Positions 1-64,000 of a DNA stretch of 64,000 nt are shown here, one piece after another. Location: positions 4,647 through 68,646 of the forward strand of contig JBAXXP010000004.1 of assembly GCA_037127815.1 (NCBI GenBank). The letters run 5' to 3'. A model generated the notes under the pieces. That model was not told the origin of the DNA and ran no database searches. It was given only the letters and a program-made list of their open reading frames with translations. The stretch comes from a bacterium (GTDB lineage: Bacteria > Patescibacteriota > Minisyncoccia > Phycocordibacterales > CAIZLB01). A program made the position numbers and the translations under genes. Numbering within the stretch: the first letter of the stretch is position 1; each line of letters starts with the position of its first letter.

Positions 1-1
1 A

Positions 2-373
2 ATGATGCTCCCACTTGGTTATACGATCGGAACGATTTTTAATGTTGCAATGCTCTGGATAATATTTGAAAGGGACTTTAGGGGGTTCACGAAGCGTACT
101 GCAATGGTTTTGGTTCACTCGCTGGGCGCTGGTGTTATAGGTGCATTCTTTGCATATATTGGTTTGAATATATTTGCATTAGTATTCAATTTAACAACTT
201 CAATGGGGGTATTTCTACAAGGATTCTTTGCTGGAATAATAGGTATTGCGGTTACAATACTAATTTATAAACTACTAGGTACCAGAGAGCTTGATGAAGT
301 CTGGGAGGCTGTAATCTCAAAGGTGAATAAAAATAAATTGATTGTTTCTGAACCGGATAACATTGAGTTCTAG
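2..373 (+). CDS. C-terminal part of a polytopic membrane protein (partial at window edge)
   Basis: ORF is open to the window start. Translation is strongly hydrophobic with several predicted TM helices. No recognisable family. Confidence 0.35.
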   Translation: MMLPLGYTIGTIFNVAMLWIIFERDFRGFTKRTAMVLVHSLGAGVIGAFFAYIGLNIFALVFNLTTSMGVFLQGFFAGIIGIAVTILIYKLLGTRELDEVWEAVISKVNKNKLIVSEPDNIEF

Positions 374-436
374 TATTTTTCTCATGTTTTTCTTTAGGAT
401 TTCTTGATCATAATCGTGGTTCCTGCATAGTAAAAT

Positions 437-1105
437 GTGTTGATGAAAACTTATATATTTATCGATGCCTCAAACCTCTTCTACGGATTCGATATAGAAT
501 ATGGCTGGAAAATCGACTATGAATTATTGAAGAAGTATTTAGAGAAAAAATACAATGCTATTTCTGTACTATATTTTGGAGGAATTGACATCACAATAGG
601 AATTCAGAAAAATGAGGAATATTTTTATGATTATTCTAAAAATGACACGGTAAACCTAGAGGTATTTACTCGTCACTTAAGGTGTATTTTAGAGGAGGAT
701 AAAAGACTTTCTTACGAGCAAAATAATTTCATTAAAAAGCTTATTCAGAGGGCGAAATTTTATAGCAAACTTGAGTTTTTTGGATACAAAGTTTTCTTGA
801 AACCAGTTAAACACTTTGGCGGTACTGGCCTCTCGCAAAGTAAGGCAAACTGCGATGTGGATTTAACAATAGAAGTCATGAAGAACATCAAATTATTTGA
901 TAGAGCTATCGTGATGTCAGGAGATGGGGATTTCTTGCCTTTATATAAGTACATGGAACAGCAAGGAAAAGAGGTGTTTATAATTTCTCGTACATCAAGA
1001 ACAGCAAAGGAAGTCAGACTTCACCTAGCTTCTATTAGGTTTATTGAAATCGGGACACTTAGAAAACAAATAGAATTTATTGTAATTAAAAGCAAAAATC
1101 TCTAG
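437..1105 (+). CDS. NYN/LabA-like domain protein (PIN-like predicted RNase), paralog 1 of 3
   Basis: N-terminal IFIDASNLFYG motif. Also ANCDVDLTIEVM and SGDGDF motifs typical of NYN/LabA (DUF88) domains. Close paralog of 53722..54348. Confidence 0.7.
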   Translation: MLMKTYIFIDASNLFYGFDIEYGWKIDYELLKKYLEKKYNAISVLYFGGIDITIGIQKNEEYFYDYSKNDTVNLEVFTRHLRCILEEDKRLSYEQNNFIKKLIQRAKFYSKLEFFGYKVFLKPVKHFGGTGLSQSKANCDVDLTIEVMKNIKLFDRAIVMSGDGDFLPLYKYMEQQGKEVFIISRTSRTAKEVRLHLASIRFIEIGTLRKQIEFIVIKSKNL

Positions 1106-1120
1106 CTATGCTAGAGATTT
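1096..1120 (+). terminator. 11-bp perfect palindrome AAATCTCTAGC-TAT-GCTAGAGATTT overlapping the stop codon of the NYN gene
   Basis: Perfect inverted repeat read directly from the sequence. There is an A-run upstream but only a weak T-tract downstream. Confidence 0.4.
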
Positions 1121-1189
1121 CCACTAGAAAGGACAAATTAATAGGCCTTTCTGCGGTGTAGTGATATAAGTATATCAAAGCCCATTTCG

Positions 1190-3058
1190 TTGTCAAATAT
1201 CAGCTTTTACGATATAGTACAAGCACAAATGAATCTCTCAAATATCAGAAACTTTAGTATTATTGCTCACATTGATCATGGTAAATCCACGCTGGCTGAT
1301 CGTATGCTTGAAATTACAAACACTATTGAGAAGCGTAAGATGATGAATCAGGTGCTGGATAGCATGGAACTTGAGCGTGAAAAGGGAATTACAATTAAGA
1401 TGCGTCCAGTTAGAATGGCATATAAAAATCTCGCCGAGGTGGGCGATGGACAATCTAAAGGGGGTAAACAATACGAATTAAACCTAATTGACACACCAGG
1501 TCACATTGACTTCTCATACGAGGTTTCTCGTGCACTTAAGGCTGTAGAAGGATGTATCTTGCTTGTAGATGCAACACAAGGCGTACAAGCGCAAACTTTG
1601 ACAACACTTAGGCTTGCAAGAGAAATTGGTTTAACTATTATTCCAGTCTTGAGTAAAATTGATTCACCACTTGCGCGTCCTGTTGAGATAAAAGATGAAA
1701 TGTGTAAGTTGTTGGGTTGTAAGCCGGAAGATATCTTGGGAACTTCAGGAAAAACTGGAGAGGGTGTTGAGGAGTTGTTGCAGGAAATCGTTAAAAAAAT
1801 TCCACATCCTGTTGAGGAAATAGAGAATTCACAAAGTTGTCGCGCATTAGTTTTTGACTTTCAATATTCAAATCATAAGGGTGTAATTGTTTACATTAGA
1901 GTAATGGAAGGAAGTATTAAGAAGGGTGATGAATTAGTTTTCAAAATTGCTAATGAAAAATTTACAGCACTTGATGTTGGAATTTTTACACCAGATGAAG
2001 AGTCAATAGATATATTAAATGCTGGTGAAATTGGATATATCACAACTGGTATAAAACGTCCTGGTATCGCATCGGTTGGGGACACAATTACACTTTTTAG
2101 AAAACAACTTCCTGAACTTCATGGATACATGAATCCAGCTCCTGTTGTTTGGGCTTCAGTTTATCCAGAAGACGCAGATGATTTTGAAGTTCTAAAGCAA
2201 GCACTTGGAAGACTTAAGCTTTCTGATTCCGCTTTTTCCTTTGAAGAAGAATCATCAGGCTCATTAGGACGTGGATTTAGATGTGGATTTCTTGGACTAC
2301 TTCACCTTGAAATTATTACAGAGCGTCTTAAGCGCGAGTTTAGGCTAGATCTAATCATCGCAACACCTAGCATTACCTATGAAGTTACTATGGCAAATGA
2401 AAAAGTTGTCATGGTTTATTCGCCATCATTATTTCCAGAGCATGGGCAATATAAATCTGTACGTGAACCTTGGGTTATAACAAATATTATTACCCCAGAA
2501 GCTTATGTTGGTTCAATTTATCAATTGCTTTATGATCATGAGGCAGAATTGGGGGATTCAGAAACTTTTGGAGACGGAAGGACAAAACTTGTAATTAGAA
2601 TGCCACTACGTGAGCTTATGCGTAACTTTTTTGATGAACTAAAATCTGTTTCATCGGGCTATGCTTCACTTTCATATGAATTTGAGGGAATGCGCTCTGC
2701 TGAGGTTACTAGAATGGATATTTTGGTTGCAAATGAACCTGTTGAGGCATTTACCAAAGTTATTGCTGAAAGAAGAGCTGATGAAGAGGCAAATAAGACT
2801 GTAGATAGGCTTTTTAATGTGCTACCTAAGCAAATGTTCGTTGCAAAAATCCAAGCAAAAATTAACGGAAGAATTATTGCCTCACGTACATTATCTGCCA
2901 TGACAAAAGATGTTACAGGCTATTTATATGGAGGAGATATTACTAGAAAGATGAAATTGCGCGAGAAACAAAAGAAAGGAAAGAAGAAAATGAAGGCCCG
3001 TGGAGTTGTAAATATTCCTCACGATGTATTTTTGAAGATGATGAAGACGGGGGAGTAG
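1190..3058 (+). CDS. lepA: Translation elongation factor 4 (LepA)
   Basis: FSIIAHIDHGKSTLADR G1 motif and LIDTPGHIDF G3 motif. Length about 600 aa and the LepA C-terminal domain is present. The true start may be the internal Met at 1229 (MNLSNIRNFSII...). Confidence 0.9.
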   Translation: MSNISFYDIVQAQMNLSNIRNFSIIAHIDHGKSTLADRMLEITNTIEKRKMMNQVLDSMELEREKGITIKMRPVRMAYKNLAEVGDGQSKGGKQYELNLIDTPGHIDFSYEVSRALKAVEGCILLVDATQGVQAQTLTTLRLAREIGLTIIPVLSKIDSPLARPVEIKDEMCKLLGCKPEDILGTSGKTGEGVEELLQEIVKKIPHPVEEIENSQSCRALVFDFQYSNHKGVIVYIRVMEGSIKKGDELVFKIANEKFTALDVGIFTPDEESIDILNAGEIGYITTGIKRPGIASVGDTITLFRKQLPELHGYMNPAPVVWASVYPEDADDFEVLKQALGRLKLSDSAFSFEEESSGSLGRGFRCGFLGLLHLEIITERLKREFRLDLIIATPSITYEVTMANEKVVMVYSPSLFPEHGQYKSVREPWVITNIITPEAYVGSIYQLLYDHEAELGDSETFGDGRTKLVIRMPLRELMRNFFDELKSVSSGYASLSYEFEGMRSAEVTRMDILVANEPVEAFTKVIAERRADEEANKTVDRLFNVLPKQMFVAKIQAKINGRIIASRTLSAMTKDVTGYLYGGDITRKMKLREKQKKGKKKMKARGVVNIPHDVFLKMMKTGE

Positions 3059-3087
3059 TTTGTGATGGAATGTTAATTGTAGGTGAT

Positions 3088-3158
3088 TTAATCGTATCAA
3101 AAGCTGTACTTAATCGTATCAAAATGATACGATTAAGCTACTAAAATGATACGATTAA
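3088..3158. promoter_or_regulatory. Operator-like palindrome array upstream of the Fic gene
   Basis: TTAATCGTATCAAAATGATACGATTAA is a perfect 11-bp-arm inverted repeat at 3110-3136. An extra left half-site TTAATCGTATCAAAA lies at 3088-3102 and an extra right half-site AAAATGATACGATTAA at 3143-3158. The array is 30 bp upstream of the Fic start. Confidence 0.55.
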
Positions 3159-3189
3159 TTAATAATGGATTAAAATCAAATAAAACAAT

Positions 3190-4221
3190 ATGACAAACGA
3201 AATTCTTGAATTTTTGATCAAAGGTGGTGTTTTTTCAGTATCAGAGATATACGAATACATAATAACTAAAGAGGTGACGTCAGCCGTTTCTGTAAAGAGA
3301 CTTCTTTCAAAGTTGGTGGTGCAGGGTTTTTTAATCAAATCTGGAAAAGGTAGGTCTGTTAAATATCAAATATCAACTCTTGGACGCCTAAATTTGGAAA
3401 TTGATATTGAAAAATATTGTAGTATTGAGGTGGACAAAAGAGTTGGTCTTCGCGATTATAATTTTGAACTGTTTGATTCGCTACCAGAAAGTTTTTTTTC
3501 TAAGGAGGAAATTAAGGAACTAGATTCTGCAAGTAAAAAATATCATAAAAAAATTCTAAATGTTTCTGAAGTAATTCATAAAAAAGAATTAGAACGTTTC
3601 GTTATTGAACTTTCTTGGAAGTCATCCAAAATAGAAGGAAATACCTATACACTTTTGGATACAGAGAAATTACTTAAGGACGGTATCGAGGCTAAGGGAA
3701 AAACGAAAGACGAGGCTGTTATGATTATCAACCATAAAAATGCCTTTGATTTCATATATAAAAATAAAAATATGTTTAAGGAGGTTTCTGTATCAAAAAT
3801 AGAAGATGTACATAAGATTTTGATAAAGGATCTGGGTGTTACAAACAACCTAAGGTCAAACCCCGTTGGAGTTTTGGGTTCAAAGTATAAACCCTTGGAT
3901 AATAAATTTCAAATTGAGGAATCGGCAGAAAAATTATGTAAAGCTATATCTAAAATGGCTGATGTCTATAGTAAGGCGCTTTTCTTGATTATTGGGATAA
4001 GTTATATACAACCTTTTGAAGACGGCAATAAAAGAACCTCTAGGCTCATGGGGAATGCTATATTACTTACATATGGTTTGGCTCCACTATCATATAGGAT
4101 TGTTGATGAAGAAACATACAGGGAGTCGGTAATGGTTTTTTATGAGCTAAATTCCATAGCATCATTCAAGAAAATATTTTTTGAGCAATATATTTTCTCA
4201 ACAGAAAATTACTTGATTTAA
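3190..4221 (+). CDS. Fic/DOC family protein with N-terminal winged-helix-like region; class II inhibitory motif present, catalytic motif degenerate
   Basis: SKIEGNT matches the [ST]xxxE[GN] Fic inhibitory helix motif. The Fic core motif position reads QPFEDGNKRTSR instead of HPFx[DE]GNGRxxR, so His is replaced by Gln and the second Gly by Lys. Confidence 0.75.
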   Translation: MTNEILEFLIKGGVFSVSEIYEYIITKEVTSAVSVKRLLSKLVVQGFLIKSGKGRSVKYQISTLGRLNLEIDIEKYCSIEVDKRVGLRDYNFELFDSLPESFFSKEEIKELDSASKKYHKKILNVSEVIHKKELERFVIELSWKSSKIEGNTYTLLDTEKLLKDGIEAKGKTKDEAVMIINHKNAFDFIYKNKNMFKEVSVSKIEDVHKILIKDLGVTNNLRSNPVGVLGSKYKPLDNKFQIEESAEKLCKAISKMADVYSKALFLIIGISYIQPFEDGNKRTSRLMGNAILLTYGLAPLSYRIVDEETYRESVMVFYELNSIASFKKIFFEQYIFSTENYLI

Positions 4222-4601
4222 GATAATAGTTATACATCACTATTCATAGTCCTTTCCTGCCTCCCATGTTAAAATATATAGTAAATATACATTGAAAGCA
4301 GGAGCACTTACTTTGGATGTTAAGGCAATAAATGCTAGTGGTTCTTCCATTGATAAAAAAATAAACACAGTAACAGAAAAGGATCAAACAAGTAAAAATA
4401 CAGAAAAAGTACCTCTTTTTCAAAGAGTGTGGAATTGGTTCATGAAATAACTTATAATCAAATTATAGACCTCTAGACAATACAGGTATATAAAGAAGAA
4501 TCATTGAGATTATGATTAGGACACAAATAATACCCCATATAATCTTTACTGTTTTTTGGTGTTTTGGATTAAGAAACATATAGTCTATAATATACCAGTA
4601 A

Positions 4602-4985
4602 ATGAAAGAATTTCAACAAGAAAACGATAGAAAAGACAAAATATACTCTAAATGGGCTTTACTTGTACTTTTGATAATGATTATCCTTGTAATAAAGGGT
4701 CTTATTAGCATGTCTATTAAACAACGAGAAAGTGGGGAAGAGAAAAAACTGGTCGATATTAAAAGAGCTGAACTTCAGGAAAGGTATGATGTTTTGTCGG
4801 AAAAGGTTAATGAATTAAAAACTGATCAAGGGATGGAAAGGGAGATAAGGTCCAAATTTGATGTAGTTAAGCCTGGTGAGAGTGTAATTATGGTTGTGGA
4901 CAAGGAGGTTTCAGCACCAATCCCTGTAGAAACTAGCATTATCAAAAAACTGTGGAATGGTGTTGTTGGGGTCTTCAAGAAATAG
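4602..4985 (+). CDS. Septum formation initiator family protein (FtsB/DivIC-like)
   Basis: Single N-terminal TM helix followed by a coiled-coil. C-terminal MEREIRSKFDVVKPGESVIMVV resembles the FtsB EERARxELxMxRPGETxxRLV motif. Confidence 0.6.
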   Translation: MKEFQQENDRKDKIYSKWALLVLLIMIILVIKGLISMSIKQRESGEEKKLVDIKRAELQERYDVLSEKVNELKTDQGMEREIRSKFDVVKPGESVIMVVDKEVSAPIPVETSIIKKLWNGVVGVFKK

Positions 4986-5009
4986 ACTCAGTGGTATATA
5001 ATATCTATT

Positions 5010-5246
5010 ATGAAAATAATGATTTACAGCACGCCATCATGTACATTTTGTGTAATGGCCAAGGATTTTTTAAAAGCAAACAATATCCCATTTGAAGAAT
5101 TTAATGTTGCAGCTGATTTGGAAAAGCGCAAAGAGATGATTGAGAAGACTGGCCAGATGGGAGTTCCAGTTATAGATATTGATGGATCAGTTTTGATTGG
5201 TTTCGATAAGCAATTGATTGCACAGAAGGTTGGTATTAAAATTTAA
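5010..5246 (+). CDS. Glutaredoxin-like small redox protein (YruB/NrdH-like)
   Basis: 78 aa with a CTFC CxxC motif near the N-terminus (YSTPSCTFCVMAKDFL) and a thioredoxin-fold-like spacing. Confidence 0.65.
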   Translation: MKIMIYSTPSCTFCVMAKDFLKANNIPFEEFNVAADLEKRKEMIEKTGQMGVPVIDIDGSVLIGFDKQLIAQKVGIKI

Positions 5247-5272
5247 TCGTTATAAAATAATAAAAGTAAAAT

Positions 5273-5800
5273 ATGAAAAAAATATTATACGCAGTTATCA
5301 TAATCGCAATAATTTTATTAGCGGTATACATAGTTAAATATAGATCAGATAAAGATGATGTGGTGGGAACGCCAATAACTTCTAATCTAGAGGTTAATTT
5401 GGCTACAACATCAGATGTTTCAGTTAAAGACACTACGGTGACTGCACCAAGTACAGATATTAAAAATAATTCTACAAAAAATATGGATACAGAAAAAGTT
5501 TCAAAAGCCGGAGATACATTAACAGTTAACTATGTTGGTACACTTGAGAATGGAACAAAATTTGATAGTTCAATTGATAGAGGTACACCATTTAAGTTTG
5601 TTGTTGGTATTGGGCAAGTTATAAAAGGATGGGATGAAGGAATGGTTGGAATGAAGGTTGGGGAGAAGAAGCGTCTTGTTATCCCTGGAGAGAAGGCTTA
5701 TGGATCAAGAGGTATTCCTGATGGTAATGGGGGATACATGATTCCACCAAATGCAACTTTGATTTTTGAAGTTGAGATGTTGGGAATAGAGAGTAAATAA
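5273..5800 (+). CDS. FKBP-type peptidyl-prolyl cis-trans isomerase, membrane-anchored
   Basis: N-terminal TM anchor followed by a Thr/Ser-rich linker. C-terminal FKBP domain: [58 protein letters not shown]. Confidence 0.85.
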
Positions 5801-5885
5801 AGTAGGAGAATAGGAAAGTAGTGGAATGGTGATGATACGATTTTAGCTTGAATAAATTATAAATCTACCTTCACTGTTCTACGCC

Positions 5886-5957
5886 GCCGCCATAGTTCAA
5901 TGGATAGAACAGTCCCGTCCTAAGGGATTGATGTGGGTTCGATTCCTGCTGGTGGCA
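5886..5957 (+). tRNA. tRNA-Arg (anticodon CCT)
   Basis: Cloverleaf built by hand. Acceptor GCCGCCA/TGGTGGC. D-arm TAGTTCAATGGATAGAAC resembles E. coli tRNA-Arg(CCU). Anticodon loop GTCCTAA. T-loop TTCGATT with a T-stem carrying two wobble pairs. No encoded CCA. Confidence 0.65.
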
Positions 5958-6094
5958 CAGAATTAACGAAGTGAATTTTGGGACGACAAGCAAGCCGATA
6001 CTTCGGCTTGCGGGCAGGAATCGAAAAGGTTCTCCCGTATTTTCGAGAAGCGAGCTTTGAGAAAATGGGAAACCTGTACTGGTCTCGTAGAGAC

Positions 6095-6117
6095 CGATTC
6101 CTGCTGGTGGCACAGAA
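6095..6117 (+). repeat. 23-bp perfect direct repeat of the tRNA-Arg 3' end (copy of 5940-5962)
   Basis: CGATTCCTGCTGGTGGCACAGAA occurs at 5940-5962 (the tRNA T-loop/acceptor 3' half plus 5 nt) and again at 6095-6117. The copies are 155 bp apart. Confidence 0.8.
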
Positions 6118-6260
6118 CTCAATAAAGGTATATCTGAGGATACGCCAATTCTCTGCTAAGAATTGGCTCTGCTTACTGCCGTTCGCAAGTTCCTCAGATA
6201 CACCTTTGTTTCATTGGAGATTATACAAATGCATGGTTTTGGGTTAGTATTATCAACAAC

Positions 6261-7343
6261 ATGTTTAAATGTAAACCACAAAAAGAATACGCACTGATTG
6301 ATGCTGGAAATAGCTTCAAATTAGAAAGATATGGAGAATATCTAATTGCAAGACCAGATCCTCAAGCACTGTGGCCTAAGGCTGTTTATAGCGCCCTGTC
6401 TGCCGTTGTAAAGATAAATAATGATAACATCAACCTTTGGCCTAACATTGATGCTGTGTTTGCTAAGGGAGGGTTTGGAGGCTCAAGTGGGCGTGGTTCT
6501 TCGTCTTCATCTTCTGCTCAAACGGATGATGATAATGACATTGGTAATTGGATTAAGACAAGAGCTATCCCTGAAAAATGGCCTATTAAGTTTGAGATGG
6601 GAGATGGCCTTCCTGCATTAAACATATATGCAAGATTGACTCCATTTAAGCATACTGGAATTTTTCCAGAACAGTTTACAAACTGGAAGTGGTCAATGGA
6701 ATTGATTAATAAAGCAATGGAAAATGACACTGCAGGTGCTGAGGCAAAATTCACAAAAGAAAACCCACCAAAAATATTAAATCTTTTTGGATATTCTGGT
6801 GCTGCAACTGTGGCTTGTCTTTTGGCAGGAGCTCATGTTACTCACGTTGATTCATCAAAGGGGGCTGTAACTTGGGCAAATGAGAATGCAGAACTAGCCG
6901 GAGTATTGGACAAACCAGTTAGATGGATTTTGGAAGATGCTGTTTCATTTATTAAGAAAGAAATTAGAAGAGGAAATAAGTATGATGGAATAATCCTAGA
7001 TCCTCCAGCTTTTGGGCGAGGTGCACAGGGTGAGGTTTGGAAAATCGAAAGAGATTTTTTACCATTCCTAGAATTGATTTTTGAATTACTTTCAGATAAA
7101 GCGTTGTTTGTTATTCTTAACGGTTATGCTGCTGGATATTCATCTATTGCGTATTCACAGAACTTTAGAAATCTTATTGCAAAAAGAGGTGGGGAAGTTG
7201 AACATGGTGAATTGTGTATTGAGCAAGATTTGAACGATTTTAAGAAGATGATGGATGGTGCTACTGTGGGCATGGATACATCGTCAAAACTTGACCCAAT
7301 AGTACTTCCATGTGGAATTGTAGCTCGCTGGAAAAGTCTCTAG
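6261..7343 (+). CDS. Class I SAM-dependent methyltransferase, RlmI/RlmK-like rRNA methyltransferase family, with low-complexity Gly/Ser insertion
   Basis: Methyltransferase fold motifs LNLFGYSGAATVA and GIILDPPAFGRG. The N-terminal region is PUA/RlmI-like. An inserted GGFGGSSGRGSSSSSSAQTDDDND tract is present. Confidence 0.6.
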   Translation: MFKCKPQKEYALIDAGNSFKLERYGEYLIARPDPQALWPKAVYSALSAVVKINNDNINLWPNIDAVFAKGGFGGSSGRGSSSSSSAQTDDDNDIGNWIKTRAIPEKWPIKFEMGDGLPALNIYARLTPFKHTGIFPEQFTNWKWSMELINKAMENDTAGAEAKFTKENPPKILNLFGYSGAATVACLLAGAHVTHVDSSKGAVTWANENAELAGVLDKPVRWILEDAVSFIKKEIRRGNKYDGIILDPPAFGRGAQGEVWKIERDFLPFLELIFELLSDKALFVILNGYAAGYSSIAYSQNFRNLIAKRGGEVEHGELCIEQDLNDFKKMMDGATVGMDTSSKLDPIVLPCGIVARWKSL

Positions 7344-7393
7344 TCTTATGATATAGTTGTACCTGGCTGTGTAATAGTATTAAAATTCAAAAT

Positions 7394-7690
7394 ATGGATG
7401 AATACATTGAAGAAGAAATTAAAGAAATAAGCGAAAGATTAGAGAAGCTTGAGAACATGTCTAAAGATAATAGTGTAATGCTAAAATATCTTTATCGTGC
7501 GTATCGTTTATCTTATGCTATTTCTATAATTAAATGGGTAGTAATAATAGGGTTCACTTTGGGTGCCTTTTATTTTCTTCAACCATATCTTGAAAGTGTT
7601 ATGAAGTTATATGGTAGTGTAAATTCTTTGACGGGAGGGGTTGAAAATAATGGAGGAATTGATATCCTTAAGGCGTTGAAGAATATATAG
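7394..7690 (+). CDS. Hypothetical small protein with N-terminal coiled-coil and one TM helix
   Basis: ORF only; no family recognised. Confidence 0.3.
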   Translation: MDEYIEEEIKEISERLEKLENMSKDNSVMLKYLYRAYRLSYAISIIKWVVIIGFTLGAFYFLQPYLESVMKLYGSVNSLTGGVENNGGIDILKALKNI

Positions 7691-7713
7691 TAAGTTGAAG
7701 GTTTGATAGTTAT

Positions 7714-7789
7714 GCCGAGATAGCTCAGTTGGTAGAGCATTTCCCTGAAGAGGAAGGGGTCGCCGGTTCGAATCCGGCTCTCGGCACCA
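7714..7789 (+). tRNA. tRNA-Phe (anticodon GAA), CCA encoded
   Basis: GCCGAGATAGCTCAGTTGGTAGAGC ... anticodon loop CTGAAGA ... GGTTCGAATCC ... TCTCGGCACCA. The cloverleaf is canonical. Confidence 0.9.
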
Positions 7790-7805
7790 AATGTAAGGCA
7801 AGAAA

Positions 7806-7849
7806 AAATCGCCCGTCCCCAAGTGGGGCCGGGCGATTTGAGTTGTTTT
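7806..7849 (+). terminator. Rho-independent terminator after tRNA-Phe
   Basis: Stem AAATCGCCCG ... CGGGCGATTT with inner GTCCCC/GGGGC, followed by GAGTTGTTTT. Confidence 0.6.
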
Positions 7850-7871
7850 GGGGATTGAACCCGGGTGGTTG

Positions 7872-8600
7872 TTACCACCCGTGCCGTTGTTGGCGATACC
7901 CATATGGAGGGCATCCGCCATATTGTTGCGGATATGGCTGGACGACAATTACTTGCCTCCGTTGTTGCTGATAGTAGTTGCCACCCCAGGAATGCTGTGG
8001 ATACTGCTGTTGATAGCAGTTTCCACCCCAAGGTTGAAGACCACGAGGGTCTCGGTATGGGGGAGTGAAGCCGATGTTAATCAGCGACCCATTAATTTGC
8101 CAACCACCTGAACGGCGTTGTGGTGCTTCTTGCACCACCTCCTCTTGCTGTGGCGCTTGCACTTCTGCAAGCATCAGCCTGTTACCACAGTTTTCCTTCC
8201 ATGCCTGCTGAGTTTGACGATCGTACATGATCACCAACCCTACTGGCACGTTTTGAACCATGGCACGATTACCGCCCATATCATTGACCATTGGTCCGCG
8301 TGGACCAAAGACTTCCGACCATAAGATCCTAACGGATCCAGGAGTCGGTGATTTGGGTTGGTTGCCGAAGCAACTGGCGCTGACATATTGACCCACAGCA
8401 TATTGCTGGGGAGCAGGCTGTCTGCGTTGTTGTTGAGCATAACCACCTTGCGGTGGCGCCATGACGCAGGAGGTGAGTCCTGATGCCACAGCAAGACTTA
8501 CGATAGCTGCGAACATTAGCTTTGCAGCCAATGCCCTGCTGATTGGATTCATGACATTCCACACGGTGGTGGAGACGAGTATTGTGTTCATCTTTTTCAT
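7872..8600 (-). CDS. Gln/Tyr/Pro/Gly-rich putative lipoprotein in a visibly GC-rich segment
   Basis: Signal peptide with a lipobox-like LTSC. The remainder is low-complexity and Q/Y/G/P-rich (QQQYPQ, GGNYYQQQRRQ repeats). G+C is visibly higher than the flanks, which is why many overlapping alternative-frame ORFs appear here. Confidence 0.45.
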   Translation of the reverse strand: MKKMNTILVSTTVWNVMNPISRALAAKLMFAAIVSLAVASGLTSCVMAPPQGGYAQQQRRQPAPQQYAVGQYVSASCFGNQPKSPTPGSVRILWSEVFGPRGPMVNDMGGNRAMVQNVPVGLVIMYDRQTQQAWKENCGNRLMLAEVQAPQQEEVVQEAPQRRSGGWQINGSLINIGFTPPYRDPRGLQPWGGNCYQQQYPQHSWGGNYYQQQRRQVIVVQPYPQQYGGCPPYGYRQQRHGW

Positions 8601-8841
8601 CTGGTTTTGGTGTTGAGCAGATATTATCTAGCTAACCTCTGTTAACTAAGTAATATCTGCCCAAAAGCCATAAAAATGTAGAGATGAATGACAATACTTC
8701 CTATCAGGAATCCGACGAAACTAATCAAAGAACTGTATATATTATAGTACTATTACACTGTTTTGTCAAGCATGCAAGGCGAGCTTGGTTTGGTGTTCTT
8801 GTTGGGCTGTAAGATAGAGCCTAAAATGGGTTGATATGATA

Positions 8842-8872
8842 ATGCGGCGCAAGGCAAAGCCTTGCGCCGCAT
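8842..8872 (-). terminator. 13-bp perfect hairpin ATGCGGCGCAAGG-CAAAG-CCTTGCGCCGCAT downstream of the 8908..9381 gene
   Basis: Perfect inverted repeat read from the sequence. Confidence 0.55.
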
Positions 8873-8907
8873 CGAAACTCGTCAAAATCAGGGTTTATAT
8901 ACACAAA

Positions 8908-9381
8908 TTACCTGACCTCAGAATTTGTCTTCATAATGGATTCAAAAGCCTCCAGAACGTATTGTGACAAATTAGTATCTCTTAGGTGAGGCTCATAGAT
9001 TGCAAAATCAGCCGTTATCATCTTCAGACAATTTTCTGCAGTAGAATCCCAGACTATCTGAAACAGGATGTTGCCTAAGTTCATTCCATGTTCAGTAAAG
9101 ACAGGTCTCTTTGTTGCAGCCTTTATCCTGTAGGTGTACGTTGTGGGTAACTTTTTCCCGCTAGAATTTTGAATATTGATATCAATCCAGCTCTCCCAAA
9201 GCAAAAACCATATGCCAAATTTTCCTTCAATAATCTCGATAGTAATTGTTGCTTTATTTATATCGAGCCCCAATTCTTTTTCTAATTCGTCTCCGCAGTC
9301 TTCTGACCCAATAATTTGCCATTCTGCATCAGGTGCAGTAAATGGCTTCACCATAGACTTTAATGTACTTTCAGTTGTCAT
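8908..9381 (-). CDS. Hypothetical protein (157 aa), possibly SRPBCC-like fold
   Basis: ORF with moderately elevated GC and no confident family match. Confidence 0.4.
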   Translation of the reverse strand: MTTESTLKSMVKPFTAPDAEWQIIGSEDCGDELEKELGLDINKATITIEIIEGKFGIWFLLWESWIDINIQNSSGKKLPTTYTYRIKAATKRPVFTEHGMNLGNILFQIVWDSTAENCLKMITADFAIYEPHLRDTNLSQYVLEAFESIMKTNSEVR

Positions 9382-9442
9382 TGTTTGTTGTTCTTTCTCG
9401 GTGAGAGATTAACATGCTTATATTTAAATAACAACAAAAAAA

Positions 9443-9494
9443 GAATGAAAAATTTGGGGTCAGGCACTGTGGTGCCTGACCCCAAATTTCATTC
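9443..9494. repeat. Palindromic repeat element copy 1 (core GGGGTCAGGCAC-TGTG-GTGCCTGACCCC, arms extend with AAATTT); also serves as terminator of Hsp20 gene
   Basis: 28-bp core with a perfect 12-bp stem at 9456-9483. Near-identical copies occur at 44291-44318 and 55506-55533. Confidence 0.8.
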
Positions 9495-9515
9495 TTCAAT
9501 CTTTTACTGTTTGTG

Positions 9516-10049
9516 TTAAATACTTTTAACCCTAACCTTCATTTGTCTGTCCTTATCAACTCTTGGAAGTTTTAAAGTTAGAATACCTTGTGACTCTATG
9601 GCTTCTGCGTGCTCGATATCAATTTCATGAGGAAGTTGAATAGTTCTTGAGAATGAACCCCAGTATAATTCTCTGTGAAAGTAATCATCATCGGAAACAA
9701 TTTTCTCTTCCTTCCTTATTCCCTTAAGTGTAATGGAGTCTCTAGTTAAATTAATTTCCAAATCTTCCTTTCTAACACCTGGAATCATAGCTTTCACAAT
9801 AACATCATCTTGTGTTTGATACACATCTACAGAAAGCTCACTATCAGCTGATGAATCATCTACCCACGATGAACTATTTTTATCATCAAACTTTGGATAA
9901 ATTTGTGCACTCTTTTTAGAAACTGCTGTAATAGAAGGTCTTACGTTTCTGGCTGCTGTAAAATCAAAATCTTCAGCCTCTTCTAATTGCTCATCTTCAT
10001 CGATGTTTACCGCGCCTGTTAGTCTTTCAAAAAAGGATCTTTTTTTCAT
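9516..10049 (-). CDS. Hsp20/alpha-crystallin family small heat-shock protein
   Basis: Alpha-crystallin domain: VDVYQTQDDVIVKAMIPGVRKEDLEINLTRDSITLKG ... FSRTIQLPHEIDIEHAEAIESQGILTLKLPR. Confidence 0.85.
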   Translation of the reverse strand: MKKRSFFERLTGAVNIDEDEQLEEAEDFDFTAARNVRPSITAVSKKSAQIYPKFDDKNSSSWVDDSSADSELSVDVYQTQDDVIVKAMIPGVRKEDLEINLTRDSITLKGIRKEEKIVSDDDYFHRELYWGSFSRTIQLPHEIDIEHAEAIESQGILTLKLPRVDKDRQMKVRVKSI

Positions 10050-10129
10050 ATGTGTAAATTTTTTATGTTCTAATTATAAATCATATAAAAGAAAAATGCT
10101 ACATTAATTTGGAATATAGATAAATAAAG

Positions 10130-10156
10130 AGCGCCGTTCCCTGTGGGAACGGCGCT
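10130..10156 (-). terminator. 12-bp perfect hairpin AGCGCCGTTCCC-TGT-GGGAACGGCGCT downstream of the 10202..10537 gene
   Basis: Perfect inverted repeat read from the sequence. Confidence 0.55.
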
Positions 10157-10201
10157 TACAAAATCGTTTCTCGCTAACTGAATCAACTTCTCGGCTGAAA
10201 C

Positions 10202-10537
10202 TTAAAACCCATTCTGTTCCAACCAGTAAATATACTTCAAATGATCAGGGTTGTTGATGTCAGGCTTTGCCCCTGACTCTCCGCTTTCAAACTTGAGAAT
10301 GTCGAGATATTCTGGTTTACCACCGAACAGTTGCACCAGTCCCTGGATTGGGATGCAAAGATTCTCACGAATTCTCTTTGCTTTCACTCGATCAAATCTT
10401 CCGGCAACAGGTTCTATGTTGATAGAAATAGCGCTAATGCGCTCCATAATCATGTTCTGTTCAACTTCAGGAAGGTATGGGAATTGACGCATGAGATCAA
10501 TACAAATGGCGTTAAAGGCCGTAATAGTTGCATTCAT
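10202..10537 (-). CDS. Hypothetical protein (111 aa)
   Basis: ORF only. Confidence 0.35.
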   Translation of the reverse strand: MNATITAFNAICIDLMRQFPYLPEVEQNMIMERISAISINIEPVAGRFDRVKAKRIRENLCIPIQGLVQLFGGKPEYLDILKFESGESGAKPDINNPDHLKYIYWLEQNGF

Positions 10538-10688
10538 ATTTAGTTCGTTTCTAGTTTGGTGTTTATGGTTTCAATCAGTACGTTAAGGAACAACAATAGA
10601 AGACTATACTATTTGAGCGTATAGTCAATAAATTAATTTACACCTGGGCTTGGCTGATCGAAATGATAGTTTAAGGAGTAGGCAAAGA

Positions 10689-11426
10689 CTAGAACTGCTT
10701 TATCTGCTTAACTTTCTCCAGTGACAAAATCAACAATATAATAGATATCCAAACAAATGAAAATGCAATAAACATATTCTGCTCATCGCTTATTACAATT
10801 ATGTAATTAAAAATAGTATGTATAACTCCCGCAACAAGTAGCCCAAGAAAGGCTAGTGAGAATTTACCAAATTTTCCCCTATAAAAACCATATCCAATAA
10901 AAATAGAGAATACCCCGGATGCTGCAACATGAAGGAGACTAGCTCCCATAAAACGAGCGGCTCCTGTCATTATGCTTGCAACCAGGTCTCCTCTAAATAA
11001 TGGAGTTAATAAAAATAAAGTATTCTCCATGGCCGCAAAACCAAGTGATACACTCATTAAGTATATAAAACTATCAATAGGGTGATTAAAAATTGTCTTA
11101 CTTCGTAATGCAATAAACCAAGCCCCGCCAAACTTAACAGCTTCCTCAATTAATGCCCAAATATAAATGGCATGTAAGTCACTGTCTTTCAAATTAAAAA
11201 GTCCAACAGATATTTTTTGAAGCGGATACACAACAAAAACTCCACACATTCCTACAACAAAGGACAAAAAGATAATATCCTTAGGTTCTTTGTGATCATT
11301 TGCTTCATGCATCCAAAACCATAACCAAAACATAGCAGGTAAAACACCTCCCACTAAGGCATAGGCAAAAACCTCTATTGCAAACAGAGGAGCTCCTTGT
11401 AATTGGTTTATTAAGTAGTTGGCCAT
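10689..11426 (-). CDS. PrsW-family intramembrane metalloprotease-like membrane protein
   Basis: Polytopic membrane protein with ALIEEAVKF (EExxK), GFAAMEN (FxxxE) and two conserved His in TM helices (LLHVAASG, VIHTIFNY), as in the PrsW/CAAX protease family. Confidence 0.55.
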   Translation of the reverse strand: MANYLINQLQGAPLFAIEVFAYALVGGVLPAMFWLWFWMHEANDHKEPKDIIFLSFVVGMCGVFVVYPLQKISVGLFNLKDSDLHAIYIWALIEEAVKFGGAWFIALRSKTIFNHPIDSFIYLMSVSLGFAAMENTLFLLTPLFRGDLVASIMTGAARFMGASLLHVAASGVFSIFIGYGFYRGKFGKFSLAFLGLLVAGVIHTIFNYIIVISDEQNMFIAFSFVWISIILLILSLEKVKQIKQF

Positions 11427-13816
11427 TTTTCGGTCATTATCAATTCTCGAGTTTTAAGCTCTTTTGGAAGAAGTGACCAAAGTTCTTGAGTTACATGAGG
11501 CATAAATGGATGTAGTGTCTTTACAATCATCGCAAGTGTTTCAAGTAAGAATTTTGCGCGAGATTTTTTCATCGCAACAGCTTCTATATTTGATTCATCG
11601 TTATTTGCAAAAATTTCTTTACTACTTTCTAAAATGACATCAGCAAACTCCTTCCATGTATAATTATACAGGTCTTCTGCAACAATGTGAATCTTTAAAT
11701 TGTCCATATTTGTTGATATCGATTTAAAAACTTCATTTCTCTTTTCAATTAACGCTAAATCAGCTTCAGTGAAAGATATATTTGTCTTATCTTCGTCCAC
11801 ACCGTTACTTGCAACATCATGCATTCCTTCGGTTGAAGTTAAAATAAATCTAGTAACATTCCAAATTTTGTTTGCAAAGTGTTTGTATCCCTTAATTTTA
11901 TTTTCATCGATTTTACTATCAGTTCCTGGTGCTGTTCCAAAAACAAGTGACATTCTACCGGCATCCATTCCAAATTTTTGAGCAATTTCTATTGGATCGA
12001 TTCCATTACCTAATGTCTTTGAAAACTTTCTTCCTTTCATATCACGAACCATTCCAGTGAATAGAACTTTACTGAAGGGTATTGTTCCAAGGACATAACC
12101 TGTCATTAAAATCATACGTGCTACCCAGAAGAAAATAATGTCATGTCCAGTAACAAGAAGGTTTGTTGGATGATATATTGCAAAATCACTTTGTGGATCA
12201 TTTGCTTTTGCAGGCCATCCCATTGTTGAGAAACTCCAAAGACCAGAAGAGAACCATGTGTCTAGCGTGTCTTCATCTTGAATCCATTGATCTGCGTCAT
12301 CGCCAGTTGGAGCTTCTAGTCCGCAATAAATATCAGATTTAGATGCCTCAGAATCTGCCTCCTGATTTATATTAGAACCTTTCTTATACCAAACGGGAAT
12401 TCTGTGTCCGTACCAGATTTGGCGAGAAATACACCAATCGTTCAAATTATCTATCCAATTAAAATATGTTTTAAGGAAGTGCTCAGGCATCATCTCAATT
12501 TGGCCACCCAGAACTGCCTTTTGCATAATTTCCTTTAATGTAGTTTCTGATCCAGATTCTATTCCATCAATATCAGAATGGGGGAGTTTGAATTTTTTAT
12601 TAACAGCAACAAACCATTGAAGCTTAGGAAGTGGCTCAATAATTCCACCAGTACGCTCGGCAGTAGATACTCTTTGATCAATTTCAGTTTCATCAATAAG
12701 TAAATCATTTTCTTTAAGCCAAGCAACAACAAGCTCTCGCGCTTCAGCAACTTTTTTACCAACAATCTCAGGAGAACCAATCATCATGCGAGCTTTTTCA
12801 TCAATAACCTGAACCATAGGTAAACCATGACGCATTGCAATTTGATAGTCAGTCATGCTGTGTGCTGGGGTAATACCAACAGCACCTGTTCCAAAATCCA
12901 TTTCAGCCTCATGGTCTGCAACAATTTTTATTTTAATTGGAGCACCACAAAAATCCATTGAATATTCTTTTCCAACAAACTCCTTATAACGAGGGTCCTC
13001 CGGGTTTACTGCAACAGCAACATCTCCCAGTTTTGTTTCAGGACGAGTTGTTGAAATAGCGATAGGGAAGTCTTTACTATATTTGAAAGTATAAAACTTT
13101 GCCTTTCTGTCTTCATAAACTATTTCATCATCTGAAATTGTTGTTTGACCTTTTGGGTCCCAGTTAATAACTCTATTTTTTTTGAAAATTAGACCATCGT
13201 CATACATTTTTTTGAAAACAGTTCTAACTGCAAAGTTTCTTTCCTCATCTAATGTGAAGGCTTCTCTTGACCAATCAACAGAAGCCCCAATTGTCTGAAG
13301 TTGAGAAACAATTGTATCGTGACTTTGCTTTGCAAAAGTATCAACTCGCTTAAGTAACTCCTCTCTACCTAAATCATGTCTATTCAAACCTTCCGCCTTT
13401 TGAATATTTTTCTCAACCATTGATTGTGTTGCAATTGAGGCATGGTCCGTTCCAGGAATCCAAAGTACTCTATTTCCTTTCATTCGTTTGTATCTAATTA
13501 CGATGTCTTGCGTAGTGAACCCAAGAGCGTGTCCCATATGAAGTGTTCCAGTTACGTTTGGAGGAGGGAGAATAATACTATAAACAGGAGCATCAGCTTT
13601 AGTGATTCCTTCTTTAATACAAACATCTGGATTGTAAAATCCACTTTCACGTTCTTCTTTTTGAACTCGAGGTTCCACCTCAGTTGGATCATAAGGCTTT
13701 AGAAGTTGAGCTGGGATATTTGGGGCATAATGAGTTTTTTGCTCTGATGTGTCCGTTTTCTTATTATTTTCAGTATTTGCATCTGTGTTTGATGCGATGT
13801 TTGTATCTTGGCTCAT
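11411..13816 (-). CDS. valS: Valyl-tRNA synthetase
   Basis: PPNVTGTLHMGHAL HIGH motif. GTDHASIATQ is a ValRS signature. KFSKTLGN is the KMSKS motif. At 801 aa the C-terminal coiled-coil domain seems to be missing. Confidence 0.85.
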   Translation of the reverse strand: MSQDTNIASNTDANTENNKKTDTSEQKTHYAPNIPAQLLKPYDPTEVEPRVQKEERESGFYNPDVCIKEGITKADAPVYSIILPPPNVTGTLHMGHALGFTTQDIVIRYKRMKGNRVLWIPGTDHASIATQSMVEKNIQKAEGLNRHDLGREELLKRVDTFAKQSHDTIVSQLQTIGASVDWSREAFTLDEERNFAVRTVFKKMYDDGLIFKKNRVINWDPKGQTTISDDEIVYEDRKAKFYTFKYSKDFPIAISTTRPETKLGDVAVAVNPEDPRYKEFVGKEYSMDFCGAPIKIKIVADHEAEMDFGTGAVGITPAHSMTDYQIAMRHGLPMVQVIDEKARMMIGSPEIVGKKVAEARELVVAWLKENDLLIDETEIDQRVSTAERTGGIIEPLPKLQWFVAVNKKFKLPHSDIDGIESGSETTLKEIMQKAVLGGQIEMMPEHFLKTYFNWIDNLNDWCISRQIWYGHRIPVWYKKGSNINQEADSEASKSDIYCGLEAPTGDDADQWIQDEDTLDTWFSSGLWSFSTMGWPAKANDPQSDFAIYHPTNLLVTGHDIIFFWVARMILMTGYVLGTIPFSKVLFTGMVRDMKGRKFSKTLGNGIDPIEIAQKFGMDAGRMSLVFGTAPGTDSKIDENKIKGYKHFANKIWNVTRFILTSTEGMHDVASNGVDEDKTNISFTEADLALIEKRNEVFKSISTNMDNLKIHIVAEDLYNYTWKEFADVILESSKEIFANNDESNIEAVAMKKSRAKFLLETLAMIVKTLHPFMPHVTQELWSLLPKELKTRELIMTEKWPTT

Positions 13817-14012
13817 ATTTTTATTATTTATATATTTATATTATCACAAAGTAGGGGATTATAAAGGTATAAAGTTGGTATTTAATAGGCTTAAAATCTA
13901 CCCAAAAATAATTGACGTACTATGATTAATATTGTATTGTCTTTGGTGGAAGTGGAACCCGATGTTCCATTATGACCAGATCATTTTAGAACTTAATTGA
14001 TAGAAGTATTTT

Positions 14013-14324
14013 ATGGATATTGTAGTTGGTCAAAGGGCTGTTGTTAACACAGATATGAAACATGCCTATGCTTTATTCGAGCAGTGCTGTTTTCTACCGG
14101 GGCAGAGAATTACCAAGCTGGCGATAAGCTATCTTGGCTCTTGCCCGGTTTGTGGGGCTTCATGCGATCTAATACTTTCTGAGGAGCTTGAAACGGGAGT
14201 GATACGTGCAAAAGAGGACGATTTTTGTAGGCAGTGTGGAAACAGGCTTACAACAGTTGCTCCACAAAAACCTATTAAGCTTTTAGATCAAGAGACAATT
14301 TTTCGTCTCTTTGGTCCGTATTGA
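14013..14324 (+). CDS. Small zinc-ribbon protein (CxxC...CxxC), hypothetical
   Basis: CPVCG...CRQCG motif pair. GC is visibly higher than the genome background. Confidence 0.4.
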   Translation: MDIVVGQRAVVNTDMKHAYALFEQCCFLPGQRITKLAISYLGSCPVCGASCDLILSEELETGVIRAKEDDFCRQCGNRLTTVAPQKPIKLLDQETIFRLFGPY

Positions 14325-14359
14325 TTCAATCAAATCCCAAACAAAGAAAAAATAATTAA

Positions 14360-14680
14360 ATGAGCCCAGAAGAAATTCTAGCGTTTTTTGAAAAGCAAAT
14401 CGTTGACGAAAGGGAGGTGTTGGTTGCAACAAAGCCGATGACCTCTGAACAAGCACGTGAGATTTATCCCTACCGACCATTTTCAAAATATTCCGAGTCT
14501 GGTTGGAGTGGAAATAATCAAATGGACGATTCCGCATTGCTGATGAATGAGTTGGCGGTTCTTTGCAAAATCTGCCGAGCTGCAACTGGGAAGAAATTTG
14601 TTCTGTCGGGCGTCTGTCCTGACTGTAACGGTCGTTCTGAACGACACGCTAACAATCCCCGTAAGTCAGTGAAAAAATAG
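14360..14680 (+). CDS. Small zinc-ribbon protein (CxxC...CxxC), hypothetical
   Basis: CKIC...CPDC motif pair. Sits directly downstream of 14013..14324. Confidence 0.4.
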   Translation: MSPEEILAFFEKQIVDEREVLVATKPMTSEQAREIYPYRPFSKYSESGWSGNNQMDDSALLMNELAVLCKICRAATGKKFVLSGVCPDCNGRSERHANNPRKSVKK

Positions 14681-14738
14681 TAGTATTCTCTACTCGGTAT
14701 AGTTACCGTTATCAAGGTTCAATTCCTTGTACTAAATT

Positions 14739-14770
14739 AGCGTCGTCTTCGGACGGCGCTTTTTCTTTTA
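14739..14770 (+). terminator. Rho-independent terminator AGCGTCGTC-TTCG-GACGGCGCT + TTTTTCTTTT
   Basis: Hairpin followed by a T-run, 60 bp after the 14680 stop. Confidence 0.65.
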
Positions 14771-14779
14771 TTTAGATAT

Positions 14780-16165
14780 CTAAAGTCCCAAATTCCCATT
14801 AGCCCTAAGCCCCGGATATTCTGTTTGATTCCAAGCTAGATCGCTCTTATTTAATTTTGAAATAAAATGACCATTTGAATATTGTAAAAATCCAGCAATA
14901 CCAATCATTAGTGAATTGTCGGTTGAGAGATTTTTTTCAGGAACAAGTAATGTGACATTTTGCTCTGGATTGGCGTATGTAAATTCATCAGCAATCATTT
15001 TTACAAAAGATTCTTTGATGTATGTGTTTGCAGAAACTCCGCCACCAATAATTAATGTCTTAGCTGAGCTTATCTCTAGCGCTCGTTTTGTTTTAGAAAT
15101 TAAAACGTCAGTTACAGCTTGTTCAAATTCTGCACAAAGCGATGCTTTGTCTGATTCTGTTAATTCTTCCAGCTCACCAGCAACTTTGTTTTTTGTATTA
15201 TCACGAACAGCGTATAGAACAGAAGTCTTTAAACCAGAGAAAGAAAAATCGCAATCTTTTTTTGTAATCATTGGACGAGGTAAGTTCCAAGCAATACCTA
15301 TAGATGCAATGCCAGTAGGATTGTTTTGCAATGGAAACTCTCCATCTCTAAATTTCTTTGCAAGAGCTGAAATTTTTGGCCCACCGGGATATTTTAATCC
15401 AATAATTCTTGCAACCTTATCAAAAGCTTCACCAACTGCATCATCTCTAGTTTGTCCTAGTAGTTTGTAATCACCCCAACCGTTAACCTGTACTAGCTCT
15501 GTGTGACCTCCTGAGATAAGAAGGGCGACAGCGGGGAATAGTATATCTTTTGCAATCACATCTTCTTTGTCAGATGTATTTGCATTTGAATCCAAAAGAA
15601 CAGATGTAATATGCCCCTCCATGTGATTTACTGGAATAATTGGAAGTTGCCAAATATACGCCAGGGCTTTTGCGCCACTTATTCCAACCCATAGTGCTGG
15701 CTCAAGACCAGGGCCTACTGTCACCGCAATAGCATCTATTTCTGGAGCTTCATATTTTGCAAAGAAGTCTAGAAGATCATCGTGCATTATTTGTTCTCTT
15801 TCACCTAGGAATGATAATGAGTCAGTTATATTATTAACCTCAACTACACTAGGAGTTTTTTCAATAAGCATTCCAGCATCAAGAAGTGCAGAAATTAAAA
15901 TAGGTGTGAAATTTTTTATGTGCTCACGCTTTGCAAGAGTAGGAAAGACTCCACCAAAATCTGCATGAGTTTCAGCTTGTGAATATAATGCATTTCCAAG
16001 TACTTTAAAAATTAGCTTTTTATTTGAGGCCTGATTTATTGCACCGAGCGTGTTGTTTATTGTATCAGATTTGTCAGTCACATCTACGGCGTTGGTACCA
16101 AAACTAGCCTCAATTATAGATATTGCGGTTTCGTCACAACTTGTTTCAACTGATAGTATTCTCAT
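14780..16165 (-). CDS. tsaD: tRNA N6-adenosine threonylcarbamoyltransferase TsaD (Kae1/YgjD family), with large insertions
   Basis: MRILSVETSCDETAISI N-terminus with a conserved His pair (NHMEGH). At 461 aa it is longer than the usual length of about 340 aa because of insertions and a C-terminal extension. Confidence 0.8.
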   Translation of the reverse strand: MRILSVETSCDETAISIIEASFGTNAVDVTDKSDTINNTLGAINQASNKKLIFKVLGNALYSQAETHADFGGVFPTLAKREHIKNFTPILISALLDAGMLIEKTPSVVEVNNITDSLSFLGEREQIMHDDLLDFFAKYEAPEIDAIAVTVGPGLEPALWVGISGAKALAYIWQLPIIPVNHMEGHITSVLLDSNANTSDKEDVIAKDILFPAVALLISGGHTELVQVNGWGDYKLLGQTRDDAVGEAFDKVARIIGLKYPGGPKISALAKKFRDGEFPLQNNPTGIASIGIAWNLPRPMITKKDCDFSFSGLKTSVLYAVRDNTKNKVAGELEELTESDKASLCAEFEQAVTDVLISKTKRALEISSAKTLIIGGGVSANTYIKESFVKMIADEFTYANPEQNVTLLVPEKNLSTDNSLMIGIAGFLQYSNGHFISKLNKSDLAWNQTEYPGLRANGNLGL

Positions 16166-16336
16166 GTTCCTATTTAACTATATTTTGCTAGATTAGTATA
16201 GTGTTGGCAATTAATAGGCCGAGTTTTAATAAACCAAGTTTACGAAAAGTTTTATCACTATTTACAAGTATAAAAAAAGAGTATAATAGTAATGTAAATT
16301 AATCAGAAATAATTATTAAGCTAATTAAATAAATAT

Positions 16337-16462
16337 ATGAGTAATGGAAGAGGAGGAAGCAGAGGTTGTAATGGAAGACCACAAGCAGCAAGACTAGAGG
16401 CTAAGACTAAAAAGGCTGGAAATAGAGCTGTAAAGAAGCCAAAGAAAATAGTCATAGTTTAA
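16337..16462 (+). CDS. Possible small basic Gly/Arg/Lys-rich peptide (41 aa)
   Basis: ATG-initiated ORF MSNGRGGSRGCNGRPQAARLEAKTKKAGNRAVKKPKKIVIV, absent from the supplied track because it is under 60 aa. It lies in the intergenic region ahead of the DUF2207 gene. Confidence 0.2.
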   Translation: MSNGRGGSRGCNGRPQAARLEAKTKKAGNRAVKKPKKIVIV

Positions 16463-16496
16463 TATATTATTGTCTTTTGTGTTAAAATAATTAGTA

Positions 16497-18419
16497 ATGA
16501 AAAAAACATTATATTTTGTTTTCCTGTTTCTATTTTTATTATCGTCACACTCCGTTAAGGCCCAGGAAAATAAGGTCTATTTTTATAAAAATTTTGATGT
16601 AAACATATCGGTTCAAAAGGATGCAACATTTACAGTAGAGGAAAAACAACTTTACTCATATAAGGGTAATTTTAATAAAGGTTACAGAGATATCCCACTT
16701 GATAAGTTAAGTGATATAAAAGATATTAGTGTAATCGATGGACAAACAGGTCAGGCACTTATTTATTCATCGTCAATATTAGATAAGACAGACCCATCAA
16801 GTTGGGGAAAATATACATATTATAAAAAAGATGGAGAGATGATTATAGAATGGTATTATAATCTTGCTGATACAGACTATCTTTGGATTTTAAATTACAA
16901 GGTTTATGGGGGCTTGGGATTTTACAATGATCATGACGAGGTATACTGGAATGTATTTACAAATTATGATGTTCCAATTGCATCATCTACTGTTTATGTT
17001 AATTTACCTCCGAATAGTTTTGTATCGACTGACTTTACAACGGCTGCTTATACAAATAGTTCTGCAAATAATCCCCGTAAGTTGTATCGTGACTCTGATC
17101 ATATGTTCGAGTATTTCACCGCTGGACCTTTTTCATCTAAAGAAAATTTTACAATTGCACTTGGTTGGCCAAAGGGACTAATTGATGAGTCTAGTTTTTG
17201 GAAATATTGGTTTTCTGCAAATTGGTCTTATCTTGCATCGGGCTTAATCGTACTTCTTACAATAATTGGACTATTTATATATTGGCTATTTAAGGAAAAA
17301 TTAAAGAAAGGTAGGGGAACAATAATCGCGGAATATGAACCTCCACACAGTCTACCTCCCGCAATGGCAGAGTTAATTGTTACAGAGAGAAATACCCCTC
17401 GTGCTTGGTCTGCAACAATTGTTGATCTAGCTGTTAGGGGGTATGTAAAGATTGAGGAAGAAACTGTATCTTATTCAGGAAAGATTATTAAATTAATATT
17501 TTCATCTCTTTTGATTTTATTTATGGCATTGATATTTATTGCTGATGCTAAGTCATTTTCTGGTGGTGTGTTTGTCGCGGTTATTTTTATTATTATTGTT
17601 GTAAGTACTCTTTTTAAAAAAGATAAAGATTACAAGGTCTTAAAATTAAAAAACTTTGAGTCAGATGAAATATTACATGATTATGAAAAAGGCTTTCTAC
17701 GAGTTCTTTTTGCAGGAAGAGAGAGTTTTTCTACATCGGAAATGAAGGCTGCTTCAAATTCTGAAAAGGTATTGATGCACCGAGATATGGTTGAGCTATC
17801 AAAAAGTCTTTTAGAGGAACTTAGTATTGATGAAACGGCTGAATACGATGTTTCAATAAAGGAGCAGTCTAGGTTTAATTTTATATATGTATTACCATTT
17901 ATTTGTGCCACCGTTGTTTTTGTAATTGTAGCTAATTTTCAAGACGAAGCTTCTACTCCTTATTTGGTGTTAACGGCCGTTATTCTTTGGGCGTTGGCTA
18001 CAATAAGATTTTTTATTAAATATAACCCAAGGCTTTCAAAGGAAGGGATAGTTTTAAGGGAAGAATGGCTAGGTTTTAAATTATATTTAGAAACAGCTGA
18101 GAAATATAGAATGCAAAATCTTACACCAGAAATATTTGAAAAATATCTGCCTTACGCAATTATTTTTAAGGTAGAAAAACAGTGGGCGAAAAATTTTGAT
18201 TCAATTGTTAAAGGTGAGCCTTCTTGGTATGGAAGTGCAAGTCATGGTGTATACGTTGGGAGTATGGCTTCTGGTACGGCGGGGGTTGGTAATTTTTCTG
18301 CGTCTGCATTCTCAACATCATTTAGTTCTAGCTTATCTTCAGCTTTTGCTTCATCTGGTGCCTCAGGCGGTGGAGGGTCAGGTGGTGGGGGTGGAGGAGG
18401 TGGGGGTGGTGCGAGTTGA
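16497..18419 (+). CDS. DUF2207 family membrane protein with C-terminal poly-Gly tail
   Basis: Signal peptide, then a large N-terminal extracellular domain, then TM helices. The tail ends ...SGASGGGGSGGGGGGGGGGAS, as in DUF2207 proteins. Confidence 0.65.
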   Translation: MKKTLYFVFLFLFLLSSHSVKAQENKVYFYKNFDVNISVQKDATFTVEEKQLYSYKGNFNKGYRDIPLDKLSDIKDISVIDGQTGQALIYSSSILDKTDPSSWGKYTYYKKDGEMIIEWYYNLADTDYLWILNYKVYGGLGFYNDHDEVYWNVFTNYDVPIASSTVYVNLPPNSFVSTDFTTAAYTNSSANNPRKLYRDSDHMFEYFTAGPFSSKENFTIALGWPKGLIDESSFWKYWFSANWSYLASGLIVLLTIIGLFIYWLFKEKLKKGRGTIIAEYEPPHSLPPAMAELIVTERNTPRAWSATIVDLAVRGYVKIEEETVSYSGKIIKLIFSSLLILFMALIFIADAKSFSGGVFVAVIFIIIVVSTLFKKDKDYKVLKLKNFESDEILHDYEKGFLRVLFAGRESFSTSEMKAASNSEKVLMHRDMVELSKSLLEELSIDETAEYDVSIKEQSRFNFIYVLPFICATVVFVIVANFQDEASTPYLVLTAVILWALATIRFFIKYNPRLSKEGIVLREEWLGFKLYLETAEKYRMQNLTPEIFEKYLPYAIIFKVEKQWAKNFDSIVKGEPSWYGSASHGVYVGSMASGTAGVGNFSASAFSTSFSSSLSSAFASSGASGGGGSGGGGGGGGGGAS

Positions 18420-18555
18420 TATTGTTATCATAGTCAATTACTAATAACTGACTATGATAACAATAATAAAATAACTACCAACTTCTCGAAGGTTGATAAG
18501 ATATGTGATATGCAATATGTGATATAATATTTCTACTTACTATAATTTAATATAA

Positions 18556-20031
18556 ATGAATAAAAAAATATTTCTGTCACTCTTATTGTTGATTGTAATT
18601 CCACTAGTAGGATTTGCTCAACAGGCGGATGTTGATCCACAAGGAGATTCATTGTGCGTGTCTATTTTTAATAATTTGAGATATAGAGCAACGGATGCAA
18701 ATACTAATGCTGAAGTGTCTGTTTTGCAGGATTTCCTGCAAGCTGGGGGATATCTTAAATCAAACCCAGTTGGTTTTTTTGGTATTATGACCACAGCTGC
18801 TGTTAAGAAATTTCAAAAAGAAAATAATATTAGCCCAACAGGATACGTCGGTCCAATAACAAGACAAAAAATTAAAGATCAGTCATGTTCTACAAGCAGC
18901 GATGTGGTTTTTCCGGTAGCTCCAAAAATTCCAACATCGACAACACCTATAGTTAATCGCACGCCAACACAAACCCCCGTTACACCACCTGTAACTAGTA
19001 CTACTATATCGTTACTTTCTCCAAATGGTGGCGAAAAGTTAGTTTCAGGTAGTGCAATTCCAATTACCTGGTCTTTATTGCCTGCTAAAAATGAAGGACT
19101 TTCTATTTATTATATTACCGAAGAAAACTATCAAAAAAGTATAATTGGAAGTCAAAAAACTATTCCATCTTCAGCTGTTTATCTTGGAAAATCAACCTCA
19201 GGCTACTATTGGCAAATACCTACAAATTTATCTGGAGCTTATAGAATTTTGTTGGCATACACCCCTTCAGTTCAAGGAAATTCGAGTATAGCATCGTACA
19301 TTGATTACAGTGACAGTTATTTTAAAATTGCGCCACCTCCTGTAGCAAATACTCCAACTACATCGTTTATAAATGTAATTTCACCAAATGGTGGAGAGGT
19401 GATAAAGCAAGGTTCTGTTGTCAGAATAAAATGGAATGCACCGGGTATTGATAGTGTATATATAAAACTAAGGAAGGGAAATGACACGTATCATAATCCA
19501 AATCCAGATTACAATTCCTATGAGGCATCAATTGCATTACGTGTAAATGCTAATGAAGGATACTTTGACTGGAAAGTGCCAACTTCTTTACCTGATGGCA
19601 AAGACTACGCTATAAGAGTTCTAGATTTAAATGGAGGAAATATTTCTGATGATAGTAATGGTTATTTCACGATTTCATCTGGTACTTCAATAGGAGATTT
19701 TGGATTGCTTTCCGTAAAGTCAGATAAGGCTATTGTTAATTCAGGTGATAAGGTTACTTTAAGTTTTGCTATTAATGACGAGGTTGGAATATTTTCAAAA
19801 ATGCTTATGTATTGTCCATCTGGAGTCACGTCTTCTTTTGGCACTAGTGGTAAGGATTTGTGTAATGTTTGGCGGGATTTCCCAATGACACCATCTACAG
19901 CGGAGGTGATTTTTAGAAATACAAATTCTACACCTCAAACTGTTGTTCCTAATTTTTACGAATATAAGATAAACGATTCTAGTTACATGCACGGTAAGGT
20001 AACGAGTATTGTGGTTAATCCAGTTATATAA
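18556..20031 (+). CDS. Secreted protein with peptidoglycan-binding (PG_binding_1-like) domain and Thr/Pro-rich linker
   Basis: Signal peptide. LQDFLQAGGYLKSNPVGFFGIMTTAAVKKFQKENNISPTGYVGPITRQKI matches the PG-binding repeat. A PTSTTPIVNRTPTQTPVTPPVTSTT linker follows. Confidence 0.6.
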   Translation: MNKKIFLSLLLLIVIPLVGFAQQADVDPQGDSLCVSIFNNLRYRATDANTNAEVSVLQDFLQAGGYLKSNPVGFFGIMTTAAVKKFQKENNISPTGYVGPITRQKIKDQSCSTSSDVVFPVAPKIPTSTTPIVNRTPTQTPVTPPVTSTTISLLSPNGGEKLVSGSAIPITWSLLPAKNEGLSIYYITEENYQKSIIGSQKTIPSSAVYLGKSTSGYYWQIPTNLSGAYRILLAYTPSVQGNSSIASYIDYSDSYFKIAPPPVANTPTTSFINVISPNGGEVIKQGSVVRIKWNAPGIDSVYIKLRKGNDTYHNPNPDYNSYEASIALRVNANEGYFDWKVPTSLPDGKDYAIRVLDLNGGNISDDSNGYFTISSGTSIGDFGLLSVKSDKAIVNSGDKVTLSFAINDEVGIFSKMLMYCPSGVTSSFGTSGKDLCNVWRDFPMTPSTAEVIFRNTNSTPQTVVPNFYEYKINDSSYMHGKVTSIVVNPVI

Positions 20032-20313
20032 ATAGCTAAAAAATAAAACAAAAAACTCATGCAAATTATTGCATGAGTTTTTTGTTTGCTGCACTTCAAT
20101 AAAATTAGCTCGTTAAAATTGTTGCGCCGCCTGCACTAAGGTTTTTGTTCGCTACGCTCCAACAAACCAAGTGCATCGGCATCACATTTTTATAGTCGTC
20201 GCACTCCTTAAAAATTGTGAACAGCCGGTACTAGAATATTTTATTCGCAAAGCTCAAAAATATAAAGTACCGCTGCATCACGAATTTATGCTCACTTCGT
20301 TCGGTAAATTCTG

Positions 20314-20385
20314 TGACCCTACCGGGAGTCGAACCCGGCTTTAAAGCTTGAAAAGCTTTCGTCCTAACCGATAGACGATAGGGCC
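20314..20385 (-). tRNA. tRNA-Glu (anticodon TTC)
   Basis: Reverse complement reads GGCCCTATCGTCTATCGGTTAGGACG-AAAGC-TTTTCAA-GCTTT-...CCGGGTTCGACTCCCGGTAGGGTCA. The D-arm CGTCTA matches tRNA-Glu. Confidence 0.8.
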
Positions 20386-20554
20386 AATAATGTGTGATTC
20401 TATGTTTCTTTGCCTTCATTTGAACCTCAAAGCAATGAAGAGAATATAACATATTTTCAGGAAAAATCAAAAATTTACTTAAAATCTAGTATTTTAGGGA
20501 GTAAAATTGCAACATTCATACCATTGATGATATGCTTGCAGAGTTAGTTACATT

Positions 20555-20641
20555 GGAGAGATGGCTGAGTGGTTGAAGGCACCGTTCTCGAAAAACGGCA
20601 TAGGGGAAACCCTATCGAGGGTTCAAATCCCTCTCTCTCCG
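20555..20641 (+). tRNA. tRNA-Ser (anticodon CGA), long variable arm
   Basis: GGAGAGATGGCTGAGTGGTTGAAGGCA-CCGTT-CTCGAAA-AACGG plus an 18-nt variable arm, then GAGGGTTCAAATCCCTC-TCTCTCCG. Confidence 0.85.
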
Positions 20642-20753
20642 CAATTATTCGCAAATGAGTTCAGATGATTTTTAGGTGAATCTTCTTTATTCCACCAGAA
20701 ATGAAACAGGGGAGAGTGTCTTTTGGACACCCTCCCCGTTTTGTCGATAGGCC

Positions 20754-21065
20754 TCAACCTACGAAACTCCGAATGATCCTCGAATCAATTAATATGGTTG
20801 CTCTGAGTCCTCCGCTGTGGAAAATCGGTCCATCCAAAAATTGAACATTGTCATGATCTTTTGATAGATCTATGCGTATGTTGTAACGATCTCCACCTTT
20901 GCCTCGGCCAAAGATTACATCATCTGTTGTGTGAAATAAATCCTTTTCATAAAAATCTCCATGCCCTTCGGCGCTCCAGGTGGTTATGAAATAGATTCTT
21001 CCGTCTTCTTTGATGATGTTTATAACAATATTTTCCAGGTTTAGTGGTATTTCTAGTATTTCCAT
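20754..21065 (-). CDS. Hypothetical protein (103 aa)
   Basis: ORF only. It is the last gene of a three-gene minus-strand block bounded by tRNA genes. Confidence 0.4.
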   Translation of the reverse strand: MEILEIPLNLENIVINIIKEDGRIYFITTWSAEGHGDFYEKDLFHTTDDVIFGRGKGGDRYNIRIDLSKDHDNVQFLDGPIFHSGGLRATILIDSRIIRSFVG

Positions 21066-21186
21066 TGTGAGTACTTCTGTTTGTTTGAGTTAAGGTTGTA
21101 TTAGAACTATTACGTGTATTTTTTCCAATTACAACTATACAACATTAATGGTAAATTTCAAAGCAAATTTGTTTCTCAAAAAAGAC

Positions 21187-21756
21187 CTATATTTGAATTA
21201 ATGGAAGAGAAAAGAATTTTAAACTTTTGTTCAGGTCATTTATTTTCTTCCTTGCATCCACCTGAATCTCCATTCCATTTTTCTCCATATATGAATTAAA
21301 ATCCAGTATAATATCGGTAAGATTTTCTAGATAAAGTTCAGCTCTTTCCTCGTCTTTAGATGAGTCACTTAATTTATTTAGTCTATTAAGTAAGTTATTT
21401 ATAAGGACAATAGAGTAGCTTATAAATTTTTCAGGTTTAAAAACTCTACAAATACTAACCATCAAATCATCGTACTTTTCTAAAATTTCTTCTTCCTTAG
21501 GATTACCTTTGAATAACTCAATACCAGCATCAAGATTTTTCCCTTCAGCTTCAAAATATTGGCGTAATGTAATGTCTGGTCTATCGAACATTTCAGCTGT
21601 TTCGTTTGGGTCAAACATATTTTCTCCTTCGTTCTTTTCGTCTATATCCATCAACTCAATTAGTAGATCAATGTTCTCTGTCAGAGTATCAATTTTCTTT
21701 GTTAATGCTTTATACATTTCTTCACCAACTTTCTTTTCTTCATGAGCTTCGTTCAT
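21187..21756 (-). CDS. Hypothetical acidic protein (189 aa)
   Basis: ORF that is highly Glu/Asp-rich; no family recognised. Confidence 0.4.
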   Translation of the reverse strand: MNEAHEEKKVGEEMYKALTKKIDTLTENIDLLIELMDIDEKNEGENMFDPNETAEMFDRPDITLRQYFEAEGKNLDAGIELFKGNPKEEEILEKYDDLMVSICRVFKPEKFISYSIVLINNLLNRLNKLSDSSKDEERAELYLENLTDIILDFNSYMEKNGMEIQVDARKKINDLNKSLKFFSLPLIQI

Positions 21757-21772
21757 TTTTATACTAAATTAA

Positions 21773-22570
21773 TTAATGGTAGTTTTGCTTGTTATCTAAA
21801 AGTTCCTGAACTATTCCAACAGCTTCTTTTGGTTCGATTTCATTTGCTCTTAATCTTCTTATGGTCTCATTTACTATTGGGTTCTCTCTATCATTTGCGC
21901 CCATAATACCCATCTGCTGCCAAAGAAAACCAATCATATCTAGGGCTGCCTTCTTATCATCTTTGTGTTCTATTTCCGGTTCATTTATTAATGTAAATCT
22001 TTTTACAGGTTTCTTGATATTTCCTTCTTCGTCTTTTTCATCACCATTGAAGGTTTTTAGACCAGTAAAATCTTCAAGTTTTCTTAGCCAAACTGGATGG
22101 TCTCCAAACTCAGGGGAATTATATTGTCCCTCATATATTACAAATTCCTCTGTTTTGTTAGAAGGATTTTTTGCGACATCTTTAATAATATAAACATCTC
22201 CTGATTTAAAATGGACGTATCTTTGTCCAATAGAAATTGCATTATTATTTTCTGAGTTCTCGACATTTGCATTCATTGAGCTCTCTGCTTGCGATGCTTG
22301 ATTTGTTGGTTCAGTATCAATCTTGTCAAAATCTTCTAGGCTTTTGAAACTTGATAGATTTTTTACCAAGCTTTGTTTTCTATTATTCTCTTCAGTCGTA
22401 TGAAGTTGCTCATATACAACAAAAAATTCACTAGGGTTAGCAGAGTCACGTGCAACACTCTTAATTTTATATTCATTACCTTCAGATGTTTTACATATTT
22501 CCCCGGTTGTAAATTTCATAGGGTGCACTTCATTTGCGATTGACATTATTGCTTCGTTTGATTGATTCAT
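21773..22570 (-). CDS. Protein with two tandem DUF1653-like domains plus C-terminal unknown region
   Basis: Internal duplication: GEICKTSEGNEYKIKSVARDSANPSEFFVVYEQLH and GQRYVHFKSGDVYIIKDVAKNPSNKTEEFVIYEGQY. This resembles the DUF1653 Y.HYKG..Y.V...A.H.ET.E..VVY pattern. Confidence 0.45.
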   Translation of the reverse strand: MNQSNEAIMSIANEVHPMKFTTGEICKTSEGNEYKIKSVARDSANPSEFFVVYEQLHTTEENNRKQSLVKNLSSFKSLEDFDKIDTEPTNQASQAESSMNANVENSENNNAISIGQRYVHFKSGDVYIIKDVAKNPSNKTEEFVIYEGQYNSPEFGDHPVWLRKLEDFTGLKTFNGDEKDEEGNIKKPVKRFTLINEPEIEHKDDKKAALDMIGFLWQQMGIMGANDRENPIVNETIRRLRANEIEPKEAVGIVQELLDNKQNYH

Positions 22571-22623
22571 ATGTTATATGATATTGTATAAAGGTAGATT
22601 TGGCAAAGGTAGAAAAACAATAA

Positions 22624-22697
22624 TGGGCGATTAGCTCAGTTGGCTAGAGCGCAGACTTGACGTGTCTGAGGCCACAGGTTCGAGCCCTGTATCGCCC
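22624..22697 (+). tRNA. tRNA-Val (anticodon GAC)
   Basis: GGGCGATTAGCTCAGTTGGCTAGAGCG-CAGAC-TTGACGT-GTCTG-AGGCC-ACAGGTTCGAGCCCTGT-ATCGCCCA. Confidence 0.85.
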
Positions 22698-22705
22698 ACA
22701 TTTAA

Positions 22706-22734
22706 AAACAGCATGAGTAATTCATGCTGTTTTT
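22706..22734 (+). terminator. Rho-independent terminator after tRNA-Val (ACAGCATGA-GTAATT-CATGCTGT + TTTTTT)
   Basis: Hairpin plus T-run read from the sequence. Confidence 0.65.
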
Positions 22735-22755
22735 TGACCAATAAAGATTAGGTGA

Positions 22756-23718
22756 TTATCTCTTGCTTAAGCTGATGTAGATGTCCTCCAGTGCCTTAAC
22801 TGCATCACCAACTGCAATATTGTTTTGATGATATAAACCGTCTGTACAGTCACCAGAAGCCCAAATACCGGTAGTTTTGGTCCTTTGAGTGATTGGATTA
22901 ACGATAACCTTATTGTATTCATTTAGCTCCACAATGTCCTTTGCAAAACCAGTGGCTGGTAGCATTCCAATCTCAACAAAAATACCATTAACAGACAGCT
23001 CTTTTTCTTCACCTGTTTCTATATTTTTGTATGTTAAACCATTTACAAATTTCTCACCTTTAACTTCTAAAACTTCAGCAGGTGTTAATACACTCACATT
23101 TGGTCTTGCAAGAACTTTCTCTACGGTAATTGGATCAGCTCTAAATGTTTTACTTCTATTTATTAAAGTTACACTTTTACAATATGCAGAAAGTTGAGCA
23201 ACAGCTTCAAGCGCTGCGTTTCCTCCGCCAACTACAGCAACATCTGTATCAGAAAATAGGGGACCATCACAAGTGGCACAATATGTTAGACCTTTATGCT
23301 CAAAAGTATCTGCGCCTTTTGCTGGAAGTTTTCTATGTGCACTACCTGTTGCAATTAGAATAGATTTAGAAATAGCCTCAATATTTTCTCCACCAATTGT
23401 ACTGCCTATTGTTGAAACAAAAAGGGGATTCTGTTCTGTGTAGTCAGAATGTTTTTTTATTGAAATAACCCTGCTGCCTGTCATTATTTCTACGATGTCT
23501 CCCGCATACGCCTTAAGATGGTTTTCAAGTGACTTTGCAAGATCTGCTCCTGAAATTTTAACAGTTCCAATCCAATTTTCTATACCTTCAGATACAATAC
23601 TTTGTCCGCCAAAGTCCTCTGTAACAAGTAGGGTTTGTAATTTTTTACGAGAAGCATAAACGCCCGCCGCAACTCCAGCTGGCCCACCGCCAATAATTAA
23701 AAGATCATATGTTTTCAT
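22756..23718 (-). CDS. trxB: Thioredoxin reductase
   Basis: MKTYDLLIIGGGPAGVAAGVYA FAD-binding motif, redox-active CATCDG, and an NADPH-binding VVGGGNAALE motif. Confidence 0.9.
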   Translation of the reverse strand: MKTYDLLIIGGGPAGVAAGVYASRKKLQTLLVTEDFGGQSIVSEGIENWIGTVKISGADLAKSLENHLKAYAGDIVEIMTGSRVISIKKHSDYTEQNPLFVSTIGSTIGGENIEAISKSILIATGSAHRKLPAKGADTFEHKGLTYCATCDGPLFSDTDVAVVGGGNAALEAVAQLSAYCKSVTLINRSKTFRADPITVEKVLARPNVSVLTPAEVLEVKGEKFVNGLTYKNIETGEEKELSVNGIFVEIGMLPATGFAKDIVELNEYNKVIVNPITQRTKTTGIWASGDCTDGLYHQNNIAVGDAVKALEDIYISLSKR

Positions 23719-23965
23719 AGGGTTGTATTATAACAAGTATTATTTTTGATATCGCTTGACAAAGTACAATACACAGTGTATATTGCTATTTGAATCCGTG
23801 ATGGTGATTTCAAAAGGGTGACCTACTGAACGCACTCACATCGAGGGACTCCTAGTATTGGAGATTAAGATGAACGGAATAAGATAGCTCAGACCTTCCA
23901 GATGCTATCCGCAAGCAAGCAAGTAGAACCCAATCTTGTGTGCTGCAAAAAAACCAAACCCAAAA

Positions 23966-23999
23966 GGCCTCCCGCGTTCGCGCGGGAGGCCAATTTTTT
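23966..23999 (+). terminator. Strong rho-independent terminator GGCCTCCCGCG-TTCG-CGCGGGAGGCC + AATTTTTT
   Basis: Perfect 11-bp GC-rich stem plus a T-run. No annotated plus-strand gene lies upstream, which suggests an unannotated transcript. Confidence 0.65.
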
Positions 24000-24006
24000 A
24001 TATTAA

Positions 24007-24032
24007 AAATGACACCTTCGCAGGTGTCATTT
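24007..24032 (-). terminator. Hairpin AAATGACACCT-TCGC-AGGTGTCATTT immediately downstream of ftsZ
   Basis: Perfect 11-bp palindrome, 24 bp beyond the ftsZ stop. Confidence 0.6.
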
Positions 24033-24055
24033 TATGTTTGTATTGTATCTATGAA

Positions 24056-25414
24056 TTATTTCTTCGCTCTTCTTAGAAATGCAGGAATTGAATTCCATTC
24101 ATCGTCGTCATCTTGAACACCTTGAAGTGGAGCGTTAGGATCCTCTTCTTTAACGTTTTCTTTTACAGCAGGAGTGCTATTCGCATTTGCTGTTGATGGA
24201 TTGTGAATTGAGTTATGAATCTTTCCTTTTGGTTCTTCATGTTTTGTTTGAACAGAAACCTCAACATTTTGAGTTGATGCACTAACCTCAACATTTTGAG
24301 ATACGGGTTTTTGAACGTTGCTGTTTGCTACAAATGCAGATGGTGAAGCTTCTTGTCTTGATGACATGCTATCAAAAATAGTTTTTCTGATTGTGCTGTT
24401 ATCTGGAAAGTTTGCTGCAATAACAGTAATTCTTAATTCATTTTTCTTTAGTCTCTCGTCCTTTACAGTACCAAAAATAATTTTTGCGTCTGGATCCACT
24501 GAGTCTGTAATAAGCTTTGCTGCTTCTTGAATTTCCCACATAGTAAGATCATCATTTCCTGCGATAGAAAATAGAACTCCTTTTGCACCATGAATTGAAA
24601 CGTCAAGAAGAGGAGAGCTAATAGCTGCTCTTGCTGCTTCCTCAGCACGCTTCTCACCTGACGCTGATCCAATACCCATAAGTGCCGGGCCTGCGTTCTC
24701 AAGAACAGCCCTGATATCAGCGAAGTCAATGTTACCAACAGTTCCAGGAGTTGTAATAAGTTCAGATATACCTTCAACGGCTTGCTTTAGAACTTCATCA
24801 CACATTGCAAAAGCATTCTTTGCTGTTGTGTCCTTTGAAACTGCAGCTAGAAGCTTATCATTAGGAATAACTACAAGTGCATCAACTGCTTTACTCAATT
24901 CTTCAAGTGCATGTTCTGCAAGACGCATACGTTGTTGTCCTTCAAATGAAAATGGTTTTGTAACTACACCAACAGTAAGTGCACCCATTTCTTTTGAAAT
25001 CTTTGCGACGATTGGAGAAGCACCTGAGCCAGTTCCTCCGCCAAGTCCTCCTGCAACAAAAACCATGTCAGAATTTTTAAGAGCTTCTTGAATTTCTTCT
25101 TTTGTCTCCTCAGCTGCTTGTCGTCCAACTTCTGGATTCATTCCAGCACCTAGTCCTTTTGTAAGGTTCTTCCCAATGTGAATTTTACGCTTTGCTAGTG
25201 AGTGATGAAGGTCTTGGGCATCAGTATTTATAGCAAGAAAATCAACACCCTTAACTTTATTGTTAATCATGTGGTTAATTGCATTTTTTCCTGAACCACC
25301 AACACCGACTACCTTTATTCTTGCAAATGTCTCTACGTCTGTTTTTACCTGTGGCATAATATTTCTGTTATTGGGATTATGGTTAACTTGTTTACTTGGG
25401 CTATATATTACCAC
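24056..25414 (-). CDS. ftsZ: Cell division protein FtsZ
   Basis: The tubulin signature GGGTGSG and flanking motifs. The N-terminal extension probably means the true start is the internal Met (MPQVKTD...). Confidence 0.9.
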   Translation of the reverse strand: MVIYSPSKQVNHNPNNRNIMPQVKTDVETFARIKVVGVGGSGKNAINHMINNKVKGVDFLAINTDAQDLHHSLAKRKIHIGKNLTKGLGAGMNPEVGRQAAEETKEEIQEALKNSDMVFVAGGLGGGTGSGASPIVAKISKEMGALTVGVVTKPFSFEGQQRMRLAEHALEELSKAVDALVVIPNDKLLAAVSKDTTAKNAFAMCDEVLKQAVEGISELITTPGTVGNIDFADIRAVLENAGPALMGIGSASGEKRAEEAARAAISSPLLDVSIHGAKGVLFSIAGNDDLTMWEIQEAAKLITDSVDPDAKIIFGTVKDERLKKNELRITVIAANFPDNSTIRKTIFDSMSSRQEASPSAFVANSNVQKPVSQNVEVSASTQNVEVSVQTKHEEPKGKIHNSIHNPSTANANSTPAVKENVKEEDPNAPLQGVQDDDDEWNSIPAFLRRAKK

Positions 25415-25480
25415 TTACGCAAAATCAAGGCAATCTTGACTTTTAGGGGGTTAGGTTTGAAATAAGGCTTATTTAAGAGT

Positions 25481-26758
25481 CTACGGCAAAAACTGCTTAA
25501 ACAAAGAGGATATTTTATTTCCAACTTTCTTTACAATATTTGATGCGTTTAGATTACCAAAACCCATTCCACCAGATTTGTCATCAGGAGAAGAAAAGGC
25601 AAGTATTGTAAGGCCATAGGCCACAGCCCATTCAAATTCTCTAGCAATACCCTTAAGATTACCCTCAAGTTTTAGACTATGTCTCTTTGATGGAAGTCTA
25701 AGTGCCTCCCGTGCTAATTCTTCAATGTTTTGCAGTCCGGAACCGCCACCTGTAAGAATTATACCTGCTGGTAATAGACCATTTCTATCAATCTTTTTAA
25801 GATGACTTTCTATTAAATCAAATATGTCAGAAAGTCTCGCTATAACTATTTCATCAAGCTTCTTTCTTGAGAATGCAGGAAGGGAGGCGTTGCTGGAGGA
25901 ATTAGCAACACCTATATTTCCCGAGACTGACATTTTTATTAAATCAGCATCCTCAATAGAAACCTTAAGGCCAAGAGCAATGTCATTTGTTATATCATTT
26001 GAGCCAACGGCAAAAACTTCCATAGAAACTGGAATATTATTTTCATATACTATTATTGAGCTTGTCTCAGCTCCAATGTTTAGCAACACACACCCAGCAA
26101 TTTTCTGAGTTTTAGTTAATGAAACCAAACTTGCTGCAATTGGTGCTGCAACAACATCTTTAATTTCTACATTTGCTTCATCAAAGGCACTTAATAAATC
26201 TGTTAAGTGATGTGAGAGACATGTAATATATAAAACTCTTGCTTCTAATTTGATGCCTTTAAGTCCTTGTGGTTTTCCTAATACTTTTCTTCCGTCAACT
26301 TTATATTCAAGTGGAATAGTGTGAATTATTTTTCTATTTAAAATGTAGGCGTTTGGCAGTTCTTTATCACTTTCTTCTATTGCACGCTTTACATCTAGAT
26401 CTGTAATCTCTGAATCAGCTTTTGTTGTGACAACAGAACCAATTGAAACGATTGCACCAAGTCCAACTCCACCTACAGAAACGTATGCCTTTTTGATAGG
26501 GATACCAGAATTTTTTTCTGCAATAGTTACAACGGATCTAATGCACTTTGCAAGCTCTGTGACATTAGTAACATATCCATGTCTAACACCTCTTGTTTCA
26601 ATTGATGCTGAAGCTAAAATTTTTGGAAGGTTTGAACCATTTGTTCTTGAGGAGTCTTTTTCTGATTGGAATTCTGCAGACTCAAGTTCAGACACCAATA
26701 CTTTTATTTGGTGTGTGCCTACATCTATTCCAACTGCTATGTTTCGACCTTTTGCCAT
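25481..26758 (-). CDS. ftsA: Cell division protein FtsA
   Basis: Actin-like ATPase: IAVGIDVGTHQIKVLV, LNIGAETSSIIVYEN, ILTGGGSGLQNIEELA. It sits directly upstream of ftsZ. Confidence 0.85.
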   Translation of the reverse strand: MAKGRNIAVGIDVGTHQIKVLVSELESAEFQSEKDSSRTNGSNLPKILASASIETRGVRHGYVTNVTELAKCIRSVVTIAEKNSGIPIKKAYVSVGGVGLGAIVSIGSVVTTKADSEITDLDVKRAIEESDKELPNAYILNRKIIHTIPLEYKVDGRKVLGKPQGLKGIKLEARVLYITCLSHHLTDLLSAFDEANVEIKDVVAAPIAASLVSLTKTQKIAGCVLLNIGAETSSIIVYENNIPVSMEVFAVGSNDITNDIALGLKVSIEDADLIKMSVSGNIGVANSSSNASLPAFSRKKLDEIVIARLSDIFDLIESHLKKIDRNGLLPAGIILTGGGSGLQNIEELAREALRLPSKRHSLKLEGNLKGIAREFEWAVAYGLTILAFSSPDDKSGGMGFGNLNASNIVKKVGNKISSLFKQFLP

Positions 26759-26827
26759 AATGTACGATTTTTATTTAGATTAATTTTTGTTGGTATCCAA
26801 CACTTACTCAAACATTATACACTATTT

Positions 26828-27247
26828 TTATATAGTAAAAAACTTTCTAACTTTTTCTTCTTCGCTTTCCATTTTATCACCATGGTCAAAGCCTTTCAAG
26901 TGCATTAGTGAGTGTACAAATAAGAACAATAAATAGTTCTTTGGAGTTCTATCGAAGTCTTTAGATTTCTTGTTTGCAACGTCTAGATTTATGAAAACTT
27001 CACCCATTTCACTTTTTATACCCAAATCATCAAGAGGGAAGCTTAGCACGTCTGTTGTGTAGTCCTTCTCTCTGTGAGTTCTGTTTAGAGTCCTCATCCT
27101 TTCTTTTCCGATGAAGTTTAGGCTGAGTTCATAGTTTGAACCCATTACTTTGTCTTTTATTTTATCAAAAAGCACCCAATCGTTTTTGGGTGTTGTTTTG
27201 AGAGTAGAGGAGATCATGAAATTATCCTTATCAAAAAGAACTTTCAT
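26828..27247 (-). CDS. ybeY: rRNA maturation endoribonuclease YbeY
   Basis: The YbeY metal-binding motif HSLMHLKGFDHGD (HxxxHxxGxDH), with DVLSFPL upstream of it. Confidence 0.8.
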   Translation of the reverse strand: MKVLFDKDNFMISSTLKTTPKNDWVLFDKIKDKVMGSNYELSLNFIGKERMRTLNRTHREKDYTTDVLSFPLDDLGIKSEMGEVFINLDVANKKSKDFDRTPKNYLLFLFVHSLMHLKGFDHGDKMESEEEKVRKFFTI

Positions 27248-27258
27248 TGTTTTTGGAA

Positions 27259-27501
27259 TTATCGTCTCTTTTTCTTTGATTCTGGAAGCTTGCCTAGTTT
27301 TGCAAGTTTTTCCATCTCTGTGCGACGGCGAAGTCTTTCTAGAGTTGATTTCTTAACCTTGTAAGGTGAAAGAGACCTATCAGAATATCTGATTGATCTT
27401 ACTTTATTTAGGATACCAGATTCTTGAACACGCTTTGTAAAGCGTCTTAAAACTGATGATCCGCTTTCATTTGCGTGTTTGTCTACTGAAACATTTGTCA
27501 T
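27259..27501 (-). CDS. rpsU: 30S ribosomal protein S21
   Basis: LRRFTKRVQESGIL...RYSDRSLSPYKVKK...RRR matches the S21 pattern, with a basic C-terminal extension. Confidence 0.75.
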   Translation of the reverse strand: MTNVSVDKHANESGSSVLRRFTKRVQESGILNKVRSIRYSDRSLSPYKVKKSTLERLRRRTEMEKLAKLGKLPESKKKRR

Positions 27502-27655
27502 ATAGGCTATAATTTAACACATACTTTGTATCCTAGCCACTTGCTATAAATGGTCTTATGTGTCATATTAACGAAGGCCCCACAGATGGGGCTATTTTTG
27601 TCACAGAAAACGTCGATGAGGCGTCAAACCGAAACAAGCAAACAAAAAAGGAAAC

Positions 27656-28144
27656 ATGGACATGAGTACATCATTTGATAACATAACTATATCTTTTGAA
27701 GAGGATGAAACCGGTGAAATGGAAATACCAACCGGTCGGGCAAGAATGGAGGGCTGGATTCAAGGAATGATTGGGGCAAAAAAAGTCGAGATTGAGGTTG
27801 GTGTTGCCAATCGCTTCAGTGGAATTGTTGAGAATGTAAGGAAAAAAACCTTCGTCATTACCAGGCTTAAAACCTGCCGTCAGGAAAGAGAAATATTTAC
27901 CTCAGACACAGAAAGACAGCATCGGAGGATTTTGATGCTGAGTGAGGTGTTGCTGATACTGAAAAGGGCTTGGCTTTTATCAGCTCTCGGTACAATCAGG
28001 TTTTGGTGCAGGGATAAGGATGGATCTATACGTTTGATGGGTATCAGAAAGGAGTTTAATAACACGGTATTTGTTTTTGAGGAGAATCCTGGTAACAGAG
28101 ATTTTATTCCAAAGACAATCATTGTGCGTTTTGAAAAGAAGTAG
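27656..28144 (+). CDS. Hypothetical protein (162 aa), GC-elevated
   Basis: ORF only. Confidence 0.35.
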   Translation: MDMSTSFDNITISFEEDETGEMEIPTGRARMEGWIQGMIGAKKVEIEVGVANRFSGIVENVRKKTFVITRLKTCRQEREIFTSDTERQHRRILMLSEVLLILKRAWLLSALGTIRFWCRDKDGSIRLMGIRKEFNNTVFVFEENPGNRDFIPKTIIVRFEKK

Positions 28145-28218
28145 ATTCCAAAACTTCATAGACTCACAGCCTCGTTTATAGTACGTTCAAATCGTGCATG
28201 AGCGGGGTCTTTTTTTGT

Positions 28219-29589
28219 CTAACTATCTAGTAGATTTTGCAAGTGATCAATAAGATCCTTAATCATCACAGTCTCTTGAACTCTAGAATTCATATGTCTA
28301 ATTGTAACAGAGTTCTCAATTGCTTCCTTTTGTCCAAGAATTAATATATAAGGAACAGCTAATTTTTCTGCAGCTGCAATTTGACTAGTAATCTTATCTC
28401 TTGAAAGTGCTTGGTGAACTGGTATCTTTGCAACTCTAAGCATTTCCAAAATAGAAAGTGATTTTAATTTAGCGTCATACCCAAGGTGTATAAAGTAAAA
28501 TTTAATATCTTCAACCGCTACAATTTTTGGAACCTTTCTTGATGGATCAGCCTCAACTAGTATATGTGCTCCAATTGCTGGAACATCTTTCTTTCCCCAG
28601 GCTTTTTTTGAAACTGAGTTGTATCTTTCTCCAATAGCTAGTACTTCTTTTTTATCTTGTTTTCCTTTTACTGTAAGGGCAGTGATCTGAAAGACGGTCC
28701 CTCCAGCATAAAGTCCGCTACCAATTAAATTATGGTCTATTATGTAAGGAAGATTTAATGATTCAATGTATTCAAGAACCTCTCTAAAATGGTCTCTTGA
28801 TGCCTCTGTTAAATAACTGATTGGCTTTGGAGCAGCATCTTGAATTGCTATACACTTTTCATGATCGCAAGATACAGCACTCATTGGGTCCTTTTTGAAA
28901 GCATTTCTACATGTTGCAGATAGCTCACCAATGTTCTTTTTAAAATAAGTTACATATTCCTTGCTGAATTTTGTAAAACAATCCTTGTCCCCAAGAGAGT
29001 TTATTTCAATTAAAAGCTCTCCTTTATCAACGTGATCTTTTAAAATAACATAAGCAGTTTCAATGATCATCGCATCAGCAATACTTCTTGAGTTACCAAG
29101 AACATGTAGTGAAAATATGTGATCTTTATGTTTATCAAAATGATGATTTCCGTGTAGTGGTCCACTGTAACAAATCATTGGGGGTTGAACTAAATCAGAC
29201 ATTCCTTTGTTTATGTAAGTTCTTGTGATAGCAATATGCTCTTCAAGAAAATTCTCAAAATTTAGTGATGTTGCCACCTCGTCCTTGTTAGCTCTCTTTG
29301 TTCCCATTTTGAAGCCTTTGGCTCTAACGATATCCTCTTTTTGAACTTCAAGTCCAGCAAAAGGAACAAAGCCATAGTGACGGGCTGAGAACTCTGCTAT
29401 TTTATGAACCTTGTCTATTGGGTCCGGTTTCTCTATTTCTGGAATCTTACTTTTTTTGCCTTTAGCTACTTTTGTCATTGGTTTATTAGAGATTTTAGTT
29501 ATATTTGTAGCCTTCTCATGTATTTTTTTAGGTGAATGACTGTTACCACTACTTTTTGACACATTTTTACTATTGTTGTTATTAGGCAT
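28219..29589 (-). CDS. hisS: Histidyl-tRNA synthetase-like class II aaRS with Lys-rich N-terminal extension and degenerate motif 2
   Basis: IEINSLGDKDCFTKFSKEYVTYF matches the HisRS LNSLG...Y...L...YL block. LGQKEAIENSVTIRHM lies in a C-terminal HGPT-type anticodon-binding domain. The motif-2 region (LHGNHHFDKHKDHIFSLHVLG) lacks the canonical RxERPQxGRxREF. Confidence 0.55.
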   Translation of the reverse strand: MPNNNNSKNVSKSSGNSHSPKKIHEKATNITKISNKPMTKVAKGKKSKIPEIEKPDPIDKVHKIAEFSARHYGFVPFAGLEVQKEDIVRAKGFKMGTKRANKDEVATSLNFENFLEEHIAITRTYINKGMSDLVQPPMICYSGPLHGNHHFDKHKDHIFSLHVLGNSRSIADAMIIETAYVILKDHVDKGELLIEINSLGDKDCFTKFSKEYVTYFKKNIGELSATCRNAFKKDPMSAVSCDHEKCIAIQDAAPKPISYLTEASRDHFREVLEYIESLNLPYIIDHNLIGSGLYAGGTVFQITALTVKGKQDKKEVLAIGERYNSVSKKAWGKKDVPAIGAHILVEADPSRKVPKIVAVEDIKFYFIHLGYDAKLKSLSILEMLRVAKIPVHQALSRDKITSQIAAAEKLAVPYILILGQKEAIENSVTIRHMNSRVQETVMIKDLIDHLQNLLDS

Positions 29590-29602
29590 ATTTTCTTATA
29601 CC

Positions 29603-30334
29603 TTACTGTTTTTTATCGAAGACATCAAGCCCTCCAGGGAAAAGACCGATTTTAGCGAATGGATAGAGTCGTAAAAAGGCTCTTCCTGTGATCTCTTTTC
29701 TTGGAAGAGCACCCCAACTTCTTGAGTCAAAACTCACGGACCTATTGTCTCCCATAACAAAATACTCTGTATCGCTAAGAGTTTCGTCTTTTGTCTTATC
29801 GCTATTGAATTTTACGTAGGGCTCATCAAGCACAAAACCTTCAGGGTGTTCTTTGTTGTACACGTGCGTCTGACCTTTTTCAATTACAATTCTTTCGCCA
29901 GGTAAACCGACAATTCTTTTTATAAAATATTTACTTGCATCAATTGGAGGTACTAATACGACAACATCACCTCTTTGGGGTTCTTGGAATTTGTAGGTTA
30001 GTTCGTCAACAATTAAATAATCATTAGTTGCAAAATTTGGATCCATTGATGCACCATCGACAAGAAATGGTTCAGCGACATAAAATCTAATACCAAGAAA
30101 AATTAAAAGCATTACAATAGTAAACTTCCAAAAACCCTCGTCTTTCTTTGGCTTATCTTTTTTAATTTCCTCCACAACTAAGTTTTTTGCTTTTTCCCTT
30201 ACTTGCTCATCAGTCTCTATAATGTCTTTTTCATGTGTATGCATAATATGGGTAAAATTATAGCATATGTTATAGTATATGCATGTATATAATTGTAGGA
30301 TTAGGAAACCCAGGCGAAGAGTATGAATCAACAA
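29603..30334 (-). CDS. lepB: Signal peptidase I
   Basis: GASMDPNF (catalytic Ser region), KRIVGLPGE, and GDNRSVSFDSRSWG. The true start is probably the internal Met near 30244, because the ORF 5' end overlaps pth on the other strand. Confidence 0.85.
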   Translation of the reverse strand: MLIHTLRLGFLILQLYTCIYYNICYNFTHIMHTHEKDIIETDEQVREKAKNLVVEEIKKDKPKKDEGFWKFTIVMLLIFLGIRFYVAEPFLVDGASMDPNFATNDYLIVDELTYKFQEPQRGDVVVLVPPIDASKYFIKRIVGLPGERIVIEKGQTHVYNKEHPEGFVLDEPYVKFNSDKTKDETLSDTEYFVMGDNRSVSFDSRSWGALPRKEITGRAFLRLYPFAKIGLFPGGLDVFDKKQ

Positions 30335-30903
30335 GACATAACGTTGGAAGATTCATTGCTACATCATTTGCAAAACAATATGAATTACCAGATTTTTCTT
30401 ATGATAAGAAGTTTTTAGGACTAGTTTCAAAAGGAGAAATTGAGGCTGGAAAAGGGAAGTCAAAGATTGTTGAAAAAGTTACCGTGATATTACCTGAAAC
30501 TTTTATGAATAAAAGTGGCAAGTCACTTGCAGATCTGATAACAAGTGAAAAGAAGGCTGAGAAGTTAATCGTAATTCAAGATGATTTAGATTTGCCATTT
30601 GGTGCAATTAAAATGGTTTTCAATAGAGGAATGGGCGGACATAGAGGTCTGGAATCCATAAGAAAGGCAATTAAGACTGACGCTTTTATAAGAGTAAAAA
30701 TCGGTGTATCTCCAACAACTCCGACAGGTAAAATTAAGAAACCAAAGGGGGAAGAGAAGGTTGTTAAATTTATTCTAGGAAAGTTTAAGGATGATGAAAT
30801 GAATGAATTAAAAAAGATTGCAAAAAGAGTTTCAGAAGGGTTGTATGTGACGGTTACAGAAGATAGATTTAAGGCGATGAATAGTCTTAATACAGCAAAC
30901 TAA
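30283..30903 (+). CDS. pth: Peptidyl-tRNA hydrolase
   Basis: MYIIVGLGNPGEEYESTRHNVGR N-terminus with the conserved His of Pth. Confidence 0.9.
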   Translation: MYIIVGLGNPGEEYESTRHNVGRFIATSFAKQYELPDFSYDKKFLGLVSKGEIEAGKGKSKIVEKVTVILPETFMNKSGKSLADLITSEKKAEKLIVIQDDLDLPFGAIKMVFNRGMGGHRGLESIRKAIKTDAFIRVKIGVSPTTPTGKIKKPKGEEKVVKFILGKFKDDEMNELKKIAKRVSEGLYVTVTEDRFKAMNSLNTAN

Positions 30904-30917
30904 GTAGACCTCTATAA

Positions 30918-30959
30918 ACAACAACAAAACCCGCATTTTCATGCGGGTTTTGTTGTTGT
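30918..30959. terminator. 19-bp-arm perfect palindrome ACAACAACAAAACCCGCAT-TTTC-ATGCGGGTTTTGTTGTTGT; bidirectional terminator between pth and rpsA
   Basis: Read from the sequence. It lies between the convergent pth (+) and rpsA (-) genes. Confidence 0.75.
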
Positions 30960-31075
30960 GCATCGTCGGCGCGCTTCACATCGTTATATGGCTAGTGCTG
31001 GAATCAAACAGCAGTTTGACTCCAACACTAGCCATACAACAAGGGAAATATGCCCTGCACCTCCTATTTTTAATC

Positions 31076-32308
31076 CTATTTCTTGTTTTTGTCAACAAAA
31101 GAAAGTGCCATCTTTTGATCCTTTGAATCAAATAGATTTATCTTGAATGTGTAACTTTTACCAAGCTCAAGTGCTTCCTTTAGCTTTGCTTCACTTCCAA
31201 ATTCAGAAACGTGTACAAGTCCAGCAATTCCTTCTTCTATACTTGCAAGAGCTCCATGCTTATTGTACTTGATTACAACTCCAGTAACGATATCGTCTCT
31301 CTTGTACTTCTTCTCTGCATCTTTCCATGGATTTGGCTTAAGAGCTTTGATAGATAGAGAAACTTTACCATCCTTGATTTCAATAACTTTAACTTTTATC
31401 TTCTCTCCAACCTTGAACATTGTTCTTGGATCTTCAACAAGAGCCCAGTCAATTTCAGAAATATGGACAAGACCTTCTAGGTTTTCTTCAAGTTTAACGA
31501 AGACTCCAAAGTCAACTGCGCCTGTTACAACGCCCTCAACTTCATCGCCAACTACATACTTGCTTGCTACCTTTTCTTTCTCACCACCATCTCCTAGATT
31601 CTTTTCTGAGAAAATTAGTTTACCTTCCTTTGGAGAAGCTGCAATAATTGTTACAGAAAGTTTTTGACCAACAAGTTTCTTAAGTTCTTCAAGGATTCTG
31701 TCCTTATTTCCTTCTTCTACTCTTGGATAGTTCTCTGCCTTCAATTGAGAAGCAGGAAGAAATCCTTGAATACCTTGCCATGACATAAGTAGACCTCCTT
31801 TGTTTGCCTCAAGAACAGGAACATCGTAAACAGTATTGTTTTTGATAGCACTTTCTGCTTCACTCCAAATAAGAGCTTGTTTAGCCTCCTTTAGAGAAAG
31901 TTCTATGTAACCATCTGCATTGTTAACTTCTACAACCTTTGCAGCAATACTGTCTCCAATATTAACCTTTCTTAGTATGTCTCTAGCACTTATGTACTCT
32001 CTACCATAGATGATTCCAGTTCCGTATGGTCTAAGATCGATGAAAACACCTTTCTTATCTATAGCGATAACCTTACCTTCTACAATATCTGTAACACTTG
32101 GTGGGGTATGAGAATCTGCAATAATTCTTCCCATCACACTTGCGTTCATTTGTGCGATTTTTGCAGCCATCTCTGCCTCAACTTCCGCTGAAATAGCTTT
32201 TTTAGGAGCCTTTGTTTTTACCTCAGAATCAGTTTTTACAACCTCTTCATTGCTAATTATATCTTTTGCCGTATCGTTTATATCTGTTGTCATGAAATAA
32301 AAAATCAA
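31076..32308 (-). CDS. rpsA: 30S ribosomal protein S1 (four S1 domains)
   Basis: Repeated S1/OB motifs: GKVIAIDKKGVFIDL, GDSIAAKVVEV, GQKLSVTIIAASPKEGKLIFS, VEGVVTGAVDFGVFVKL. Confidence 0.85.
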   Translation of the reverse strand: MIFYFMTTDINDTAKDIISNEEVVKTDSEVKTKAPKKAISAEVEAEMAAKIAQMNASVMGRIIADSHTPPSVTDIVEGKVIAIDKKGVFIDLRPYGTGIIYGREYISARDILRKVNIGDSIAAKVVEVNNADGYIELSLKEAKQALIWSEAESAIKNNTVYDVPVLEANKGGLLMSWQGIQGFLPASQLKAENYPRVEEGNKDRILEELKKLVGQKLSVTIIAASPKEGKLIFSEKNLGDGGEKEKVASKYVVGDEVEGVVTGAVDFGVFVKLEENLEGLVHISEIDWALVEDPRTMFKVGEKIKVKVIEIKDGKVSLSIKALKPNPWKDAEKKYKRDDIVTGVVIKYNKHGALASIEEGIAGLVHVSEFGSEAKLKEALELGKSYTFKINLFDSKDQKMALSFVDKNKK

Positions 32309-32417
32309 GTACTGCTCCCGCTTGAGTTTCTGAATGGCACGGCGGGGGTTACAGTCCTTGTGATTGCTAATAATCTGACTGGTATATTATGCATATTTTG
32401 GCGGAAAATACAACACC

Positions 32418-32537
32418 CCAGCCCCAAATTATCATCCTTGAGAACACGCCAGTTTTCTGCTGAAACCCTTAATTTCCTTCGCAATCACCTGCTCACTGCC
32501 ACTCGCAAGTTTCTCAAGGATGATAATTTGGGGCTGG
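32418..32537. repeat. 27-bp perfect inverted repeat (CCAGCCCCAAATTATCATCCTTGAGAA / TTCTCAAGGATGATAATTTGGGGCTGG) flanking a 66-bp loop, 110-230 bp upstream of rpsA start
   Basis: The arms are at 32418-32444 and 32511-32537, read directly. GC is elevated. The spurious ORF 32360..32548 spans this element. Confidence 0.8.
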
Positions 32538-32655
32538 AGGGCGAATAAGTCTCTCAAAATAAGCCTAATTATTGCATATGTAATTTTGATTTAAGTGGAT
32601 AAGTCTTTGAAAACTTTGGTTTTTCTTTATATTTGAGTAATAAAATCTTATTCAT

Positions 32656-33048
32656 ATGATAAAAGATTTTGATAAATGGAACAGAAGAAAAAAGGCGATT
32701 GAGGATTCTGATTGCGAGGTATTATTTAGAACAAAGGAAATTTGGTGGTGTTATGTTGGCTTGAACATTAAAATTGAGTCGTGTGGAAAGGGTGATGATT
32801 ATAAACGCCCTGTACTTGTGTTGAGAAAATTATCTGCAAAAGGTTTCATTGGGATACCTCTTTCAACGCAAGCTAAGAAGGGCTCATGGTTCGTAGATTT
32901 AGAAGTGAATGGTAAAAAAGGATGTGCCCTTATTTATCAAATTAAAATGTTTAGCTCCAGTCGTATGTATTGGAGAATCTCAGTTCTTGATGATTCAAGT
33001 TTTGAAAGTGTAAAAGAAAAGCTCAGGTTGTTACTTGAGCTTTTCTAA
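32656..33048 (+). CDS. MazF/PemK-family toxin-like protein (divergent)
   Basis: EIWWCYVG...DYKRPVLVL...IGIPLSTQAK...ALIYQIKMFSSSR aligns with the MazF DIVWVDFD...HRPAVVL...CVPCTTQSK...ALADQVKSIAWRAR blocks. Confidence 0.5.
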   Translation: MIKDFDKWNRRKKAIEDSDCEVLFRTKEIWWCYVGLNIKIESCGKGDDYKRPVLVLRKLSAKGFIGIPLSTQAKKGSWFVDLEVNGKKGCALIYQIKMFSSSRMYWRISVLDDSSFESVKEKLRLLLELF

Positions 33049-33221
33049 TTGTCACCAGAACTATTGCTCTGGATCAGTGGGTTACCCCAGAAAGATACTT
33101 GTTATTATATAAAATGATAGAAATAAGTCAATCAAAATTTGCTGCTTTACACCATATCTATTTTATGGCAAAACGGAAGGGGAGACTAAACAAGAATTGA
33201 ATAATAGGGTATAATGCCGAC

Positions 33222-33863
33222 ATGATTATTACATACCTTGGACGTGAAGCCGTGAAGATTCAATATGGTGATTTGGTTATTGCTTTTAATCCACCAGCGA
33301 AGACTTCATCCTACAAAATTAATAAATTTGGTGCAGATATTGCACTTGAAACTCTACCTCATGAGGATATGTGTGGTGGCGCTGAATTAACATATGGGGA
33401 CAAAAAGCCCTTTGTTGTGTCAGGTCCTGGGGAATATGAAGTTAATAGTATATTTATTAAAGGCTTAGCTGGTGAGTCCTCATACGATATAGATAAGGAT
33501 GATAAGAAGCTTATTAATACAATTTATGCATTAACAGTTGAGGGAATCAAGATGTTGTTTCTTGGTGCACAGGACGGTCCACTTCCAAAAGATGCTGCTG
33601 ATGCAATTGACTCTGTAGATGTGTTGTTTTTGCCAATTGGAGGAAATGGTGTGCTTGATGCAAAGTCTGCATATAAAATGGCGTTAAATCTTGAGCCTAA
33701 AATTATTATTCCAATTCATTTTGATAGTAAGAAAGACGAAGCATTGATTGCCTTTCTAAAGGAAGCCGGAGATCACAGTGAGCCTGTTGATAAATTAACA
33801 ATTAAGAAAAAAGACCTAGAAGGTAAAAATGGTGATATAATAGTGTTGTCGCCACAGCAATAA
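33222..33863 (+). CDS. Metallo-beta-lactamase-fold metal-dependent hydrolase (UPF0173/Lactamase_B_3-like)
   Basis: MIITYLGREAVKIQYGDLVIAFNP ... VLFLPIGGN ... IIIPIHFD are characteristic of this family. Confidence 0.65.
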   Translation: MIITYLGREAVKIQYGDLVIAFNPPAKTSSYKINKFGADIALETLPHEDMCGGAELTYGDKKPFVVSGPGEYEVNSIFIKGLAGESSYDIDKDDKKLINTIYALTVEGIKMLFLGAQDGPLPKDAADAIDSVDVLFLPIGGNGVLDAKSAYKMALNLEPKIIIPIHFDSKKDEALIAFLKEAGDHSEPVDKLTIKKKDLEGKNGDIIVLSPQQ

Positions 33864-33940
33864 GGGTTTTTAAAGCGCAAAAATAGCATCAGAATCAGTG
33901 GTTTCTGACGAGGATACATAAAAAATAAAAACAAAACATC

Positions 33941-34453
33941 ATGTTATCAAAACATATTGAAAACGTAAAACAAAAATCAGAAAACTATAGAACAGTTTAT
34001 GCCTTTACGGCATCGGTTCTATTCACTGGAGTAGTTGCAAGTTTTTGGGTTTTTTCATTCTTTATTCCAAACATGGGAGGTGTTGCAAACAGTGCTTCTG
34101 TGTCAGGTGCCATTGATGGATCAAAAGAAATTAGTCCAACTGGTATTGTGAAGCAAGAGATTGGCGGTATTTTTGATAGTATTAAAAATCTAACTACTGA
34201 TAATTTTCTAGGTGGAAGATATAAGGTGCAATTTGATAATGGAACACTTGGTATGTCGCAGAATTCTACTATAGAAAGTTCGTCTACGGATGCTTCATTA
34301 GAGTCTCCTATAATCACTCCACCAAGTACAATAATTTCCACGACAACAGAAAGCGGATTTACTGTAGAAGTAGATGGTGTAAGTAATGGTAATGATGTTA
34401 ACGCTAATATTGACAGTAGTAATGTTGAGAATAGTGCATTATTGGGGAATTAA
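33941..34453 (+). CDS. Hypothetical membrane-anchored Ser/Thr-rich protein
   Basis: One TM helix, then a Ser/Thr/Asn-rich low-complexity region. Confidence 0.4.
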   Translation: MLSKHIENVKQKSENYRTVYAFTASVLFTGVVASFWVFSFFIPNMGGVANSASVSGAIDGSKEISPTGIVKQEIGGIFDSIKNLTTDNFLGGRYKVQFDNGTLGMSQNSTIESSSTDASLESPIITPPSTIISTTTESGFTVEVDGVSNGNDVNANIDSSNVENSALLGN

Positions 34454-34485
34454 TTATAATATTTAAGTACAGATAAAATAAAACA

Positions 34486-36954
34486 ATGGCAAAAAAGATA
34501 GAAACAACAGTTGAAGTAGTTCCAGTAAACTCAGACAAAATTCAAGACAGAAATCTAACTGTGGAAATGAAGAAGTCATATATTGACTATGCCATGTCTG
34601 TTATTACAGACCGTGCACTTCCTGATATTAGAGATGGACTTAAGCCAGTTCACCGTCGTATTCTTTATGCTATGAGTGGTATGCGTCTTACTGCATCTGC
34701 AAAAACTGTAAAGTCAGCAAAGGTGGTTGGAGACGTTATGGGTAATTATCACCCTCATGGAGACGTTGCTATCTATATGTCTATGGTTAACATGGCTCAA
34801 ACTTTTTCAATGCGTTACCCATTGATAATTGGTCAAGGTAACTTTGGAACAGTTGATGGTGATCCACCTGCTGCTATGCGTTATACCGAGGCTAAAATGT
34901 CACGTCTTTCATCTGAGCTGTTGAGAGATATAAATAAGCAAACAGTTAACTTCGTTCCTAATTACGATGGTTCGGCAAAAGAACCTACTGTTTTACCTAC
35001 TGTTGTTCCAAACCTTTTGTTAAATGGAGTTTTGGGTATTGCTGTTGGAATGGCAACAAACTTTCCACCCCATAACTTAAGAGAGGTTGTTGATGCCACA
35101 ACTCATTTAGTTGATAATCCAGATTCCTCATCTGAAGATTTGTTAGAATTTGTGAAAGGACCAGATTTTCCGCTAGGAGGTGTTGCTTATAATGAAAAGG
35201 ATATTGCCGCAGCACTCATTCACGGAAGAGGAGGAGTTGTTGTTCGTGGTGAGGCTGAAATTGTTGAAGAGAAAGCTGGTCAATCTAAAATTATAATTAC
35301 GTCAATTCCTTATAGAGTAAATAAGTCTACTCTTATTGAAGCTATTGCTGACTTGGTTCGTGAAAAGAAACTTGAAGGTATTAAAGATCTACGCGATGAA
35401 TCAACAAAAGATATTAGAGTTGTTATTGAATTGAAGAGTGGAAGTTATCCTCAAAACATTCTTAACTTTTTGTATAAGCATACTCAACTTGAATCAACAT
35501 TTCACTACAACATGGTTGCACTTGTTGAGGGTGTTCCACAAACTCTTTCACTTAAGACTTGTCTTGAAGAGTTTATTAAACATAGAAAGGAGGTTGTAAG
35601 AAGAAGAACAGAATTTGATCTAAAAGAAGCACAAGATAGAGAGCATATATTACTTGGTCTTAAGAAAGCATTGGATCATATCGATGCAATTATTAAAACT
35701 ATTAAAGCATCAAAAGATACTCCTACAGCTCACGTTAACTTGATGAAGGAATTTAAATTCTCAGATAGACAAGCAACCGCCATCTTGGAAATGAAGCTTC
35801 AAAGACTTGCTGGTTTGGAGAGAAAGAAAATTGAGGATGAATTAAAGGCCGTTCAAGCATTTATTAAAGAGTGTGAAGATATTCTAAAAAATCCAAAAAG
35901 AGTTCTAAAAATAATCAAGGACGAGCTTGCAGATATTAGAGAAAGATTTGGTGATAATAGAAGGACAAAAATCATTAAGCATGCTGCAAAAAACTTCTGT
36001 ATTGAGGATGTTATTCCTGATGAAGAAAGTGTTCTTGTATTAACTAGTGGAGGGTATATCAAGAGAACTGATCCTGATGAATACAAGAAGCAAAGAAGAG
36101 GTGGTGTTGGTGTTGTTGACCTTGATACAAAGGAAGAAGATTTTATAACTCATCTTATAACAACCACAACTCATAGTGATTTATTATTCTTTACAGATAA
36201 GGGTAAGGCGTATCAAATTAAAATGTACGATATTCCTGAGGGAAAGCGTGCTACTCGTGGAAAATCAATAATGAACTTCTTGTCACTTTCTGATAATGAG
36301 AAAGTAACTTCAGTTCTTCCGATGCCAAAGCAAATTAAAAAAGGCGGAGGACTAAGTCTATTTTTGATTACAAAACAAGGAACTGGAAAGAAGGTTTCTA
36401 TTGAAAGTTTCCTTGATGTTAGAAGAAGTGGAATTATTGCAATTAGACTTGATCCTAATGATGAATTAGTCTCTGCATCATTTGTTGAAAAGAAGGATTC
36501 GGTAATGGTTGTTGCATCAGATGGTCAATCTATTAGATTTGATGAGGGCGATGTTAGAGAGATGGGACGCTCTGCTGGTGGGGTACGTGTTATGAAATTG
36601 GATAAGGATGTAAGCGTTGTTGGGGCTGACACAATTGCAAAAGATGTAACTGATGCATATGTAATGGTTATGTCTTCAAATGGATATGGAAAGAAAACTC
36701 CAATTAAAGAATATAAGATTCAAGGAAGAGGAGGTTCTGGAATTAAAACTGTAAAGGTTACCCCAAAGACTGGAGATTTGATTTCTGCAAGAATCCTGAC
36801 AGCAGAACTTGAAGAACTTGTTGCAATTTCAAAGAAAAGCCAGGTTATTAGATGTGATCTAAAGGAGGTACCAGCACTTGGGCGTGATACACAAGGAGTG
36901 AGAATTATGAAGTTAAGAGAAGGTGATAGTTTGGCTTCATTGATCTGTCTATAA
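34486..36954 (+). CDS. gyrA: DNA gyrase subunit A
   Basis: [24 protein letters not shown] (active-site Tyr region), and a GyrA-box-like QRRGGVG in the C-terminal beta-pinwheel. Confidence 0.88.
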
Positions 36955-36983
36955 AAAATTTGCTTCAAAATTAGGAAATCCCA

Positions 36984-37814
36984 GTGATAATACTGGGGTT
37001 TTTTATTACTTGCAAAATTAATAAAAAAAGAGCAATATTCAAAAGGATCCAAAACAACAAAGGAGGCTTTGTGGACAATGATACTAATAATAGAACAAAA
37101 ACGAACAAAGAAAGAAGGAAGGAAGAAAAGGAGGAAAGAGAGACGCTTAAGATATTTCCAGTAGTCCAATTGACTTGGAGCCGATTACCCAGAATAGTTG
37201 TCATCGATTGGAAGAATATTAGGTCTCGTGAATACAGGCTTGATCATCTAACCAACGGTGAATTGAATGCTTTCTGGCACATGGATGCAAACGCCAAGAT
37301 TGATTATTTGATTAGATGTTTCAATCGTCATCACAGGAGGCCTAGATGTCAAAAAGGCGTAACGGAGTGTCATAATTTATCGTATGTCGATATTGAGTCA
37401 CATACAAGTTACAATAAGCTGATTTTTGTCATTTCCAGATGGTTCAAAATGTCAGAGGCGGAAGTCAAAACTAAGCATATTGCTATTTTTTTGAAAAAGG
37501 TCTATCCGTCACTGGAGAGACTTATGACAAACCCTGTGACGCGAAAGATGAAGAGTCTGAAAAGTTTGCTGCATACTGGTAGTTTTAATAAGTTGAGTCC
37601 CGCTTTTATTGGGAATGTTGCAAAGTGGGCTGGTATAAAATTTGGAGCAGTTCATGCAAATGATATTCGGCGATTCATTACACAGATTTACCTAGCACTT
37701 AAAAGGATTGCATACGATCACTCCTTGGGTAGACTGAAGACTTTACCTGCGTTCATTAAGGTGCTGAATAAAATTTGGATACCGAGAGATTGCCAAATAA
37801 TTTTGAAACTCTGA
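36984..37814 (+). CDS. Hypothetical protein with highly basic N-terminal region (276 aa; true start probably internal)
   Basis: ORF only. Contains a KKRAIFKRIQNNK...KERRKEEKEERE tract. Confidence 0.35.
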   Translation: MIILGFFITCKINKKRAIFKRIQNNKGGFVDNDTNNRTKTNKERRKEEKEERETLKIFPVVQLTWSRLPRIVVIDWKNIRSREYRLDHLTNGELNAFWHMDANAKIDYLIRCFNRHHRRPRCQKGVTECHNLSYVDIESHTSYNKLIFVISRWFKMSEAEVKTKHIAIFLKKVYPSLERLMTNPVTRKMKSLKSLLHTGSFNKLSPAFIGNVAKWAGIKFGAVHANDIRRFITQIYLALKRIAYDHSLGRLKTLPAFIKVLNKIWIPRDCQIILKL

Positions 37815-37851
37815 TGGAATGCTCGTAACAACGGATCAGGGGTGAATATTC

Positions 37852-37880
37852 ATCGCGCAGGCATTCCATGCCTGCGCGAT
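37852..37880 (+). terminator. 13-bp perfect hairpin ATCGCGCAGGCAT-TCC-ATGCCTGCGCGAT + ATTTCGTTT
   Basis: Lies 38 bp after the 37814 stop, inside the annotated 5' extension of the next ORF. Confidence 0.6.
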
Positions 37881-37973
37881 ATTTCGTTTACTGATTTATC
37901 TACAGATTATGATCTATCAACAAAATTTAAAAAATACAGATATTTTGTATTTTACTTGTGCTATAATATTTAC

Positions 37974-38507
37974 ATGAGTTTTGTTAAACCTGAAAAAACA
38001 TTGCAGGACATGAATATTGCAGAAGGAATGACTGTTGCTGATTTTGATGCAGGCGCAGGGTACTACACTATGGCTCTTGCAAAAAAAGTTGGACAGTATG
38101 GTAAGGTTTTTGCAATTGATACTAGGGCGGATTTGTTGACAAGGATTGCAAATGAGTCAAAGCTTTTAAATCTTAAAAATGTTGAAGTCATAAGAGGGGA
38201 CGTAGAATCGTTAAACGGCTCAGGACTCTCCAAAGAAAGTGTGGATAGAGTTATTTTAGCAAATACATTGTTTGTGTGTGATCATCCTGAGAAAGTGGTT
38301 AAAGAGGCCATTAGGATATTGAAGAAAAAAGGTAAGATCGGTGTAATAGATTGGATAGACTCATCTAATCAAATTGGTCCACATCCAGACTGTGTTGTTT
38401 CAAAGAAACATGTAACAGCTTGGTTTGCAAAAGAGAACTTAATTTTAGAGAAAGAATTTGATGCAGGGGACTATCATTATGGACTAGTGTTTAAATTTGT
38501 AGATTAA
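37974..38507 (+). CDS. Class I SAM-dependent methyltransferase (Methyltransf_11/25-like)
   Basis: The VADFDAGAGYYTMALA glycine-rich SAM motif and the VILANTLF motif. Start placed at the internal Met (MSFVKPEK) because a terminator hairpin occupies the upstream part of ORF 37842..38507. Confidence 0.7.
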   Translation: MSFVKPEKTLQDMNIAEGMTVADFDAGAGYYTMALAKKVGQYGKVFAIDTRADLLTRIANESKLLNLKNVEVIRGDVESLNGSGLSKESVDRVILANTLFVCDHPEKVVKEAIRILKKKGKIGVIDWIDSSNQIGPHPDCVVSKKHVTAWFAKENLILEKEFDAGDYHYGLVFKFVD

Positions 38508-38523
38508 GTTATAATATTTACGT

Positions 38524-39870
38524 ATGAACAAATCATCAAGCCCATTTCAAATTATATTTATAGGAGTATTTATATTTGCAGCCATTGTTGGAGTTATAAT
38601 CTTTTCTGCGTTTACTAACTCTTCAAATAATACTGCTGTAAAAGCAACTATCTGGGGAACAGAGGCTGAGGCTGATTTCAAAAATCTCCTTGCAATAATC
38701 GATCCTCAAAAAAAAGCGATGGATGTAACTTATGTACAAAAAAGTGCTGATACATTTGAAGCAGAATTTGTTAATGCATTAGCTGAAGGAAAAGGACCAG
38801 ACATTGTTTTAATTGATGATTCAAAAATTTTCTCTTGGAAGGGCAAGCTACAGCCTATTCCGTTTAAAACATTGCCTCAAAGAACATTCTCAGACACTTT
38901 TATAGATGCTGCAAACATCTTTGTAATGGCAGATGGAATTTATGCACTACCTTTAAACGTTGATCCTTTGGTTATGTATTGGAATAAGACCATGTTTAGC
39001 GATGGTGGAATTGTGTTGCCGCCAAAAACATGGCAACAGCTCACAGCTTCAATTCCAAGTTTAACTCAAAGAACTGATAGATCAGAAATTATAAAATCTG
39101 CTGTCGCCCTAGGGGAGTCTTCCAATATTGACCACTCCAAAGAAATTTTTATTAATTTAATGCTTCAAGGCGGAAACAATTTAGTAGAGTTTGACCCTGC
39201 CGTAAGTAGATATATGTCTACCGTAGATGTACTTTCTCCAAGTGGCACAAATATTTTTGAAGCAGCCACAAATTTCTATACTTCATTTTCAAATCCTAAT
39301 AATGAGAGATATTCATGGAATAAATCTCTGGTAAGATCAAGAGATTATTTCATTTCTGGAAATCTAGGAATGTACTTTGGTTTTGCAAGTGAATATCCTG
39401 TTCTACAAAGAAAGAATCCTAATCTTAACTTTGATGTTGCTCTTATGCCACAAGATGAGTTAAGGTCTGCAAATGTACAATCTGCATCGTACGCTAAAAT
39501 AAATGCTCTAGCTCTTGTCAAACAATCAAGAAATCAAGCTGCTGCAATAAGTGTAATGACACAATTGGTTGCCTCAGTTGCTCAGGCAGAGTTTGTAAAA
39601 ATAACAAACTTGCCTTCTGCCAGAAGAGATCTGCTTCAAGTGCCAAATGGTGAGAACGTGTACATAGATATTTTTGGTAAAGCGGCTATTCAAGCTAAGA
39701 CGTGGTATGACCCAAGCTCCACTGCGACCGATTCAATTTTTAGAGAATTAATTGACACAATTACAACGGGTAAAATAACAAGTGGAGAGGCTAGAAATAT
39801 TTTGAATCAGAAGCTTCAGGCTCTTGTCTCAGGGGCAAGCCCAAGTAGTGTTAATTCTACAGGGAATTAA
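38524..39870 (+). CDS. Extracellular solute-binding protein-like (ABC-type, family 1-like), membrane-anchored
   Basis: N-terminal TM/signal anchor followed by a periplasmic-binding-protein-like domain of about 400 aa. No permease or ATPase gene is adjacent. Confidence 0.5.
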   Translation: MNKSSSPFQIIFIGVFIFAAIVGVIIFSAFTNSSNNTAVKATIWGTEAEADFKNLLAIIDPQKKAMDVTYVQKSADTFEAEFVNALAEGKGPDIVLIDDSKIFSWKGKLQPIPFKTLPQRTFSDTFIDAANIFVMADGIYALPLNVDPLVMYWNKTMFSDGGIVLPPKTWQQLTASIPSLTQRTDRSEIIKSAVALGESSNIDHSKEIFINLMLQGGNNLVEFDPAVSRYMSTVDVLSPSGTNIFEAATNFYTSFSNPNNERYSWNKSLVRSRDYFISGNLGMYFGFASEYPVLQRKNPNLNFDVALMPQDELRSANVQSASYAKINALALVKQSRNQAAAISVMTQLVASVAQAEFVKITNLPSARRDLLQVPNGENVYIDIFGKAAIQAKTWYDPSSTATDSIFRELIDTITTGKITSGEARNILNQKLQALVSGASPSSVNSTGN

Positions 39871-39916
39871 TATATAGAATATGTTACAATTTAGATAATT
39901 ATAATAATAGATAGAT

Positions 39917-40378
39917 TTGATGAAAATAATAAAAAATAAATTATTGAAAAAGGAAAACTTTGCGAAAAGCAAAAATACAGTTTGGTCTACCTTGTTGACA
40001 CTTGCGGTTGTATTATTTGGTTTTCTAAATGTTAGCAAAGTTTTTGCGCAAAGTACGGGTTCAAACCCTGTTTCAAATCTTTTACTTATCTGTACAACCC
40101 GATCAACTCCATGTGGATGGCAAGATTTAATTAATTTAATAAATGCCATGGTTCAATATGCTATTGAGTTAATAGGTATAGTCTTTGTTATAGTTCTATT
40201 GTATGCGGGTATGATGTATATAACTTCTGGTGGAGATGCATCAAAGGTTAAGAAAGCTAAGGATATGTTGTATAAAGTTGTTTGGGGAATGGTATATACC
40301 CTTTGTGCTTGGATTATTGTATACTTTATACTAACAAGCTTAGGCGTTGACCAAACTTTTTACGAAAAAATTATATAA
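39917..40378 (+). CDS. T4SS pilin-like (TrbC/VirB2-family-like) protein, paralog 1 of 6
   Basis: Cleavable signal peptide (...VSKVFAQS), then two hydrophobic helices separated by SGGDASKVKKAKDMLYKVVWGMVY, which is pilin-like two-TM topology. Confidence 0.6.
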   Translation: MMKIIKNKLLKKENFAKSKNTVWSTLLTLAVVLFGFLNVSKVFAQSTGSNPVSNLLLICTTRSTPCGWQDLINLINAMVQYAIELIGIVFVIVLLYAGMMYITSGGDASKVKKAKDMLYKVVWGMVYTLCAWIIVYFILTSLGVDQTFYEKII

Positions 40379-40387
40379 CAACATAAA

Positions 40388-40777
40388 ATGAAAAACACTA
40401 GATTAATCTTATTCATGGTTACAGGAGCTTTAATGCTTCTTGTTATCTTTGGTGTAGACTTTATAACCGCCCACTCAATTGCTTTTGCTCAAATAAATGA
40501 TGGTAAAATTCATAACCCCCTTGGTTCAACAACAACTCTCAGTCAGGTGCTTGGCATTGTTATATCTTCCGTTCAGGTTATTGCTGGAGTTTTGTCTGTT
40601 GTTTTCATTATAATCGCAGGTCTTAAGTTTGTATTGGCAAATGGTGATCCTGCAAAGATAAAGACAGCTAAATCAATGCTGCTTTATGTTGTAATAGGTA
40701 TTGCGATAATATTCGGTGCTCAGGCTATTGCCATAGTAGTTCAGACAACAATTAAGCAGGTTGGTAGCGGGCAATAA
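40388..40777 (+). CDS. T4SS pilin-like protein, paralog 2 of 6
   Basis: Signal peptide ending AFAQI; two TM helices with NGDPAKIKTAKSMLLYVVIGIAIIFG between them. Confidence 0.6.
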   Translation: MKNTRLILFMVTGALMLLVIFGVDFITAHSIAFAQINDGKIHNPLGSTTTLSQVLGIVISSVQVIAGVLSVVFIIIAGLKFVLANGDPAKIKTAKSMLLYVVIGIAIIFGAQAIAIVVQTTIKQVGSGQ

Positions 40778-40829
40778 AGTGTTTTACATCATCAGTCAAA
40801 TAAGACTATTATCAATATAATTTAAAAAA

Positions 40830-41144
40830 ATGTTAGAAAGTAAAAATTCACTCTTAGCTCAGGTTGGTAATGTAACAGACCTGAAAAGCCTTGTAGTTGG
40901 CATGATAGATATATTAGGAAGTTACGTTGTACCATTCATCGTTGCATTAGCACTTGTAGTTTTTTTGTGGGGAATATTTAGAACCATGACAGCTGCTGGC
41001 GATGGTAAGAAAAGACAGGAGGGTCTGGCATATATTACATACGGGATAATAGGCTTGGCTGTTATGATTTCAGTTTGGAGTTTGGTATATCTTCTAACCA
41101 CTACATTCTTTTCAGGCGGATTGATGATACCTCAGCTAAATTAA
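40830..41144 (+). CDS. T4SS pilin-like protein, paralog 3 of 6
   Basis: FLWGIFRTMTAAGDGKKRQEGLAYITYGIIGLAVMISVWSLVYLLTTTF is the shared core. Confidence 0.6.
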   Translation: MLESKNSLLAQVGNVTDLKSLVVGMIDILGSYVVPFIVALALVVFLWGIFRTMTAAGDGKKRQEGLAYITYGIIGLAVMISVWSLVYLLTTTFFSGGLMIPQLN

Positions 41145-41186
41145 TCTGATACATGGTAATATGATTATTATTAATTATAAAATACA

Positions 41187-41486
41187 ATGACAGGAGAAAT
41201 AGGAGCAAAGGGAGTAATAGTATTTCTAATTTCATTTATAAATGGAGTTGTAGGTTTTATAATAGGCCTAACTCTAGTTGTCTTTATATGGGGACTTTTC
41301 AAATTGATTTTTGCGAGCAGTGATTCAAAAGAGAGAGAGACGGCTAAAGGGTATATAGTTTGGGGAATTATCTCATTAGCTATCATGGTCTCTGTATGGG
41401 GGCTAGTTAATTTATTAACCTCATCTTTTGGTTTTGGTAGTGTTACTCCAATGGTGCCGGGATTCCCAAATACTTCTATATTTTAG
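41187..41486 (+). CDS. T4SS pilin-like protein, paralog 4 of 6
   Basis: FIWGLFKLIFASSDSKERETAKGYIVWGIISLAIMVSVWGLVNLLTSSF. Confidence 0.6.
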   Translation: MTGEIGAKGVIVFLISFINGVVGFIIGLTLVVFIWGLFKLIFASSDSKERETAKGYIVWGIISLAIMVSVWGLVNLLTSSFGFGSVTPMVPGFPNTSIF

Positions 41487-41605
41487 AATCCACAGTTTTT
41501 CTTTAATTGTGTATATAACTTTTAAATAATAGGGTATAATAGTATTAAGTGACGTTTATGTTGCTTAGTAAAAGATAACTTAGTATTTAATAAAATAATT
41601 TAATT

Positions 41606-41929
41606 ATGACAAATTCAACAACTGGAATTAGTGGACTTTACGGCCTTTTGGCCCAAGCTACTGATTTCACAAATAGACTTATTCCCTTTATCATTGGTCT
41701 TACTGTACTATTTTTCCTATGGGGTATTTTTAGATTGGTATTCTCAGCTAAGGATTCCGAAGCTAGAACAGAAGCTAGAGGCTATATAATTTGGGGGATT
41801 ATAGCTCTTGCTGTTATGGTTTCTGTATGGGGACTAGTTAACCTTTTAACAAGCACATTCAGTCTAAATCAAAATATTCCATCAGGTCCTGGTCTACCAC
41901 AAGCAGGAGGTTCAATTCAGCTTAAATAG
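41606..41929 (+). CDS. T4SS pilin-like protein, paralog 5 of 6
   Basis: FLWGIFRLVFSAKDSEARTEARGYIIWGIIALAVMVSVWGLVNLLTSTF. Confidence 0.6.
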   Translation: MTNSTTGISGLYGLLAQATDFTNRLIPFIIGLTVLFFLWGIFRLVFSAKDSEARTEARGYIIWGIIALAVMVSVWGLVNLLTSTFSLNQNIPSGPGLPQAGGSIQLK

Positions 41930-41945
41930 TAATTTATAACTAATT

Positions 41946-42239
41946 ATGTCAGGAACTGTACCACCAGCATTGATGACCCTTATAACCTCAATTAGTAGGT
42001 ATATTCTTAATCCACTTATTGTACTTGCTTTCGCGGTAGCTATGGTTGTTTTCACATGGGGAGTTTTTGATTATATAAAAGGAGCTTCAGATCCAAAAGC
42101 TAGAGAAACAGGCAGGAGTCACATTTTATGGGGTATTATTGGTATCGCTATTATGTTTTCTGTTTTTGGAATAATGAGAGTTATTTCAAACACAGTTGGA
42201 GGTCCGACAAGTCAGATTCAGAATATACAGAAGCTCTAG
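41946..42239 (+). CDS. T4SS pilin-like protein, paralog 6 of 6
   Basis: FTWGVFDYIKGASDPKARETGRSHILWGIIGIAIMFSVFGIMRVISNTV. Confidence 0.6.
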   Translation: MSGTVPPALMTLITSISRYILNPLIVLAFAVAMVVFTWGVFDYIKGASDPKARETGRSHILWGIIGIAIMFSVFGIMRVISNTVGGPTSQIQNIQKL

Positions 42240-42372
42240 AGACTCAAATAAAACAGCACGTACAAATTGTATATGCTGTTTTGTTTTTGATGGGCGAGGA
42301 AATATAGTCTTGAAAAGTGCTCTACTTTTAACAAAATAAAAATACACAGACTTGCGTCTGTGTATTTTTTCT

Positions 42373-42391
42373 GTGGGCGAGGAAGGACTCG
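42373..42391 (-). repeat. 19-nt near-identical copy (18/19) of the tRNA-Leu 3' end, preceded by its own hairpin terminator
   Basis: GTGGGCGAGGAAGGACTCG here versus GTGGGCGAGGAGGGACTCG in the tRNA. A shorter copy TGGGCGAGGA lies at 42291-42300, also directly after a hairpin plus T-run. Confidence 0.65.
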
Positions 42392-42554
42392 GTGCATACT
42401 GCCCCAGTACACCTTTGCAATTTTATCGAATCTTTCAGGTTCTCAAAATATAGCAAAGCTTTTCTCGTCCCTCACGTATGTGCCTCAAAGCACACCCTCT
42501 CTCCCTTCATATTAAACAAAACAACATACACGGGTGTGTATGTTGTTTTGTTTA

Positions 42555-42639
42555 TGGTGGGCGAGGAGGGACTCGAACCCTCAATCCTTACGGAACTAGT
42601 TCCTAAGACTAGCGCGTATACCAATTCCGCCACTCGCCC
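42555..42639 (-). tRNA. tRNA-Leu (anticodon TAG), CCA encoded
   Basis: Reverse complement reads GGGCGAGTGGCGGAATTGGTATACGCG-CTAGT-CTTAGGA-ACTAG plus a long variable arm, then GAGGGTTCGAGTCCCTC-CTCGCCCACCA. Confidence 0.85.
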
Positions 42640-42735
42640 ATATTTATGATTCTTCTGAATTTAAGAATTCAATATTTATATAATACCAGAAGATGTTTTA
42701 AGATCCTATAGTATTATAGAGTTATTGAACTCTTG

Positions 42736-42808
42736 TCCGCCCGGTAGGATTCGAACCTACGACCGTTCACTTAAGAGGCGACTGCTCTACCAACTGAGCT
42801 ACGGGCGG
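42736..42808 (-). tRNA. tRNA-Lys (anticodon CTT)
   Basis: Reverse complement reads CCGCCCGTAGCTCAGTTGGTAGAGCA-GTCGC-CTCTTAA-GTGAA-CGGTC-GTAGGTTCGAATCCTAC-CGGGCGGA. The D-arm matches tRNA-Lys. There is one G.A mismatch at the top of the anticodon stem. Confidence 0.7.
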
Positions 42809-42907
42809 ATATGTTCACAATAGTACCAAGAAAGTGCACAAAATACAACCTCCCTTATCCTAATCATTGTTATCTCCTTGTGCTACCACTCCTTATTACC
42901 CTTACTA

Positions 42908-44239
42908 TTATCGCCTTAGCCCTTTAGCAGAAGCCTCGCCGGCAACAAAACCTGTTGTCCAGCATAACTGAAGGCTAAAGCCTCCAGAAGGCCTGTCAAC
43001 GTTCAGTATATCGCCAACAAGGTATAGGTTGGGGAATAGGCGAGAGGACATGGTTTTAAAATCGACCTCATCAAGAGAAACTCCTCCGCTTGTAATTATT
43101 GCCTTGTCCACTCCCAGCAGTTTTTCAACATGAAGTGGTACATCCTTTAGTAGATTTATAAGTCTGATTCTCTCTTCTCTGGTAATGCTATTGCAGGCCT
43201 TTTCTGGATCAATTAATGATAGATCTACAATGATGGGTGCGACAGCAGAAGGTACGATATTTACAAGAGCATTTCTAAATTTCTTTTTATCATGTTCTTT
43301 AAATAGCTCTTGAAGTTTAGTATTTAAAACTCCATAGTCTTCTGATGGTAATAGGTCTAAGGAGACAGTAACTTCTCCATACTTCAGAAGATCTCCAATA
43401 TCTCTACTCATATTTAGTATTGTTGGTCCACTTACGCCCACGTGTGTGAAAAGAATTTTTCCCTTCTTAAAGAAATGTTTTTTACCATTTTGAAAAATGG
43501 AAATCTTTATATCTGTCATGCTAATACCAGCTAATTTTGGAACCCACTCGTCTTTTATTGCTAGTGGAACAAGTGAGGGAATAGGGTCAATTACAGTATG
43601 TCCTATACTTTTTAGCCACACAAAGCCATCGCCGGTTGAGCCGGTAAGAGGAGCGGAAGCACCACCGGTTGCAATGACTACACTTTTTCCATATATCACT
43701 TTTTTGCCCTTTAGTGTTATTCCAACTATTTTTCTAGTTGCAACTTCATCATTCTCTACAGCAATACCCATAACTGGGGAGTTGGATAAAACTTCAACTT
43801 TATTTTCTCTCATGTAATTCACTAGTACGTCCAAGACGGATTGTGATTTATTCGAAACAGGGAAGGTTCGTAATTCATTTTCTACCTTTGTCTCCATTCC
43901 GTATTTGTGAAAGAAATCCAGCGAGTCTTTTACACTATGTTGCGAGAAAGCAGAGAATAAAAATTTACCATCGTCTTTAAATCTTTCTAGAAACTTTCTA
44001 ATATCAAATTCCGAGTTTGTAACATTGCATCTTCCTCCTCCTGTAATTAAAAGTTTTCTACCTAGTGTTTCATTTTTTTCAATAAGAAGAACCTTAGCGC
44101 CACATTCTGCTGCTCTTCCTGCCGATATCATGCCAGCAGGTCCACCACCTACTACTATTACGTCCCATGGGGTATTAGTTTCCATTGAGGTTATATTAGC
44201 ATTTTTTGCTCGTTGACCCAAATAGATAGTAAAATACAT
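42908..44239 (-). CDS. HI0933/BaiN-family NAD(P)/FAD-dependent oxidoreductase
   Basis: WDVIVVGGGPAGMISAGRAAECGAKVLLIEKNETLGRKLLITGGGRCNVTN matches the N-terminus of this family. The true start is probably the internal Met near 44185. Confidence 0.8.
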   Translation of the reverse strand: MYFTIYLGQRAKNANITSMETNTPWDVIVVGGGPAGMISAGRAAECGAKVLLIEKNETLGRKLLITGGGRCNVTNSEFDIRKFLERFKDDGKFLFSAFSQHSVKDSLDFFHKYGMETKVENELRTFPVSNKSQSVLDVLVNYMRENKVEVLSNSPVMGIAVENDEVATRKIVGITLKGKKVIYGKSVVIATGGASAPLTGSTGDGFVWLKSIGHTVIDPIPSLVPLAIKDEWVPKLAGISMTDIKISIFQNGKKHFFKKGKILFTHVGVSGPTILNMSRDIGDLLKYGEVTVSLDLLPSEDYGVLNTKLQELFKEHDKKKFRNALVNIVPSAVAPIIVDLSLIDPEKACNSITREERIRLINLLKDVPLHVEKLLGVDKAIITSGGVSLDEVDFKTMSSRLFPNLYLVGDILNVDRPSGGFSLQLCWTTGFVAGEASAKGLRR

Positions 44240-44290
44240 CTCATTGACTATTGATTACAATTAGCATAACCTGTCAGGTAGATAATATTT

Positions 44291-44318
44291 GGGGTCAGGC
44301 ACCATGGTGCCTGACCCC
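44291..44318. repeat. Palindromic repeat element copy 2 (GGGGTCAGGCAC-CATG-GTGCCTGACCCC)
   Basis: Perfect 12-bp stem flanked by ATTT/AAATT, in the divergent intergenic region between 42908..44239(-) and 44329..44814(+). Confidence 0.8.
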
Positions 44319-44328
44319 AAATTAAACA

Positions 44329-44814
44329 ATGAAGTACCAAACAATAGATAATAGTATGAACATTATTCAAATCGTATCAGATATTTTAGCTCAAACAGTA
44401 GAAATTCACGGCTTACCTGAGTCACGCCTAGTGGCGTACTCACCGGGTTGGGGCACAGTAGTCGTTCCTAAATTTGATGTCTTAGCGGAGGATTTGCTTA
44501 AAATCGTTCGTCTTCAAACTCTTCTCAAAATAGTTGAAAGTAATACAGGTCTTCAGTCACAAGAAAGTGTTCTTGAGGACATTGGTAATGGGGTTCATGA
44601 TGACAATCCAAGTTTTAATAATTTTTTGCGGAACGATGGCGCGATTCGCCGTAGTGTTTATGTCCAAGTTATAACTTTGGAGAGATTGATTGTTGAATTG
44701 ATTCAGTCATTTATACCAGCTGAAAGCGACAGATTTGATGTTGCGTATCGTATTAGCACGGAAAAGCAAATTATGTTCCATGAAGTCTGTTTTTTTGGAG
44801 GATCGTCTGATTGA
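44329..44814 (+). CDS. Hypothetical protein (161 aa)
   Basis: ORF only. Followed by a hairpin terminator at about 44865-44900. Confidence 0.35.
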   Translation: MKYQTIDNSMNIIQIVSDILAQTVEIHGLPESRLVAYSPGWGTVVVPKFDVLAEDLLKIVRLQTLLKIVESNTGLQSQESVLEDIGNGVHDDNPSFNNFLRNDGAIRRSVYVQVITLERLIVELIQSFIPAESDRFDVAYRISTEKQIMFHEVCFFGGSSD

Positions 44815-44998
44815 GATCTTGTGGCTAATTATTATTCCTTCTAAATTTACCTCATCATCCAAACGGAAACCCCTCCGTTTCGGTATGGTGGGGTTTTTGT
44901 TTTATTTAATTTTAATATTTATCTAAGTTAAGTACGGTCTGCATGTTATAAAATATGCAAAAAAACTGCACAGCTTGGTAGCTGTGCAGACTGAAAAT

Positions 44999-46216
44999 TT
45001 AGAGCCTTCCAGTTCCGGCTTTTTTGTTGTGCCCATTTTTTGCAACCATAAGTGTCAGAATAATCATAAGCGATCCCGACATTATCCAGGCTGATGGAAT
45101 CCCAAAACGATTCGCAACGTATCCACTCGCAAATAGTCCAATCATACCACCAAGGTGGGGTGATATGGCTTCAAAGGAGCTTATCGTTGCTCTTGCGTGT
45201 GAGGGAATGTTATCTTGAAGGAACTTATCTTTCAGCGGAGCAAACATACCTCTTGGAATTTCATGGAGAATAAACACTGCGATGCCTACTGGAAATGGTA
45301 TTATCGTAATAATTAATGTCCCAAATCCAATTAACAGCTGACAAATAGTTAAGGCCTTTTTTTCATCCTTAACTAATGCTAGGAATTTATTAGCAAGTAG
45401 TGAACCTGCCGTTAGTCCAAGCATCATACCTGCCCAAATGTATCCTAAAGATTTTTTGTCATGAAGATAATCTAAGAAGTATGGTTGCCATTGCATGTTT
45501 AGAGCTTGCACGGCAAAGACTTGAATAAGACCAGCAACCAAAAGGAATCTAATCACTTTGTTGTTGATACCAAATTCAATACTTTGCTTGGTGGTTTCTT
45601 TCATCGCCGAGAGCCCCAGCTTGAAGGAAAATTCTTTTTTGACGAAGTACTCTTCCTTAAGCCAGAACATTGCGATTATTCCCGTTATAAGCGAGAAAAA
45701 CCCAAGCCATATCCATGGCAATTCAATACTGATGTCTGCAAGTTGAGATCCAATTAAAGCAGAAATAATTCCAGCGATTAAGCTAAAAATTTGTGCTCTG
45801 GAAAAGACCTTATGCAGTGATTCTGTGTATCCATGATGTTGTAGTTTATCGACAAGCCAGGCTTTAAAGGCCCCACTTGCAAAAGTTGCACCAATTGCCA
45901 AAACTGCTTCTGATGCTGCAAAGCCCCAGAATGATTTTGAATAGGCGTACATGAATCCACCGATTGTCGTGAGTAAACACGACATAACAAATGAAGATTT
46001 TCTTCCAAAAATATCTGCAAAGGCACCTGTTGGTATCTCACAAATAAATAGGGTTGAAAAATAGACTAAATTTACCAAATTCACTTCAAGTAGGTTTAAA
46101 CCATTGGAAATGAGGAATGATACGTATACCGCCGCAATTGCGCCTCTTGCGAAGCTCAGGAGTGACGTGAGTGTGACATATTGGACGATTGTCCGTTTTT
46201 GTAGGTTCATAATCAA
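44999..46216 (-). CDS. Major facilitator superfamily transporter
   Basis: Twelve predicted TM helices and an MFS signature-like GAFADIFGRKSSF loop. Confidence 0.8.
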   Translation of the reverse strand: MIMNLQKRTIVQYVTLTSLLSFARGAIAAVYVSFLISNGLNLLEVNLVNLVYFSTLFICEIPTGAFADIFGRKSSFVMSCLLTTIGGFMYAYSKSFWGFAASEAVLAIGATFASGAFKAWLVDKLQHHGYTESLHKVFSRAQIFSLIAGIISALIGSQLADISIELPWIWLGFFSLITGIIAMFWLKEEYFVKKEFSFKLGLSAMKETTKQSIEFGINNKVIRFLLVAGLIQVFAVQALNMQWQPYFLDYLHDKKSLGYIWAGMMLGLTAGSLLANKFLALVKDEKKALTICQLLIGFGTLIITIIPFPVGIAVFILHEIPRGMFAPLKDKFLQDNIPSHARATISSFEAISPHLGGMIGLFASGYVANRFGIPSAWIMSGSLMIILTLMVAKNGHNKKAGTGRL

Positions 46217-46617
46217 TTTTATTCTATTGTTGGTGTCGTTTTTTTTGGCTAGTGCTGAGTAAAAAAATACAAGAAAAAATCTCGGCTTTTACTCAGCCGA
46301 GATAGTTCTAAAATTGATTAAATATTTTGTATCTAAGAGTTTGAGTTAAAATTATCACGGCTGAATATAAGTTTTGATGTTCCTGCGTCTGTTGATAGGA
46401 ACATGGCAAAAAACGCACCAATGTTGTGAATGGGTGAATTTCCTTTATTCATTTGTTGATAACTTTGAGTCATACCAAAATGCTAACACGGAGTTGTTGG
46501 TATGTCTAGTATTTTGATTCTATAAAATTAAATGTGGAGTGATGTTGTTTATATTTTAGTTTTTTAAGATATACTATTATTGGAAGAGTGAAGACTTAAT
46601 CAAAGGAGAATAAAATC

Positions 46618-46923
46618 ATGAGACCATCAGATCAAAATGAAACTCTGCCGTCTATAGGTGATTTGGCAGACCTCGTTGTAGAAAGAGCTGAAAATCAAGG
46701 CGTACCTATTGGAAAAGTAATTCACATTGTGGCAAATGAATACGGAGTCACAGCATCAGAAATTGGAAGGGAACTAGGTTTGCGGGCTCAGGCCGCAAAG
46801 TTGCGTGAAAGGCGGGAAATCTTAGAGTTTCTCTATTCAGAAAAAATAGAGTGTGGCGCAAGACAAAATCAAGAAGCACTCGTCGAGGGCTTCAGAATTA
46901 CTGGACATGAGGACGATCTTTAG
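46618..46923 (+). CDS. Hypothetical small protein with possible helix-turn-helix (101 aa), GC-elevated
   Basis: ORF preceded by an AAAGGAG RBS-like sequence. The GVTASEIGRELGL segment is HTH-like. A strong terminator follows. Confidence 0.4.
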   Translation: MRPSDQNETLPSIGDLADLVVERAENQGVPIGKVIHIVANEYGVTASEIGRELGLRAQAAKLRERREILEFLYSEKIECGARQNQEALVEGFRITGHEDDL

Positions 46924-46925
46924 TG

Positions 46926-46960
46926 GTGGCGGCGAGGGAAACCCTCGCCGCCACATTTTT
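46926..46960 (+). terminator. Rho-independent terminator GTGGCGGCGAGGG-AAA-CCCTCGCCGCCAC + ATTTTT
   Basis: Perfect 13-bp GC stem plus a T-run immediately after the 46923 stop. Confidence 0.75.
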
Positions 46961-47122
46961 ATTAGCAAAAACTTTCTGACTTCGATGTTATTTTACTAGT
47001 TATGCTGAAAATCTTTTGTTTTTCTCTAGAATTTATTTATAGGAACTTCATGTCTGTTTGGTATTCTTCATAGGCATTGAATATCTTTTTATTATAACCA
47101 CTAGATTGACAATGTATATAAT

Positions 47123-47485
47123 ATGTATATACCTGAACAAGGAAATATTATCAAACTAAACTTCAATCCAATTAAAGGACACGAGCAAGGTGGATACAGA
47201 CCGGCTGTAGTAATAACCAAAAAGATATATAATTCTAAATCTAATACTATTTTGATTTGTCCAATCACTAGTAAAATTAAGAATTATCCGTATGAAGTGA
47301 CCATCGAGATGGAGGGGTTCACTGATAACGATAATCTGGGATTGGTGAGCGACATTTCCGGAGTAGTATTAACAGACCATATTAAGTCTGCAGACTATAA
47401 AGCAAGAAAAGTTAATTTTTCAGGTAGATTGAAAGAGATTGTTGTGTGGAATATTTTAGCTAAAATTAAAACTTTGATAGATTAA
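47123..47485 (+). CDS. MazF/PemK-family endoribonuclease toxin
   Basis: GNIIKLNFNPIKGHEQGGYRPAVVITKK...ILICPITSK matches the MazF GDIVWVDFDPTKGSEQAGHRPAVVLS...CVPCTTQ blocks. Confidence 0.75.
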   Translation: MYIPEQGNIIKLNFNPIKGHEQGGYRPAVVITKKIYNSKSNTILICPITSKIKNYPYEVTIEMEGFTDNDNLGLVSDISGVVLTDHIKSADYKARKVNFSGRLKEIVVWNILAKIKTLID

Positions 47486-47647
47486 ATAGATTGCTACATA
47501 ACTTCAATAAGTACTTTGGTGTGGCGGAGGCTTATTTAGGTGAATAAAAAACCGCCCTCATTCGAGGGGCGGCGGTTTGAAGTATTGCATTTGCAAAACT
47601 CCGATGACAATTTTGTTCCAAGAAGTCATCCTTCTTTGATGATTTGG

Positions 47648-48109
47648 CTATTTTGTTGGAGCCTCCACCAATGACAGTAGGTGGTTGTAACTCACCTCCA
47701 GCTTACGAAGAAGGAAACTCTCTTTTGGAGACCGCTCCTTTTGACCATAGTAGGTAACCCAGTCGTTAAAGAACGCAAGTCTAAAGCTAATGTACTTGCG
47801 TAAATTAACTCCTTCTTCTTGTTCTGCCATTTCCAGTTCCTGTTTCAGTGCGTATAAGCACTCTCCGTCATCGTGGTCTCTAGTGGGTTCAATGATTTCA
47901 TGGATTAACCCGAGTTCCCGATATTCCTTCGGATAAGCATCGCTAATCGCAAGTACTCCATCTTTGAAAATGACGAAGTTTGCGGGTGCATATTTTCCTG
48001 TTGAAAACTCTGCGCTGATTATGGCATAGGTGTAAATCTCTCCGGCGTAAGTGAGATTTGCCTGTCCGATAACGTATGGGGTAAGCCATAATGGAATCTG
48101 TTTGATCAT
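47648..48109 (-). CDS. Hypothetical protein (153 aa), GC-elevated
   Basis: ORF only. Confidence 0.35.
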   Translation of the reverse strand: MIKQIPLWLTPYVIGQANLTYAGEIYTYAIISAEFSTGKYAPANFVIFKDGVLAISDAYPKEYRELGLIHEIIEPTRDHDDGECLYALKQELEMAEQEEGVNLRKYISFRLAFFNDWVTYYGQKERSPKESFLLRKLEVSYNHLLSLVEAPTK

Positions 48110-48313
48110 TTTTTTGTGTTTCTCTTGTTTGAATTTAAAGGAGGAAAGCGGTGTGCTTTCCTGATCTGTTTCGTTAATGACAATAACATGTTTTAGGTAA
48201 ATGTCAAACTGTTCGCCAGTAGATTTAAATAGTTTTATCGATCTATGTCTAAATAAAAAACTCGCTGCAAGAAATGCTAGCGAGTTTTTTGTTTTGTGAT
48301 TTTTAAAAATCGA

Positions 48314-48958
48314 TTATTTTTCAATGACTATTTCCTCCTTTGAGAATCTAACTTTCTTGTCATTTGCACTTGTATCAGCTTCTGATCTGTATCCAACTGG
48401 ACACATTACAACTGATTCAAGACCAAGCTCAGCTAGTCCAAGAAGTTCATCAACTTTCTTGCTATCAAATCCTTCCATTGGACATGAATCAATTTTCTCT
48501 ACAGCACATGCTGTTAGTAGTGTTCCAAGGGCAACATAAGCTTGTCTGGCAGCCCAATCTTTTACAGCCTGTACTCCACCTTGTTCTGTCTTTGATTTGA
48601 TTGCTCCCTTAATCATTTGACTATATCCATCTAGATTTGCTACATCAACTCCGCGAGTTGTAGAAACAGTACCTATGAACTTATCAACAAAGGCGTCATT
48701 CAAATCCGTAGGTATAGCAAAAACAACAAGATGTGAAGCATCTGTTACTTGTGTCTGACCCCATGAATTATTTTTAATCTCAGTTCTTGTTTCTGGATTT
48801 TTTACAACAATGATTTTCCAAGGTTGTAGTCCATATGATGAAGCTGATAATCTTGTAACTTCGAGTAGGTTATTAAATTGCTCATCTGAAAGCTTCTTTT
48901 CTGTATCAAAAGCTTTTGTGGCGTATCTCCAGTTCATTGCATCTAAAGTTTGTGTCAT
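48314..48958 (-). CDS. Nitroreductase-family NAD(P)H oxidoreductase
   Basis: MNWRYATKAFD N-terminus, SSYGLQPWKIIVV, and the overall length fit NfsB-like nitroreductases. Confidence 0.8.
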   Translation of the reverse strand: MTQTLDAMNWRYATKAFDTEKKLSDEQFNNLLEVTRLSASSYGLQPWKIIVVKNPETRTEIKNNSWGQTQVTDASHLVVFAIPTDLNDAFVDKFIGTVSTTRGVDVANLDGYSQMIKGAIKSKTEQGGVQAVKDWAARQAYVALGTLLTACAVEKIDSCPMEGFDSKKVDELLGLAELGLESVVMCPVGYRSEADTSANDKKVRFSKEEIVIEK

Positions 48959-49078
48959 AAATATTTTAAATTATTAATTGATAATGGATAGTTATTATAT
49001 ATCCTATGATATAAAAGGTAAACGAAATATGCTGAATAAATTAGTATTTACTACAGAAAAATGTGTTAGAATGTTTAC

Positions 49079-49249
49079 ATGAGCAGAAAAACCTTAATTT
49101 ATATATTCATGGTGGTGGGGTCAACGGCTGGTGGATATTTGCCATTATTGTGGGGTGATAGTTTTTTCTCAATGACCTCTGTTGTTCTGACTGCCGTAGG
49201 TGGTTTTCTTGGAATATATCTAGCGTATAAACTTGGTCGGAATTTCTAG
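49079..49249 (+). CDS. Possible small hydrophobic protein (56 aa, two TM helices)
   Basis: ATG ORF MSRKTLIYIFMVVGSTAGGYLPLLWGDSFFSMTSVVLTAVGGFLGIYLAYKLGRNF, absent from the supplied track because it is under 60 aa. Confidence 0.3.
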   Translation: MSRKTLIYIFMVVGSTAGGYLPLLWGDSFFSMTSVVLTAVGGFLGIYLAYKLGRNF

Positions 49250-49340
49250 GTGTAACGTTAAAAAACGCTATTTTGTTTCAATTGACACAAAATCGATTGA
49301 TGGGTGTATAATATAGTTGTTATTAGATAACAGAAAAAAT

Positions 49341-49691
49341 ATGAAAATCATCATAAAAGGTACAAACATTAATATTTCAGAACCAATCGAAGACTATCTT
49401 TATAAGAAGATGTCCTCTGTGGAGAAGTTTATTAATGATACCACTAAGGTTGAAGTTGAATTGAAAAAGACAACTAACCATCATAAGACAGGTGATATAT
49501 TTATGGCAGAAGTTAATGTTTGGAGTAAGGGAAAACTAAATAGGGTAGAGAGAACTTCTGAAGATATATATTCTGCAATTGATTTGATGCAAAATGAATT
49601 ATTTGATCTTTTGTCTACTGAAAAGGATAAAAGCCACACCCTATTTAAAAGAGGGGCACAGAAGATTAAGAATATGTTTAGAAGAGGATAA
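49341..49691 (+). CDS. hpf: Ribosome hibernation promoting factor / RaiA family
   Basis: MKIIIKGTNINISEPIEDYLYKK...AEVNV...ER...DIYSAIDLM matches the S30EA/HPF pattern. Start placed at the internal MKIII. Confidence 0.7.
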   Translation: MKIIIKGTNINISEPIEDYLYKKMSSVEKFINDTTKVEVELKKTTNHHKTGDIFMAEVNVWSKGKLNRVERTSEDIYSAIDLMQNELFDLLSTEKDKSHTLFKRGAQKIKNMFRRG

Positions 49692-49788
49692 ATAAAGATG
49701 GGGCGATGGCAATATAAAATGCATTCGAAATAATTAGAAACAATAAGATAAAAAATAACCCTCTAGTATGAGGGCTATTTTTTTTGCT

Positions 49789-50751
49789 TTAGTTTTTACC
49801 AGTACCCTCCATACTTTGAAGAAAAGATTTCCAGGTCATTTCTTTTCCACCTTCAGGTACCACTTTGGTTATATGTAGTTTGCGGCCATCTTCTGCATAA
49901 TCTATCCATTCAGCATCCTTTATAATTACACGCAGTTTTTTAGTTTCTCCTTTAATTAACTTATCAATGAAAAAATATGCTCCAGGCCACTCCTCAAAGG
50001 CTCTAATTTTCAAAATATTTTGTCTTTGTTCTGATTCGTCTGTTGTCCATGGGTCAATTTGTCCGTCTTCTTTTGTTATTTTCTTTGTGAATGTCGCAAG
50101 GCTATGGTTCTGTTCTATTAGTTTTAATTCACTATTTATATATGCATCTATATTTTCAGAAATAAGCTCCGCTCCAATGTTTGCTGTGATTGATTCAAAC
50201 TCAGAATATTTTACTGGCCAATCTGCAATGCTTGCAATATCTACTTCTTTTTGGGCAAAAATTGGGCCATGGTCCATTTCCTTATCCATTTTAATAACAG
50301 TAACCGCTGTTTTGTTTTTGTCTGCTAGTATTGTTGATTGTAATGGGGAAGCGCCTCTGAATTCTGGAAGCTTAGATGGATGAACATTCAGAGCTCCAAA
50401 ATCTGGGATTTCTAAAAATCTTTCTGGAATAATTTTTCCGTATGATGCTACAATAAACAGTTTTGGTTTTTCTGGTGAACCTGAAGAATTTGTAAAATTA
50501 TTTAGCTTATCAAAGGCTTCGTCATTTAATTTTGCAAATTCTAAATGGGGGATATTATGTTCAATAGCCCACAACTTTGTTGGATTAGCTGTGAGTACTA
50601 ATTTTCTACCTTGTGGCTTATCTGGAACGGTTACAATTGCATCAACCTGCATACCAAAACTCTGCATTGCATTTAGTACTTTGACGGACATTACAGATGA
50701 GCCAAAGAAAATTAATGGAGAATAGTTTTGTTTTTGATTTGAGTTAGTCAT
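49789..50751 (-). CDS. fmt: Methionyl-tRNA formyltransferase
   Basis: Formyltransferase core (NVHPSKLPEFRGASPLQSTI) plus the C-terminal Fmt domain. Confidence 0.88.
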   Translation of the reverse strand: MTNSNQKQNYSPLIFFGSSVMSVKVLNAMQSFGMQVDAIVTVPDKPQGRKLVLTANPTKLWAIEHNIPHLEFAKLNDEAFDKLNNFTNSSGSPEKPKLFIVASYGKIIPERFLEIPDFGALNVHPSKLPEFRGASPLQSTILADKNKTAVTVIKMDKEMDHGPIFAQKEVDIASIADWPVKYSEFESITANIGAELISENIDAYINSELKLIEQNHSLATFTKKITKEDGQIDPWTTDESEQRQNILKIRAFEEWPGAYFFIDKLIKGETKKLRVIIKDAEWIDYAEDGRKLHITKVVPEGGKEMTWKSFLQSMEGTGKN

Positions 50752-50829
50752 TTCGATTTTGTAAATGTTAGGCTATTTTGACAATTTTTTTAGAGTGTCT
50801 GTAGTATACCGTAATTATTCTTTCTCTAA

Positions 50830-51414
50830 TTATAGTATGTCTTCAGGATCGTACTCTTTGACCTCTTTTGCTTTATCGATGAATAAAACACCATTCAAAT
50901 GGTCAATCTCATGTTGGAAAATATGAGACAATAATCCGCTTGCACCTCTTGTAAATAATTTACCCTCAGCATCATATGCTTTTAGCGTGACTCTCAGTGC
51001 TCTTTGAACTTTTCCATATAACCATCTAACAGAAAGACAACCCTCACCGTCCATCCATTTTTTGTCTTTTGACGTTTTAATTATTTCAGGATTTATACAA
51101 ACAAGATTTGCTGGAATTATTATTCTATGTTTCTTTTTTGCTTTTTCAGCATCCATAACTTTTTCTCTATCATCTGCTGTAAGGAAAATCTTACCAGATA
51201 CCATGAATAGCTGAAGAGGAACGCCTACCTGAGGTGCTGCAAGACCCACACCGTCAATTTGAGCTGATAGCATTTTATCCATATGAGCGATTAGACTTTG
51301 AATATACTCGCCCTTGATCTCTTCTACTGGTATAGCAATAGAAACCTGTCTTAAGGCAGGGTGTTCTTCTGTAACAATCTTATTTTCAGGCTTAAAATGA
51401 CTAAACTTTTGCAT
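50830..51414 (-). CDS. def: Peptide deformylase
   Basis: GVGLAAPQVG, EGCLSV and HEIDHLNG metal-binding motifs. Start placed at the internal Met because the annotated ORF abuts the priA stop. Confidence 0.88.
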   Translation of the reverse strand: MQKFSHFKPENKIVTEEHPALRQVSIAIPVEEIKGEYIQSLIAHMDKMLSAQIDGVGLAAPQVGVPLQLFMVSGKIFLTADDREKVMDAEKAKKKHRIIIPANLVCINPEIIKTSKDKKWMDGEGCLSVRWLYGKVQRALRVTLKAYDAEGKLFTRGASGLLSHIFQHEIDHLNGVLFIDKAKEVKEYDPEDIL

Positions 51415-51492
51415 GTTGCTATTGTAGCATATTAAGAAATTATTAAAATTCCATAGATTGGGTAGGGATAAAGATGTGTAAATTGGTCCCAT

Positions 51493-53634
51493 CTATAACA
51501 AACTCTCCGGATGCACACTAACCGTAAACTCAGGAGGAAGACTAACTAGAATGTCACGTAATTCATCATCGGGCCATGCTTTTGGATTCATGGAGATTAG
51601 CATATGAAGAATTGACTTACCTGCAACGGAGGGAATAAAGGCAGGGAATATTGTCGGGTTCCATTTCTCAAGCCATATTTGAAGCTTACCCATTTCTTTT
51701 GCTGCAATAGTTTTTTCAGCTTCAATTGTGATTTTTATAAACATTGCAAATGGGGGATACATCAAAGCTTTTCTGTCTGCAATTTCTGACTTGTAAAAAT
51801 CGTTCAAATTTCCACTTTGAATATAACCAAGAAGTGGGCGCGTAGCATTTCTTGTTTGAATAAGTAAATATTCTTCAGCTAAAGTTTGAGCCTGTAAAAG
51901 AATGTGGCAAATCCTTTCATTGATTCTGAAATCAGGAAGCGAAAATAAACTATCAAGCGATGCAATAGCAACATGCTTAACAGGTTTCAAATAATTTAAA
52001 GAAAATTCTGTGCCAATTAAAATTCCACTTGAACTATCATTAAATCTTTTTGCGATGTCTCTTGCTTGCTTGTCCGTTTTTGCTGTATCTCTATCTAGTC
52101 TAAAAATCTGTCTATCAGGGAATCTCTTTAGAGTTTCTTCATGTATTGTGTCTGATCCAATTCCAAGCGTGATAAGTTTCCAGCTTGTACAATTTTTACA
52201 CCCTTCAAGGGCTGTTCTTTCTCGTCCGCAATGATGACATAAGAAATATCTTTTACTTTCAACTTTAGAATTATGTAAAACAACTGGCGCTTCACAAACA
52301 GAGCATGTGACAGTTGTTCCACAGTCTCCGCAAACAGTTTGAGGGGCAAGACCGCGGCGGGCAGTGAAAATTATCATTTTCTCTTTCTTCTTACCGGCAT
52401 ACTCCACCTGGGATTCTAGTTCTTCAGAATAAATTAAATTATTTTTTGAATTTATTTTATCCTTTTCTTTCTTTGATTTTTCCTTTCTGATTGGCTCGGC
52501 CATATCGACAATAATAGTATTTGGACGCTTCTCTATGCGCATTGAAATAGGGAAGAAATCAAAGACTTCTCCGCGTTCTCTTCTATATAAAGTTTCAACT
52601 CTAAGTAGTACATCACCATAAATAAGGCGTGCGCGTAATTCCTTTGACCATTTCTGAAAAAGAAATCTATAATCAAAAAGAGGTTTGAACATTGTAATGT
52701 AACTTCTTGAAGATTCTTTCTCTACGATTATTGTTGCGATGTCAGTTCTCGGTAGTCCAACAAAAGAAGGTGTTGTTATGAAGGCAATTGAATGCGTTTC
52801 GTTTAATGCTTTACCCCATGTTTCAACTTGTTTTTTTCTGTTAATTCCACCATGTAATATGTATGCGTAATCGCTGATTCCACGAGACAGTTCTTCATAA
52901 ATCTCTTCCGCAGAATTAACGGTTGGAGCAATAATTATAACTGATTTCTTTTTTGCAAATTCTTCTCTAATAATACTTTTGTACGTACCATATCTGTCTG
53001 TTGTGTTTGTTTGAAAAACATAAATATCGCGAGAGCTTATTTCTGTATTAACCCAGTCATTACCTTCTGATTTTGTTTCGATCAATTCACTTTCTACAGA
53101 GTGACTTGTGTTTGCGATTGTTTTTGTAGCTGATGTTGGTGTTGTGATAGCAGCTGCGTTTGTTGTGATCTTGTTCTTCTTGTTTATAGCCTCCTCTGCG
53201 TATGTAAGTGCACATTCAGGAATTATAGTTTTTATAATTGCTCCAATTGGATATGCAAATTCTTTTGAAACAGATTGGCAGGCTTTAATAAGGGAAGGTG
53301 ATACAGCTGTTATTGTTTTTTTGGATTCAATTTTTCTTGTAACAAAATCTGCGTTTTTGATATCAGCTTTGGATTCCTGTGCACTTACACAACTTTCAAC
53401 AAGTGCTAAAATATTTTTATTTCTGAAGGGAACATAAATGACTGATCCTGCTGGAAAATTATGAGCACCCCAATAGGTTAGGGTTTCTCTGAATGAAGAC
53501 TTGGAAATAGGATGGACAGTTAGTATATACACCCCTGAATCATCGCAGAAAATGGAGTTTTTTTCAATAGGCGAGTAAATTATCATATTTTTATAAAAAA
53601 AGCTTGCTTGCCACCATTTTTTGAATAAATACAT
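51493..53634 (-). CDS. priA: Primosomal protein N' (PriA helicase)
   Basis: Cys-rich zinc-binding insert CGDCGTTVTCSVCEAPVVLH...CHHCGRE...CKNC within a helicase core. The priA-def-fmt gene order is conserved. Confidence 0.85.
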   Translation of the reverse strand: MYLFKKWWQASFFYKNMIIYSPIEKNSIFCDDSGVYILTVHPISKSSFRETLTYWGAHNFPAGSVIYVPFRNKNILALVESCVSAQESKADIKNADFVTRKIESKKTITAVSPSLIKACQSVSKEFAYPIGAIIKTIIPECALTYAEEAINKKNKITTNAAAITTPTSATKTIANTSHSVESELIETKSEGNDWVNTEISSRDIYVFQTNTTDRYGTYKSIIREEFAKKKSVIIIAPTVNSAEEIYEELSRGISDYAYILHGGINRKKQVETWGKALNETHSIAFITTPSFVGLPRTDIATIIVEKESSRSYITMFKPLFDYRFLFQKWSKELRARLIYGDVLLRVETLYRRERGEVFDFFPISMRIEKRPNTIIVDMAEPIRKEKSKKEKDKINSKNNLIYSEELESQVEYAGKKKEKMIIFTARRGLAPQTVCGDCGTTVTCSVCEAPVVLHNSKVESKRYFLCHHCGRERTALEGCKNCTSWKLITLGIGSDTIHEETLKRFPDRQIFRLDRDTAKTDKQARDIAKRFNDSSSGILIGTEFSLNYLKPVKHVAIASLDSLFSLPDFRINERICHILLQAQTLAEEYLLIQTRNATRPLLGYIQSGNLNDFYKSEIADRKALMYPPFAMFIKITIEAEKTIAAKEMGKLQIWLEKWNPTIFPAFIPSVAGKSILHMLISMNPKAWPDDELRDILVSLPPEFTVSVHPESLL

Positions 53635-53721
53635 CTATTTATATAGGGCGTATATAATAATTTCAGATTTTCTTTATCTTTTCTTTATAGAAAACTCATA
53701 TCGATTAGATATGGTTGTTGT

Positions 53722-54348
53722 ATGCGAACATATGTATTTATTGATGCCTCAAATTTATTTTATGGTGGTAGAAAATCTCTCGGGTGGAGTATTGATCATG
53801 AAAAATTAGCATTGTATTTTAAGTCTAAGTATGAAGCGAATAAGGTCTATTATTTTGGAGGTGTTGAAATACATGATTTTCCATTTGATTATATAAAGAA
53901 TGAAACTGTACCAATAAATGACGTTTCAATTTATTTGGTAGATTTCATTGAAAAAAATAAGTATAACTTATCTGATGTAATTATAACTCTTATAAATAGA
54001 TATTTAAAAAGAATCAGATTCTACATGAAATTGGAGAAATTTGGATATATTCTTGTTCTTAAGCCAGTAAAGACTCATGTGGATGGAAAAGGCATAAGTC
54101 AGAAAAAGGCGAATTGTGATGTGGATATGACCCTTTATTTGATACGTTACAAAGATGATTATGATAGAGCTTTGGTTCTTACGGGGGATGGAGACTTTTT
54201 ATCAGCGCTCAAATATTTACGAGACAATAATAAAGAAGTTCTAGTGTTAGCAAGATCTCCACGCACAGCAAAAGAAATAAAAAAGTTTGCTGGAGATAAG
54301 TTTTTGGACTTTGAGTTCCTAAGGGAAATAATCAGGATGGATGAATAG
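53722..54348 (+). CDS. NYN/LabA-like domain protein, paralog 2 of 3
   Basis: MRTYVFIDASNLFYGG, ANCDVDMTLYLI, and VLTGDGDFLSALKYLRDNNKEVLVLARSPRTAKEI. Close paralog of 437..1105. Confidence 0.7.
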   Translation: MRTYVFIDASNLFYGGRKSLGWSIDHEKLALYFKSKYEANKVYYFGGVEIHDFPFDYIKNETVPINDVSIYLVDFIEKNKYNLSDVIITLINRYLKRIRFYMKLEKFGYILVLKPVKTHVDGKGISQKKANCDVDMTLYLIRYKDDYDRALVLTGDGDFLSALKYLRDNNKEVLVLARSPRTAKEIKKFAGDKFLDFEFLREIIRMDE

Positions 54349-54485
54349 CTTGTCATTAAAGGGTACTTAATACAAAAGGCACCCATATAGGATGCCTTTT
54401 AGGTCTGGTAATGTAATTGTATCAGGGTACATGATGGTGTCAAGTTCAAGTTGTAAAAAATGCCTTCAGGCCTTATTATGTAGGC

Positions 54486-55499
54486 ATGGCATTATTTTCT
54501 AAAAAGCTCGGAATTGACCTTGGAACATCTAATACTCTTGTTTTTCTTCCTGGGCGTGGAATTGTTCTAAACGAGCCTTCAGTTGTTGCAGTTTCTGAGC
54601 AAGATAATCAGATTCTGGCTGTTGGAATAGACGCAAAGGATATGATTGGAAAGACACCAGACAATATTATTGCATATAGACCAATGCGCGATGGTGTTAT
54701 CGCTGACTATAGAGTTACTGAGGCTATGCTTAGATATTTCATAAACAAGGCTCTTGGCAGATGGAATATTTGGAAGCCAGACGTGATGGTCTCAGTTCCT
54801 GCTGGTGTTACTTCAACTGAAAGACGTGCTGTAGTTGAGGCTGCAATTAAGGCAGGTGCTAAAAATGCATATGTTGTTAAGGAACCTATTCTTGCTGCAA
54901 TTGGCGCTGGTATTTCTATTCAAGAGCCAAATGGACACATGATTGTAGACATTGGTGGTGGAACAACAGACGTTGCCGTTATTTCCTTGGGAGGAATTGT
55001 GACATGTAATTCTGTTAAATGTGCAGGAAATAGAATTGATCTTGCAATTGCGGATTACATTAAGAAAACCTATAACCTAGCGATCGGGGATAAGACAGCA
55101 GAGGAGATGAAAATAAACGTAGGGTCCGCCGTTACAATGGACGATGAACTTTCAATGACAATTAAGGGTCGCGATTTTCTAACCGGCCTTCCTCGATCTG
55201 TTGAAATTAAAACAAATGAAGTTGTTAAGGCAATTGCAAAAGAATTAAGAGATATGATCAAGGCAATCAAGGATGTTCTTCAAGAGACTCCACCTGAGCT
55301 TGCGTCTGATATTATTGATAACGGGATAATAATGACTGGGGGATCTTCACAGTTACGTAATCTTCCAGAGCTTGTTTATAGAAGAACTGGAGTTAAAGCA
55401 AAGCTTGCTGATGATCCACTTTACTGTGTTGCTAAAGGAACAGGTATCGCCCTGGAGCACTTGAATACATATAAGAGAACAATTATTTCCAAGCGATAA
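54486..55499 (+). CDS. mreB: Rod shape-determining protein MreB
   Basis: LGIDLGTSNTLVF, VIAVGIDAKDMIGKTP and MIVDIGGGTTDVAVISLGG actin-fold motifs. Confidence 0.9.
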   Translation: MALFSKKLGIDLGTSNTLVFLPGRGIVLNEPSVVAVSEQDNQILAVGIDAKDMIGKTPDNIIAYRPMRDGVIADYRVTEAMLRYFINKALGRWNIWKPDVMVSVPAGVTSTERRAVVEAAIKAGAKNAYVVKEPILAAIGAGISIQEPNGHMIVDIGGGTTDVAVISLGGIVTCNSVKCAGNRIDLAIADYIKKTYNLAIGDKTAEEMKINVGSAVTMDDELSMTIKGRDFLTGLPRSVEIKTNEVVKAIAKELRDMIKAIKDVLQETPPELASDIIDNGIIMTGGSSQLRNLPELVYRRTGVKAKLADDPLYCVAKGTGIALEHLNTYKRTIISKR

Positions 55500-55505
55500 A
55501 GATTT

Positions 55506-55533
55506 GGGGTCAGGCACCATGGTGCCTGACCCC
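55506..55533. repeat. Palindromic repeat element copy 3 (GGGGTCAGGCAC-CATG-GTGCCTGACCCC) between mreB and holB
   Basis: Perfect 12-bp stem flanked by GATTT/AAAAC. It probably acts as a terminator after mreB. Confidence 0.8.
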
Positions 55534-55544
55534 AAAACATACAA

Positions 55545-56339
55545 ATGAAATTAAATCATCACGCATATATAATCGAAAAAGTTTCCAGTGATGGTATTTC
55601 CCCTTTGCTAAAATTTATCTCAAATACCCTAGAGCTTGAATCAGGTAAGGACCCTCATGTGTCTCCAAATTTTTTACATATAAAAAGTAACCAATTAAAT
55701 GTGGATGAGGCAGGGAAGGTGGTGGCTTTTAATTCGCAAAAATCATTTGGACAAAACGGCGGAGGAAACAAAGTTGCTTTGATTGAGATAAACGGTGCGG
55801 GGCATCAAGCTCAAAACGCATTGCTTAAAACTTTGGAGGAGCCATTTCCAAATACATATTTTTTTATAACAATATCCTCAGGCTCACTCTTACTCCCAAC
55901 AATTCAGTCTAGAGTTGAGACGCACGCAATGGCGGATTTTTTAGATAATTTTGAAAATGGGGGAAACATGGCCAGTAAAAAGAATGAAGGGAACGCGGAG
56001 TTGAAATCAGAACTGAAGCCAGAGCTGAGGTTGATAGTTTCAGACTCAGTTTCAAGATTCTTTGGATCAAGTATGGCTGAGAGAATTGAAATGGTTAAGA
56101 AGATGGTTGATGATGCTGGAAAGGAGGGCGAAGATGACTCATCTAAGCTATTTCAGTTTCTACATGATATAGAAATTACATTGAAAGATTTGGAAAAGTC
56201 TAAGCTAAACAGGAGAATGAGTAAGGATGAGCTGGAGACCTTGATTACCGTTAGAGAGTACTTCGCGGACGCTGGGGCCTCAAAAAAGATGCTTTTGGAG
56301 TATTTATCGCTAAAATTGCCTATTATAAAAAACCTATAG
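55545..56339 (+). CDS. holB: DNA polymerase III delta-prime subunit-like (clamp loader), degenerate P-loop
   Basis: NALLKTLEEP and TIQSRV clamp-loader motifs. No Walker A motif is present. Confidence 0.6.
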   Translation: MKLNHHAYIIEKVSSDGISPLLKFISNTLELESGKDPHVSPNFLHIKSNQLNVDEAGKVVAFNSQKSFGQNGGGNKVALIEINGAGHQAQNALLKTLEEPFPNTYFFITISSGSLLLPTIQSRVETHAMADFLDNFENGGNMASKKNEGNAELKSELKPELRLIVSDSVSRFFGSSMAERIEMVKKMVDDAGKEGEDDSSKLFQFLHDIEITLKDLEKSKLNRRMSKDELETLITVREYFADAGASKKMLLEYLSLKLPIIKNL

Positions 56340-56546
56340 TATTCAAGCTAGAATTGCTTGGATGAGGTTCTAAAGGGCTGATTTAGGAGGGTTACGTCAT
56401 CAAACCACACATTTGCATTGTTATTGCTAATATATGTGTTATACTGAAGAAGTTCGTAGTATCTCAATTAGGCCAGCGGAGTTATCTGTGTGGTTGGCGT
56501 AAGGAGGTCGGCTATGGACGATTAAAAGTAACGCAAAACACACAAA

Positions 56547-56897
56547 ATGGAAAGAAAGTTATATATCGGAAACCTTGCTTGGACAACTACAACAGAAAGT
56601 CTTAAGCAAGCATTTTCAAAGGCTGGAGAAGTAGTAGACGCTATCGTTATGACAGAAAAGATGAGTGGACGTTCAAGAGGATTCGGATTTGTCACAATGG
56701 CAACCGATGAGGCAACAGACGCTGCTATCGCTATGTTCAACGAACAAGATCTTGAAGGAAGAAACCTTGTAGTTAACAGAGCTCGTCCTAAGACAGATAC
56801 TCCTATGGGAGCACCAAGAAGAGATTTTGGTGGAAGAGGTGGCGATGACCGCGGTGGAGACAGAGGTGGAGACCGTGGATTCAGACGCGACTACTAA
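56547..56897 (+). CDS. RRM-type RNA-binding protein with RGG/RGD-rich C-terminal tail
   Basis: RNP2 LYIGNL and RNP1 RGFGFVTM motifs, with a GGRGGDDRGGDRGGDRGFRRDY tail. Confidence 0.8.
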   Translation: MERKLYIGNLAWTTTTESLKQAFSKAGEVVDAIVMTEKMSGRSRGFGFVTMATDEATDAAIAMFNEQDLEGRNLVVNRARPKTDTPMGAPRRDFGGRGGDDRGGDRGGDRGFRRDY

Positions 56898-56980
56898 TCT
56901 TTAGCTAGATTTAGAAATAATCGTCTAATAAAAATACCCTACGTAAGTGGGGTATTTTTATTGCCTGGAAATGACTACAA

Positions 56981-57018
56981 AAAAACCGGCCGCATCAGAA
57001 TGATGCGGCCGGTTTTTT
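56981..57018. terminator. Bidirectional terminator AAAAACCGGCCGCATCA-GAA-TGATGCGGCCGGTTTTT between the RRM gene and typA
   Basis: Perfect long palindrome flanked by an A-run and a T-run. Confidence 0.8.
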
Positions 57019-57025
57019 ATTTTAC

Positions 57026-58813
57026 TTATTTAATCCCTTTCACTGACTTCTCGCGTCCTGTCTTTGTTAGAAACTTCTTTCTAAGACGAACTGAAGTTGG
57101 TGTGATTTCTAAATATTCATCTTCACACATGATTTCAAGTCCACGCTCAATTGTAACTTCAAGTGCAGGAGCTAGATATACTGTCTCGTCTGTTCCTGAA
57201 GCACGCATGTTTGTAAGTTGCTTTCCCTTGGTTGGGTTAACTTCCATTTCTTCTCCCTTTGATGTATTTCCAATAACCATTCCAGCGTAAACTTCTGTTC
57301 CTGGAGCAACATATAGAGTTCCTCTGTCTTGTAGGTTACCTAGTGCAAAGTGAAGAACCTTTCCAGCTTCCATTGAGATCATAGATCCAACAGCTCTTTT
57401 TTCAATAGTTCCAACATATGGTCTGAAATCGGTAAAACGTGAAGACATAATACCTTCTCCTCTAGTATCGATAACGAATTGACTTCTGTAGCCCAGAAGA
57501 CCACGTGTAGGAATATCGAATGTCATTCTTGTAATACCACTATGTTCCTTCATTGAAGTCATAATACCTTTTCTTCTACCAAGCTTATCGATAACAGCAC
57601 CTGCAAACTCGTTAGGAGTATCTATAACAACTTCTTCAAAAGGCTCATTTTTCTTACCATCTATTTCTTTGATAATAACCTCAGGTTGAGATACCTGCAT
57701 TTCATAACCTTCACGACGCATTTGTTCTAGAAGAACCGCAATGTGTAATTCTCCACGTCCATAAACCTTAAGAACGTCAGCTTGATCGAAATCAACATGA
57801 AGACCAACGTTAACTTCAAGTTCTTTTTCTAGTCTGTCTCTAATTTGACGACCGGTAACATATTTACCTTCACGTCCAGCAAATGGGGAATCGTTAACAA
57901 GAAATCCAAGGGAGATTGTTGGCTCATCGATTTTAATTGATGGCAATGGCTCTGTATCTTCCTTGTCAGTGATTGTCTCACCGATGAAAATATCAGGAAG
58001 TCCAGCTACCATAACTACGTCTCCAGAATATGCTTCTTGAACTTCTTTTCTAACTAGTCCGTCAAAAGTGAAAAGTTTTGTAATTCTACCTGTTCTTGTT
58101 TCTCCGGTATCTTTTTTGATAAACAGAGTTTGTCCCATTTTGATTGTACCTGTCCAAATACGAGTAACCGCCATTCTTCCTAGGAAGTTGTCATAAGCAA
58201 GGTTGAAAGGTTGAGCTTCAAGAGCCTCCTCAGGAGCACTTTTTGCTGGAGGAACTTCTTTGATAATTGTATCTAGTAGGGGATCAAGGTTTACAAACTC
58301 ATCGTCCAAACTTAACTTAGCCTTTCCTTCTCTTCCGATACAGTAAACCATAGGGAAATCTAATTGATGATCTTGAGCACCTAATTCTATGAATAATTCT
58401 AGAATCTCATCGTGAACTCTTGTTGGGTTTGCAGCTGGCTTGTCTAATTTGTTTAGAACGACAATTGGCTTAAGTCCAAGTTCTAGTGATTTCTTAAGTA
58501 CGAAACGTGTTTGTGGCATAGGACCTTCTTGTGCATCAACGATTAAAAGCACACAGTCGATAGAACGCAAAACACGCTCAACCTCTGAACCGAAGTCGGC
58601 GTGACCTGGTGTGTCAATAACGTTAACCTTTGTTCCTTTATATTGGAATGAGGCGTTTTTGGCATATATAGTAATTCCACGCTCTAATTCAATAGCGTTG
58701 GAGTCCATAGAAGAGGAGTCTTTAACTGCTCCTGTGTATTTCATAATTGCGTCAACGATGGTTGTCTTACCATGGTCAACGTGGGCGATAATCGCTATAT
58801 TTCGTATTTGCAT
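57026..58813 (-). CDS. typA: Translational GTPase TypA/BipA
   Basis: MQIRNIAIIAHVDHGKTT and DTPGHADF G motifs, plus BipA C-terminal domains. Confidence 0.9.
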   Translation of the reverse strand: MQIRNIAIIAHVDHGKTTIVDAIMKYTGAVKDSSSMDSNAIELERGITIYAKNASFQYKGTKVNVIDTPGHADFGSEVERVLRSIDCVLLIVDAQEGPMPQTRFVLKKSLELGLKPIVVLNKLDKPAANPTRVHDEILELFIELGAQDHQLDFPMVYCIGREGKAKLSLDDEFVNLDPLLDTIIKEVPPAKSAPEEALEAQPFNLAYDNFLGRMAVTRIWTGTIKMGQTLFIKKDTGETRTGRITKLFTFDGLVRKEVQEAYSGDVVMVAGLPDIFIGETITDKEDTEPLPSIKIDEPTISLGFLVNDSPFAGREGKYVTGRQIRDRLEKELEVNVGLHVDFDQADVLKVYGRGELHIAVLLEQMRREGYEMQVSQPEVIIKEIDGKKNEPFEEVVIDTPNEFAGAVIDKLGRRKGIMTSMKEHSGITRMTFDIPTRGLLGYRSQFVIDTRGEGIMSSRFTDFRPYVGTIEKRAVGSMISMEAGKVLHFALGNLQDRGTLYVAPGTEVYAGMVIGNTSKGEEMEVNPTKGKQLTNMRASGTDETVYLAPALEVTIERGLEIMCEDEYLEITPTSVRLRKKFLTKTGREKSVKGIK

Positions 58814-58882
58814 AATGAGGGTTCATTTAAACATTATTTTGGTATTTTGGCAACTAAAGTAATATAACAACACAATAGAGAG

Positions 58883-58986
58883 GCTCCCATATGCCTTGCC
58901 TCCCGAGAGCACAAGGATTTCTTGCTAGAAATCCTCTCTGCTCGCTGCAGCTCGCAAGGCTCTCAGGAGGTAAGGTATATGGGCGC
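58883..58986. repeat. Imperfect 28-bp inverted repeat (24/28) enclosing a 9-bp perfect inner hairpin, upstream of typA
   Basis: Arms GCTCCCATATGCCTTGCCTCCCGAGAGC (58883-58910) and GCTCTCAGGAGGTAAGGTATATGGGCGC (58959-58986). Inner hairpin AGGATTTCT-TGC-TAGAAATCCT at 58914-58935. Confidence 0.7.
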
Positions 58987-59170
58987 TAGTCATTTGTAGG
59001 TGGTATCAGGTTAGTTTCCTATATCCTCAATATTGGGGAATGGGCCTATATTCAAAGGTAAAACAGCGTATCTATTGACAAATATTATATATTATGCTAT
59101 TGTATAAGCAGTTAAATAAGTTCTTTGAATGATATTGAGGTAATGTTTGAGTTTGGAAGAAAGATCGTAA

Positions 59171-59587
59171 TTGACTTGCTGGCACAGCGCTAAGCGAATT
59201 ATTGTCCTTCCACTACACTCACACAACAACACCAATATTATGAAAATCAGCGAATTTGCGAACAACGGATTTCAACCCTTCGAAGGGACAATGGCTGAAC
59301 TGATTGCTCTTCGCGGTCTTGATAGCCGTTATGACATGATGTTCACCCTAACCACACGCCCGAGCGATACTTCCGGCTGGCGTTATCAGTTCAGGGCGTG
59401 GGTTGGGCCATTTGCAAACTTTTCGGCGAATCACGTCGATACAGGCAAGACTGAAAAGGTCTTCGAGATTCTCGGTAAATCTACCGATGAAATTCTCGAG
59501 GCCGTCAAACCCCTTATCGAACACAGAGCAGAATGGGCCCCCGTGGGTTCAAATTCTGTCAGGCTTTGGCTCTCCTGTGGTCGATAA
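59171..59587 (+). CDS. Hypothetical protein (true start probably internal Met MKISEF...), GC-elevated
   Basis: ORF only. Confidence 0.35.
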   Translation: MTCWHSAKRIIVLPLHSHNNTNIMKISEFANNGFQPFEGTMAELIALRGLDSRYDMMFTLTTRPSDTSGWRYQFRAWVGPFANFSANHVDTGKTEKVFEILGKSTDEILEAVKPLIEHRAEWAPVGSNSVRLWLSCGR

Positions 59588-59819
59588 ATAGTGGTAAACC
59601 CACTCGGTGAAGTAACCACGAGTTCAATCCTCGTTAAACTTTCAACAGAGCGCACGACCTATATGGTACGGCGTTCTTTTTATTTACTTATGAGATTCAT
59701 ATATATTATATATAGCGCTTGTGGATAAGATTAAACAATTTACTTGACTAATCGACACCGCTTGATACTATATAAATATACACGCCCCAGCTAGCCGAAA
59801 GGTCCGCTGGGGTTTTACG

Positions 59820-60443
59820 TTGTTTGGTGATAGAATAACTGGATACATGAATATATTTTTACTGATTGATGGTGAGAATTTGAAAGGAAAAATTAAAGCT
59901 ATTTTTAAGGAAAATGGTAAAGAAAAACCCGTCTGGCATGAGTATGATTTTAGGGGCCTGTTTGATAAAGTGCTTGGAGGTATGACTGTTGGCCGCAGTA
60001 TCTTTTATTTCGCTCGTATTAAGGAGCATAAGGAAAGTATGCATAAATCTAAGGAATTGATTGAAGAGCAACGCCAACTTAAGACACATCTTGAAAAACA
60101 AGGATTTGAAGTTATTTTGAGTGGGCAGGTTAGAGGTCATATGGAGACTAGTAGAGATGGTAAGCAGGCACTGATATTTAAGGAGAAGGGTGTAGATGTA
60201 AAATTGGCTGTTGATATGGTAAGTCTTTCTTGTGACAAGAAAGTTGATGAAATAATCCTTGGTAGCTCAGACTCTGACCTGCAACCAGCCATAAAAGAGG
60301 TTCGTGATAGAAATATAGGTTGCATATACTTAGGGTTTGAAGCAAAACCAAACAAGGGTATTTCCTACAATTCGAATAGAACAATTCTTATAAGAGACTC
60401 TGAAGTCTTTGATTTTGAAAGAATTCAACAAAAACTTGTATAG
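59820..60443 (+). CDS. NYN/LabA-like domain protein, paralog 3 of 3 (more divergent)
   Basis: IFLLIDGENLKGK N-terminus, GVDVKLAVDMV, and ILGSSDSDLQPAIKEV at the positions of the NYN Asp motifs. Confidence 0.6.
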   Translation: MFGDRITGYMNIFLLIDGENLKGKIKAIFKENGKEKPVWHEYDFRGLFDKVLGGMTVGRSIFYFARIKEHKESMHKSKELIEEQRQLKTHLEKQGFEVILSGQVRGHMETSRDGKQALIFKEKGVDVKLAVDMVSLSCDKKVDEIILGSSDSDLQPAIKEVRDRNIGCIYLGFEAKPNKGISYNSNRTILIRDSEVFDFERIQQKLV

Positions 60444-60759
60444 CCTATTTTGTTAGAGATGATCCATCTCACGTTTATAAAAATTTGCTTTTATGGAATA
60501 AGGTTGTATAGTTTGGGCAGTTTTAGCACCTTGAGAGGTTGGTGTTTTGCTACAGCACAGAGAAACCTTTCCTATTTGCCGTTGCCTTCTATTTTGTTGG
60601 AGGTTGATGGAAGTGATATAAGGTTTTTGTGTGCTGTGGCAAAAGGGTGAAAGATTCCTAAATTTGTCTTGGGGAACAATCGGTAGAAAAATCGAAGATT
60701 GAAACTCACAGCTTATAATGAATAGACAACCAAACAATAATAATTGAAAGGACAACTAT

Positions 60760-61536
60760 ATGGCTACCAAAAAACAACCTCAGCATGTTGCTGCTGGTTT
60801 TGTGAAAGAGCAGGATGGTTTTGAAGGTCTCGGAACTAGTGATGCCCAATGGGCAATTCAAAACCCTGAAATGGCCGTAGCACTTGCTGTCGAGGCAATC
60901 AGGTCGCGTCACAATACCTGCCCACCAAGAATTCTTCTTAGACAAAAGGAAATGACTTTTGTTCCTCGTGGTGTTTTTACAATCCAAACTGGAGGAAGTT
61001 CAGCTATCGAATTGCATGCGCAGGCAATGGAGAGGAAGATGAATGATGGCAATAAAGAGGCTATTGATATGATCCAAAAGATAGGCATTGTGATGGAAAG
61101 GCCTCAATTCACTACCTTTGTCGTGCTTTCTTTATCTGACTTGTCCAATGCTGATAGGGACAAGAAAAGTAAACTCAAGTTTACGATTGAGAGAAGACAT
61201 ATTTTGAAAAAATCTTTTCTTGCGGATTGGAGTAAGGAACATCTTGATGGTCAGATTTTGGAATTATGTCACAAAGCAGACGGACCTCAAATATGTCTTC
61301 AGTATCAAGCAGGGCAGGCTCTGTCAGGCCAAACCCTTGATATTGTTATGGCTCAGGAGAATCCTATTTGCTTCACGGAGGAAGGTGCTATTAATCCATC
61401 TTACATTACGTTTCGACTTTTCTATTATCTATCAGGGGGAGTTCTTCTCTGTACGAATAAATATGGGGAAGAGTCTTTATTCAGTAGCGAAGCACTCGTC
61501 ATGCTTCGCCTTCGGGAAATGACTCCTGAGGATTAG
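60760..61536 (+). CDS. Hypothetical protein (258 aa)
   Basis: ORF only. Confidence 0.35.
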   Translation: MATKKQPQHVAAGFVKEQDGFEGLGTSDAQWAIQNPEMAVALAVEAIRSRHNTCPPRILLRQKEMTFVPRGVFTIQTGGSSAIELHAQAMERKMNDGNKEAIDMIQKIGIVMERPQFTTFVVLSLSDLSNADRDKKSKLKFTIERRHILKKSFLADWSKEHLDGQILELCHKADGPQICLQYQAGQALSGQTLDIVMAQENPICFTEEGAINPSYITFRLFYYLSGGVLLCTNKYGEESLFSSEALVMLRLREMTPED

Positions 61537-61561
61537 TTTGATCTTTGATGAAGTTCATCAC

Positions 61562-61600
61562 CCCCCCCCCCGCACGCTCTAGCGCGTGCGGGGGATTTTT
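61562..61600 (+). terminator. Rho-independent terminator with a C10 homopolymer: CCCCCCCCCCGCACGC-TCTAGC-GCGTGCGGGGG + ATTTTTT
   Basis: 11-bp GC stem plus a T-run, 26 bp after the 61536 stop. The poly-C10 run lies at 61562-61571. Confidence 0.75.
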
Positions 61601-61614
61601 TGTAAATTTATATT

Positions 61615-63252
61615 TTGGAAATTTTCTCAAAAATTTGCTATAATATAAATCAAAATATGAACAAAATAATTAGTACTAACTTGAAAAGAATTTTAGATAG
61701 AACATGGCTGATTTTGAAATTAAAAAAAGTCTATGTTTCTCTATTAGTAATTATAATTGCATTTGTTGCTTATAAAGTTTTTTTTACAACAGCTACAACT
61801 GAAACTATTATTAAACTCGAGCCTAAGACCTTTGTTCAAGAGGTTTCTGTAACTGGAAAAGTTCAGGCCTCAAATAGTGTGGACATGGGTTTTGAAACAT
61901 CAGGTAGAATTTCTAAGGTTAATTCTAAGGTGGGAAGTATTGTTAAAAAGGGCGACGTTCTAGTATCTCTTGCTAACGGTGATGCATATGGAACCTTACT
62001 TCAACGTCAGGCAGATTTAGAAACTCAGCAAGCTAATTTAAGTGAATTACTGAGGGGTTCTCGTTCGGAGGATATCTCAATTGCAGAATCGGATTTGCAA
62101 TCCGCACAATCTTCATATGATCAAAATCTTCAGGCTATGGTTGATAAAATAAAAGAAGCCTATTCTGTTGCTGATGATACTGTCAGAACAAAAGTTGATC
62201 AGTTCTATAAGAATCCAAGAAGTGTGAATCCTGAGGTTATTTCCTTTAATGAAAATTATGGAGATAGTTATAATTTAAAACCTTCACTCAATGCCAAAAG
62301 ATTAAAAGTTGGAGAAAGTTTAGTTAATTTAAATTCTAGTATTTCATCTTTGAGTGTTTTAACAATGGATGCAAAATATATTAAGGAGACTAGGGACAGT
62401 CTTGCGTTAGTTAGAGGACTTCTTGATGATTTGTCTATGGTTGCTTCTGCTATTGACGTTAATGTTGGAACAACTCAAACTGTTATCGATGCTTATAAAG
62501 CTTCAGTATCTTCTGCAAGAGCATCGCTTAATGCAATTGTTGCAAGTCTGACACTTGTTGAACAAAATTATAATACAAGCAAAGCAAATCTTGATAGAGC
62601 AAGGCAACAACTCGCACTTAAAAAAGCTGGGTCAACAAATGAGCAAATTGCAGCAGGACGTGCTCGTGTGAAATCAGCCTCCGCACAAGTTGAAAGTGCT
62701 CAGGCAATTTTATCTAAGACTTTGATCGTTGCTCCATTTGATGGAATTGTTACAAAAATGGATGCAAAGGAAGGGGAGAGTACTGTTCTAAATACAACTT
62801 ATGTTTCTATGATAAGCGCTTCCAATTTTGAAGTTGAGAGTTATGTTTCAGAATCTGATATTGCAAAAGTTAAAGTTGGACAAACTGCGAGAATAACTCT
62901 TGATACTTATGGAAAGGATGTAATTTTCCCAGCTTCAGTTTATGAAGTTGATCCAGCTGAAACTGTTGTTGATGGAATAACTACTTACAAAATTAAACTA
63001 GCCTTTACTCAACCAGATGAGAGAGTTAAATCTGGAATGACTGCAAACATAACAATCGAAACATCAAATAAACCTGCGTCATTTGTAGTTCCACAGGGTG
63101 CACTATTTTTAGATGCTGGTGAAAAGATGATTACTGTTGATCAAGCTGGTGTTAGGGTAAATAAGAAAGTTGAAACTGGAGGATTGAATGCATCTGGCGA
63201 AATAGAAATTATTTCAGGCTTAATGGCAGGTGAAAGAGTTGTTGTTAAATAA
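61615..63252 (+). CDS. Efflux transporter periplasmic adaptor subunit (HlyD/MacA-like membrane fusion protein)
   Basis: N-terminal TM helix, a biotinyl-lipoyl-like GKVQASNSVDMGFETSGRISKV...GDVLVSL segment, long coiled-coil, and beta-barrel C-terminus. The true start may be the internal MNKIISTN. Confidence 0.7.
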   Translation: MEIFSKICYNINQNMNKIISTNLKRILDRTWLILKLKKVYVSLLVIIIAFVAYKVFFTTATTETIIKLEPKTFVQEVSVTGKVQASNSVDMGFETSGRISKVNSKVGSIVKKGDVLVSLANGDAYGTLLQRQADLETQQANLSELLRGSRSEDISIAESDLQSAQSSYDQNLQAMVDKIKEAYSVADDTVRTKVDQFYKNPRSVNPEVISFNENYGDSYNLKPSLNAKRLKVGESLVNLNSSISSLSVLTMDAKYIKETRDSLALVRGLLDDLSMVASAIDVNVGTTQTVIDAYKASVSSARASLNAIVASLTLVEQNYNTSKANLDRARQQLALKKAGSTNEQIAAGRARVKSASAQVESAQAILSKTLIVAPFDGIVTKMDAKEGESTVLNTTYVSMISASNFEVESYVSESDIAKVKVGQTARITLDTYGKDVIFPASVYEVDPAETVVDGITTYKIKLAFTQPDERVKSGMTANITIETSNKPASFVVPQGALFLDAGEKMITVDQAGVRVNKKVETGGLNASGEIEIISGLMAGERVVVK

Positions 63253-63255
63253 AAT

Positions 63256-64000
63256 GCTTCCAACAAAACAAAATTTAAATATTTGGCGAGTTGGTTTCTT
63301 CCTATCATATAGGCAAATTAAGCGTGCAAATATTTGGACTACTATTCTAATTGTTACTGTAATGGCTTTGACATTTTTGAACTTAGTAGTTGTCAACGGA
63401 GTTCTTGTTGGGCTTATTCAAGGTTCTGTTGAAGCGCATAGAACAAGAGGAACAGGAGATATTGCTATAACAAAACTTACTCAAAAAACTGAAATTGAAA
63501 ATACAACGGATATTCTAAATGTGTTAAGTAGTTTGCCCCAGGTAAAGGATGTGGCGACAAGATATACAGGGTCAGGCTCTATTAATGCGGACTATAGAAG
63601 AAAGTTAAGACAAGATGAAACTCCAAATAGAGTGGCTGGAACAATTGCAGGAATTGATCCGTTGAATGAGGACAAAATAAATGGACTTTCAAGATATATT
63701 GTAGAAGGATCATATCTACAAGAAAATGATACCGATGGAATAATTCTTGGTGCGACCTTGCTCTACAAATACACGCCAGTTGAATCAGCTGGTTTTCAAA
63801 CTTTAAAAAATATAAAGATTGGTGATAGGTTGAAAATTACTGTTGGTAAAAATTCTAAAGAAGTAATTTTGCGAGGAGTCATAAAGACAAAAGTTGATAC
63901 AAATGACTTTAGAATCTTCATGATTGAAAGTGAAGCCAAAAAACTTATTGGAAGAAATGACGTTAACGCAGATGAAATATTTGTAAAATTAAAAGATGGT
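63256..64000 (+). CDS. MacB/FtsX-like ABC transporter permease (N-terminal part, runs off window end)
   Basis: ORF starts 4 bp after the adaptor stop and is open to the window end. N-terminal TM helix followed by a MacB-type periplasmic domain. Confidence 0.55.

Follow-up and report, generated by a model that had tools for sequence, protein, structure and literature searches.

A winged-helix Fic protein with Gln in place of the catalytic His, and its putative autoregulatory operator in Patescibacteria

The locus and its protein

The 64-kb stretch of patescibacterial DNA analysed here, which we call the window, carries next to lepA a gene encoding a 343-residue protein that combines a winged helix and a Fic domain in a single chain, and this gene is preceded by a short array of repeats (Table 1). 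The AlphaFold model of the protein has a pLDDT of 90.5 and a pTM of 0.89, and the N-terminal winged helix that had been proposed from the letters alone is borne out by its DSSP topology and by profile and fold matches. As a profile against the PDB, residues 1-78 match the DNA-binding domains of CopR, Fur, AspA and BlaI/MecI (the top match is CopR 2k4b at E = 1.6e-6, with Fur at 3e-4), and Foldseek matches the modelled winged helix to AspA, SqrR, MarR and PadR at TM 0.7-0.77; no single Pfam subfamily threshold is reached by this part of the window protein. The recognition helix (residues 32-44) contains K36 and R37, both invariant, and the wing contains the invariant G54 and Y59.

Table 1. Features of the winged-helix Fic locus (positions in the window)
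Feature	Position	Strand	Remark
Half-site F1, TTAATCGTATCA, distal upstream accessory site	3088..3099	+	exact 12-mer, 22 bp from F2
-35 position (family TTGnnn)	3105..3110	+	window reads TGTACT, weak -35
Half-site F2, TTAATCGTATCA, left arm of central palindrome	3110..3121	+	exact 12-mer
Half-site R1, TTAATCGTATCA, right arm of central palindrome	3125..3136	-	exact 12-mer
Half-site R2, TTAATCGTATCA, proximal accessory site	3147..3158	-	exact copy, 22 bp downstream of R1
CDS, winged-helix Fic(Gln) protein, 343 aa	3190..4221	+	ATG start
N-terminal winged helix-turn-helix, ~residues 1-68	3190..3393	+	DSSP topology H-H-H-E-E
Inhibitory-helix motif S145-S-K-I-E149-G-N151, class II alpha-inh	3622..3642	+	opposite FICD TVAIEGN
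Presumed flap / target-docking loop, residues 212-238	3823..3903	+	coil, single bridge in model
Fic core motif Q274-P-F-E-D-G-N-K281-R-T-S-R285	4009..4044	+	FICD alignment, homologues

Further along the same chain, the Fic domain extends over approximately residues 130-343. The profile comparison with PF02661 that had been advised gave a match above the cut-off over residues 200-292 (E = 1.1e-13, 52.2 bits vs 24), and the model aligns in Foldseek with solved Fic structures at TM ~0.6 across ~250 columns (E from 6e-10 to 4e-5 for FICD, BT_2513, CdFic and SoFic).

A conserved active site without the catalytic His

Fic enzymology is founded on an invariant catalytic His. The register of the motif in the window protein was taken from a phmmer search against the PDB, in which residues 131-310 align to human FICD and QPFEDGNKRTSR falls opposite HPFIDGNGRTSR, placing Gln274 (CAA, 4009-4011) opposite the catalytic His363 and Lys281 (AAA, 4030-4032) opposite the second Gly of GNGR. 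Both replacements had been called correctly in the sequence-only reading, which would have given way to a canonical His elsewhere in register; there is none, and the FICD alignment is unambiguous. Set against HxFx[D/E]GN[G/K]RxxR, the protein departs at the invariant His, where it has Gln, and fits at the remaining positions, Lys being a permitted variant at the eighth. The intact class II inhibitory motif and the recognisable Fic core also stand in the FICD alignment, with [S/T]xxxE[G/N] found N-terminal to the core in the same chain (S145-xxx-E149-G150); the element had been rightly identified, but the string quoted for it, SKIEGN, was one residue short of SSKIEGN, which is what lies in register. 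SSxIEG is present in 120 of the 120 best homologues, and I148, E149, G150 and N151 are invariant among 70 sequences. Residues 212-238, which we take to be the flap from their location in the Fic fold and the FICD alignment, include the invariant R222, G227, G230, S231, P235 and D237.

The protein had been described as possibly inactive, which is better replaced by a conserved non-canonical active site, Gln being the state of the whole family with no local loss. The family is large, with thousands of sequences in hundreds of clusters at 50% identity. Gln and Lys occur together in 245 of 246 motif-carrying database relatives and in all 136 unique family genes from the fetched loci, among clusters at 50% identity 116 of the 118 representatives with the motif have Q...K, and Q-x-F-x-D-G-N-K-R is present in every one of the 120 best homologues (52-99% identity). 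In the 136 genes, the Gln codon is CAG in 80 and CAA in 56; a His codon is only one third-position change away, yet neither CAT nor CAC occurs. A decayed copy can be ruled out, since the motif does not vary and Gln is encoded by either of its codons, and the Gln and Lys are under clear purifying selection. Conservation is strict throughout the family at D278, N280, K281, R282, R285 and E149 as well, a set of residues that would fit an enzyme as well as a binding module.

A putative palindromic operator tied to the gene

The window contains only four exact copies of TTAATCGTATCA, all inside 71 bp, for an expectation of ~0.008 under a uniform model. Direct half-site copies are spaced 22 bp, and the two inner half-sites, F2 and R1 (the latter reads TGATACGATTAA on the + strand), belong to a central palindrome with perfect 13-nt arms (3109-3121 and 3125-3137) flanking AAA. 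The palindrome reported earlier is a real site, but the 11-bp arm and AAAAT spacer given for it assigned one base per arm to the spacer; the additional half-site claimed on each side is there in exact form (F1 at 3088, R2 at 3147). The search for half-sites elsewhere, also suggested at that stage, argues against a regulon within the window, where half-sites with at most two mismatches number 13 vs 8.5 expected and two lone exact 9-mers (5833 and 44371) are at about chance level.

Across Patescibacteria (CPR), the family palindrome is ATCGTATCA-N3-TGATACGAT, 21 bp long. Of 80 upstream regions, from 79 loci in species genomes of many CPR lineages plus the window, 67 have its core in front of the orthologue and the other 13 have near-variants there. 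Half-sites number 179 within -200..0 of the ATG vs 8 elsewhere in 630 kb of loci; this chance level away from the gene, together with the lack of further exact copies in the window, rules out a common intergenic repeat. Hardly a base of the operator differs between CPR classes, where the proteins are only ~50-55% identical. Proteobacterial plasmids carry distant relatives of the gene, and each of these is preceded by an array of other repeats (among relatives at 30-45% identity, the arrays include GTATTGTAACAT in four copies, TTGCGC[CG]TA, AATCAGCTC, AATCTTGTCA and ATCGTTTC). The original reading of the array as an autoregulatory operator is thereby upheld on comparative grounds: with the palindrome before orthologues, scarce elsewhere, and other arrays before distant relatives, autorepression through the protein's own winged helix looks well supported. 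We infer that the protein binds the operator and that binding represses.

It is improbable that the palindrome serves instead a separate trans-acting regulator of Patescibacteria, with the Fic gene as one target of its regulon. In a metagenome scan, 89 of 120 exact palindromes lie directly before a family gene and ~10 more at contig ends, but ~20 are found in contigs with no family gene behind them, which means that the site can outlast the gene or be put to use in its absence, and some of these orphans precede an MNT/HEPN-like pair, a HicAB-like pair or groES, as targets of such a regulator might. Against this, several orphan sites are accompanied by remnants of a deleted family gene (loci L105 and L183), most exact palindromes lie directly before a family gene, half-sites occur in flanking DNA about as often as expected by chance, the window has no additional sites, and gene-specific arrays in distant relatives are what a cis-encoded binder predicts. 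An alternative genetic code hiding genes behind the orphan operators was also considered and rejected, as translation with code 25 gave none extra.

Still more improbable is a role of the array as nucleic-acid structure, be it a lepA terminator, a 5'-UTR hairpin or a cruciform. RNA from nt 3080-3195 does fold to -31.4 kcal/mol (z = -7.1 vs shuffles), but this z-score is uninformative because any perfect palindrome folds well. The hairpin has no T-run behind it, the terminator scan is negative there, Rfam has no match and the element goes with the Fic gene regardless of the upstream neighbour, which disposes of a lepA terminator or a known RNA. Moreover, in 172 unique sites the arm positions 2-10, counted from the centre, are near-invariant (95-100%, with positions 2-7 fixed by the search pattern) rather than co-varying, positions 11-13 vary symmetrically and complementarity ends at 13, an arm pattern that is as sequence recognition, not structure, would leave it. 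When operator position 11 (A or T) was compared with winged-helix residues for co-variation, high-entropy columns dominated the mutual information.

A putative operator within a predicted promoter

The right arm of the palindrome reads as an extended -10, TGnTACGAT (TG-A-TACGAT at 3125-3133 in the window), and family promoters have TG at -15/-14. Among 130 oriented family sites, 88 have TTG spaced exactly 17 bp upstream of TACGAT, an R2-type third half-site (at most one mismatch) lies 22 bp downstream in 122 of 130 family promoters, and an upstream fourth half-site is present in 20 of the 130 oriented sites (~15%). From this sigma-70 geometry, the operator would be the promoter itself, beyond merely lying upstream of the gene, with its inverted repeats extending over the -35/-10 of the gene itself in a promoter defined by consensus geometry only. 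In the window the -35 is weak and a scan with strict criteria found no promoter at the palindrome, so the assignment there rests on the family consensus. The same -35/-10 geometry would have transcription begin past the palindrome, about 7 nt after 3133, a further point against a structured transcript.

A solitary gene in variable surroundings

No conserved neighbour was found among 81 loci, and no conserved small ORF that could be an antitoxin was found beside the family gene, which leaves no conserved candidate for an operon partner. The adjacency to lepA, previously seen as unusual, is therefore incidental, and a functional link is ruled out since lepA is not a recurrent neighbour in these loci. 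The commonest neighbours are AbiEi/AbiEii pairs (9 and 7 of the 81 loci), and plasmid relatives adjoin integrases and SIR2, restriction and methylase genes. A phage origin was rejected, as the phage collection contains only distant Fic proteins (25-31% identity). Literature searches found no description of the CPR family.

Comparison with known systems

Neither a Gln-for-His clade nor an autorepressing protein with HTH and Fic domains is new. Clade D2 of the Fic/Doc family was defined in silico in 2015 by the consensus Qx[F|Y]x[D|E][G|V]NKR from 45 sequences, bacterial only, 'usually single-domain' and placed with Doc (Khater and Mohanty, PMC4454073). With Gln for His followed by NKR, QPFEDGNKR of the window protein has the D2 motif, and longer relatives with QPFIDVNKR and QAFADVNKR also fit the consensus, including its [G|V]. 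However, the window protein has in addition a winged helix, a class II inhibitory helix, a flap and the final Arg (xxR), its nearest solved fold is FICD, and no operator has been described for D2.

As for regulation, the closest parallels combine Fic and HTH in one polypeptide, as the window protein does. CccR of Yersinia pseudotuberculosis represses its own promoter via inverted repeats at -35/-10, as established by EMSA, footprinting and reporter assays (PMC9755527), but its Fic domain is N-terminal and its HTH C-terminal (the reverse of the order seen here), its repeats are 10 bp long and 26 bp apart, and it is a secreted T6SS effector with a canonical His that AMPylates FtsZ. CbFic2 of Coxiella burnetii links its binding of DNA to the switching of its Fic domain between monomer and dimer, and between AMPylase and deAMPylase (PMC10628234); this protein differs in its canonical His, C-terminal HTH, DNA binding reported to be non-specific and host histone target.

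In the Fic domain itself, FICD/HYPE and the class II AMPylases CdFic, SoFic and BT_2513 are the nearest in fold (for FICD, Foldseek E ~6e-10 and TM 0.61), and they too have an inhibitory-helix motif N-terminal to the core and a near-identical loop, xPFxDGNxRTSRL. Gln for His and Lys for the second Gly set the window protein apart, as do a winged helix in place of TPR repeats and the lack of a transmembrane segment. Doc of phage P1 has the Lys of NKR and belongs to an autoregulated locus (Phd-Doc), as the window locus putatively is. Doc, however, keeps the His, consists of one small domain that has neither flap nor inhibitory helix, and is neutralised and co-regulated by a separate antitoxin, Phd; the window protein falls outside the Doc family, scoring 15 bits vs a cut-off of 38.65 with TIGR01550 and having neither the His of the Doc motif HxFx[D/N][A/G]NKR nor a conserved neighbour or small ORF. 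The Fic motif of Bartonella BepC is also non-canonical (PMC7842960), but it is another variant, and BepC, an effector secreted by an animal pathogen, lacks a DNA-binding domain.

A proposed one-gene regulatory unit

The reading that we favour, with some confidence, is a single-gene unit in which a self-repressing winged helix is joined to a Fic domain that acts as a binding module, probably without canonical AMPylation. The locus would then be self-contained. A winged-helix dimer would bind ATCGTATCA-N3-TGATACGAT inside the gene's own sigma-70-type promoter, with accessory half-sites to one side of the palindrome or to both, at a distance of two helical turns (22 bp), and because the operator lies inside the promoter its occupancy would block RNA polymerase, the gene thus repressing itself. 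The Fic domain retains the class II fold with its autoinhibitory Glu helix, flap, Mg-binding Asp and phosphate-binding Asn/Arg/Arg, but with Gln for the general base His and a Doc-like Lys for the second anion-hole Gly it would most likely lack canonical AMPylation and bind a phosphate ligand or a target, as (i) a sensor or (ii) a stoichiometric effector. Its state might be coupled to operator occupancy, and autorepression would keep the dose low. A protein regulating only itself would need an output.

What that output might be is where a doubtful but possible alternative parts from this model, with which it otherwise agrees on the operator: Fic(Gln,Lys) could be an active enzyme of non-canonical chemistry in a toxin-antitoxin-like or abortive-infection module, its toxicity restrained by the internal inhibitory helix and autorepression. 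Candidate activities are (i) Doc-like phosphotransfer, (ii) a hydrolase or de-modifying reaction with the inhibitory-helix Glu as base and (iii) an NTPase with a Gln-positioned water. Every phosphate- and Mg-binding residue and the inhibitory Glu are invariant, as an enzyme would require, and the gene is solitary, in variable contexts and occasionally lost. Plasmid relatives lie near defence-type genes, and AbiEi/AbiEii pairs are the commonest neighbours in the 81 loci, but the enrichment for defence genes is modest (raw counts). The general base, however, is missing from the family, with Gln and never a His codon in 136 genes, and we know of no solved or characterised Fic enzyme that functions without the His, which counts against an enzyme. 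The Lys at the second Gly is a Doc signature, HPFx[D/E]GN[G/K]R (PMC2686095, PMC4454073), and Khater and Mohanty made the case that proteins of the Gln clade may still be catalytic (PMC4454073). There are also weak matches to the PADLOC models PDC-S04 and SoFic, the latter a single-gene Fic defence (PMC12249575), but these probably reflect the common Fic fold only (for SoFic, E = 6.2e-15 over profile positions 14-218 of 361 only).

The boldest reading, which we advance tentatively, is that the Gln/Lys site defines a new non-transferase class of Fic domain, a ligand-gated switch or NTPase that would be the sensor half of a one-component regulator. If true, this would mean gating by a nucleotide or phospho-ligand, or a Gln that places water as in small GTPases, in a regulator that occurs with its near-invariant promoter-operator throughout Patescibacteria and whose diverged forms are found on plasmids in Proteobacteria and Bacteroidota.

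Concluding remarks

The replacement of both the His and the second Gly in a Fic domain that keeps its phosphate- and metal-binding residues and its inhibitory Glu points to an uncharacterised activity or binding mode. The operator with its extended -10 would be a rare phylum-wide cis-regulatory element in the CPR, where there is almost no experimental genetics, and the lineage-specific operators of the distant relatives form a natural series in which the evolution of specificity in this winged helix can be studied. Taken together, protein and operator make a protein-DNA pair that is ready for testing, and the promoter might find use as a portable, regulated one in Patescibacteria.

Protein architecture and precedents

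The window protein carries a Pfam Fic domain (residues 200-292; E=1.1e-13, 52.2 bits vs a cut-off of 24), Doc TIGR01550 reaches 15 bits vs the 38.65 needed, NCBIfam gives no match above threshold and the Pfam winged-helix matches at the N-terminus are all sub-threshold. Among PDB sequences searched with phmmer, human FICD aligns to residues 131-310, with yiQPFeDGNkRTSRL opposite yiHPFiDGNgRTSRL and SSKIEGNT opposite TVAIEGNT, which places Gln274 at the catalytic His363, Lys281 at the second Gly and Glu149 at the inhibitory Glu234. The AlphaFold model, predicted from 70 homologues, is confident (pLDDT 90.5, pTM 0.89), and the solved structures that best match it are FICD, C. elegans Fic-1, BT_2513, CdFic, SoFic and CbFic2. 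Residues 1-78 have a helix-helix-helix-strand-strand topology; their profile matches the DNA-binding domains of CopR (2k4b, E=1.6e-6), Fur, AspA and BlaI/MecI, and their model resembles AspA, SqrR, MarR and PadR (TM 0.7-0.77). The sequence-only reading, a winged helix joined to a class II Fic core with Gln replacing the catalytic His, is borne out by the Pfam match, the FICD alignment, the model and the N-terminal profile and fold matches.

Proteins of these kinds are already known, both as HTH-Fic autorepressors and as a Gln clade of Fic/Doc. HTH-Fic fusions were described, and an autoregulating HTH suggested, by Kinch et al. 2009 (PMC2686095); CccR of Yersinia pseudotuberculosis has been proven by experiment to be a Fic-HTH autorepressor, binding inverted repeats at its own -35/-10 (PMC9755527), and CbFic2 couples HTH-DNA binding to Fic activity (PMC10628234). 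The Gln clade was defined in silico by Khater and Mohanty 2015 as the 45-member 'D2' (Qx[F|Y]x[D|E][G|V]NKR), which they suggested was not dead (PMC4454073). Our literature search found no description of the CPR family or its operator, and no experiment on any Gln-variant Fic.

The Gln/Lys site

A large protein database holds more than 7,300 relatives, and Q-x-F-x-D-G-N-K-R-x-x-R and SSxIEG are present in all of the best 120 (52-99% identity), which are labelled Patescibacteria/CPR where named. An exhaustive HMMER search over 1.84 billion cluster representatives yielded 3,407 clusters at E<=1e-3 and 299 at E<=1e-30; among the top 150, Q...K was read in 116 of the 118 representatives bearing the motif region. 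Residues E149, G150, N151, Q274, F276, D278, G279, N280, K281, R282 and R285 are invariant in the 70-sequence alignment, as are flap residues R222, G227, G230, S231, P235 and D237. In 136 unique family genes, Gln is encoded by CAG (80) or CAA (56), never by CAT or CAC, and Lys by AAA (82) or AAG (54). A single third-position change converts a Gln codon to His, and the complete absence of His codons, while the synonymous position varies freely, shows selection for Gln itself. Comparison at this scale shows Gln to be the family state and no lesion, the Gln/Lys site being what selection maintains across a very large family. One homologue, P0169, has Trp at family-invariant Gly positions (SSQIEWN, QPFNDWNKR, VWITWTQY), which marks it as a UGA=Gly lineage (code 25, Gracilibacteria/Absconditabacteria-type) for which the source database used the wrong translation table.

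A conserved, predicted promoter-operator

Exact TTAATCGTATCA is confined, across 64 kb, to four copies (Table), those in the same orientation spaced 22 bp apart and the central palindrome having perfect 13-nt arms flanking AAA; at <=2 mismatches there are 13, no excess over shuffles (8.5 +/- 3.2). Surveying one genome per GTDB species, we found the gene in at least 589 species and kept 80 loci, from Paceibacterota/Parcubacteria (Wolfe-, Vogel-, Taylor-, Nealson-, Zambryski-, Lipton-, Staskawicz- and Azambacteria) as well as Falkow-, Kerfeld-, Buchanan- and Andersenbacteria, Gracilibacteria and Minisyncoccales. The core GTATCA-N3-TGATAC occurs in 67 of the 80 upstream regions (79 genome loci plus the window), the other 13 having variants that differ by one or two bases. 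A common intergenic repeat unrelated to the gene, the alternative raised at the outset, is not what is seen: 179 exact copies of the 9-mer half-site fall in the 200 bp ahead of the gene vs 8 in the other ~630 kb, where chance predicts about 5.

The consensus of 130 unique oriented sites, anchored at the palindrome centre, is TTG-N3-tAATCGTATCA-ata-TGATACGATtAa-N6-tAAATGATACGAa-N-ATG, with TTG at -18..-16 from the centre in 88/130, exactly 17 bp ahead of TACGAT, TG at -15/-14 and a modal centre-to-ATG distance of 34 nt. In 122/130 there is a third half-site 22 bp downstream and in 20/130 a fourth 22 bp upstream; the window array is of this four-half-site minority type, its leader is longer, with 67 nt between centre and ATG, and its -35 position reads a weak TGTACT. 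By established promoter geometry, the TTG/TACGAT/TG arrangement would make the right arm an extended -10 element, in a predicted sigma-70-type promoter whose spacer and -10 are occupied by the palindrome; the putative operator is the promoter itself, conserved phylum-wide. Across 172 unique sites, arm positions 2-10 are 95-100% conserved (the search pattern itself preset 2-7), whatever varies at 11-13 does so symmetrically between the arms (p<=0.0025) and complementarity ends at 13. The pattern is that of a site read by a symmetric protein dimer, not of a selected hairpin.

Elsewhere in the window the 9-mer core has two isolated exact copies, one of them 45 nt ahead of tRNA-Arg and without TTG at -35. 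Their number is about that expected by chance, and they give no evidence of a regulon.

Arrays without the gene

Scanning metagenomes without bias for the exact 21-mer gave at least 119 loci with 120 palindromes among them. Among the matches listed, 89/120 are immediately followed by the family gene and about 10/120 are too near a contig end to judge; the others are orphan arrays or have other genes next. A C-terminal fragment of the family gene remains at one orphan (L105), and at another (L183) ATGATTTGA remains, then groES in the same direction, 116 nt from the palindrome centre, which suggests recurrent gene deletion with the operator left in place. In a handful of contigs other genes come straight after the array (Table), which may represent cassette replacement or extra targets. 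At orphan locus L100, a RhuM/Doc-like gene (HPFNDGNKR, His kept and Lys present) lies 142 nt from the palindrome, on the side opposite the third half-site, probably two Fic/Doc-type genes adjoining by coincidence.

No other gene family recurs beside the element and no conserved small ORF was found at the 81 loci; the adjacency to lepA, earlier thought unusual, is irrelevant, as no neighbour is common to more than 9/81. An NYN/LabA-type protein, by appearance, is encoded upstream of lepA in the window, and such proteins take the -1 or -2 place relative to the Fic gene at 3/81 loci, too few for synteny. Elsewhere in the window, a GC-richer stretch (0.40-0.41 vs 0.34-0.36) directly after tRNA-Phe may represent an insertion at that tRNA or encode a low-complexity secreted protein.

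Features in the window and at other loci
Feature	Locus	Position	Strand	Remarks
TTAATCGTATCA copies	window	3088, 3110	+	exact
TTAATCGTATCA copies	window	3125, 3147	-	exact
Fic ORF	window	3190-4221	+	343 aa (ORF reading)
Lone 9-mer cores	window	5833-5841, 44371-44379
tRNA-Arg	window	5886
NYN/LabA-type protein	window	437-1105
tRNA-Phe	window	7714-7789
GC-richer stretch	window	within 7714-8600, after tRNA-Phe
Gln/Pro/Tyr-rich ORF	window	7872-8600	-	242 aa
Orphan arrays (palindrome + third half-site)	L116; L126; L133; L199	11075; 2648; 366; 1382		centres
Orphan arrays (palindrome + third half-site)	L100; L105; L183	1903; 298; 479		centres
RhuM/Doc-like gene	L100	2045-3028
Array	L186	about 1548		then MNT/HEPN-like pair
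Array	L114	about 322		then HicB/HicA-like pair
Array	L189	about 8430		then another gene (grouped with L114)
Array	L174	about 516		then 174-aa protein
Array	L081, L107			then 277-aa DinD/Bro-N-like protein
Array, distant relative	L201	765-825		half-sites 9-12 nt
Arrays, distant relatives	L205-L209, L204	130-300 nt before Fic gene		half-sites 9-12 nt
Half-site, distant relative				GTATTGTAACAT, x4
Half-site, distant relative				T[AT][CT]GCGCAA, x6
Half-site, distant relative				TTGCGC[CG]TA
Half-site, distant relative				AATCAGCTC
Half-site, distant relative				AATCTTGTCA
Half-site, distant relative (Sulfitobacter)				ATCGTTTC, x3

Distant relatives and possible function

Distant Gln-Fic relatives (30-45% identity, 424-465 aa, N-terminal winged helix, motifs QxFxD[V/G/C]NKR and SSx[L/M]EG) come from metagenomes and, in some cases, from plasmids of cultured Proteobacteria; the plasmid hosts are Sulfitobacter, Mesorhizobium, Roseibium, Sagittula, Polaromonas and Comamonas. 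Of eight full-length relatives, seven carry a different array, with 3-6 repeats of its half-site, immediately ahead of their own start codon, the eighth (L200) having no such array. The Sulfitobacter half-site is similar to the CPR half-site ATCGTATC. Operators that change with lineage and always lie at the protein's own gene are as predicted for a cis-encoded autoregulator; with the conserved promoter-operator, they support the reading of the palindrome as an autoregulatory operator. When residue-base co-variation was examined within the CPR family, high-entropy columns dominated the mutual information.

The Fic domain keeps every class II active-site element except the catalytic His, with a Doc-like Lys in the anion hole. 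Established Fic/Doc enzymology, in which the His of HPFx[D/E]GN[G/K]R is essential (PMC2686095, PMC4454073), makes the Gln and Lys changes argue against canonical AMP transfer. That the Mg/phosphate-binding residues and inhibitory Glu are strictly conserved speaks for continued binding of a ligand that bears phosphate. That the domain catalyses an uncharacterised reaction remains an alternative to our preferred reading, a ligand- or target-binding module acting as a signal sensor or stoichiometric actor. A toxin-antitoxin-like or defence-like lifestyle fits the context, which is compatible with it and no proof: the gene is solitary, variable in context and occasionally lost, AbiE neighbours occur at 9 and 7 of 81 loci, and distant relatives have plasmid, integrase, SIR2, restriction or methylase surroundings. 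PADLOC matches to SoFic and PDC-S04 are partial.

In conclusion, the original observation is real and its interpretation essentially right. What the analysis adds is that (i) Gln/Lys is selected family-wide, (ii) the putative operator is the promoter itself and is conserved phylum-wide, (iii) distant relatives have operators of their own and (iv) lepA is irrelevant, and the interesting question that this family raises is the biochemistry of its Gln/Lys Fic domain.

Follow-up and report, generated by a model that had tools for sequence, protein, structure and literature searches.

Structured RNA elements ending in a copy of the upstream tRNA 3' end form a tRNA-linked family in Patescibacteria

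Here, a segment downstream of a tRNA-Arg(CCT) gene is identified as a member of a family of structured RNA elements, designated E, which are linked to tRNA genes, co-evolve with them and are kept by purifying selection. This RNA forms a three-way junction, and its closing helix takes its 3' strand from the second copy of a 23-nt repeat of the tRNA 3' end. Two such elements, E1 and E2, are present in the window (the whole 64-kb stretch of DNA that was analysed). E is a widespread and apparently undescribed Patescibacterial family of tRNA-linked structured RNAs; literature searches with the sequence motif and for tRNA-linked or tRNA-like RNAs of Patescibacteria found no description of it. Judged by its architecture, and not by homology, E would be the same kind of object as the tRNA-linked repeats (TLRs) of Escherichia coli.

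The tRNA-Arg(CCT) locus and its sister element

The genes flanking the locus are of ordinary bacterial kinds (LepA, Fic, DivIC, FKBP, SAM-dependent methyltransferase). The tRNA-Arg(CCT) gene has its acceptor 3' strand at 5950-5956 and A5957 as its discriminator, and CCA is not encoded. An earlier note on this DNA had described the gene and a perfect 23-nt repeat of its 3' end, and both were confirmed: ARAGORN and Rfam recognise the tRNA (Table 1), and CGATTCCTGCTGGTGGCACAGAA occurs exactly and only twice, at 5940-5962 and 6095-6117, with 0 matches in 100 shuffles. Folding against shuffles gave z = -5.3 for a 155-nt segment and z = -8.9 for a 257-nt segment, and G+C is 51% in E1 and 36% in the window. 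Two ORFs that overlap the region (5871-6122, minus strand; 5978-6247, plus strand) had no Pfam match, in keeping with the note's view that no protein gene is plausible here. A search for plus-strand terminators across 5700-6400 found none, and the hairpin in the tRNA trailer has no U-tract and hence, from its sequence, does not look like a terminator. The trailer of tRNA-Glu carries the same loop motif (AACGAAGTG).

E1 starts less than 50 nt from the tRNA, and repeat copy B is divided among several of its parts (Table 1): CG at 6095-6096 belongs to P3, A6097 is the single junction base, 6098-6104 form the 3' strand of P1, and 6105-6112 are a copy of the acceptor 3' strand and discriminator, followed by the same CAGAA trailer. 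GCAGGAA (6014-6020) pairs with UUCCUGC (6098-6104), and GGUUC (from 6028) with GAAACC (up to 6074), in the minimum-energy fold as well as in the comparative data. Positions 6014-6025 are a perfect 12-nt antisense of tRNA T54-C65, and the 3' strand of P3 sits at the positions of tRNA nt 51-57. The antisense of the acceptor 3' strand, degenerate in E1, is fuller in relatives, reaching 6/7 pairs at locus L041 (GACACCA) and 7/7 at several others.

Three hairpins had been noted between the repeats. P0 (5990-6011) and GGTCTC-GTA-GAGACC (6081-6095) are present, but the 'GNRA-type hairpin' CGGGCAG-GAAUC-GAAA-GGUUC-UCCCG is not a conserved pairing, being a local alternative that neither the minimum-energy fold nor the family supports. 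A nested inverted repeat, placed at 6125-6207 in the note, is real (6121-6210) but is not part of the element: the syntenic relatives L024 and L041 lack it, and it therefore lies outside the conserved E. Specific to its lineage and distinct from E, this hairpin may serve as a terminator, or else as the 5' UTR of the methyltransferase gene (6261-7343).

At the gathering thresholds of Rfam, the whole window yielded seven tRNAs only. A permissive scan (E <= 10) of 5800-6300 returned nothing in 5963-6215, so that the Rfam search proposed in the note finds no family beyond the tRNA, and at the same threshold no three-way-junction ribozyme or riboswitch (hammerhead, twister-sister, purine and others) was matched at E1. 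The hammerhead, which has similar junction strand lengths (7, 5, 1), was also rejected on inspection, as its core bases CUGAUGA and GAA are absent.

The sister element E2 lies behind tRNA-Leu(TAG), folds in the same arrangement as E1 and is ~66% similar to it in a self-comparison of the window. It ends in CGAGTCCTTCCTCGCCCA, a copy of tRNA-Leu(TAG) C56-A73 with one mismatch (17/18), and then CAGAA. The interior is thereby common to E1 and E2, the 3' end of each being that of its own neighbouring tRNA, and the strict motif that both contain is TGTACTGG-N4-GTA-N4-CCGA-N-TCC. Run on the 64-kb window with filters off, the covariance model described below found nothing above noise beyond these two elements. 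A third, partial tRNA-Leu tail is present near 42300.

Table 1. Coordinates of the tRNA-Arg(CCT) locus, E1 and E2 in the window
Feature	Position	Strand	Basis or remark
tRNA-Arg(CCT)	5886-5957 (end 5957/8)	+	ARAGORN; Rfam tRNA, 58.3 bits
Repeat copy A	5940-5962	+	tRNA C56 (T-loop) to discriminator A73 (A5957) plus 5 trailer nt, CAGAA
Trailer hairpin CAGAATT / AATTTTG, loop AACGAAGTG	5958-5980	+	sequence
GACGACA, degenerate antisense of acceptor 3' strand TGGTGGC	5982-5988	+	5/7 pairs
P0 hairpin GCAAGCCGA-TACT-TCGGCTTGC	5990-6011	+	in most family members, sequence variable
E1, whole core (~110 nt)	6006-6112	+	family covariance model, 97.2 bits, E = 1e-25
P1 5' strand GCAGGAA	6014-6020	+	inverted repeats; helix 1 covaries
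Junction J1/2 UCGAAAA	6021-6027	+	G and AA almost invariant across the family
P2 long hairpin, tandem G.A (CGAG/UGAG), variable tip	6028-6074	+	helices 2 and 3
Junction J2/3 UGUAC	6075-6079	+	GUAC invariant in 68 copies
P3 UGGUCUC-GUA-GAGACCG	6080-6096	+	helix 4, 98% paired, double changes in 5/7 pairs
Repeat copy B	6095-6117	+	exact repeat; covariance model; covariation
Nested inverted repeat, inner hairpin 6144-6167	6121-6210	+	inverted-repeat search
E2, behind tRNA-Leu(TAG) (42639-42555, -)	42481-42374	-	covariance model, 80.3 bits
Intrinsic terminator directly after E2	42369-42338	-

Distribution, structure and conservation of family E

The motif TGTACTGGN4GTAN4CCGANTCC was searched for in a genome set of bacteria and archaea holding one genome per species, where 29 contigs matched. 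Patescibacteria MAGs account for 25 of these (Saccharibacteria, Paceibacterota, Kaiserbacteria, Parcubacteria), and the other four look like chance matches in coding DNA. The motif was also present in 33 metagenome contigs, there were 0 matches in 2.9 million viral contigs, and the 155-nt unit had no blastn match in collections of phages and plasmids. From 24 copies a covariance model was built, and it detected 68 copies at E < 1e-8 in the fetched loci, many of which had not been selected by the motif.

In the genome set, a tRNA on the same strand lies just upstream in 28 of 33 copies; of the 68 copies, most follow such a tRNA at 10-80 nt. Almost any isoacceptor can precede it: the fetched loci hold 49 tRNAs with E and 53 without, and those with E include Arg (five anticodons), Leu, Val, Ile, Met, His, Trp, Gly, Pro and Asp, as well as Thr, Ser, Glu, Gln, Lys and Cys, for ~20 tRNA species overall. 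The copied block normally begins exactly at C56 (GGTT/CGA in the tRNA, GGAC/CGA in E). Over nt 56-65, identity to the upstream tRNA is 10/10 in most genome-set copies; over nt 66-73, 19 of 28 copies reach 7-8/8, and the other nine, which retain P1, are close to random. The 3' tail, comprising the acceptor 3' strand, discriminator and first trailer bases, is found in about 60% of E copies. Since the block takes in part of the trailer (5 nt for E1, 7 for L041 and 14 behind tRNA-Thr in L015), it is a duplication of DNA including the trailer and not of mature tRNA. Unusual T-loops are tracked, as in L015, where the T-loop TTCAAGT of tRNA-Asp is matched in its E by CAAG and the antisense CTTG.

Several further arrangements recur. 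Intrinsic terminators directly follow many relatives, as for E2, and a terminator-like hairpin stands between tRNA and E in several loci (E2, L026, L029). Tandem arrays and extra partial tails occur in L036, L042, L049 and L062, two E copies flank a two-gene cassette in L034, and orphan copies carry tRNA fragments. A second, unrelated core, the longer F type, has the same architecture as E in L018, L011 and L037 and sometimes stands in tandem with E behind one tRNA (L018, L011); an Rfam scan of the F-type loci gave nothing relevant. A Pfam search beside the copies that have no upstream tRNA, and in an insert at L024 described below, detected no recombinase or transposase and returned only DUF695, DUF7678, TauE, UvrD, Abi_alpha, a YgaP-like protein and PurD.

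The consensus structure, obtained with RNAalifold and the covariance model, is a three-way junction. P1 has 7 bp, its 5' strand NNAGGAN pairing with the copy of tRNA nt 59-65; P2 is a long arm with tandem G.A; and P3 is UGGUCCU-GUA-AGGACCG, with its 3' strand at the positions of tRNA nt 51-57. The junction strands are UCGAAAAG (J1/2), UGUAC (J2/3) and the single base A58. The pair counts come from an alignment of 68 copies that was fitted to the model. In it, 91.4% of cells are paired, compared with 71.0% after column shuffling, and double changes occur in 24 of 27 pairs, including 13/13 in P2 (helices 2 and 3). The covariation score is 0.518 against 0.165, was reached by 0 of 500 shuffles and falls to about 0.1 when the partner is slid by 1-3 columns. 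The invariance of GUAC, GUA and CCGA is partly imposed, because about two thirds of the copies came via the motif that fixes them, and all three are also kept in copies found independently of it. Many G.U pairs fall on the tRNA-sense strand, which is thus the strand that folds. Most copies have a variable P0 hairpin upstream of P1, preceded by a segment antisense to the acceptor 3' strand; at several loci this antisense is perfect and continues via the trailer as a 20-27-bp palindrome over the 3' strand of the real tRNA. The closing helix often runs past the discriminator into paired trailer bases.

Conservation was assessed in relatives with the same arrangement. In L024 (Paceibacterota), the order Grx-FKBP-tRNA-Arg(CCT)-E...methyltransferase is as in the window, apart from an extra 2.6 kb that holds no mobile genes and encodes PurD besides an unknown protein. 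The proteins of the two loci are 49-56% identical in amino acid sequence, the tRNAs 78% and the E cores 81%, against 45% for the spacer between tRNA and E and 34% for the sequence after E. The tail of the L024 E has followed its tRNA in a T66-to-C change. L041 (~75% nucleotide identity) also has the arrangement, and both of its repeats end in CACAAAAA in place of the window's CACAGAA; the bases around the processing site have thus changed jointly in both copies. No variation in the region was seen among eight near-identical strains.

These results bear on the two readings offered by the earlier note, which had suggested either an att scar or neutral remnant, or a small structured RNA co-transcribed with the tRNA, and had proposed a comparative alignment in which compensatory changes in relatives would mark a functional RNA. 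Such changes were found. As relatives keep the arrangement with double changes in 24/27 pairs, and the core is as well conserved as the tRNA and above its spacers, a neutral scar is excluded; the conserved core (81%) and covariation support the structured RNA, and its co-transcription with the tRNA is probable. Furthermore, the family supplies a large and diverse alignment with a defined three-way junction for functional tests. For annotation, it accounts for a class of features that recur in CPR genomes, namely duplications of part of a tRNA and GC-rich islands between genes, which could otherwise be misread as att sites, pseudo-tRNAs or spurious ORFs.

Family E and known tRNA-associated elements

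Knowledge of TLRs in E. coli goes back to 1978 (Egan & Landy 1978; Rudd 1999; summarised in PMC8144298). Strain K-12 has 22 TLRs at ten loci, each with 18-19 bp in common with the 3' end of whichever tRNA or rRNA gene stands immediately upstream (PMC8144298). No TLR function is known apart from the binding of Hfq/CsrA by RrA/B/F, and the repeat has been proposed to be a processing signal (PMC8144298). In K-12, the 178-nt units behind tyrT and tyrV each end in AATCCTTCCCCCACCACCA, which corresponds to tRNA-Tyr from T-loop A58 to CCA, and the annotated sRNA rttR ends exactly at the tRNA-Tyr copy. We know of no accepted function or origin for TLRs, and to our knowledge they are found in Enterobacterales only.

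E and the TLRs (RtT/rttR, RrA/RrB/RrF) are alike in lying on the same strand immediately 3' of a tRNA, or for TLRs also of 5S rRNA, a position held by E1, E2 and 28/33 copies. Both end by copying 18-25 nt from the 3' end of the element's own upstream gene, beginning within the T-loop; this identity is 23/23 in E1 and 17/18 in E2, extends through the tail in 19/28 family members and covers the T-stem part only in 9/28. In both, the copied T-stem strand and an upstream antisense close a structured RNA of ~110-170 nt, which is followed by a GAGAA-type junction: the Rfam structure of RtT (RF00391) closes with GgGaaGGAU/AUCCuuCcC and then GAGAA, and E variants resemble this arrangement, for example E2 with GGGAC-GAGAAAAGC. 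Tandem arrays, and many loci per genome that each match their own tRNA, are likewise common to both. The interiors differ, as E has a three-way junction with UGUAC and a GUA triloop and RtT has a multiloop, and identity starts at C56 in E but at A58 in RtT.

The two families are not connected by sequence models. The RtT model, which scores 133-138 bits on E. coli, had no match in 5800-6300 even at E <= 10 (gathering threshold 45 bits) and none in L018, L011 or L037 at E <= 1, and the RtT locus of E. coli scored no higher than 11 bits with the E model. The structure of E is backed by strong covariation and conserved across classes of Patescibacteria, a lineage far from the TLR hosts. Patescibacteria have streamlined genomes of about 1 Mb, and the presence of a TLR design in such genomes, behind many tRNAs in each, with conservation across classes and strong covariation, argues for selected RNAs and not recombination debris. 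The likeness to TLRs, the sister element E2 in the window and the role of the second repeat in the closing helix are points that go beyond the earlier note.

Functional RNAs derived from or attached to tRNA transcripts include 3'ETS-leuZ, YrlA/Y RNA, mascRNA and the tRNA-like domain of tmRNA, and tRNA-like helices serve processing or recognition in tRNA-trailer sRNAs and tRNA mimics. E is distinguished from tRNA mimics in that it copies its own neighbouring tRNA instead of a generic tRNA shape, and it has no Rfam match. Because its T-loop bases are paired in P3 and P1, E shows no T-loop or D-loop mimicry. The first of these RNAs, 3'ETS-leuZ, is also mentioned in PMC8144298.

The tRNA att sites of integrative elements (P4-type, T-loop sublocation) and CIME remnants resemble E in carrying a direct repeat of the tRNA 3' end that runs from the T-loop to shortly past the gene, and tandem accretions can arise in both cases. 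An att remnant would have a mobile-element interior in variable stages of unselected decay, whereas that of E is a conserved, covarying fold of constant size and under selection, with no recombinase or integrase nearby. E is furthermore spread over ~20 tRNA species and absent from the phage, plasmid and viral collections searched.

Expression, function and origin

The reading that we lean towards takes E as a trailer sRNA, co-transcribed with the tRNA, in which a tRNA-like closing helix puts the tRNA 3' processing signal to a second use. E would be transcribed together with the tRNA from the tRNA promoter, and the tRNA would be released by normal 3' processing, which in the case of a gene without CCA would be an endonucleolytic cut after the discriminator. 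The 3' end of E would be set by the same machinery, since this end repeats, in helical form, the T-stem/acceptor strand, discriminator and trailer context of the tRNA. The product would be a stable sRNA of roughly 110-150 nt, with the three-way-junction RNA as its functional form and the conserved junction as the working part, most likely a protein-binding platform. Co-transcription, processing via the copied signal and action in trans are the parts of this proposal that we infer; the lack of a terminator between tRNA-Arg and E1 and the terminator right after E2 are consistent with the first of them. Where a terminator-like hairpin precedes E (E2, L026, L029), read-through or an own promoter would be needed, and the tail is not essential in every copy, as its acceptor part has decayed in 9/28 with P1 kept. 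The pairing of the closing helix past the discriminator is unlike a free tRNA 3' end and counts against the processing reading.

Other explanations differ in what they make of the copied tRNA end. The identity block from the T-loop to just past the tRNA end is that of classical tRNA att sites, and a tyrosine-integrase element at the 3' end of tRNA-Arg could have lost its interior and left 132 bp as a neutral, CIME-like attL/attR scar, a history with which the tandem arrays or extra tails (L036, L042, L049, L062 and near 42300) and the flanked cassette in L034 would agree. This is nevertheless very improbable, since 68 copies at ~20 tRNA species agree in the size and fold of the interior and show compensatory changes, the core is 81% conserved against 34-45% for the spacers, no integrase or transposase was seen beside the copies examined, and the searches of phages, plasmids and viral contigs gave no match. 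There has also been no recent burst, because E1 and E2 are only ~66% alike within one genome. The arrangement of a ~110-nt scaffold followed by an 18-23-nt exact match to a tRNA gene also recalls a guide RNA of the omega-RNA or homing-crRNA type, in which a 3' guide would address the tRNA gene next to a GGTT PAM/TAM and GGAC in E would avoid self-targeting (GGTT/CGA against GGAC/CGA). We give this hardly any credence: the putative guide is base-paired in P1 with covariation, and often also to the upstream antisense, an intact target with PAM adjoins every copy, no nuclease or transposase gene is nearby and one third of the tails are decayed. It is just as hard to believe that E acts in cis, as a riboswitch or attenuator leader, to regulate the methyltransferase gene, although E1 and the 6121-6210 hairpin lie directly upstream of it, because the downstream neighbours vary, with purD in L024, other tRNAs in L026/L028 and terminators in many loci. 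An intron in the T-loop is ruled out by the complete tRNA that precedes the element, and a reverse-transcribed copy of mature tRNA by the inclusion of up to 14 trailer nt in the repeat, usually without CCA.

The antisense segments suggest a different function, in which E would be a switch, or masked antisense, for its cognate tRNA: the 5' half (antisense to nt 54-73 and trailer) would pair with either the real tRNA or its own copy, and E would sense or control the folding, processing or decay of that tRNA. The 12-nt perfect T-arm antisense of E1 favours this, as do the tail-less copies, in which the upstream antisense 7-mer is near-perfect (6-7/7) and continues as a 20-27-bp palindrome. Such palindromes stay perfect between orthologues through compensated changes (tRNA-Pro of L026 and L029), and trailer bases co-vary in both repeat copies. 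We regard the idea as unlikely, because the tRNA folds first during transcription, which makes invasion of the acceptor stem kinetically unlikely, the E1 antisense makes only 5/7 pairs, and palindromes also occur at some tRNAs without E. Broader still is the suggestion that E, the F type and the enterobacterial TLRs are one ancient class, in which a functional core is flanked by sense and antisense copies of a tRNA's 3' third, and whose members act on the cognate tRNA or spread by insertion. Strand exchange would then control tRNA folding, processing or decay, or duplicative insertion targeted to the T-loop would spread the elements; we consider this doubtful too.

Lastly, E and F together may be a present or past non-autonomous mobile element that targets the T-loop and duplicates nt 56 to the trailer on insertion, its structure serving mobility, as RNA or as folded single-stranded DNA, and not a host function. 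The unrelated cores of E and F share insertion architecture and position and are sometimes in tandem (L018, L011), divergent E subfamilies stand within the one L036 array, and close cores are found at different tRNAs (E2 at Leu-TAG, L031 at Val-TAC). The duplication includes up to 14 nt of trailer (L015-Thr) and so took place at the DNA level, orphan copies with tRNA fragments are present in L034, and long perfect palindromes over the tRNA 3' end occur at 14/49 tRNAs with E against 5/53 without. As an account of what the structure is for, this is rather unlikely: the same E stays at the same tRNA in genomes with ~50% protein identity, under purifying selection, no associated enzyme was found, near-identical copies within a genome are lacking and the left end has no conserved terminus. 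Past mobility may, however, explain the origin of E, and would be compatible with a host function today.

Probable tandem and divergent copies in the window

The series of features behind tRNA-Leu(TAG) runs from a terminator-like hairpin through E2, the local copy of the conserved tRNA-linked structured RNA (element E), to a second terminator and a partial third copy of the tRNA tail, TTTCCTCGCCCATCA. This last copy sits ~35 nt beyond the second terminator and has a separate terminator, which is homologous to the hairpin immediately behind the tRNA; the partial tail and its terminator look like the leftover of an older unit of a tandem array.

The tRNA-Glu(TTC) trailer probably represents a third tRNA-linked element, one that is divergent. 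It begins with CAGAA, carries a hairpin whose loop, ACGAAGTGA, is that of the trailer hairpin of E1 (the copy behind tRNA-Arg(CCT)), and contains a P2-like arm, resembling the long arm of E, that has tandem G.A and is closed by GGUAC/GUACC. The trailer further includes CCGGCTGTTCACA, a degenerate version of the 3' strand of tRNA-Glu, and another hairpin, which has the loop GGAGCGTAGCGAA; the covariance model of the E family, R1, did not detect this element.

The CAGAA pentamer directly follows the discriminator in tRNA-Arg, tRNA-Glu, E1 and E2, and E2 has it where the real tRNA-Leu continues with CCA-TAA. It may represent the local 3' processing-site context of CCA-less precursors. Between E1 and the methyltransferase gene lies a nested inverted repeat of 90 nt, which is missing from the syntenic relatives L024 and L041 and is therefore lineage-specific; it could be the terminator of the tRNA-E unit or the leader of the gene at 6261-7343.

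Coordinates of the features described (L numbers, loci from other genomes or metagenomes)
Feature	Locus	Position	Strand
Region behind tRNA-Leu(TAG)	window	42288-42555	-
Terminator-like hairpin directly after tRNA-Leu(TAG)	window	about 42553-42512	-
Second terminator, after E2	window	42369-42338	-
Third, partial tRNA-Leu 3'-end copy	window	about 42303-42289	-
tRNA-Glu(TTC) trailer	window	20060-20312	-
CAGAA	window	5958-5962
CAGAA	window	6113-6117
CAGAA	window	20308-20312	-
CAGAA	window	42369-42373	-
Nested inverted repeat	window	6121-6210	+
F-type element	L018	about 1290-1450	-
F-type element	L011	about 5945-6110	-
F-type element	L037	3841-3990	-
Two E copies around cassette	L034	3700-5290	-
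tRNA-Gln/E region with inserted ORF	L020	3290-5510	+
Loop motif	L035	2950-2975
Loop motif	L024	4095-4115
Loop motif	window	5965-5973

A second family and gene cassettes

Elements of the F type form a second tRNA-linked family, with the motif order GAGAAAGCCGG ... GAGGCGGGGTCGCGA ... GTGACCGAnTCC leading into the tRNA tail and no match in Rfam. Their closing-helix design is like that of E but the interior is unlike it, and in some cases they are in tandem with E or fused to it.

E sites may also be gene-insertion hotspots. In L034, a two-gene cassette (DUF695 and an unknown gene) lies between two E copies, both preceded by a tRNA 3'-end fragment without an intact tRNA. The L020 locus has tRNA-Gln separated from its E by an ORF and by a tRNA-tail fragment of foreign type, and an Abi_alpha gene comes next.

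A recurrent loop motif

The hairpin-tip motif RCGNAGYGA / GGAGCGAAGCGA, which includes the GCGNAGC mini-hairpin sequence, is repeated across trailer and P2 loops at many loci, and is also found in RtT, the E. coli tRNA-linked repeat RNA (Rfam RF00391), as AGCGaAGcgAGA.

Follow-up and report, generated by a model that had tools for sequence, protein, structure and literature searches.

The mRNA of Braun's lipoprotein (lpp) is heavily structured, and stem-loops in the 5' untranslated region (UTR) lend stability to the mRNAs of ompA and of S-layer genes. In E. coli, lpp is constitutively transcribed into a stable mRNA with a half-life of ~10 min, and its product is an extremely abundant lipoprotein (PMC5924895). 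We describe here a gene of similar layout within a 64-kb stretch of DNA (the window): like lpp, it would encode a small envelope lipoprotein as a single-gene unit bounded by a strong promoter and a terminator of its own, as judged from sequence alone. Unlike lpp, with which PDB searches revealed no sequence or fold relationship, the protein is predicted to combine a beta domain with a disordered Q/P/Y tail rather than to form a coiled coil. The host also differs, being a monoderm-like Patescibacterium, and here the leader lacks a Shine-Dalgarno sequence and the coding sequence lies 15-25 GC points above the genome.

The locus can also be compared with the tRNA-adjacent flexible genomic islands of aquatic bacteria. 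As in these islands, a fixed site, here between hsp20 and tRNA-Phe, varies in content among close relatives, and the cargo is mostly surface-related. Unlike them, it keeps a lipoprotein gene with conserved expression signals beside the tRNA in every readable clade member, and it is small (1.7-6 kb) and GC-rich, whereas typical glycosylation islands are GC-poor. With islands and prophages integrated at tRNA genes it shares its place at the tRNA 3' end, one gene of atypical composition and a site that is empty in distant relatives; unlike them, it showed in this window no integrase, att direct repeat, mobility gene, or phage or plasmid relative, and two of its four genes are vertically inherited. 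Judging from these sequence features, the lipoprotein gene is probably a clade-specific cassette for strong, stable expression of a fast-evolving surface lipoprotein, set in a mosaic interval.

Composition of the interval between prsW and tRNA-Phe

The tRNA-Phe (GAA) gene lies at 7,714-7,789 on the plus strand (ARAGORN; Rfam tRNA, 73 bits), convergent with the lipoprotein gene, and its position and orientation are the same in the relatives checked. It is followed by an inverted repeat at 7,806-7,839 (94% complementary), a bidirectional terminator hairpin common to both genes; its 16-nt arms pair imperfectly, with one mismatch, and on the minus strand it leads into a T-run. Four minus-strand ORFs come next, at 7,872-8,600 (the lipoprotein), 8,908-9,381 (unk157), 9,516-10,049 (hsp20) and 10,202-10,537 (unk111), and a prsW-type intramembrane protease gene at 10,689-11,426 on the minus strand (PF13367, E = 4e-22) forms the conserved flank that served as synteny anchor. 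The four-gene block is 100% identical across eight independently assembled contigs from several samples. G+C content reaches 52.0% at 7,872-8,600 versus 36.6% window-wide, more than 4 SD over the mean of 45 long ORFs (0.368, SD 0.036), and exceeds 50% nowhere else in the 64 kb; ORFs of at least 60 aa are piled up in other frames across 7,579-8,600. An earlier note on this DNA had described the tRNA with its hairpin, the four ORFs, the composition shift over 7,870-8,600 and the pile of overlapping ORFs, and all of these were confirmed. Its further claim that the whole block is GC-rich does not hold, as the other genes have a GC content of 38% (unk157), 35% (hsp20) and 42% (unk111).

The block contains three perfect hairpins, at 8,842-8,872 (14 bp), 9,450-9,489 (18 bp) and 10,130-10,156 (12 bp), out of 13 such hairpins in the window. 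The stem-loop and T-run pattern of a terminator is present at 10,130-10,156, 9,449-9,490 and 7,806-7,839. The GC-rich hairpin downstream of unk157 (8,842-8,872, minus strand) has only a weak T-tail and was not flagged by the terminator scan. The hsp20 terminator at 9,449-9,494 on the minus strand belongs to a three-copy palindromic repeat family of the form TTTGGGGTCAGGCAC-4nt-GTGCCTGACCCCAAA, with further copies at 44,284-44,329 and 55,499-55,544. The intrinsic terminator of unk111 (10,130-10,156, minus strand) has a perfect 12-bp stem and then a T-rich tail.

The 177-aa product of hsp20 is an ordinary member of the Hsp20/alpha-crystallin family with no unusual feature seen, in line with the first assignment: PF00011 matched residues 77-173 (E = 1.9e-15; 57.3 bits versus a Pfam gathering threshold of 20.8). 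Its codon usage is fully native (GC3 0.236; synonymous-preference score 0.26, the yardstick being 0.205 ± 0.049 in reference genes), contrary to the foreign origin proposed for the block. Using tblastn, we found hsp20 directly after prsW in nearly all of 35 related loci (~30 Patescibacteria genomes), with the order valS-prsW-hsp20-(tRNA-Phe)-orf98-MTase conserved, tRNA-Phe lying just past hsp20 in the loci checked. The -10 region upstream of hsp20 is conserved as well. The gene is thus an ancestral part of the valS-prsW-hsp20-tRNA-Phe neighbourhood and belongs to no island.

The two remaining ORFs, unk157 (157 aa) and unk111 (111 aa, all-helical), are strain-specific orphan genes, each with its own hairpin. 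Searched against 5.8 billion proteins, unk157 matched only itself, and it had no match in the 35 related loci, Pfam, NCBIfam, PHROGs, PADLOC, PDB or viral contigs; its slot is occupied in relatives by a short paralogue of the lipoprotein family. unk111 is an insertion that separates prsW from the conserved hsp20 promoter; none of the 35 related loci has it, and there prsW and hsp20 lie ~20-180 bp apart, versus 640 bp here. It forms a cluster of one, annotated as 'hypothetical protein', and gave no family, phage, viral or metagenome match. Because neither occurs in any relative and both deviate mildly in codon usage (GC3 0.39 and codon score 0.004 for unk157; 0.44 and -0.07 for unk111), they may be acquired or newly arisen, so that for these two genes the earlier suggestion of foreign origin keeps some ground. 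Taken together, the interval is a mosaic rather than a single island, made up of a native hsp20, two orphans and one fast-evolving lipoprotein gene.

The lipoprotein family and its GC-rich coding sequence

The lipoprotein gene (7,872-8,600, minus strand; 242 aa; GC 52%, GC3 0.49) has an unusually tightly folded mRNA and encodes a signal (residues 1-44), a Q-rich linker (45-67), a conserved beta domain (~68-148) and a disordered Q/G/P/Y tail (149-242). The signal consists of MKK...R..K, then LMFAAIVSLAVASG, then the lipobox L-T-S-C, which, read by eye, fits [LVI][ASTVI][GAS]C. Every long-form homologue with a complete N-terminus has a Cys after its hydrophobic stretch, which upholds the lipoprotein signal recognised earlier. 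The same note had described the protein as almost entirely Q/Y/P/G repeats with a prion-like or adhesin-like composition, and here the data disagree. These four residues account for 38% of the protein (30% of the conserved core, 55-65% of linker and tail), a search for tandem repeats found no real ones, and Pfam and NCBIfam contained no matching adhesin domain. Low complexity is limited to the 23-aa linker and the 94-aa tail; the core of ~80 residues is predicted to be a folded domain (pLDDT 93-98, versus <50 for the tail).

PDB sequence and fold searches with the beta domain were empty, and no known protein family in Pfam or NCBIfam matched the lipoprotein. It belongs to a tiny uncharacterised family with 28 representatives among 1.84 billion proteins and a core alignable across 26 sequences, and every family context examined was an AT-rich, Patescibacteria-like contig. 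The lipoprotein shares only 27-50% identity between genomes in which the genes next to it share 77-87%; its dN is 0.47-0.75 versus 0.07-0.15 for the neighbouring hsp20, a 4-10 times faster evolution, and pN remains below pS in the reading frame. As for a diversity-generating retroelement, no part of 7,872-8,600 is repeated elsewhere in the 64 kb, and no reverse transcriptase was found among the neighbours scanned around the gene.

A family gene adjoins tRNA-Phe in all clade relatives readable there (L001-L005, L046, L048 and L051), and in L049, where the contig stops before the tRNA, it lies directly after hsp20. Positional orthologues convergent on tRNA-Phe occur in at least nine other genomes, and by this conserved position the gene does not appear to be a recent arrival. 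A core HMM detected no family member in L006-L035, and the tRNA-Phe/hsp20 site is empty (~45 bp) in the distant relatives L007 and L009. Elsewhere the site carries 1.7-6 kb of differing cargo, with transposases in L001 and L004. In this freshwater clade the GC-rich gene is always convergent on tRNA-Phe, within a variable hotspot. The hotspot cargo is mostly surface-related and includes lipoproteins, membrane-anchored paralogues, pilin-like genes in L006 and a large surface protein in L011. Other GC-rich cargo was also observed, namely short paralogues of the family, pyrF-like and PRTase-like genes in L001 and one ORF in L006. The family member of L052 resides in a different context, beside a pilB-like gene, and is equally GC-rich.

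Amino-acid composition explains about half of the GC excess of the gene (0.43 expected, 0.52 observed), and its GC3 is 0.49 versus 0.25 expected. The codon shift is general: AGA makes up 6% of Arg codons versus 61% in reference genes, and GTC plus GTG make up 76% of Val codons versus 14%. The 18 family genes measured have a GC content of 0.51-0.60 and a GC3 of 0.47-0.66, with 0.30-0.39 and 0.19-0.34, respectively, in the genes that flank them. Between these genomes hsp20 orthologues differ by a pS of 0.69-0.79, corresponding to a dS of at least 1.9, so synonymous sites are saturated. The 230 nt upstream of each family gene are AT-rich (GC 0.26-0.37), and the GC shift therefore begins at the coding sequence. 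We infer that the high GC content is upheld locally, on the coding sequence, and does not reflect a recent foreign origin.

Expression signals and mRNA folding

A perfect consensus sigma-70 promoter, TTGACA-17-TATAAT, lies upstream of the lipoprotein gene at 8,741-8,769 on the minus strand, with a predicted 5' UTR of ~134 nt. It is the sole perfect consensus match in the 64 kb, and a perfect TTGACA-16/17-TATAAT promoter precedes all 14 family genes with enough upstream sequence. The 5' UTR contains a conserved 24-bp bulged hairpin (8,613-8,664, minus strand; covariance-model match 8,601-8,672) and, directly upstream of the ATG, a C/A-rich leader, CACCAAAACCAG (8,601-8,612, minus strand), which is without a Shine-Dalgarno sequence. 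Hairpin and CA-rich leader were found in 15 of 15 family genes, and the stretch from the hairpin 3' flank to the ATG is 76-97% C+A in each of them. In the hairpin alignment the paired cells amount to 95-96%, compensatory changes support 7-9 pairs and two G-U pairs are invariant or nearly so; none of 500 shuffles reached this level of support. The covariance model scored 75.5 bits here, the only sense-strand copy in the window, and recovered five copies from outside its training set, each upstream of a family gene; scores were higher on the sense strand (56-91 bits) than on the antisense strand (30-50 bits). A search of Rfam 15 returned only two tRNAs within 5,000-11,500 at E <= 0.1 and no family for the hairpin, which is a previously undescribed leader RNA. 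A repressor or RNase III might just as well act on this long, sequence-conserved hairpin, in which case expression would be conditional rather than constitutive.

The coding sequence itself folds strongly. Its native minimum free energy is -293 kcal/mol versus -238 ± 7 for dinucleotide shuffles (z = -8.25) and -238 ± 8 for synonymous-codon permutations, none of 200 of which reached the native energy. Across tests, z lay between -7 and -9.7, against a background of -0.42 ± 1.10 (minimum -3.2) in 42 window ORFs. Excess folding with z <= -3.6 was seen in 10 of 13 long-form homologues, larger on the sense than on the antisense strand in 10 of 10 genes, and it extends over signal, core and tail. 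Perfect Watson-Crick hairpins are 3-7 times commoner than in codon-permuted sequences. Folding beyond control levels was likewise seen on the antisense strand (z -0.7 to -6.2) and, against permuted controls, in two native membrane-protein genes (z -3 to -4.8). In the short paralogues, which match the long forms in GC-richness, there is little excess folding (z -0.05 to -1.8), so the hairpin arrangement is not the sole cause of GC-richness. No consensus RNA structure was found over the coding sequences, whose hairpins are not positionally conserved among homologues, and a mutational origin thus fits too.

Competing explanations and biological meaning

According to the earlier proposal, all four genes form one island that was gained by horizontal transfer and integrated at the 3' end of tRNA-Phe. 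Weighed against these data, parts of it stand: the block adjoins a tRNA gene and lies in a variable hotspot that is empty in L007 and L009, filled differently elsewhere and furnished with transposases in L001 and L004, the lipoprotein gene has non-native codons, and unk157 and unk111 are mildly atypical. Yet hsp20 is native and syntenic in ~30 genomes, the lipoprotein gene has its positional orthologues, and close relatives keep both in place, lacking only unk157 and unk111. For the lipoprotein gene, then, conserved synteny speaks against an island and codon usage for one. The hallmarks of integration are missing as well: no block ORF matched an integrase, recombinase or mobile-element family in Pfam or NCBIfam, the tRNA-Phe 3' end has no second copy in the 64 kb (16- and 25-nt probes, three mismatches allowed), and the block had no phage, plasmid or viral match. 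Strongly atypical composition is confined to 7,872-8,600 rather than element-wide, the leader of the gene is AT-rich like the host genome, and no GC-rich donor was detected for a family found only in AT-rich contigs among the contexts examined. We therefore consider an island very unlikely. That the GC-rich segment is a structured non-coding RNA, or an assembly or binning artefact, is scarcely credible: very strong folding, many overlapping alternative ORFs and the lack of a known protein family match would suit it, but an alignable protein core in 26 sequences, the lipobox Cys conserved in long-form members, a core pLDDT of 93-98 and pN < pS in frame mark a protein gene, no consensus RNA structure emerged over homologues, and eight independent assemblies from several samples agree completely.

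Two further explanations dispense with selection on the mRNA. Homologous recombination anchored in tRNA-Phe and hsp20 might exchange the gene time and again, its GC-richness then coming from GC-biased gene conversion or from alleles of a higher-GC gene pool. The locus is indeed hypervariable in content and length, the protein is 27-50% identical though neighbouring genes are 77-87% identical, and the hotspot holds further GC-rich cargo (the short paralogues, the L001 pyrF-like and PRTase-like genes and the L006 ORF). However, composition changes where the coding sequence begins, with promoter and leader AT-rich, a boundary that a conversion tract would ignore; the L052 member is just as GC-rich in another context, no higher-GC source lineage was detected, and an RNA structure excess specific to the sense strand is not predicted. 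We regard this explanation as unlikely. It is also quite unlikely that the hairpin excess and part of the divergence are mutational by-products of a GC-rich low-complexity gene, for example of template switching that perfects quasi-palindromes. Positionally unconserved hairpins, the 3-7-fold excess of perfect Watson-Crick hairpins over codon-permuted sequences, antisense folding beyond controls (z -0.7 to -6.2) and the very fast evolution of the gene would all fit, but the sense excess surpasses the antisense excess in 10 of 10 genes, excess structure covers signal, core and tail, the equally GC-rich short paralogues have none, and the conservation of promoter, hairpin and leader suggests that expression is under selection.

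In the favoured reading, a cassette for strong and stable expression, the perfect consensus promoter would drive a self-contained single-gene unit whose 5' UTR of ~130-220 nt carries the conserved 24-bp hairpin, and the unstructured C/A-rich leader without a Shine-Dalgarno sequence would serve ribosome loading. GC enrichment and the arrangement of synonymous codons in the coding sequence would generate many local hairpins, and a strong terminator would close the cassette. The predicted outcome is an mRNA that is abundant and long-lived and encodes a surface protein anchored in the membrane. This protein would join a small beta domain, capable of forming disulfides, to a disordered tail rich in Q, P, Y and C, and its fast evolution is probably driven by host or phage pressure.

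More tentatively, and with real doubt, the mRNA may be 'armoured', such that selection for dense coding-sequence structure set the GC content and the leader hairpin is a dedicated new cis-regulatory RNA. If so, the gene would have been held 15-25 GC points above an AT-rich genome past synonymous-site saturation, and the leader hairpin would be, for example, a binding or processing site dedicated to the lipoprotein family. Nature would then offer a clear example of selection on mRNA structure, not ancestry or mutation bias, determining how GC-rich a single coding sequence is, and the gene would probably also mark the major surface protein of an uncultivated episymbiont lineage.

Gene order at the hsp20/tRNA-Phe site

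In a PrsW-anchored scan of reference genomes, the window (36.6% GC) was placed in a lineage of uncultivated freshwater Patescibacteria; its nearest relatives were lake MAGs, and the farther ones were labelled Parcubacteria, Paceibacteria or Nomurabacteria. Next to tRNA-Phe(GAA) (7714-7789, +), the four minus-strand ORFs proposed in the earlier note were all found: a Gln/Tyr-rich lipoprotein gene (the Q/Y gene, 7872-8600), unk157 (8908-9381), hsp20 (9516-10049) and unk111 (10202-10537), with prsW (10689-11426, -) beyond them. The three perfect hairpins described in this block were confirmed as well (stems of 14, 18 and 12 bp); with these included, the 64 kb contain just 13 hairpins of this kind. 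An imperfect hairpin at 7806-7839 forms a bidirectional terminator for tRNA-Phe and the Q/Y gene. Eight contigs from several samples, each an independent assembly, carry the four-gene block with 100% identity, which ruled out an assembly artefact. Their sources were JGI 3300021605 and 3300020228 and the runs SRR7053308, SRR7053533, SRR7053536 and SRR12676971.

Across 35 related loci, hsp20 lay directly after prsW almost everywhere, and its promoter region was conserved as well. In the loci checked for tRNAs, hsp20 was followed by an opposite-strand tRNA-Phe and then by a 98-aa gene, a methyltransferase gene and an FKBP gene. Since the order prsW-hsp20-tRNA-Phe is kept among relatives, hsp20 is ancestral. 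The gap between hsp20 and tRNA-Phe measured ~45 bp in L007 and L009 (L numbers denote loci from related genomes or contigs) and ~230-350 bp in L008 and L012; in the window, L001-L006 and L011 it spans 1.7-6 kb. Its cargo varied by genome and included transposases in L001 and L004. The site is a genuine variable hotspot, which, going by gene labels read from translations, appears to gather surface proteins in several lineages, and the interval studied here is a mosaic inside it.

Labels obtained by reading the translations gave the following picture of the cargo. L001 (12959-14476 and 15560-16369) carries GC-rich pyrF-like and phosphoribosyltransferase-like genes and an insertion-sequence transposase; a gain of nucleotide-synthesis genes by a reduced Patescibacterium would be of interest. 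L004 has a transposase-like gene at 12275-13471, the gap of L006 (11283-14615) holds three type IV pilin-like genes, and that of L011 (4294-6192) encodes a 632-aa secreted repeat protein of surface type.

Two genes of the block occur only in this genome. unk111 is an insertion of ~500 bp that separates prsW from the hsp20 promoter, and unk157 occupies a slot that relatives fill with a short lipoprotein-family paralogue. Neither showed similarity to the relatives' hotspot genes or had a paralogue in the window, and no relative, family or structure was detected for either in Pfam, NCBIfam, PHROGs, PADLOC, PDB or viral, phage and metagenome searches. For unk111, structure prediction from the single sequence gave a model too poor for use (pLDDT 47). 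By eye, an 8-bp inverted repeat, GACTATAC ... GTATAGTC (10598-10630, -), overlaps a TTGACT/TATAGT promoter-like pair upstream of unk111, and the middle of the protein resembles a helix-turn-helix motif; unk111 may encode a small DNA-binding protein that controls its own expression.

Other repeats and RNA-like elements were also observed. The non-coding 300-nt spacer (5959-6260, +) between tRNA-Arg(CCT) (5886-5958) and the methyltransferase gene has 45% GC and a fold far more stable than that of shuffles (z = -7.8), and Rfam gave no match to it even at E <= 10. It repeats 23 nt of the tRNA-Arg 3' end in direct orientation (CGATTCCTGCTGGTGGCACAGAA, 5939-5961 and 6095-6117). The first ~160 nt of the spacer are 72-86% identical beside tRNA-Arg in L051, L046, L008 and L011 and are missing from L001-L005; possible readings of the spacer are an unknown small RNA, an element linked to the tRNA, or the scar of an old integration. 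In its second half, a long hairpin (6133-6200) has 79-82% identity to L001 10774-10823 and L004 10782-10847, both within the prsW-hsp20 spacer, a pattern suggestive of a small mobile palindrome moving between intergenic sites. A palindromic repeat, TTTGGGGTCAGGCAC-4nt-GTGCCTGACCCCAAA, occurs at 9449-9494, 44284-44329 and 55499-55544, always intergenic; one of the three copies is the hsp20 terminator, and none of the loci retrieved for the relatives contained the repeat. At 32418-32444 and 32511-32537, two 27-nt arms form a perfect inverted repeat around a 66-nt spacer.

A clade-specific lipoprotein family

With the 242-aa Q/Y protein as query, a word-indexed protein search returned only the self-match, and relatives were reached only via synteny and profile searches. 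By tblastn, a Q/Y homologue of 27-51% identity adjoined tRNA-Phe in all five closest genomes. The profile search of 1.84 billion representatives yielded a family of only 28 proteins at E <= 0.001. Genomic context was recovered for several of these: the family gene adjoins tRNA-Phe in L046, L048 and L051, directly follows valS-prsW-hsp20 in L049, and lies beside a pilB-like gene on the short contig L052. In L006-L035, which are more distant, an HMM of the core detected no family member.

Long members consist of a lipobox signal, a Q/G-rich linker, a core of ~80 residues (consensus FGNQPxxPTxG..W..vFGPxGP..N..G.RAxVQ.vP.G..ilfD....WaWK..CGNRV) and a variable P/Q/R/C/Y tail in which CPPP motifs are frequent. 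A short subfamily carries the same core, without the tail, after a hydrophobic N-terminal segment that is presumed to be a membrane anchor. The Q/Y protein had been described as almost entirely repeats, a description that did not hold: Q, Y, P and G make up 30% of the core and 55-65% of the linker and tail, and tandem repeats were absent. AlphaFold2 predicted the core as a small beta-rich domain (pLDDT 93-98) and the tail as disordered. The Q/Y protein, like the unk157 and unk111 products, had no hit in Pfam, NCBIfam, PHROGs or PADLOC and no match in the PDB sequence search. Foldseek searches of PDB and viral structures reached E-values of 0.29 and 0.12 at best, neither of them meaningful.

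The protein evolves fast, with a family dN of 0.47-0.75 versus 0.07-0.15 for hsp20, and pN remains below pS. The analysis shows the Q/Y gene to be a fast-evolving lipoprotein gene, specific to its clade, conserved in position and equipped with conserved expression signals.

Base composition and ancestry of the Q/Y gene

Codon usage was scored as the mean log preference for native synonymous codons, which gave 0.205 +/- 0.049 for 22 reference genes; the 45 long ORFs of the window had a mean GC of 0.368 (SD 0.036) and GC3 of 0.281 (SD 0.069). The Q/Y gene had a GC of 52.0%, a GC3 of 0.49 and a codon score of -0.21. The proposed GC-rich block was therefore confined to this gene and did not extend to unk157 (GC 38%, GC3 0.39, codon score 0.004), hsp20 (35%, 0.24, 0.26) or unk111 (42%, 0.44, -0.07). 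From its amino-acid composition and native codons, the Q/Y gene would be expected to have a GC of 0.43 and a GC3 of 0.25, so about half of the GC excess comes from codon choice. The shift in codon choice extends over the whole gene and involves most amino acids. Six further window ORFs (27656-28144, 37281-37814, 44999-46210, 47648-48109, 55545-56339 and 60760-61536) resemble unk157 and unk111 in their elevated GC3 (0.36-0.46) and low native-codon scores; such moderately atypical genes are scattered without clustering, and several have no function obvious from sequence.

The earlier note had read the interval as one horizontally acquired island. Among these genomes, hsp20 orthologues differ at 69-79% of synonymous sites (dS >= 1.9, saturated), and at such divergence a neutral foreign gene is expected to have reached the host GC3 of ~0.25 by now. 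All 18 measured family genes nevertheless had a GC of 0.51-0.60 and a GC3 of 0.47-0.66, versus 0.30-0.39 and 0.19-0.34 for genes neighbouring family members. The 230 nt upstream of each family gene were AT-rich (GC 0.26-0.37), so that the compositional anomaly is limited to the coding sequence. There was no integrase in the block, and no att duplicate of tRNA-Phe or retroelement-type template repeat in the window. Viral, phage, plasmid and metagenome searches found no relatives of the Q/Y, unk157 and unk111 proteins or of the leader RNA motif described below; the sole metagenome match, L050, was rejected as a chance match inside a GC-rich histidine-kinase gene. With hsp20 ancestral, Q/Y orthologues at the same position and no integrase, att site or donor match, the island model is mostly wrong, although the observations behind it stood in part. 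The Q/Y gene is not a recent transfer, and ancestry cannot explain its anomaly: kept in orthologues past saturation and ending at the coding-sequence boundary, it argues for a local cause, one that acts on the coding sequence itself. As atypical composition beside a tRNA is routinely taken as horizontal transfer, the locus is a caution for island calling.

Expression signals and mRNA folding

The Q/Y gene has a perfect TTGACA-17-TATAAT promoter (8769-8741, -), the only one in 64 kb. A perfect consensus promoter was present in 14/14 family genes with enough upstream sequence, short paralogues and the second L001 copy included, at 55-98 nt upstream of a leader motif. This motif is a 24-bp bulged hairpin (8664-8613, -) whose sequence (ACUUAGUUAAC ... 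GUUAGCUGGAU) is strongly conserved despite saturated neutral sites. In ten training leaders, 96.2% of cells paired and seven pairs showed compensatory changes, which was equalled by 0/500 shuffles; slid-register controls gave 30-46% pairing. A covariance model built on these ten leaders and searched over 28 sources (~430 kb) recovered five further untrained copies, each directly upstream of a family gene, and no convincing matches elsewhere. All 15 copies together showed nine pairs with compensatory changes, in an alignment fitted to the model and so biased towards structure. Scores were higher in sense (56-91 bits) than in antisense (30-50 bits), and two G-U pairs were invariant or nearly so, which indicates that the element acts as RNA from the coding strand. 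Rfam had no match for it. An integron-cassette reading seems unlikely, as the hairpin lies 5' of the genes, accompanies one family only, is strand-asymmetric and conserves G-U pairs. The leader between hairpin and ATG is 76-97% C+A and lacks a Shine-Dalgarno sequence.

The predicted mRNA fold of the Q/Y gene is exceptionally stable. The 729-nt coding sequence folded at -293 kcal/mol, versus -238 +/- 7 for dinucleotide shuffles (z = -8.25). Synonymous-codon permutations, which preserve protein and codon usage, gave -238 +/- 8 with a best value of -266, and 0/200 reached the native energy (z ~ -7; z = -9.7 with 20 permutations). Signal, core and tail regions all contributed. Among long-form homologues, 10/13 had z <= -3.6, down to -9.9, whereas 42 other window ORFs averaged -0.42 +/- 1.10 (minimum -3.2) and two GC-matched L001 hotspot genes gave -2.4 and -2.9. 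The short paralogues are GC-rich yet show no excess folding. The fold consists mostly of short local hairpins (median pair span 21 nt), perfect hairpins are 3-7 times commoner in the coding sequence than expected, and the sense strand was more extreme than the antisense in 10/10 genes. A search across homologues found no conserved RNA structure within the coding sequence, and hairpin positions were not kept; what is common to homologues is structuredness as such, not one fold. In the window, two native membrane-protein genes, prsW (10689-11426) and a membrane-transporter-like ORF (44999-46210), also beat codon-permuted controls (z -3.0 to -4.8); the L049 prsW orthologue had no folding excess (z = -0.5).

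The lpp mRNA of E. coli is heavily structured, and S-layer and ompA mRNAs carry 5' stem-loops. At the Q/Y locus, the maximal promoter and strong terminator, together with the leader hairpin and open C/A-rich initiation region, may be parts of a strong-expression cassette, and the GC-rich, hairpin-dense coding sequence would give a long-lived mRNA. The combined signals suggest selection for an abundant, long-lived mRNA of a major surface protein. The analogue is E. coli lpp, which is abundant and constitutively transcribed with an mRNA half-life of ~10 min (PMC5924895).

Other origins were considered. The coding-sequence hairpins could have arisen by mutation, through templated mutagenesis, with which their unfixed positions are also compatible, and recombinational replacement with GC-biased conversion was weighed as well. 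The leader hairpin, for its part, could be a repressor rather than a stabiliser. If selection on mRNA structure is the cause, the locus would be a compact natural example for codon-usage and GC-content evolution.

The locus is of more interest than a routine island. For an uncultivated group it adds a surface-lipoprotein family that is uncharacterised and whose confidently predicted domain has no fold relative that could be detected, together with a maximal promoter and a leader RNA motif that is new. In Patescibacteria, surface proteins are candidate players in attachment to hosts and recognition by phages, and the family's fast evolution and hotspot location are compatible with such a role.

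Follow-up and report, generated by a model that had tools for sequence, protein, structure and literature searches.

Why should a CPR bacterium carry the same long, GC-rich palindrome at three separate intergenic positions within 64 kb, and to what class of element does it belong? The window (by which we mean the whole 64-kb stretch of DNA that was analyzed) comes from a CPR organism, as judged from the names of its BipA relatives (Candidatus Parcubacteria, Taylorbacteria and Paceibacterota). The original prediction had described three near-identical copies of a 28-bp palindrome, and a search with the pattern GGGGTCAGGCACNNNNGTGCCTGACCCC, allowing up to three mismatches, did return exactly three matches to the perfect palindrome GGGGTCAGGCAC-N4-GTGCCTGACCCC, with cores at 9456-9483, 44291-44318 and 55506-55533. 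No match occurred in 100 dinucleotide-preserving shuffles (chance expectation 0 vs. 3 seen), and mismatch-tolerant searches of the 64 kb found neither degenerate copies nor, within genes, solitary half-sites. The arms are 75% G+C and the window about 36%, so the compositional contrast reported at the outset is real.

Copy 1 (9443..9494, core 9456-9483; none of the three copies is assigned a strand) has the loop TGTG and AAATTT/AAATTT flanks that extend it to an 18-bp perfect stem; additional flank pairing with a 2-nt bulge gives a hairpin of about 52 nt. It lies 32 nt past the stop codon of an Hsp20 gene (9516-10049, minus strand) and 75 nt before an ORF of unknown function (8908-9381, minus strand; 157 aa). 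Copy 2 (44287..44322, core 44291-44318; loop CATG, 16-bp perfect arms) stands between divergent genes: an HI0933-like flavoprotein gene (42908-44239, minus strand), whose start is 52 nt away, and a second unknown ORF (44329-44814, plus strand; 161 aa), whose first ATG is 10 nt away, or 37 nt if the ATG at 44356 of an alternative gene call is used. It is directly upstream of a promoter-like TAAACA-18-GATAAT (44323-44352). Copy 3 (55503..55536, core 55506-55533; loop CATG, 15-bp perfect arms) occupies the 45-nt spacer between mreB (54486-55499) and a holB-like gene (55545-56339), 6 nt past the end of mreB and, on the other side, 11 nt short of the holB-like start codon; this copy is intercistronic, and a promoter would not fit into the spacer. 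The loops and the intergenic contexts, the latter taken from the ORF listing and Pfam, agree with the first description. The flanks do so only in part: AAATTT...AAATTT is found at copy 1 and not at copies 2 and 3, the general rule being at least three complementary flanking bases (TTT/AAA). The two unknown ORFs, beside copies 1 and 2, are not paralogs. Distances of 11-35 kb separate the copies, which occur singly in their intergenic spacers and do not form the tandem repeats with unique spacers of similar length that make up a CRISPR array.

The same window has other features of its own. Six consecutive small genes (97-153 aa) at 39917-42239 match PF18895 (T4SS_pilin/TrbC) and adjoin an SBP_bac_8 gene, an unusual tandem pilin array. 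Three paralogs with an NYN domain (PIN-like RNase) are encoded at 437-1105, 53722-54348 and 59820-60443, one of them directly upstream of mreB; the gene table of at least one sister species (P0011 contig) also has an NYN-domain gene there. Two PemK/MazF-type toxin genes are found at 32656-33048 and 47123-47485.

The window copies, with identical flanks, were present in every independent assembly of the population that we fetched (ENA, JGI, NCBI, Logan), which excludes an assembly artefact; two of the Logan contigs break off within the palindrome, as a repeat would lead one to expect. An exact scan of a metagenome collection found the palindrome in 21 stretches, six of which were low-GC (0.36-0.37), came from the same lake series and contributed five new sites, none overlapping the window. 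These five, all exact copies on low-GC lake contigs, lie between dut and tmk, between ORF188 (with a terminator) and SHMT, between RNase J and MFS, between methyltransferase and CAP, and between ORF203 (with a terminator) and rpsP; they are placed in the window population by sample, GC content and tetranucleotide similarity only, and the last of these is non-discriminating, since the contigs fit the same population but sister species score nearly as high. With them the family is clearly multi-copy, exceeding the three copies first seen (at least eight sites), and strictly intergenic (8/8). The metagenome counts are lower bounds, as the collection missed a known copy on Ga0194038_1002559. The unbiased density of 3 per 64 kb (about 1 per 20 kb) would scale to some 45 copies per Mb, and the copy number is probably in the tens, not hundreds. 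The neighbors are unrelated housekeeping genes (Hsp20, holB, tmk, SHMT, MFS, CAP, rpsP) with no common theme.

What is repeated is a perfect hairpin. All 24 positions of the 12-nt arms are invariant across the eight sites, and in 8/8 copies the stem runs 3 bp past the core, so that the family unit is a 34-bp perfect palindrome, TTT-GGGGTCAGGCAC-CATG-GTGCCTGACCCC-AAA. The three flanking positions are TTT/AAA at six sites, TGT/ACA at one and ATT/AAT at one, and the flank pairing thus shows two double-sided changes (UA>AU and UA>GC). Every copy is centered in a palindromic hexamer; the ends read TTTGGGG.../...CCCCAAA, with a perfect dyad through the center (CCATGG). The predicted RNA folds of the window copies range from -29 to -36 kcal/mol with z from -6.7 to -9.1 (copy 1: -36.3 kcal/mol, z -9.1; copy 2: -30.1 kcal/mol, z -6.7; copy 3: -29.3 kcal/mol, z -6.7). 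About 96 kb of this population contains some 36 strong hairpins with perfect arms of at least 9 bp, and of these the palindrome alone is repeated; the others are unique and mostly canonical A-tract/stem/T-tract terminators. Rfam returned only tRNAs at the gathering threshold, and in E-value mode only generic miRNA-hairpin noise far under threshold.

The position of the hairpin is best read against the way in which genes start in this genome. Across the whole window an SD-like motif precedes 8 of 65 genes, even on a loose criterion, and TATAAT-like boxes, often TG-extended, precede many genes, mostly by about 5-11 nt before the ATG (leaderless-type starts occur, for example, at 4602, 5010, 11411-13816 on the minus strand, 22756-23718 on the minus strand, 33222, 38524 and 49317). 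Boxes so near the ATG imply that the mRNAs are predominantly leaderless; in the literature searched, no paper joined Parcubacteria, leaderless and Shine-Dalgarno. A -10 box follows the palindrome at six sites: TGCTACAAT and TGATACAAT at the two L129 sites (L129a and L129b), TGGTATAAA at L142, TGCTAAAAT and TAATAT at L139a and L139b, and GATAAT at copy 2. With the box on the 3' side of the palindrome, the downstream leaderless mRNAs would start past the palindrome and would not contain it. The distance from the palindrome end to the ATG runs from 10-11 nt up to about 75 nt. The palindrome fills the slot between transcription units, copy 3 being the exception (intercistronic).

Sister species, whose syntenic loci we reached through HolB homologues (69-75% identity), tell where such a unit may come from. 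The closest relatives with DNA compared have about 75% HolB and 95% BipA identity. Conservation in related genomes had been one of the points raised by the original prediction, and the exact 28-mer was missing from about 78 kb of sister DNA, so the palindrome is not conserved as such; longer foldbacks are present there instead. A 90-bp foldback at L163 6644-6733 has an outer stem of about 18-19 bp. Over its terminal 16 nt it is identical to each half of the 28-mer, and inside it lies a 21-bp perfect palindrome that makes a canonical A7/T6 terminator. In the same sister contig the mreB-holB spacer holds a foldback of 78 bp with 22-bp arms, and terminal inverted repeats of 22 bp are recorded at 5104-5179. 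A second 90-bp foldback, at L150 17692-17781, has 19-bp arms (terminal inverted repeats GGGGTCAGGCCCCGTGCAT), ends 10 nt before an ATG and shares the first 10 nt of the 28-mer, and a half element at L150 7210-7227 lies directly past the mreB stop, as copy 3 does. The inner module of L163 6644-6733 matches this half element at 18/18 positions and the L150 17692-17781 element at 15/16. Taken together, the sister foldbacks are 78-90 bp long with 19-22-bp terminal inverted repeats and predicted RNA folds of -48 to -66 kcal/mol. The mreB-holB spacer of L147 has a different GC-rich hairpin; the gene table of the P0153 contig lists mreB and holB as overlapping, which we did not count as evidence. The 28-mer is kin to these longer elements: it corresponds to their ends, fused together, in a family of foldbacks that turns over within the clade, a relationship that the original prediction could not have known.

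A second recurrent palindrome, GCCA(A/G)TT(C/T)TC-(a/t)gc(a/t)-GA(G/A)AA(C/T)TGGC, is present in the window at 6144-6167 and in the sister species at L147 13958-14059 and 15005-15080 and at L150 13796-13897, 14707-14810 and 5945-5966. There it forms the apex of foldbacks of about 100 bp with 26-28-bp unique arms, upstream of BipA and of MFP/FtsX/ABC transporter genes, and may serve as a conserved operator or as an RNA element.

The same arm also appears well beyond the CPR. Among the matches listed for an Acidimicrobiales MAG there are at least seven loci of GGGGTCAGGCAC-N5-GTGCCTGACCCC, three of them with a third direct half-site, and the metagenome scan yielded at least four distinct sites with extra outer arms on Omnitrophota-like contigs (so named by their GcvT relatives). 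A second motif, GGGGTC(A/T)GACCCC, is found in the Omnitrophota-like contigs and in L163, and a second arm type, GGGGTCAGACCC, in a CPR sister species and Omnitrophota-like contigs. In the relatives and in the other phyla the arms are 5 nt or more than 50 nt apart. On the high-GC contigs the palindrome lies 7-30 nt past stop codons, among housekeeping genes, with no common neighboring gene. Isolated matches in unrelated genomes and phages were set aside as background, because control stems of the same composition are as common in viral contigs as the real stem: three such controls gave 5, 51 and 14 matches, and the real stem gave 22, of which 17 come from a single phage locus. The multi-copy families with a common 12-mer in CPR, Acidimicrobiales and Omnitrophota-like DNA are a different matter. 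It is possible, though we regard it as doubtful, that a hairpin with the ends GGGGTCAG(G/A)C(A/C)C is a horizontally mobile or trans-recognized module common to these phyla; what speaks for it is the identical 12-nt arm in stop-codon-proximal multi-copy families of all three groups, together with the second arm type found in both a CPR sister species and the Omnitrophota-like contigs. Such a system might insert at the centers of short palindromes, which would give nested palindromes.

Several other observations came from these scans. At L130 700-790 (Omnitrophota-like) the order is as in the CPR: stop codon, palindrome, a TTGTTGTATAAT box and an ATG 8-9 nt on, i.e., a leaderless gcvT. Its right arm CTGACC is 16 nt upstream of TATAAT, the -35 position; a -35 role for this arm was rejected, as the spacing fits one Omnitrophota-like site and no CPR site. 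The orthologous pair L130/L131 is about 95% similar overall and so is uninformative on palindrome conservation. A loose scan of genome contigs (10-nt arms, loop 3-8) gave at least 120 matches, mostly one conserved Collinsella terminator, AAAAAA-GGTCAGGCAC-NNN-GTGCCTGACC-TGCAAACTTCTG, kept at an apparently single orthologous locus across dozens of species (L001-L118, about 85 loci). In the Lentisphaerales MAG CAZUAY01 (L020, L024, L035, L042, L070, L083, L119) and in CAZKJH01 (L097, L111) there is a high-copy contig-end element, in which a tandem heptamer array (GACTAGC-like) is followed by a 40-bp palindrome, GTAATCGGTCAGGCACAG-CCCCC-CTGTGCCTGACCGATTAC; only a 10-nt core is held in common, and we rejected these palindromes as relatives, the shared core being taken as a coincidence in a different element.

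How, then, does the family compare with known small mobile repeats? A RAYT/IS200-like gene had been suggested as a possible partner, and none was found in the window or the related loci. Pfam annotations of the window contained no transposase, HUH enzyme or recombinase and no Y1/RAYT-type family, and the fetched loci had no transposase of any kind. When IS200 TnpA and the E. coli RAYT served as tblastn queries, the window and the CPR, Acidimicrobiales and Omnitrophota-like loci gave no match, whereas a Collinsella locus, the positive control, did. The copies have no target-site duplication, the flanks being inverted and not direct repeats (TTT/AAA, TGT/ACA, ATT/AAT), and no direct repeats were found at the L150 or L163 elements. 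Terminal inverted repeats around a non-coding element of 50-500 bp, as in a MITE, exist in the sister species only, the window copies being one terminal repeat joined to the other. The fetched loci, viral contigs and plasmids contained no IS that shares these ends and could be the parent; viral contigs had no match to the exact 12-nt arms and plasmids no full match. Since there is no empty-site/filled-site pair among the relatives compared (the closest being those at about 75% HolB and 95% BipA identity), we infer mobility from distribution and sequence identity only. REP elements carry a GTAG or CGTC tetranucleotide at one end (PMC3733652). No such tag was found on the palindrome, nor is its stem imperfect; as a short (28-34 bp, within the 20-40 bp range) palindromic extragenic repeat it does resemble them. 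Without a target-site duplication and without the GTAG/CGTC tag, neither the MITE nor the REP/RAYT model fully fits.

The REP/BIME resemblance claimed at the start therefore holds for a dispersed extragenic family of GC-rich palindromes and does not extend to REP/BIME proper. Like the REP/REPIN-RAYT elements of E. coli, Pseudomonas and Stenotrophomonas, the copies are short GC-rich palindromes scattered among housekeeping genes, lack a target-site duplication and form stable hairpins (here predicted) at mRNA 3' ends and between cistrons; unlike them, they are perfect where REPs are imperfect, have no GTAG/CGTC head, occur as singlets and not as REPIN doublets, have no RAYT gene in the DNA searched and probably number tens rather than hundreds. 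Correia/NEMIS elements of Neisseria, ERIC and RUP are foldback MITE-like repeats. The L163 and L150 foldbacks recall the Correia/NEMIS elements in their size, terminal inverted repeats and long predicted RNA hairpins, in their location in intergenic spacers by start and stop codons, and in carrying promoter-like (TGTTGTAATAT) and terminator-like modules; they differ in having no TA or other target duplication and no known IHF-type internal site or parent IS, and the window species retains only the 28-34-bp ends.

Could these instead be ordinary, possibly bidirectional intrinsic terminators that have come to be alike in sequence, for example by duplication or gene conversion? The stem is strong and GC-rich, and usually 3' of a gene (a co-directional gene is upstream at 7/8 sites), the high-GC genomes place the palindrome just past stop codons, and in L163 the same arms enclose a canonical terminator; in a consensus scan copy 1 scored as terminator-like in the sense (Hsp20) direction. 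It was, however, the only window copy to do so, copy 2 being terminator-like on neither strand and copy 3 on the antisense strand only, and U-rich sense flanks are present at about 3/8 sites. Furthermore, the flank polarity (T-tract/stem/A-tract) is the reverse of that of ordinary terminators in this genome, which are all unique, whereas the palindrome is repeated. Copy 2, between divergent genes, has no 3' end on which a terminator could act; the 45-nt spacer around copy 3 leaves the following gene no space for a promoter; and two related sites already have a canonical terminator ahead of the palindrome (L142 3928-3951 and L129 7925-7951). The terminator role first proposed thus fares badly, and we consider this explanation unlikely. 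The canonical terminators at window 61567-61594 and L129 7925-7951 have an arm in common (CCCCGCACGC), which is either a second small hairpin family or chance. An operator for a dimeric DNA-binding regulator, with the adjacent genes as its regulon, would account for the perfect dyad (center CCATGG included), for the 24/24 invariant arm positions and for the sites being 10-75 nt from a start codon, several of them abutting the -10 box or filling the -35 zone. But the distance to promoters and ATGs is inconsistent (10-11 to about 75 nt), the adjacent genes are functionally unrelated, and real regulons have degenerate sites, of which there are none here; arms that are 5 nt or more than 50 nt apart in relatives and other phyla describe a hairpin rather than a dimer site of fixed spacing, and the complementary flank changes likewise favor a stem. 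We judge it distinctly improbable.

Two further possibilities have even less in their favor. The 12-4-12 geometry resembles site I of serine recombinases, as 11-6-11 resembles dif, and a 28-bp dyad in multiple dispersed copies would suit the crossover sites of a site-specific recombinase; yet no recombinase gene is near any copy, the symmetric center gives no polarity, the arm spacing differs among lineages and all strain variants keep the same gene order around the sites, which leaves this very unlikely indeed. Inverted pairs of a 12-nt unit downstream of genes, with an occasional third direct unit in Acidimicrobiales, also recall the DNA-uptake signals (DUS) that form terminators in Neisseria; CPR bacteria are thought to depend on DNA uptake, and the window encodes its cluster of T4SS_pilin-type small proteins. 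However, known DUS/USS are found at about one per kb and are mostly single, and the palindrome, at about 1 per 20 kb, is some 20-fold too sparse, with no solitary half-sites in genes, so that an uptake signal seems hardly credible, the least probable of the readings considered.

On balance we favor, with some confidence, the reading of the three copies as members of a lineage-specific miniature palindromic (REP/MITE-like) family that matches fused foldback termini and lies between transcription units. According to this reading, the palindrome would be two termini, fused head to head, of the 78-90-bp foldbacks that survive in sister Parcubacteria-type species, having arisen by central deletion or by nested insertion. 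Copies would settle in the slot bounded by the stop codon or terminator of the upstream gene and by the -10 box of the downstream, mostly leaderless gene, and might spread by a trans-acting mechanism that needs only the ends of about 15 nt and the hairpin, for which the best analogy would be a single-strand mechanism of the HUH/Y1 type. Alternatively, identical arms with no degenerate relatives in the window could reflect strong sequence-specific selection, e.g., by a binding protein. With a miniature palindromic family, read-through from the upstream gene would produce a very stable RNA hairpin that could protect the 3' end, be a site of processing or attenuate transcription in part, insulating neighboring units much as REPs do in E. 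coli and Correia elements in Neisseria; by this analogy it probably protects or attenuates 3' ends, and neither canonical intrinsic termination nor 5'-UTR regulation would be expected of it.

In well-studied bacteria, small palindromic repeats influence how operons are expressed, how plastic the genome is and how well it assembles. The reduced genomes of CPR/Patescibacteria are usually seen as poor in repeats and mobile DNA. In the literature searched, small palindromic repeats were not described in CPR/Patescibacteria, in keeping with the original prediction, and the papers that contain the palindrome string appear, by their titles, to be unrelated eukaryotic or virology studies. The family is a real, lineage-specific, REP/MITE-like one, new for CPR within that literature; it lacks the REP tag and the target-site duplication of MITEs, with no RAYT gene found in the DNA searched.

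A hairpin family that has recently multiplied in one Parcubacteria-type species offers a handle on the gain and loss of non-coding DNA, because the sister species retain its longer foldback relatives. It explains contig breaks in CPR assemblies and is relevant to the insulation of transcription units from one another in a largely leaderless, SD-poor genome. If the sharing of 12-nt ends across phyla is real, it would point either to an unrecognized, hairpin-specific mobilization system or to DNA exchange between these ultra-small bacteria and their neighbors, whether co-resident or host bacteria.
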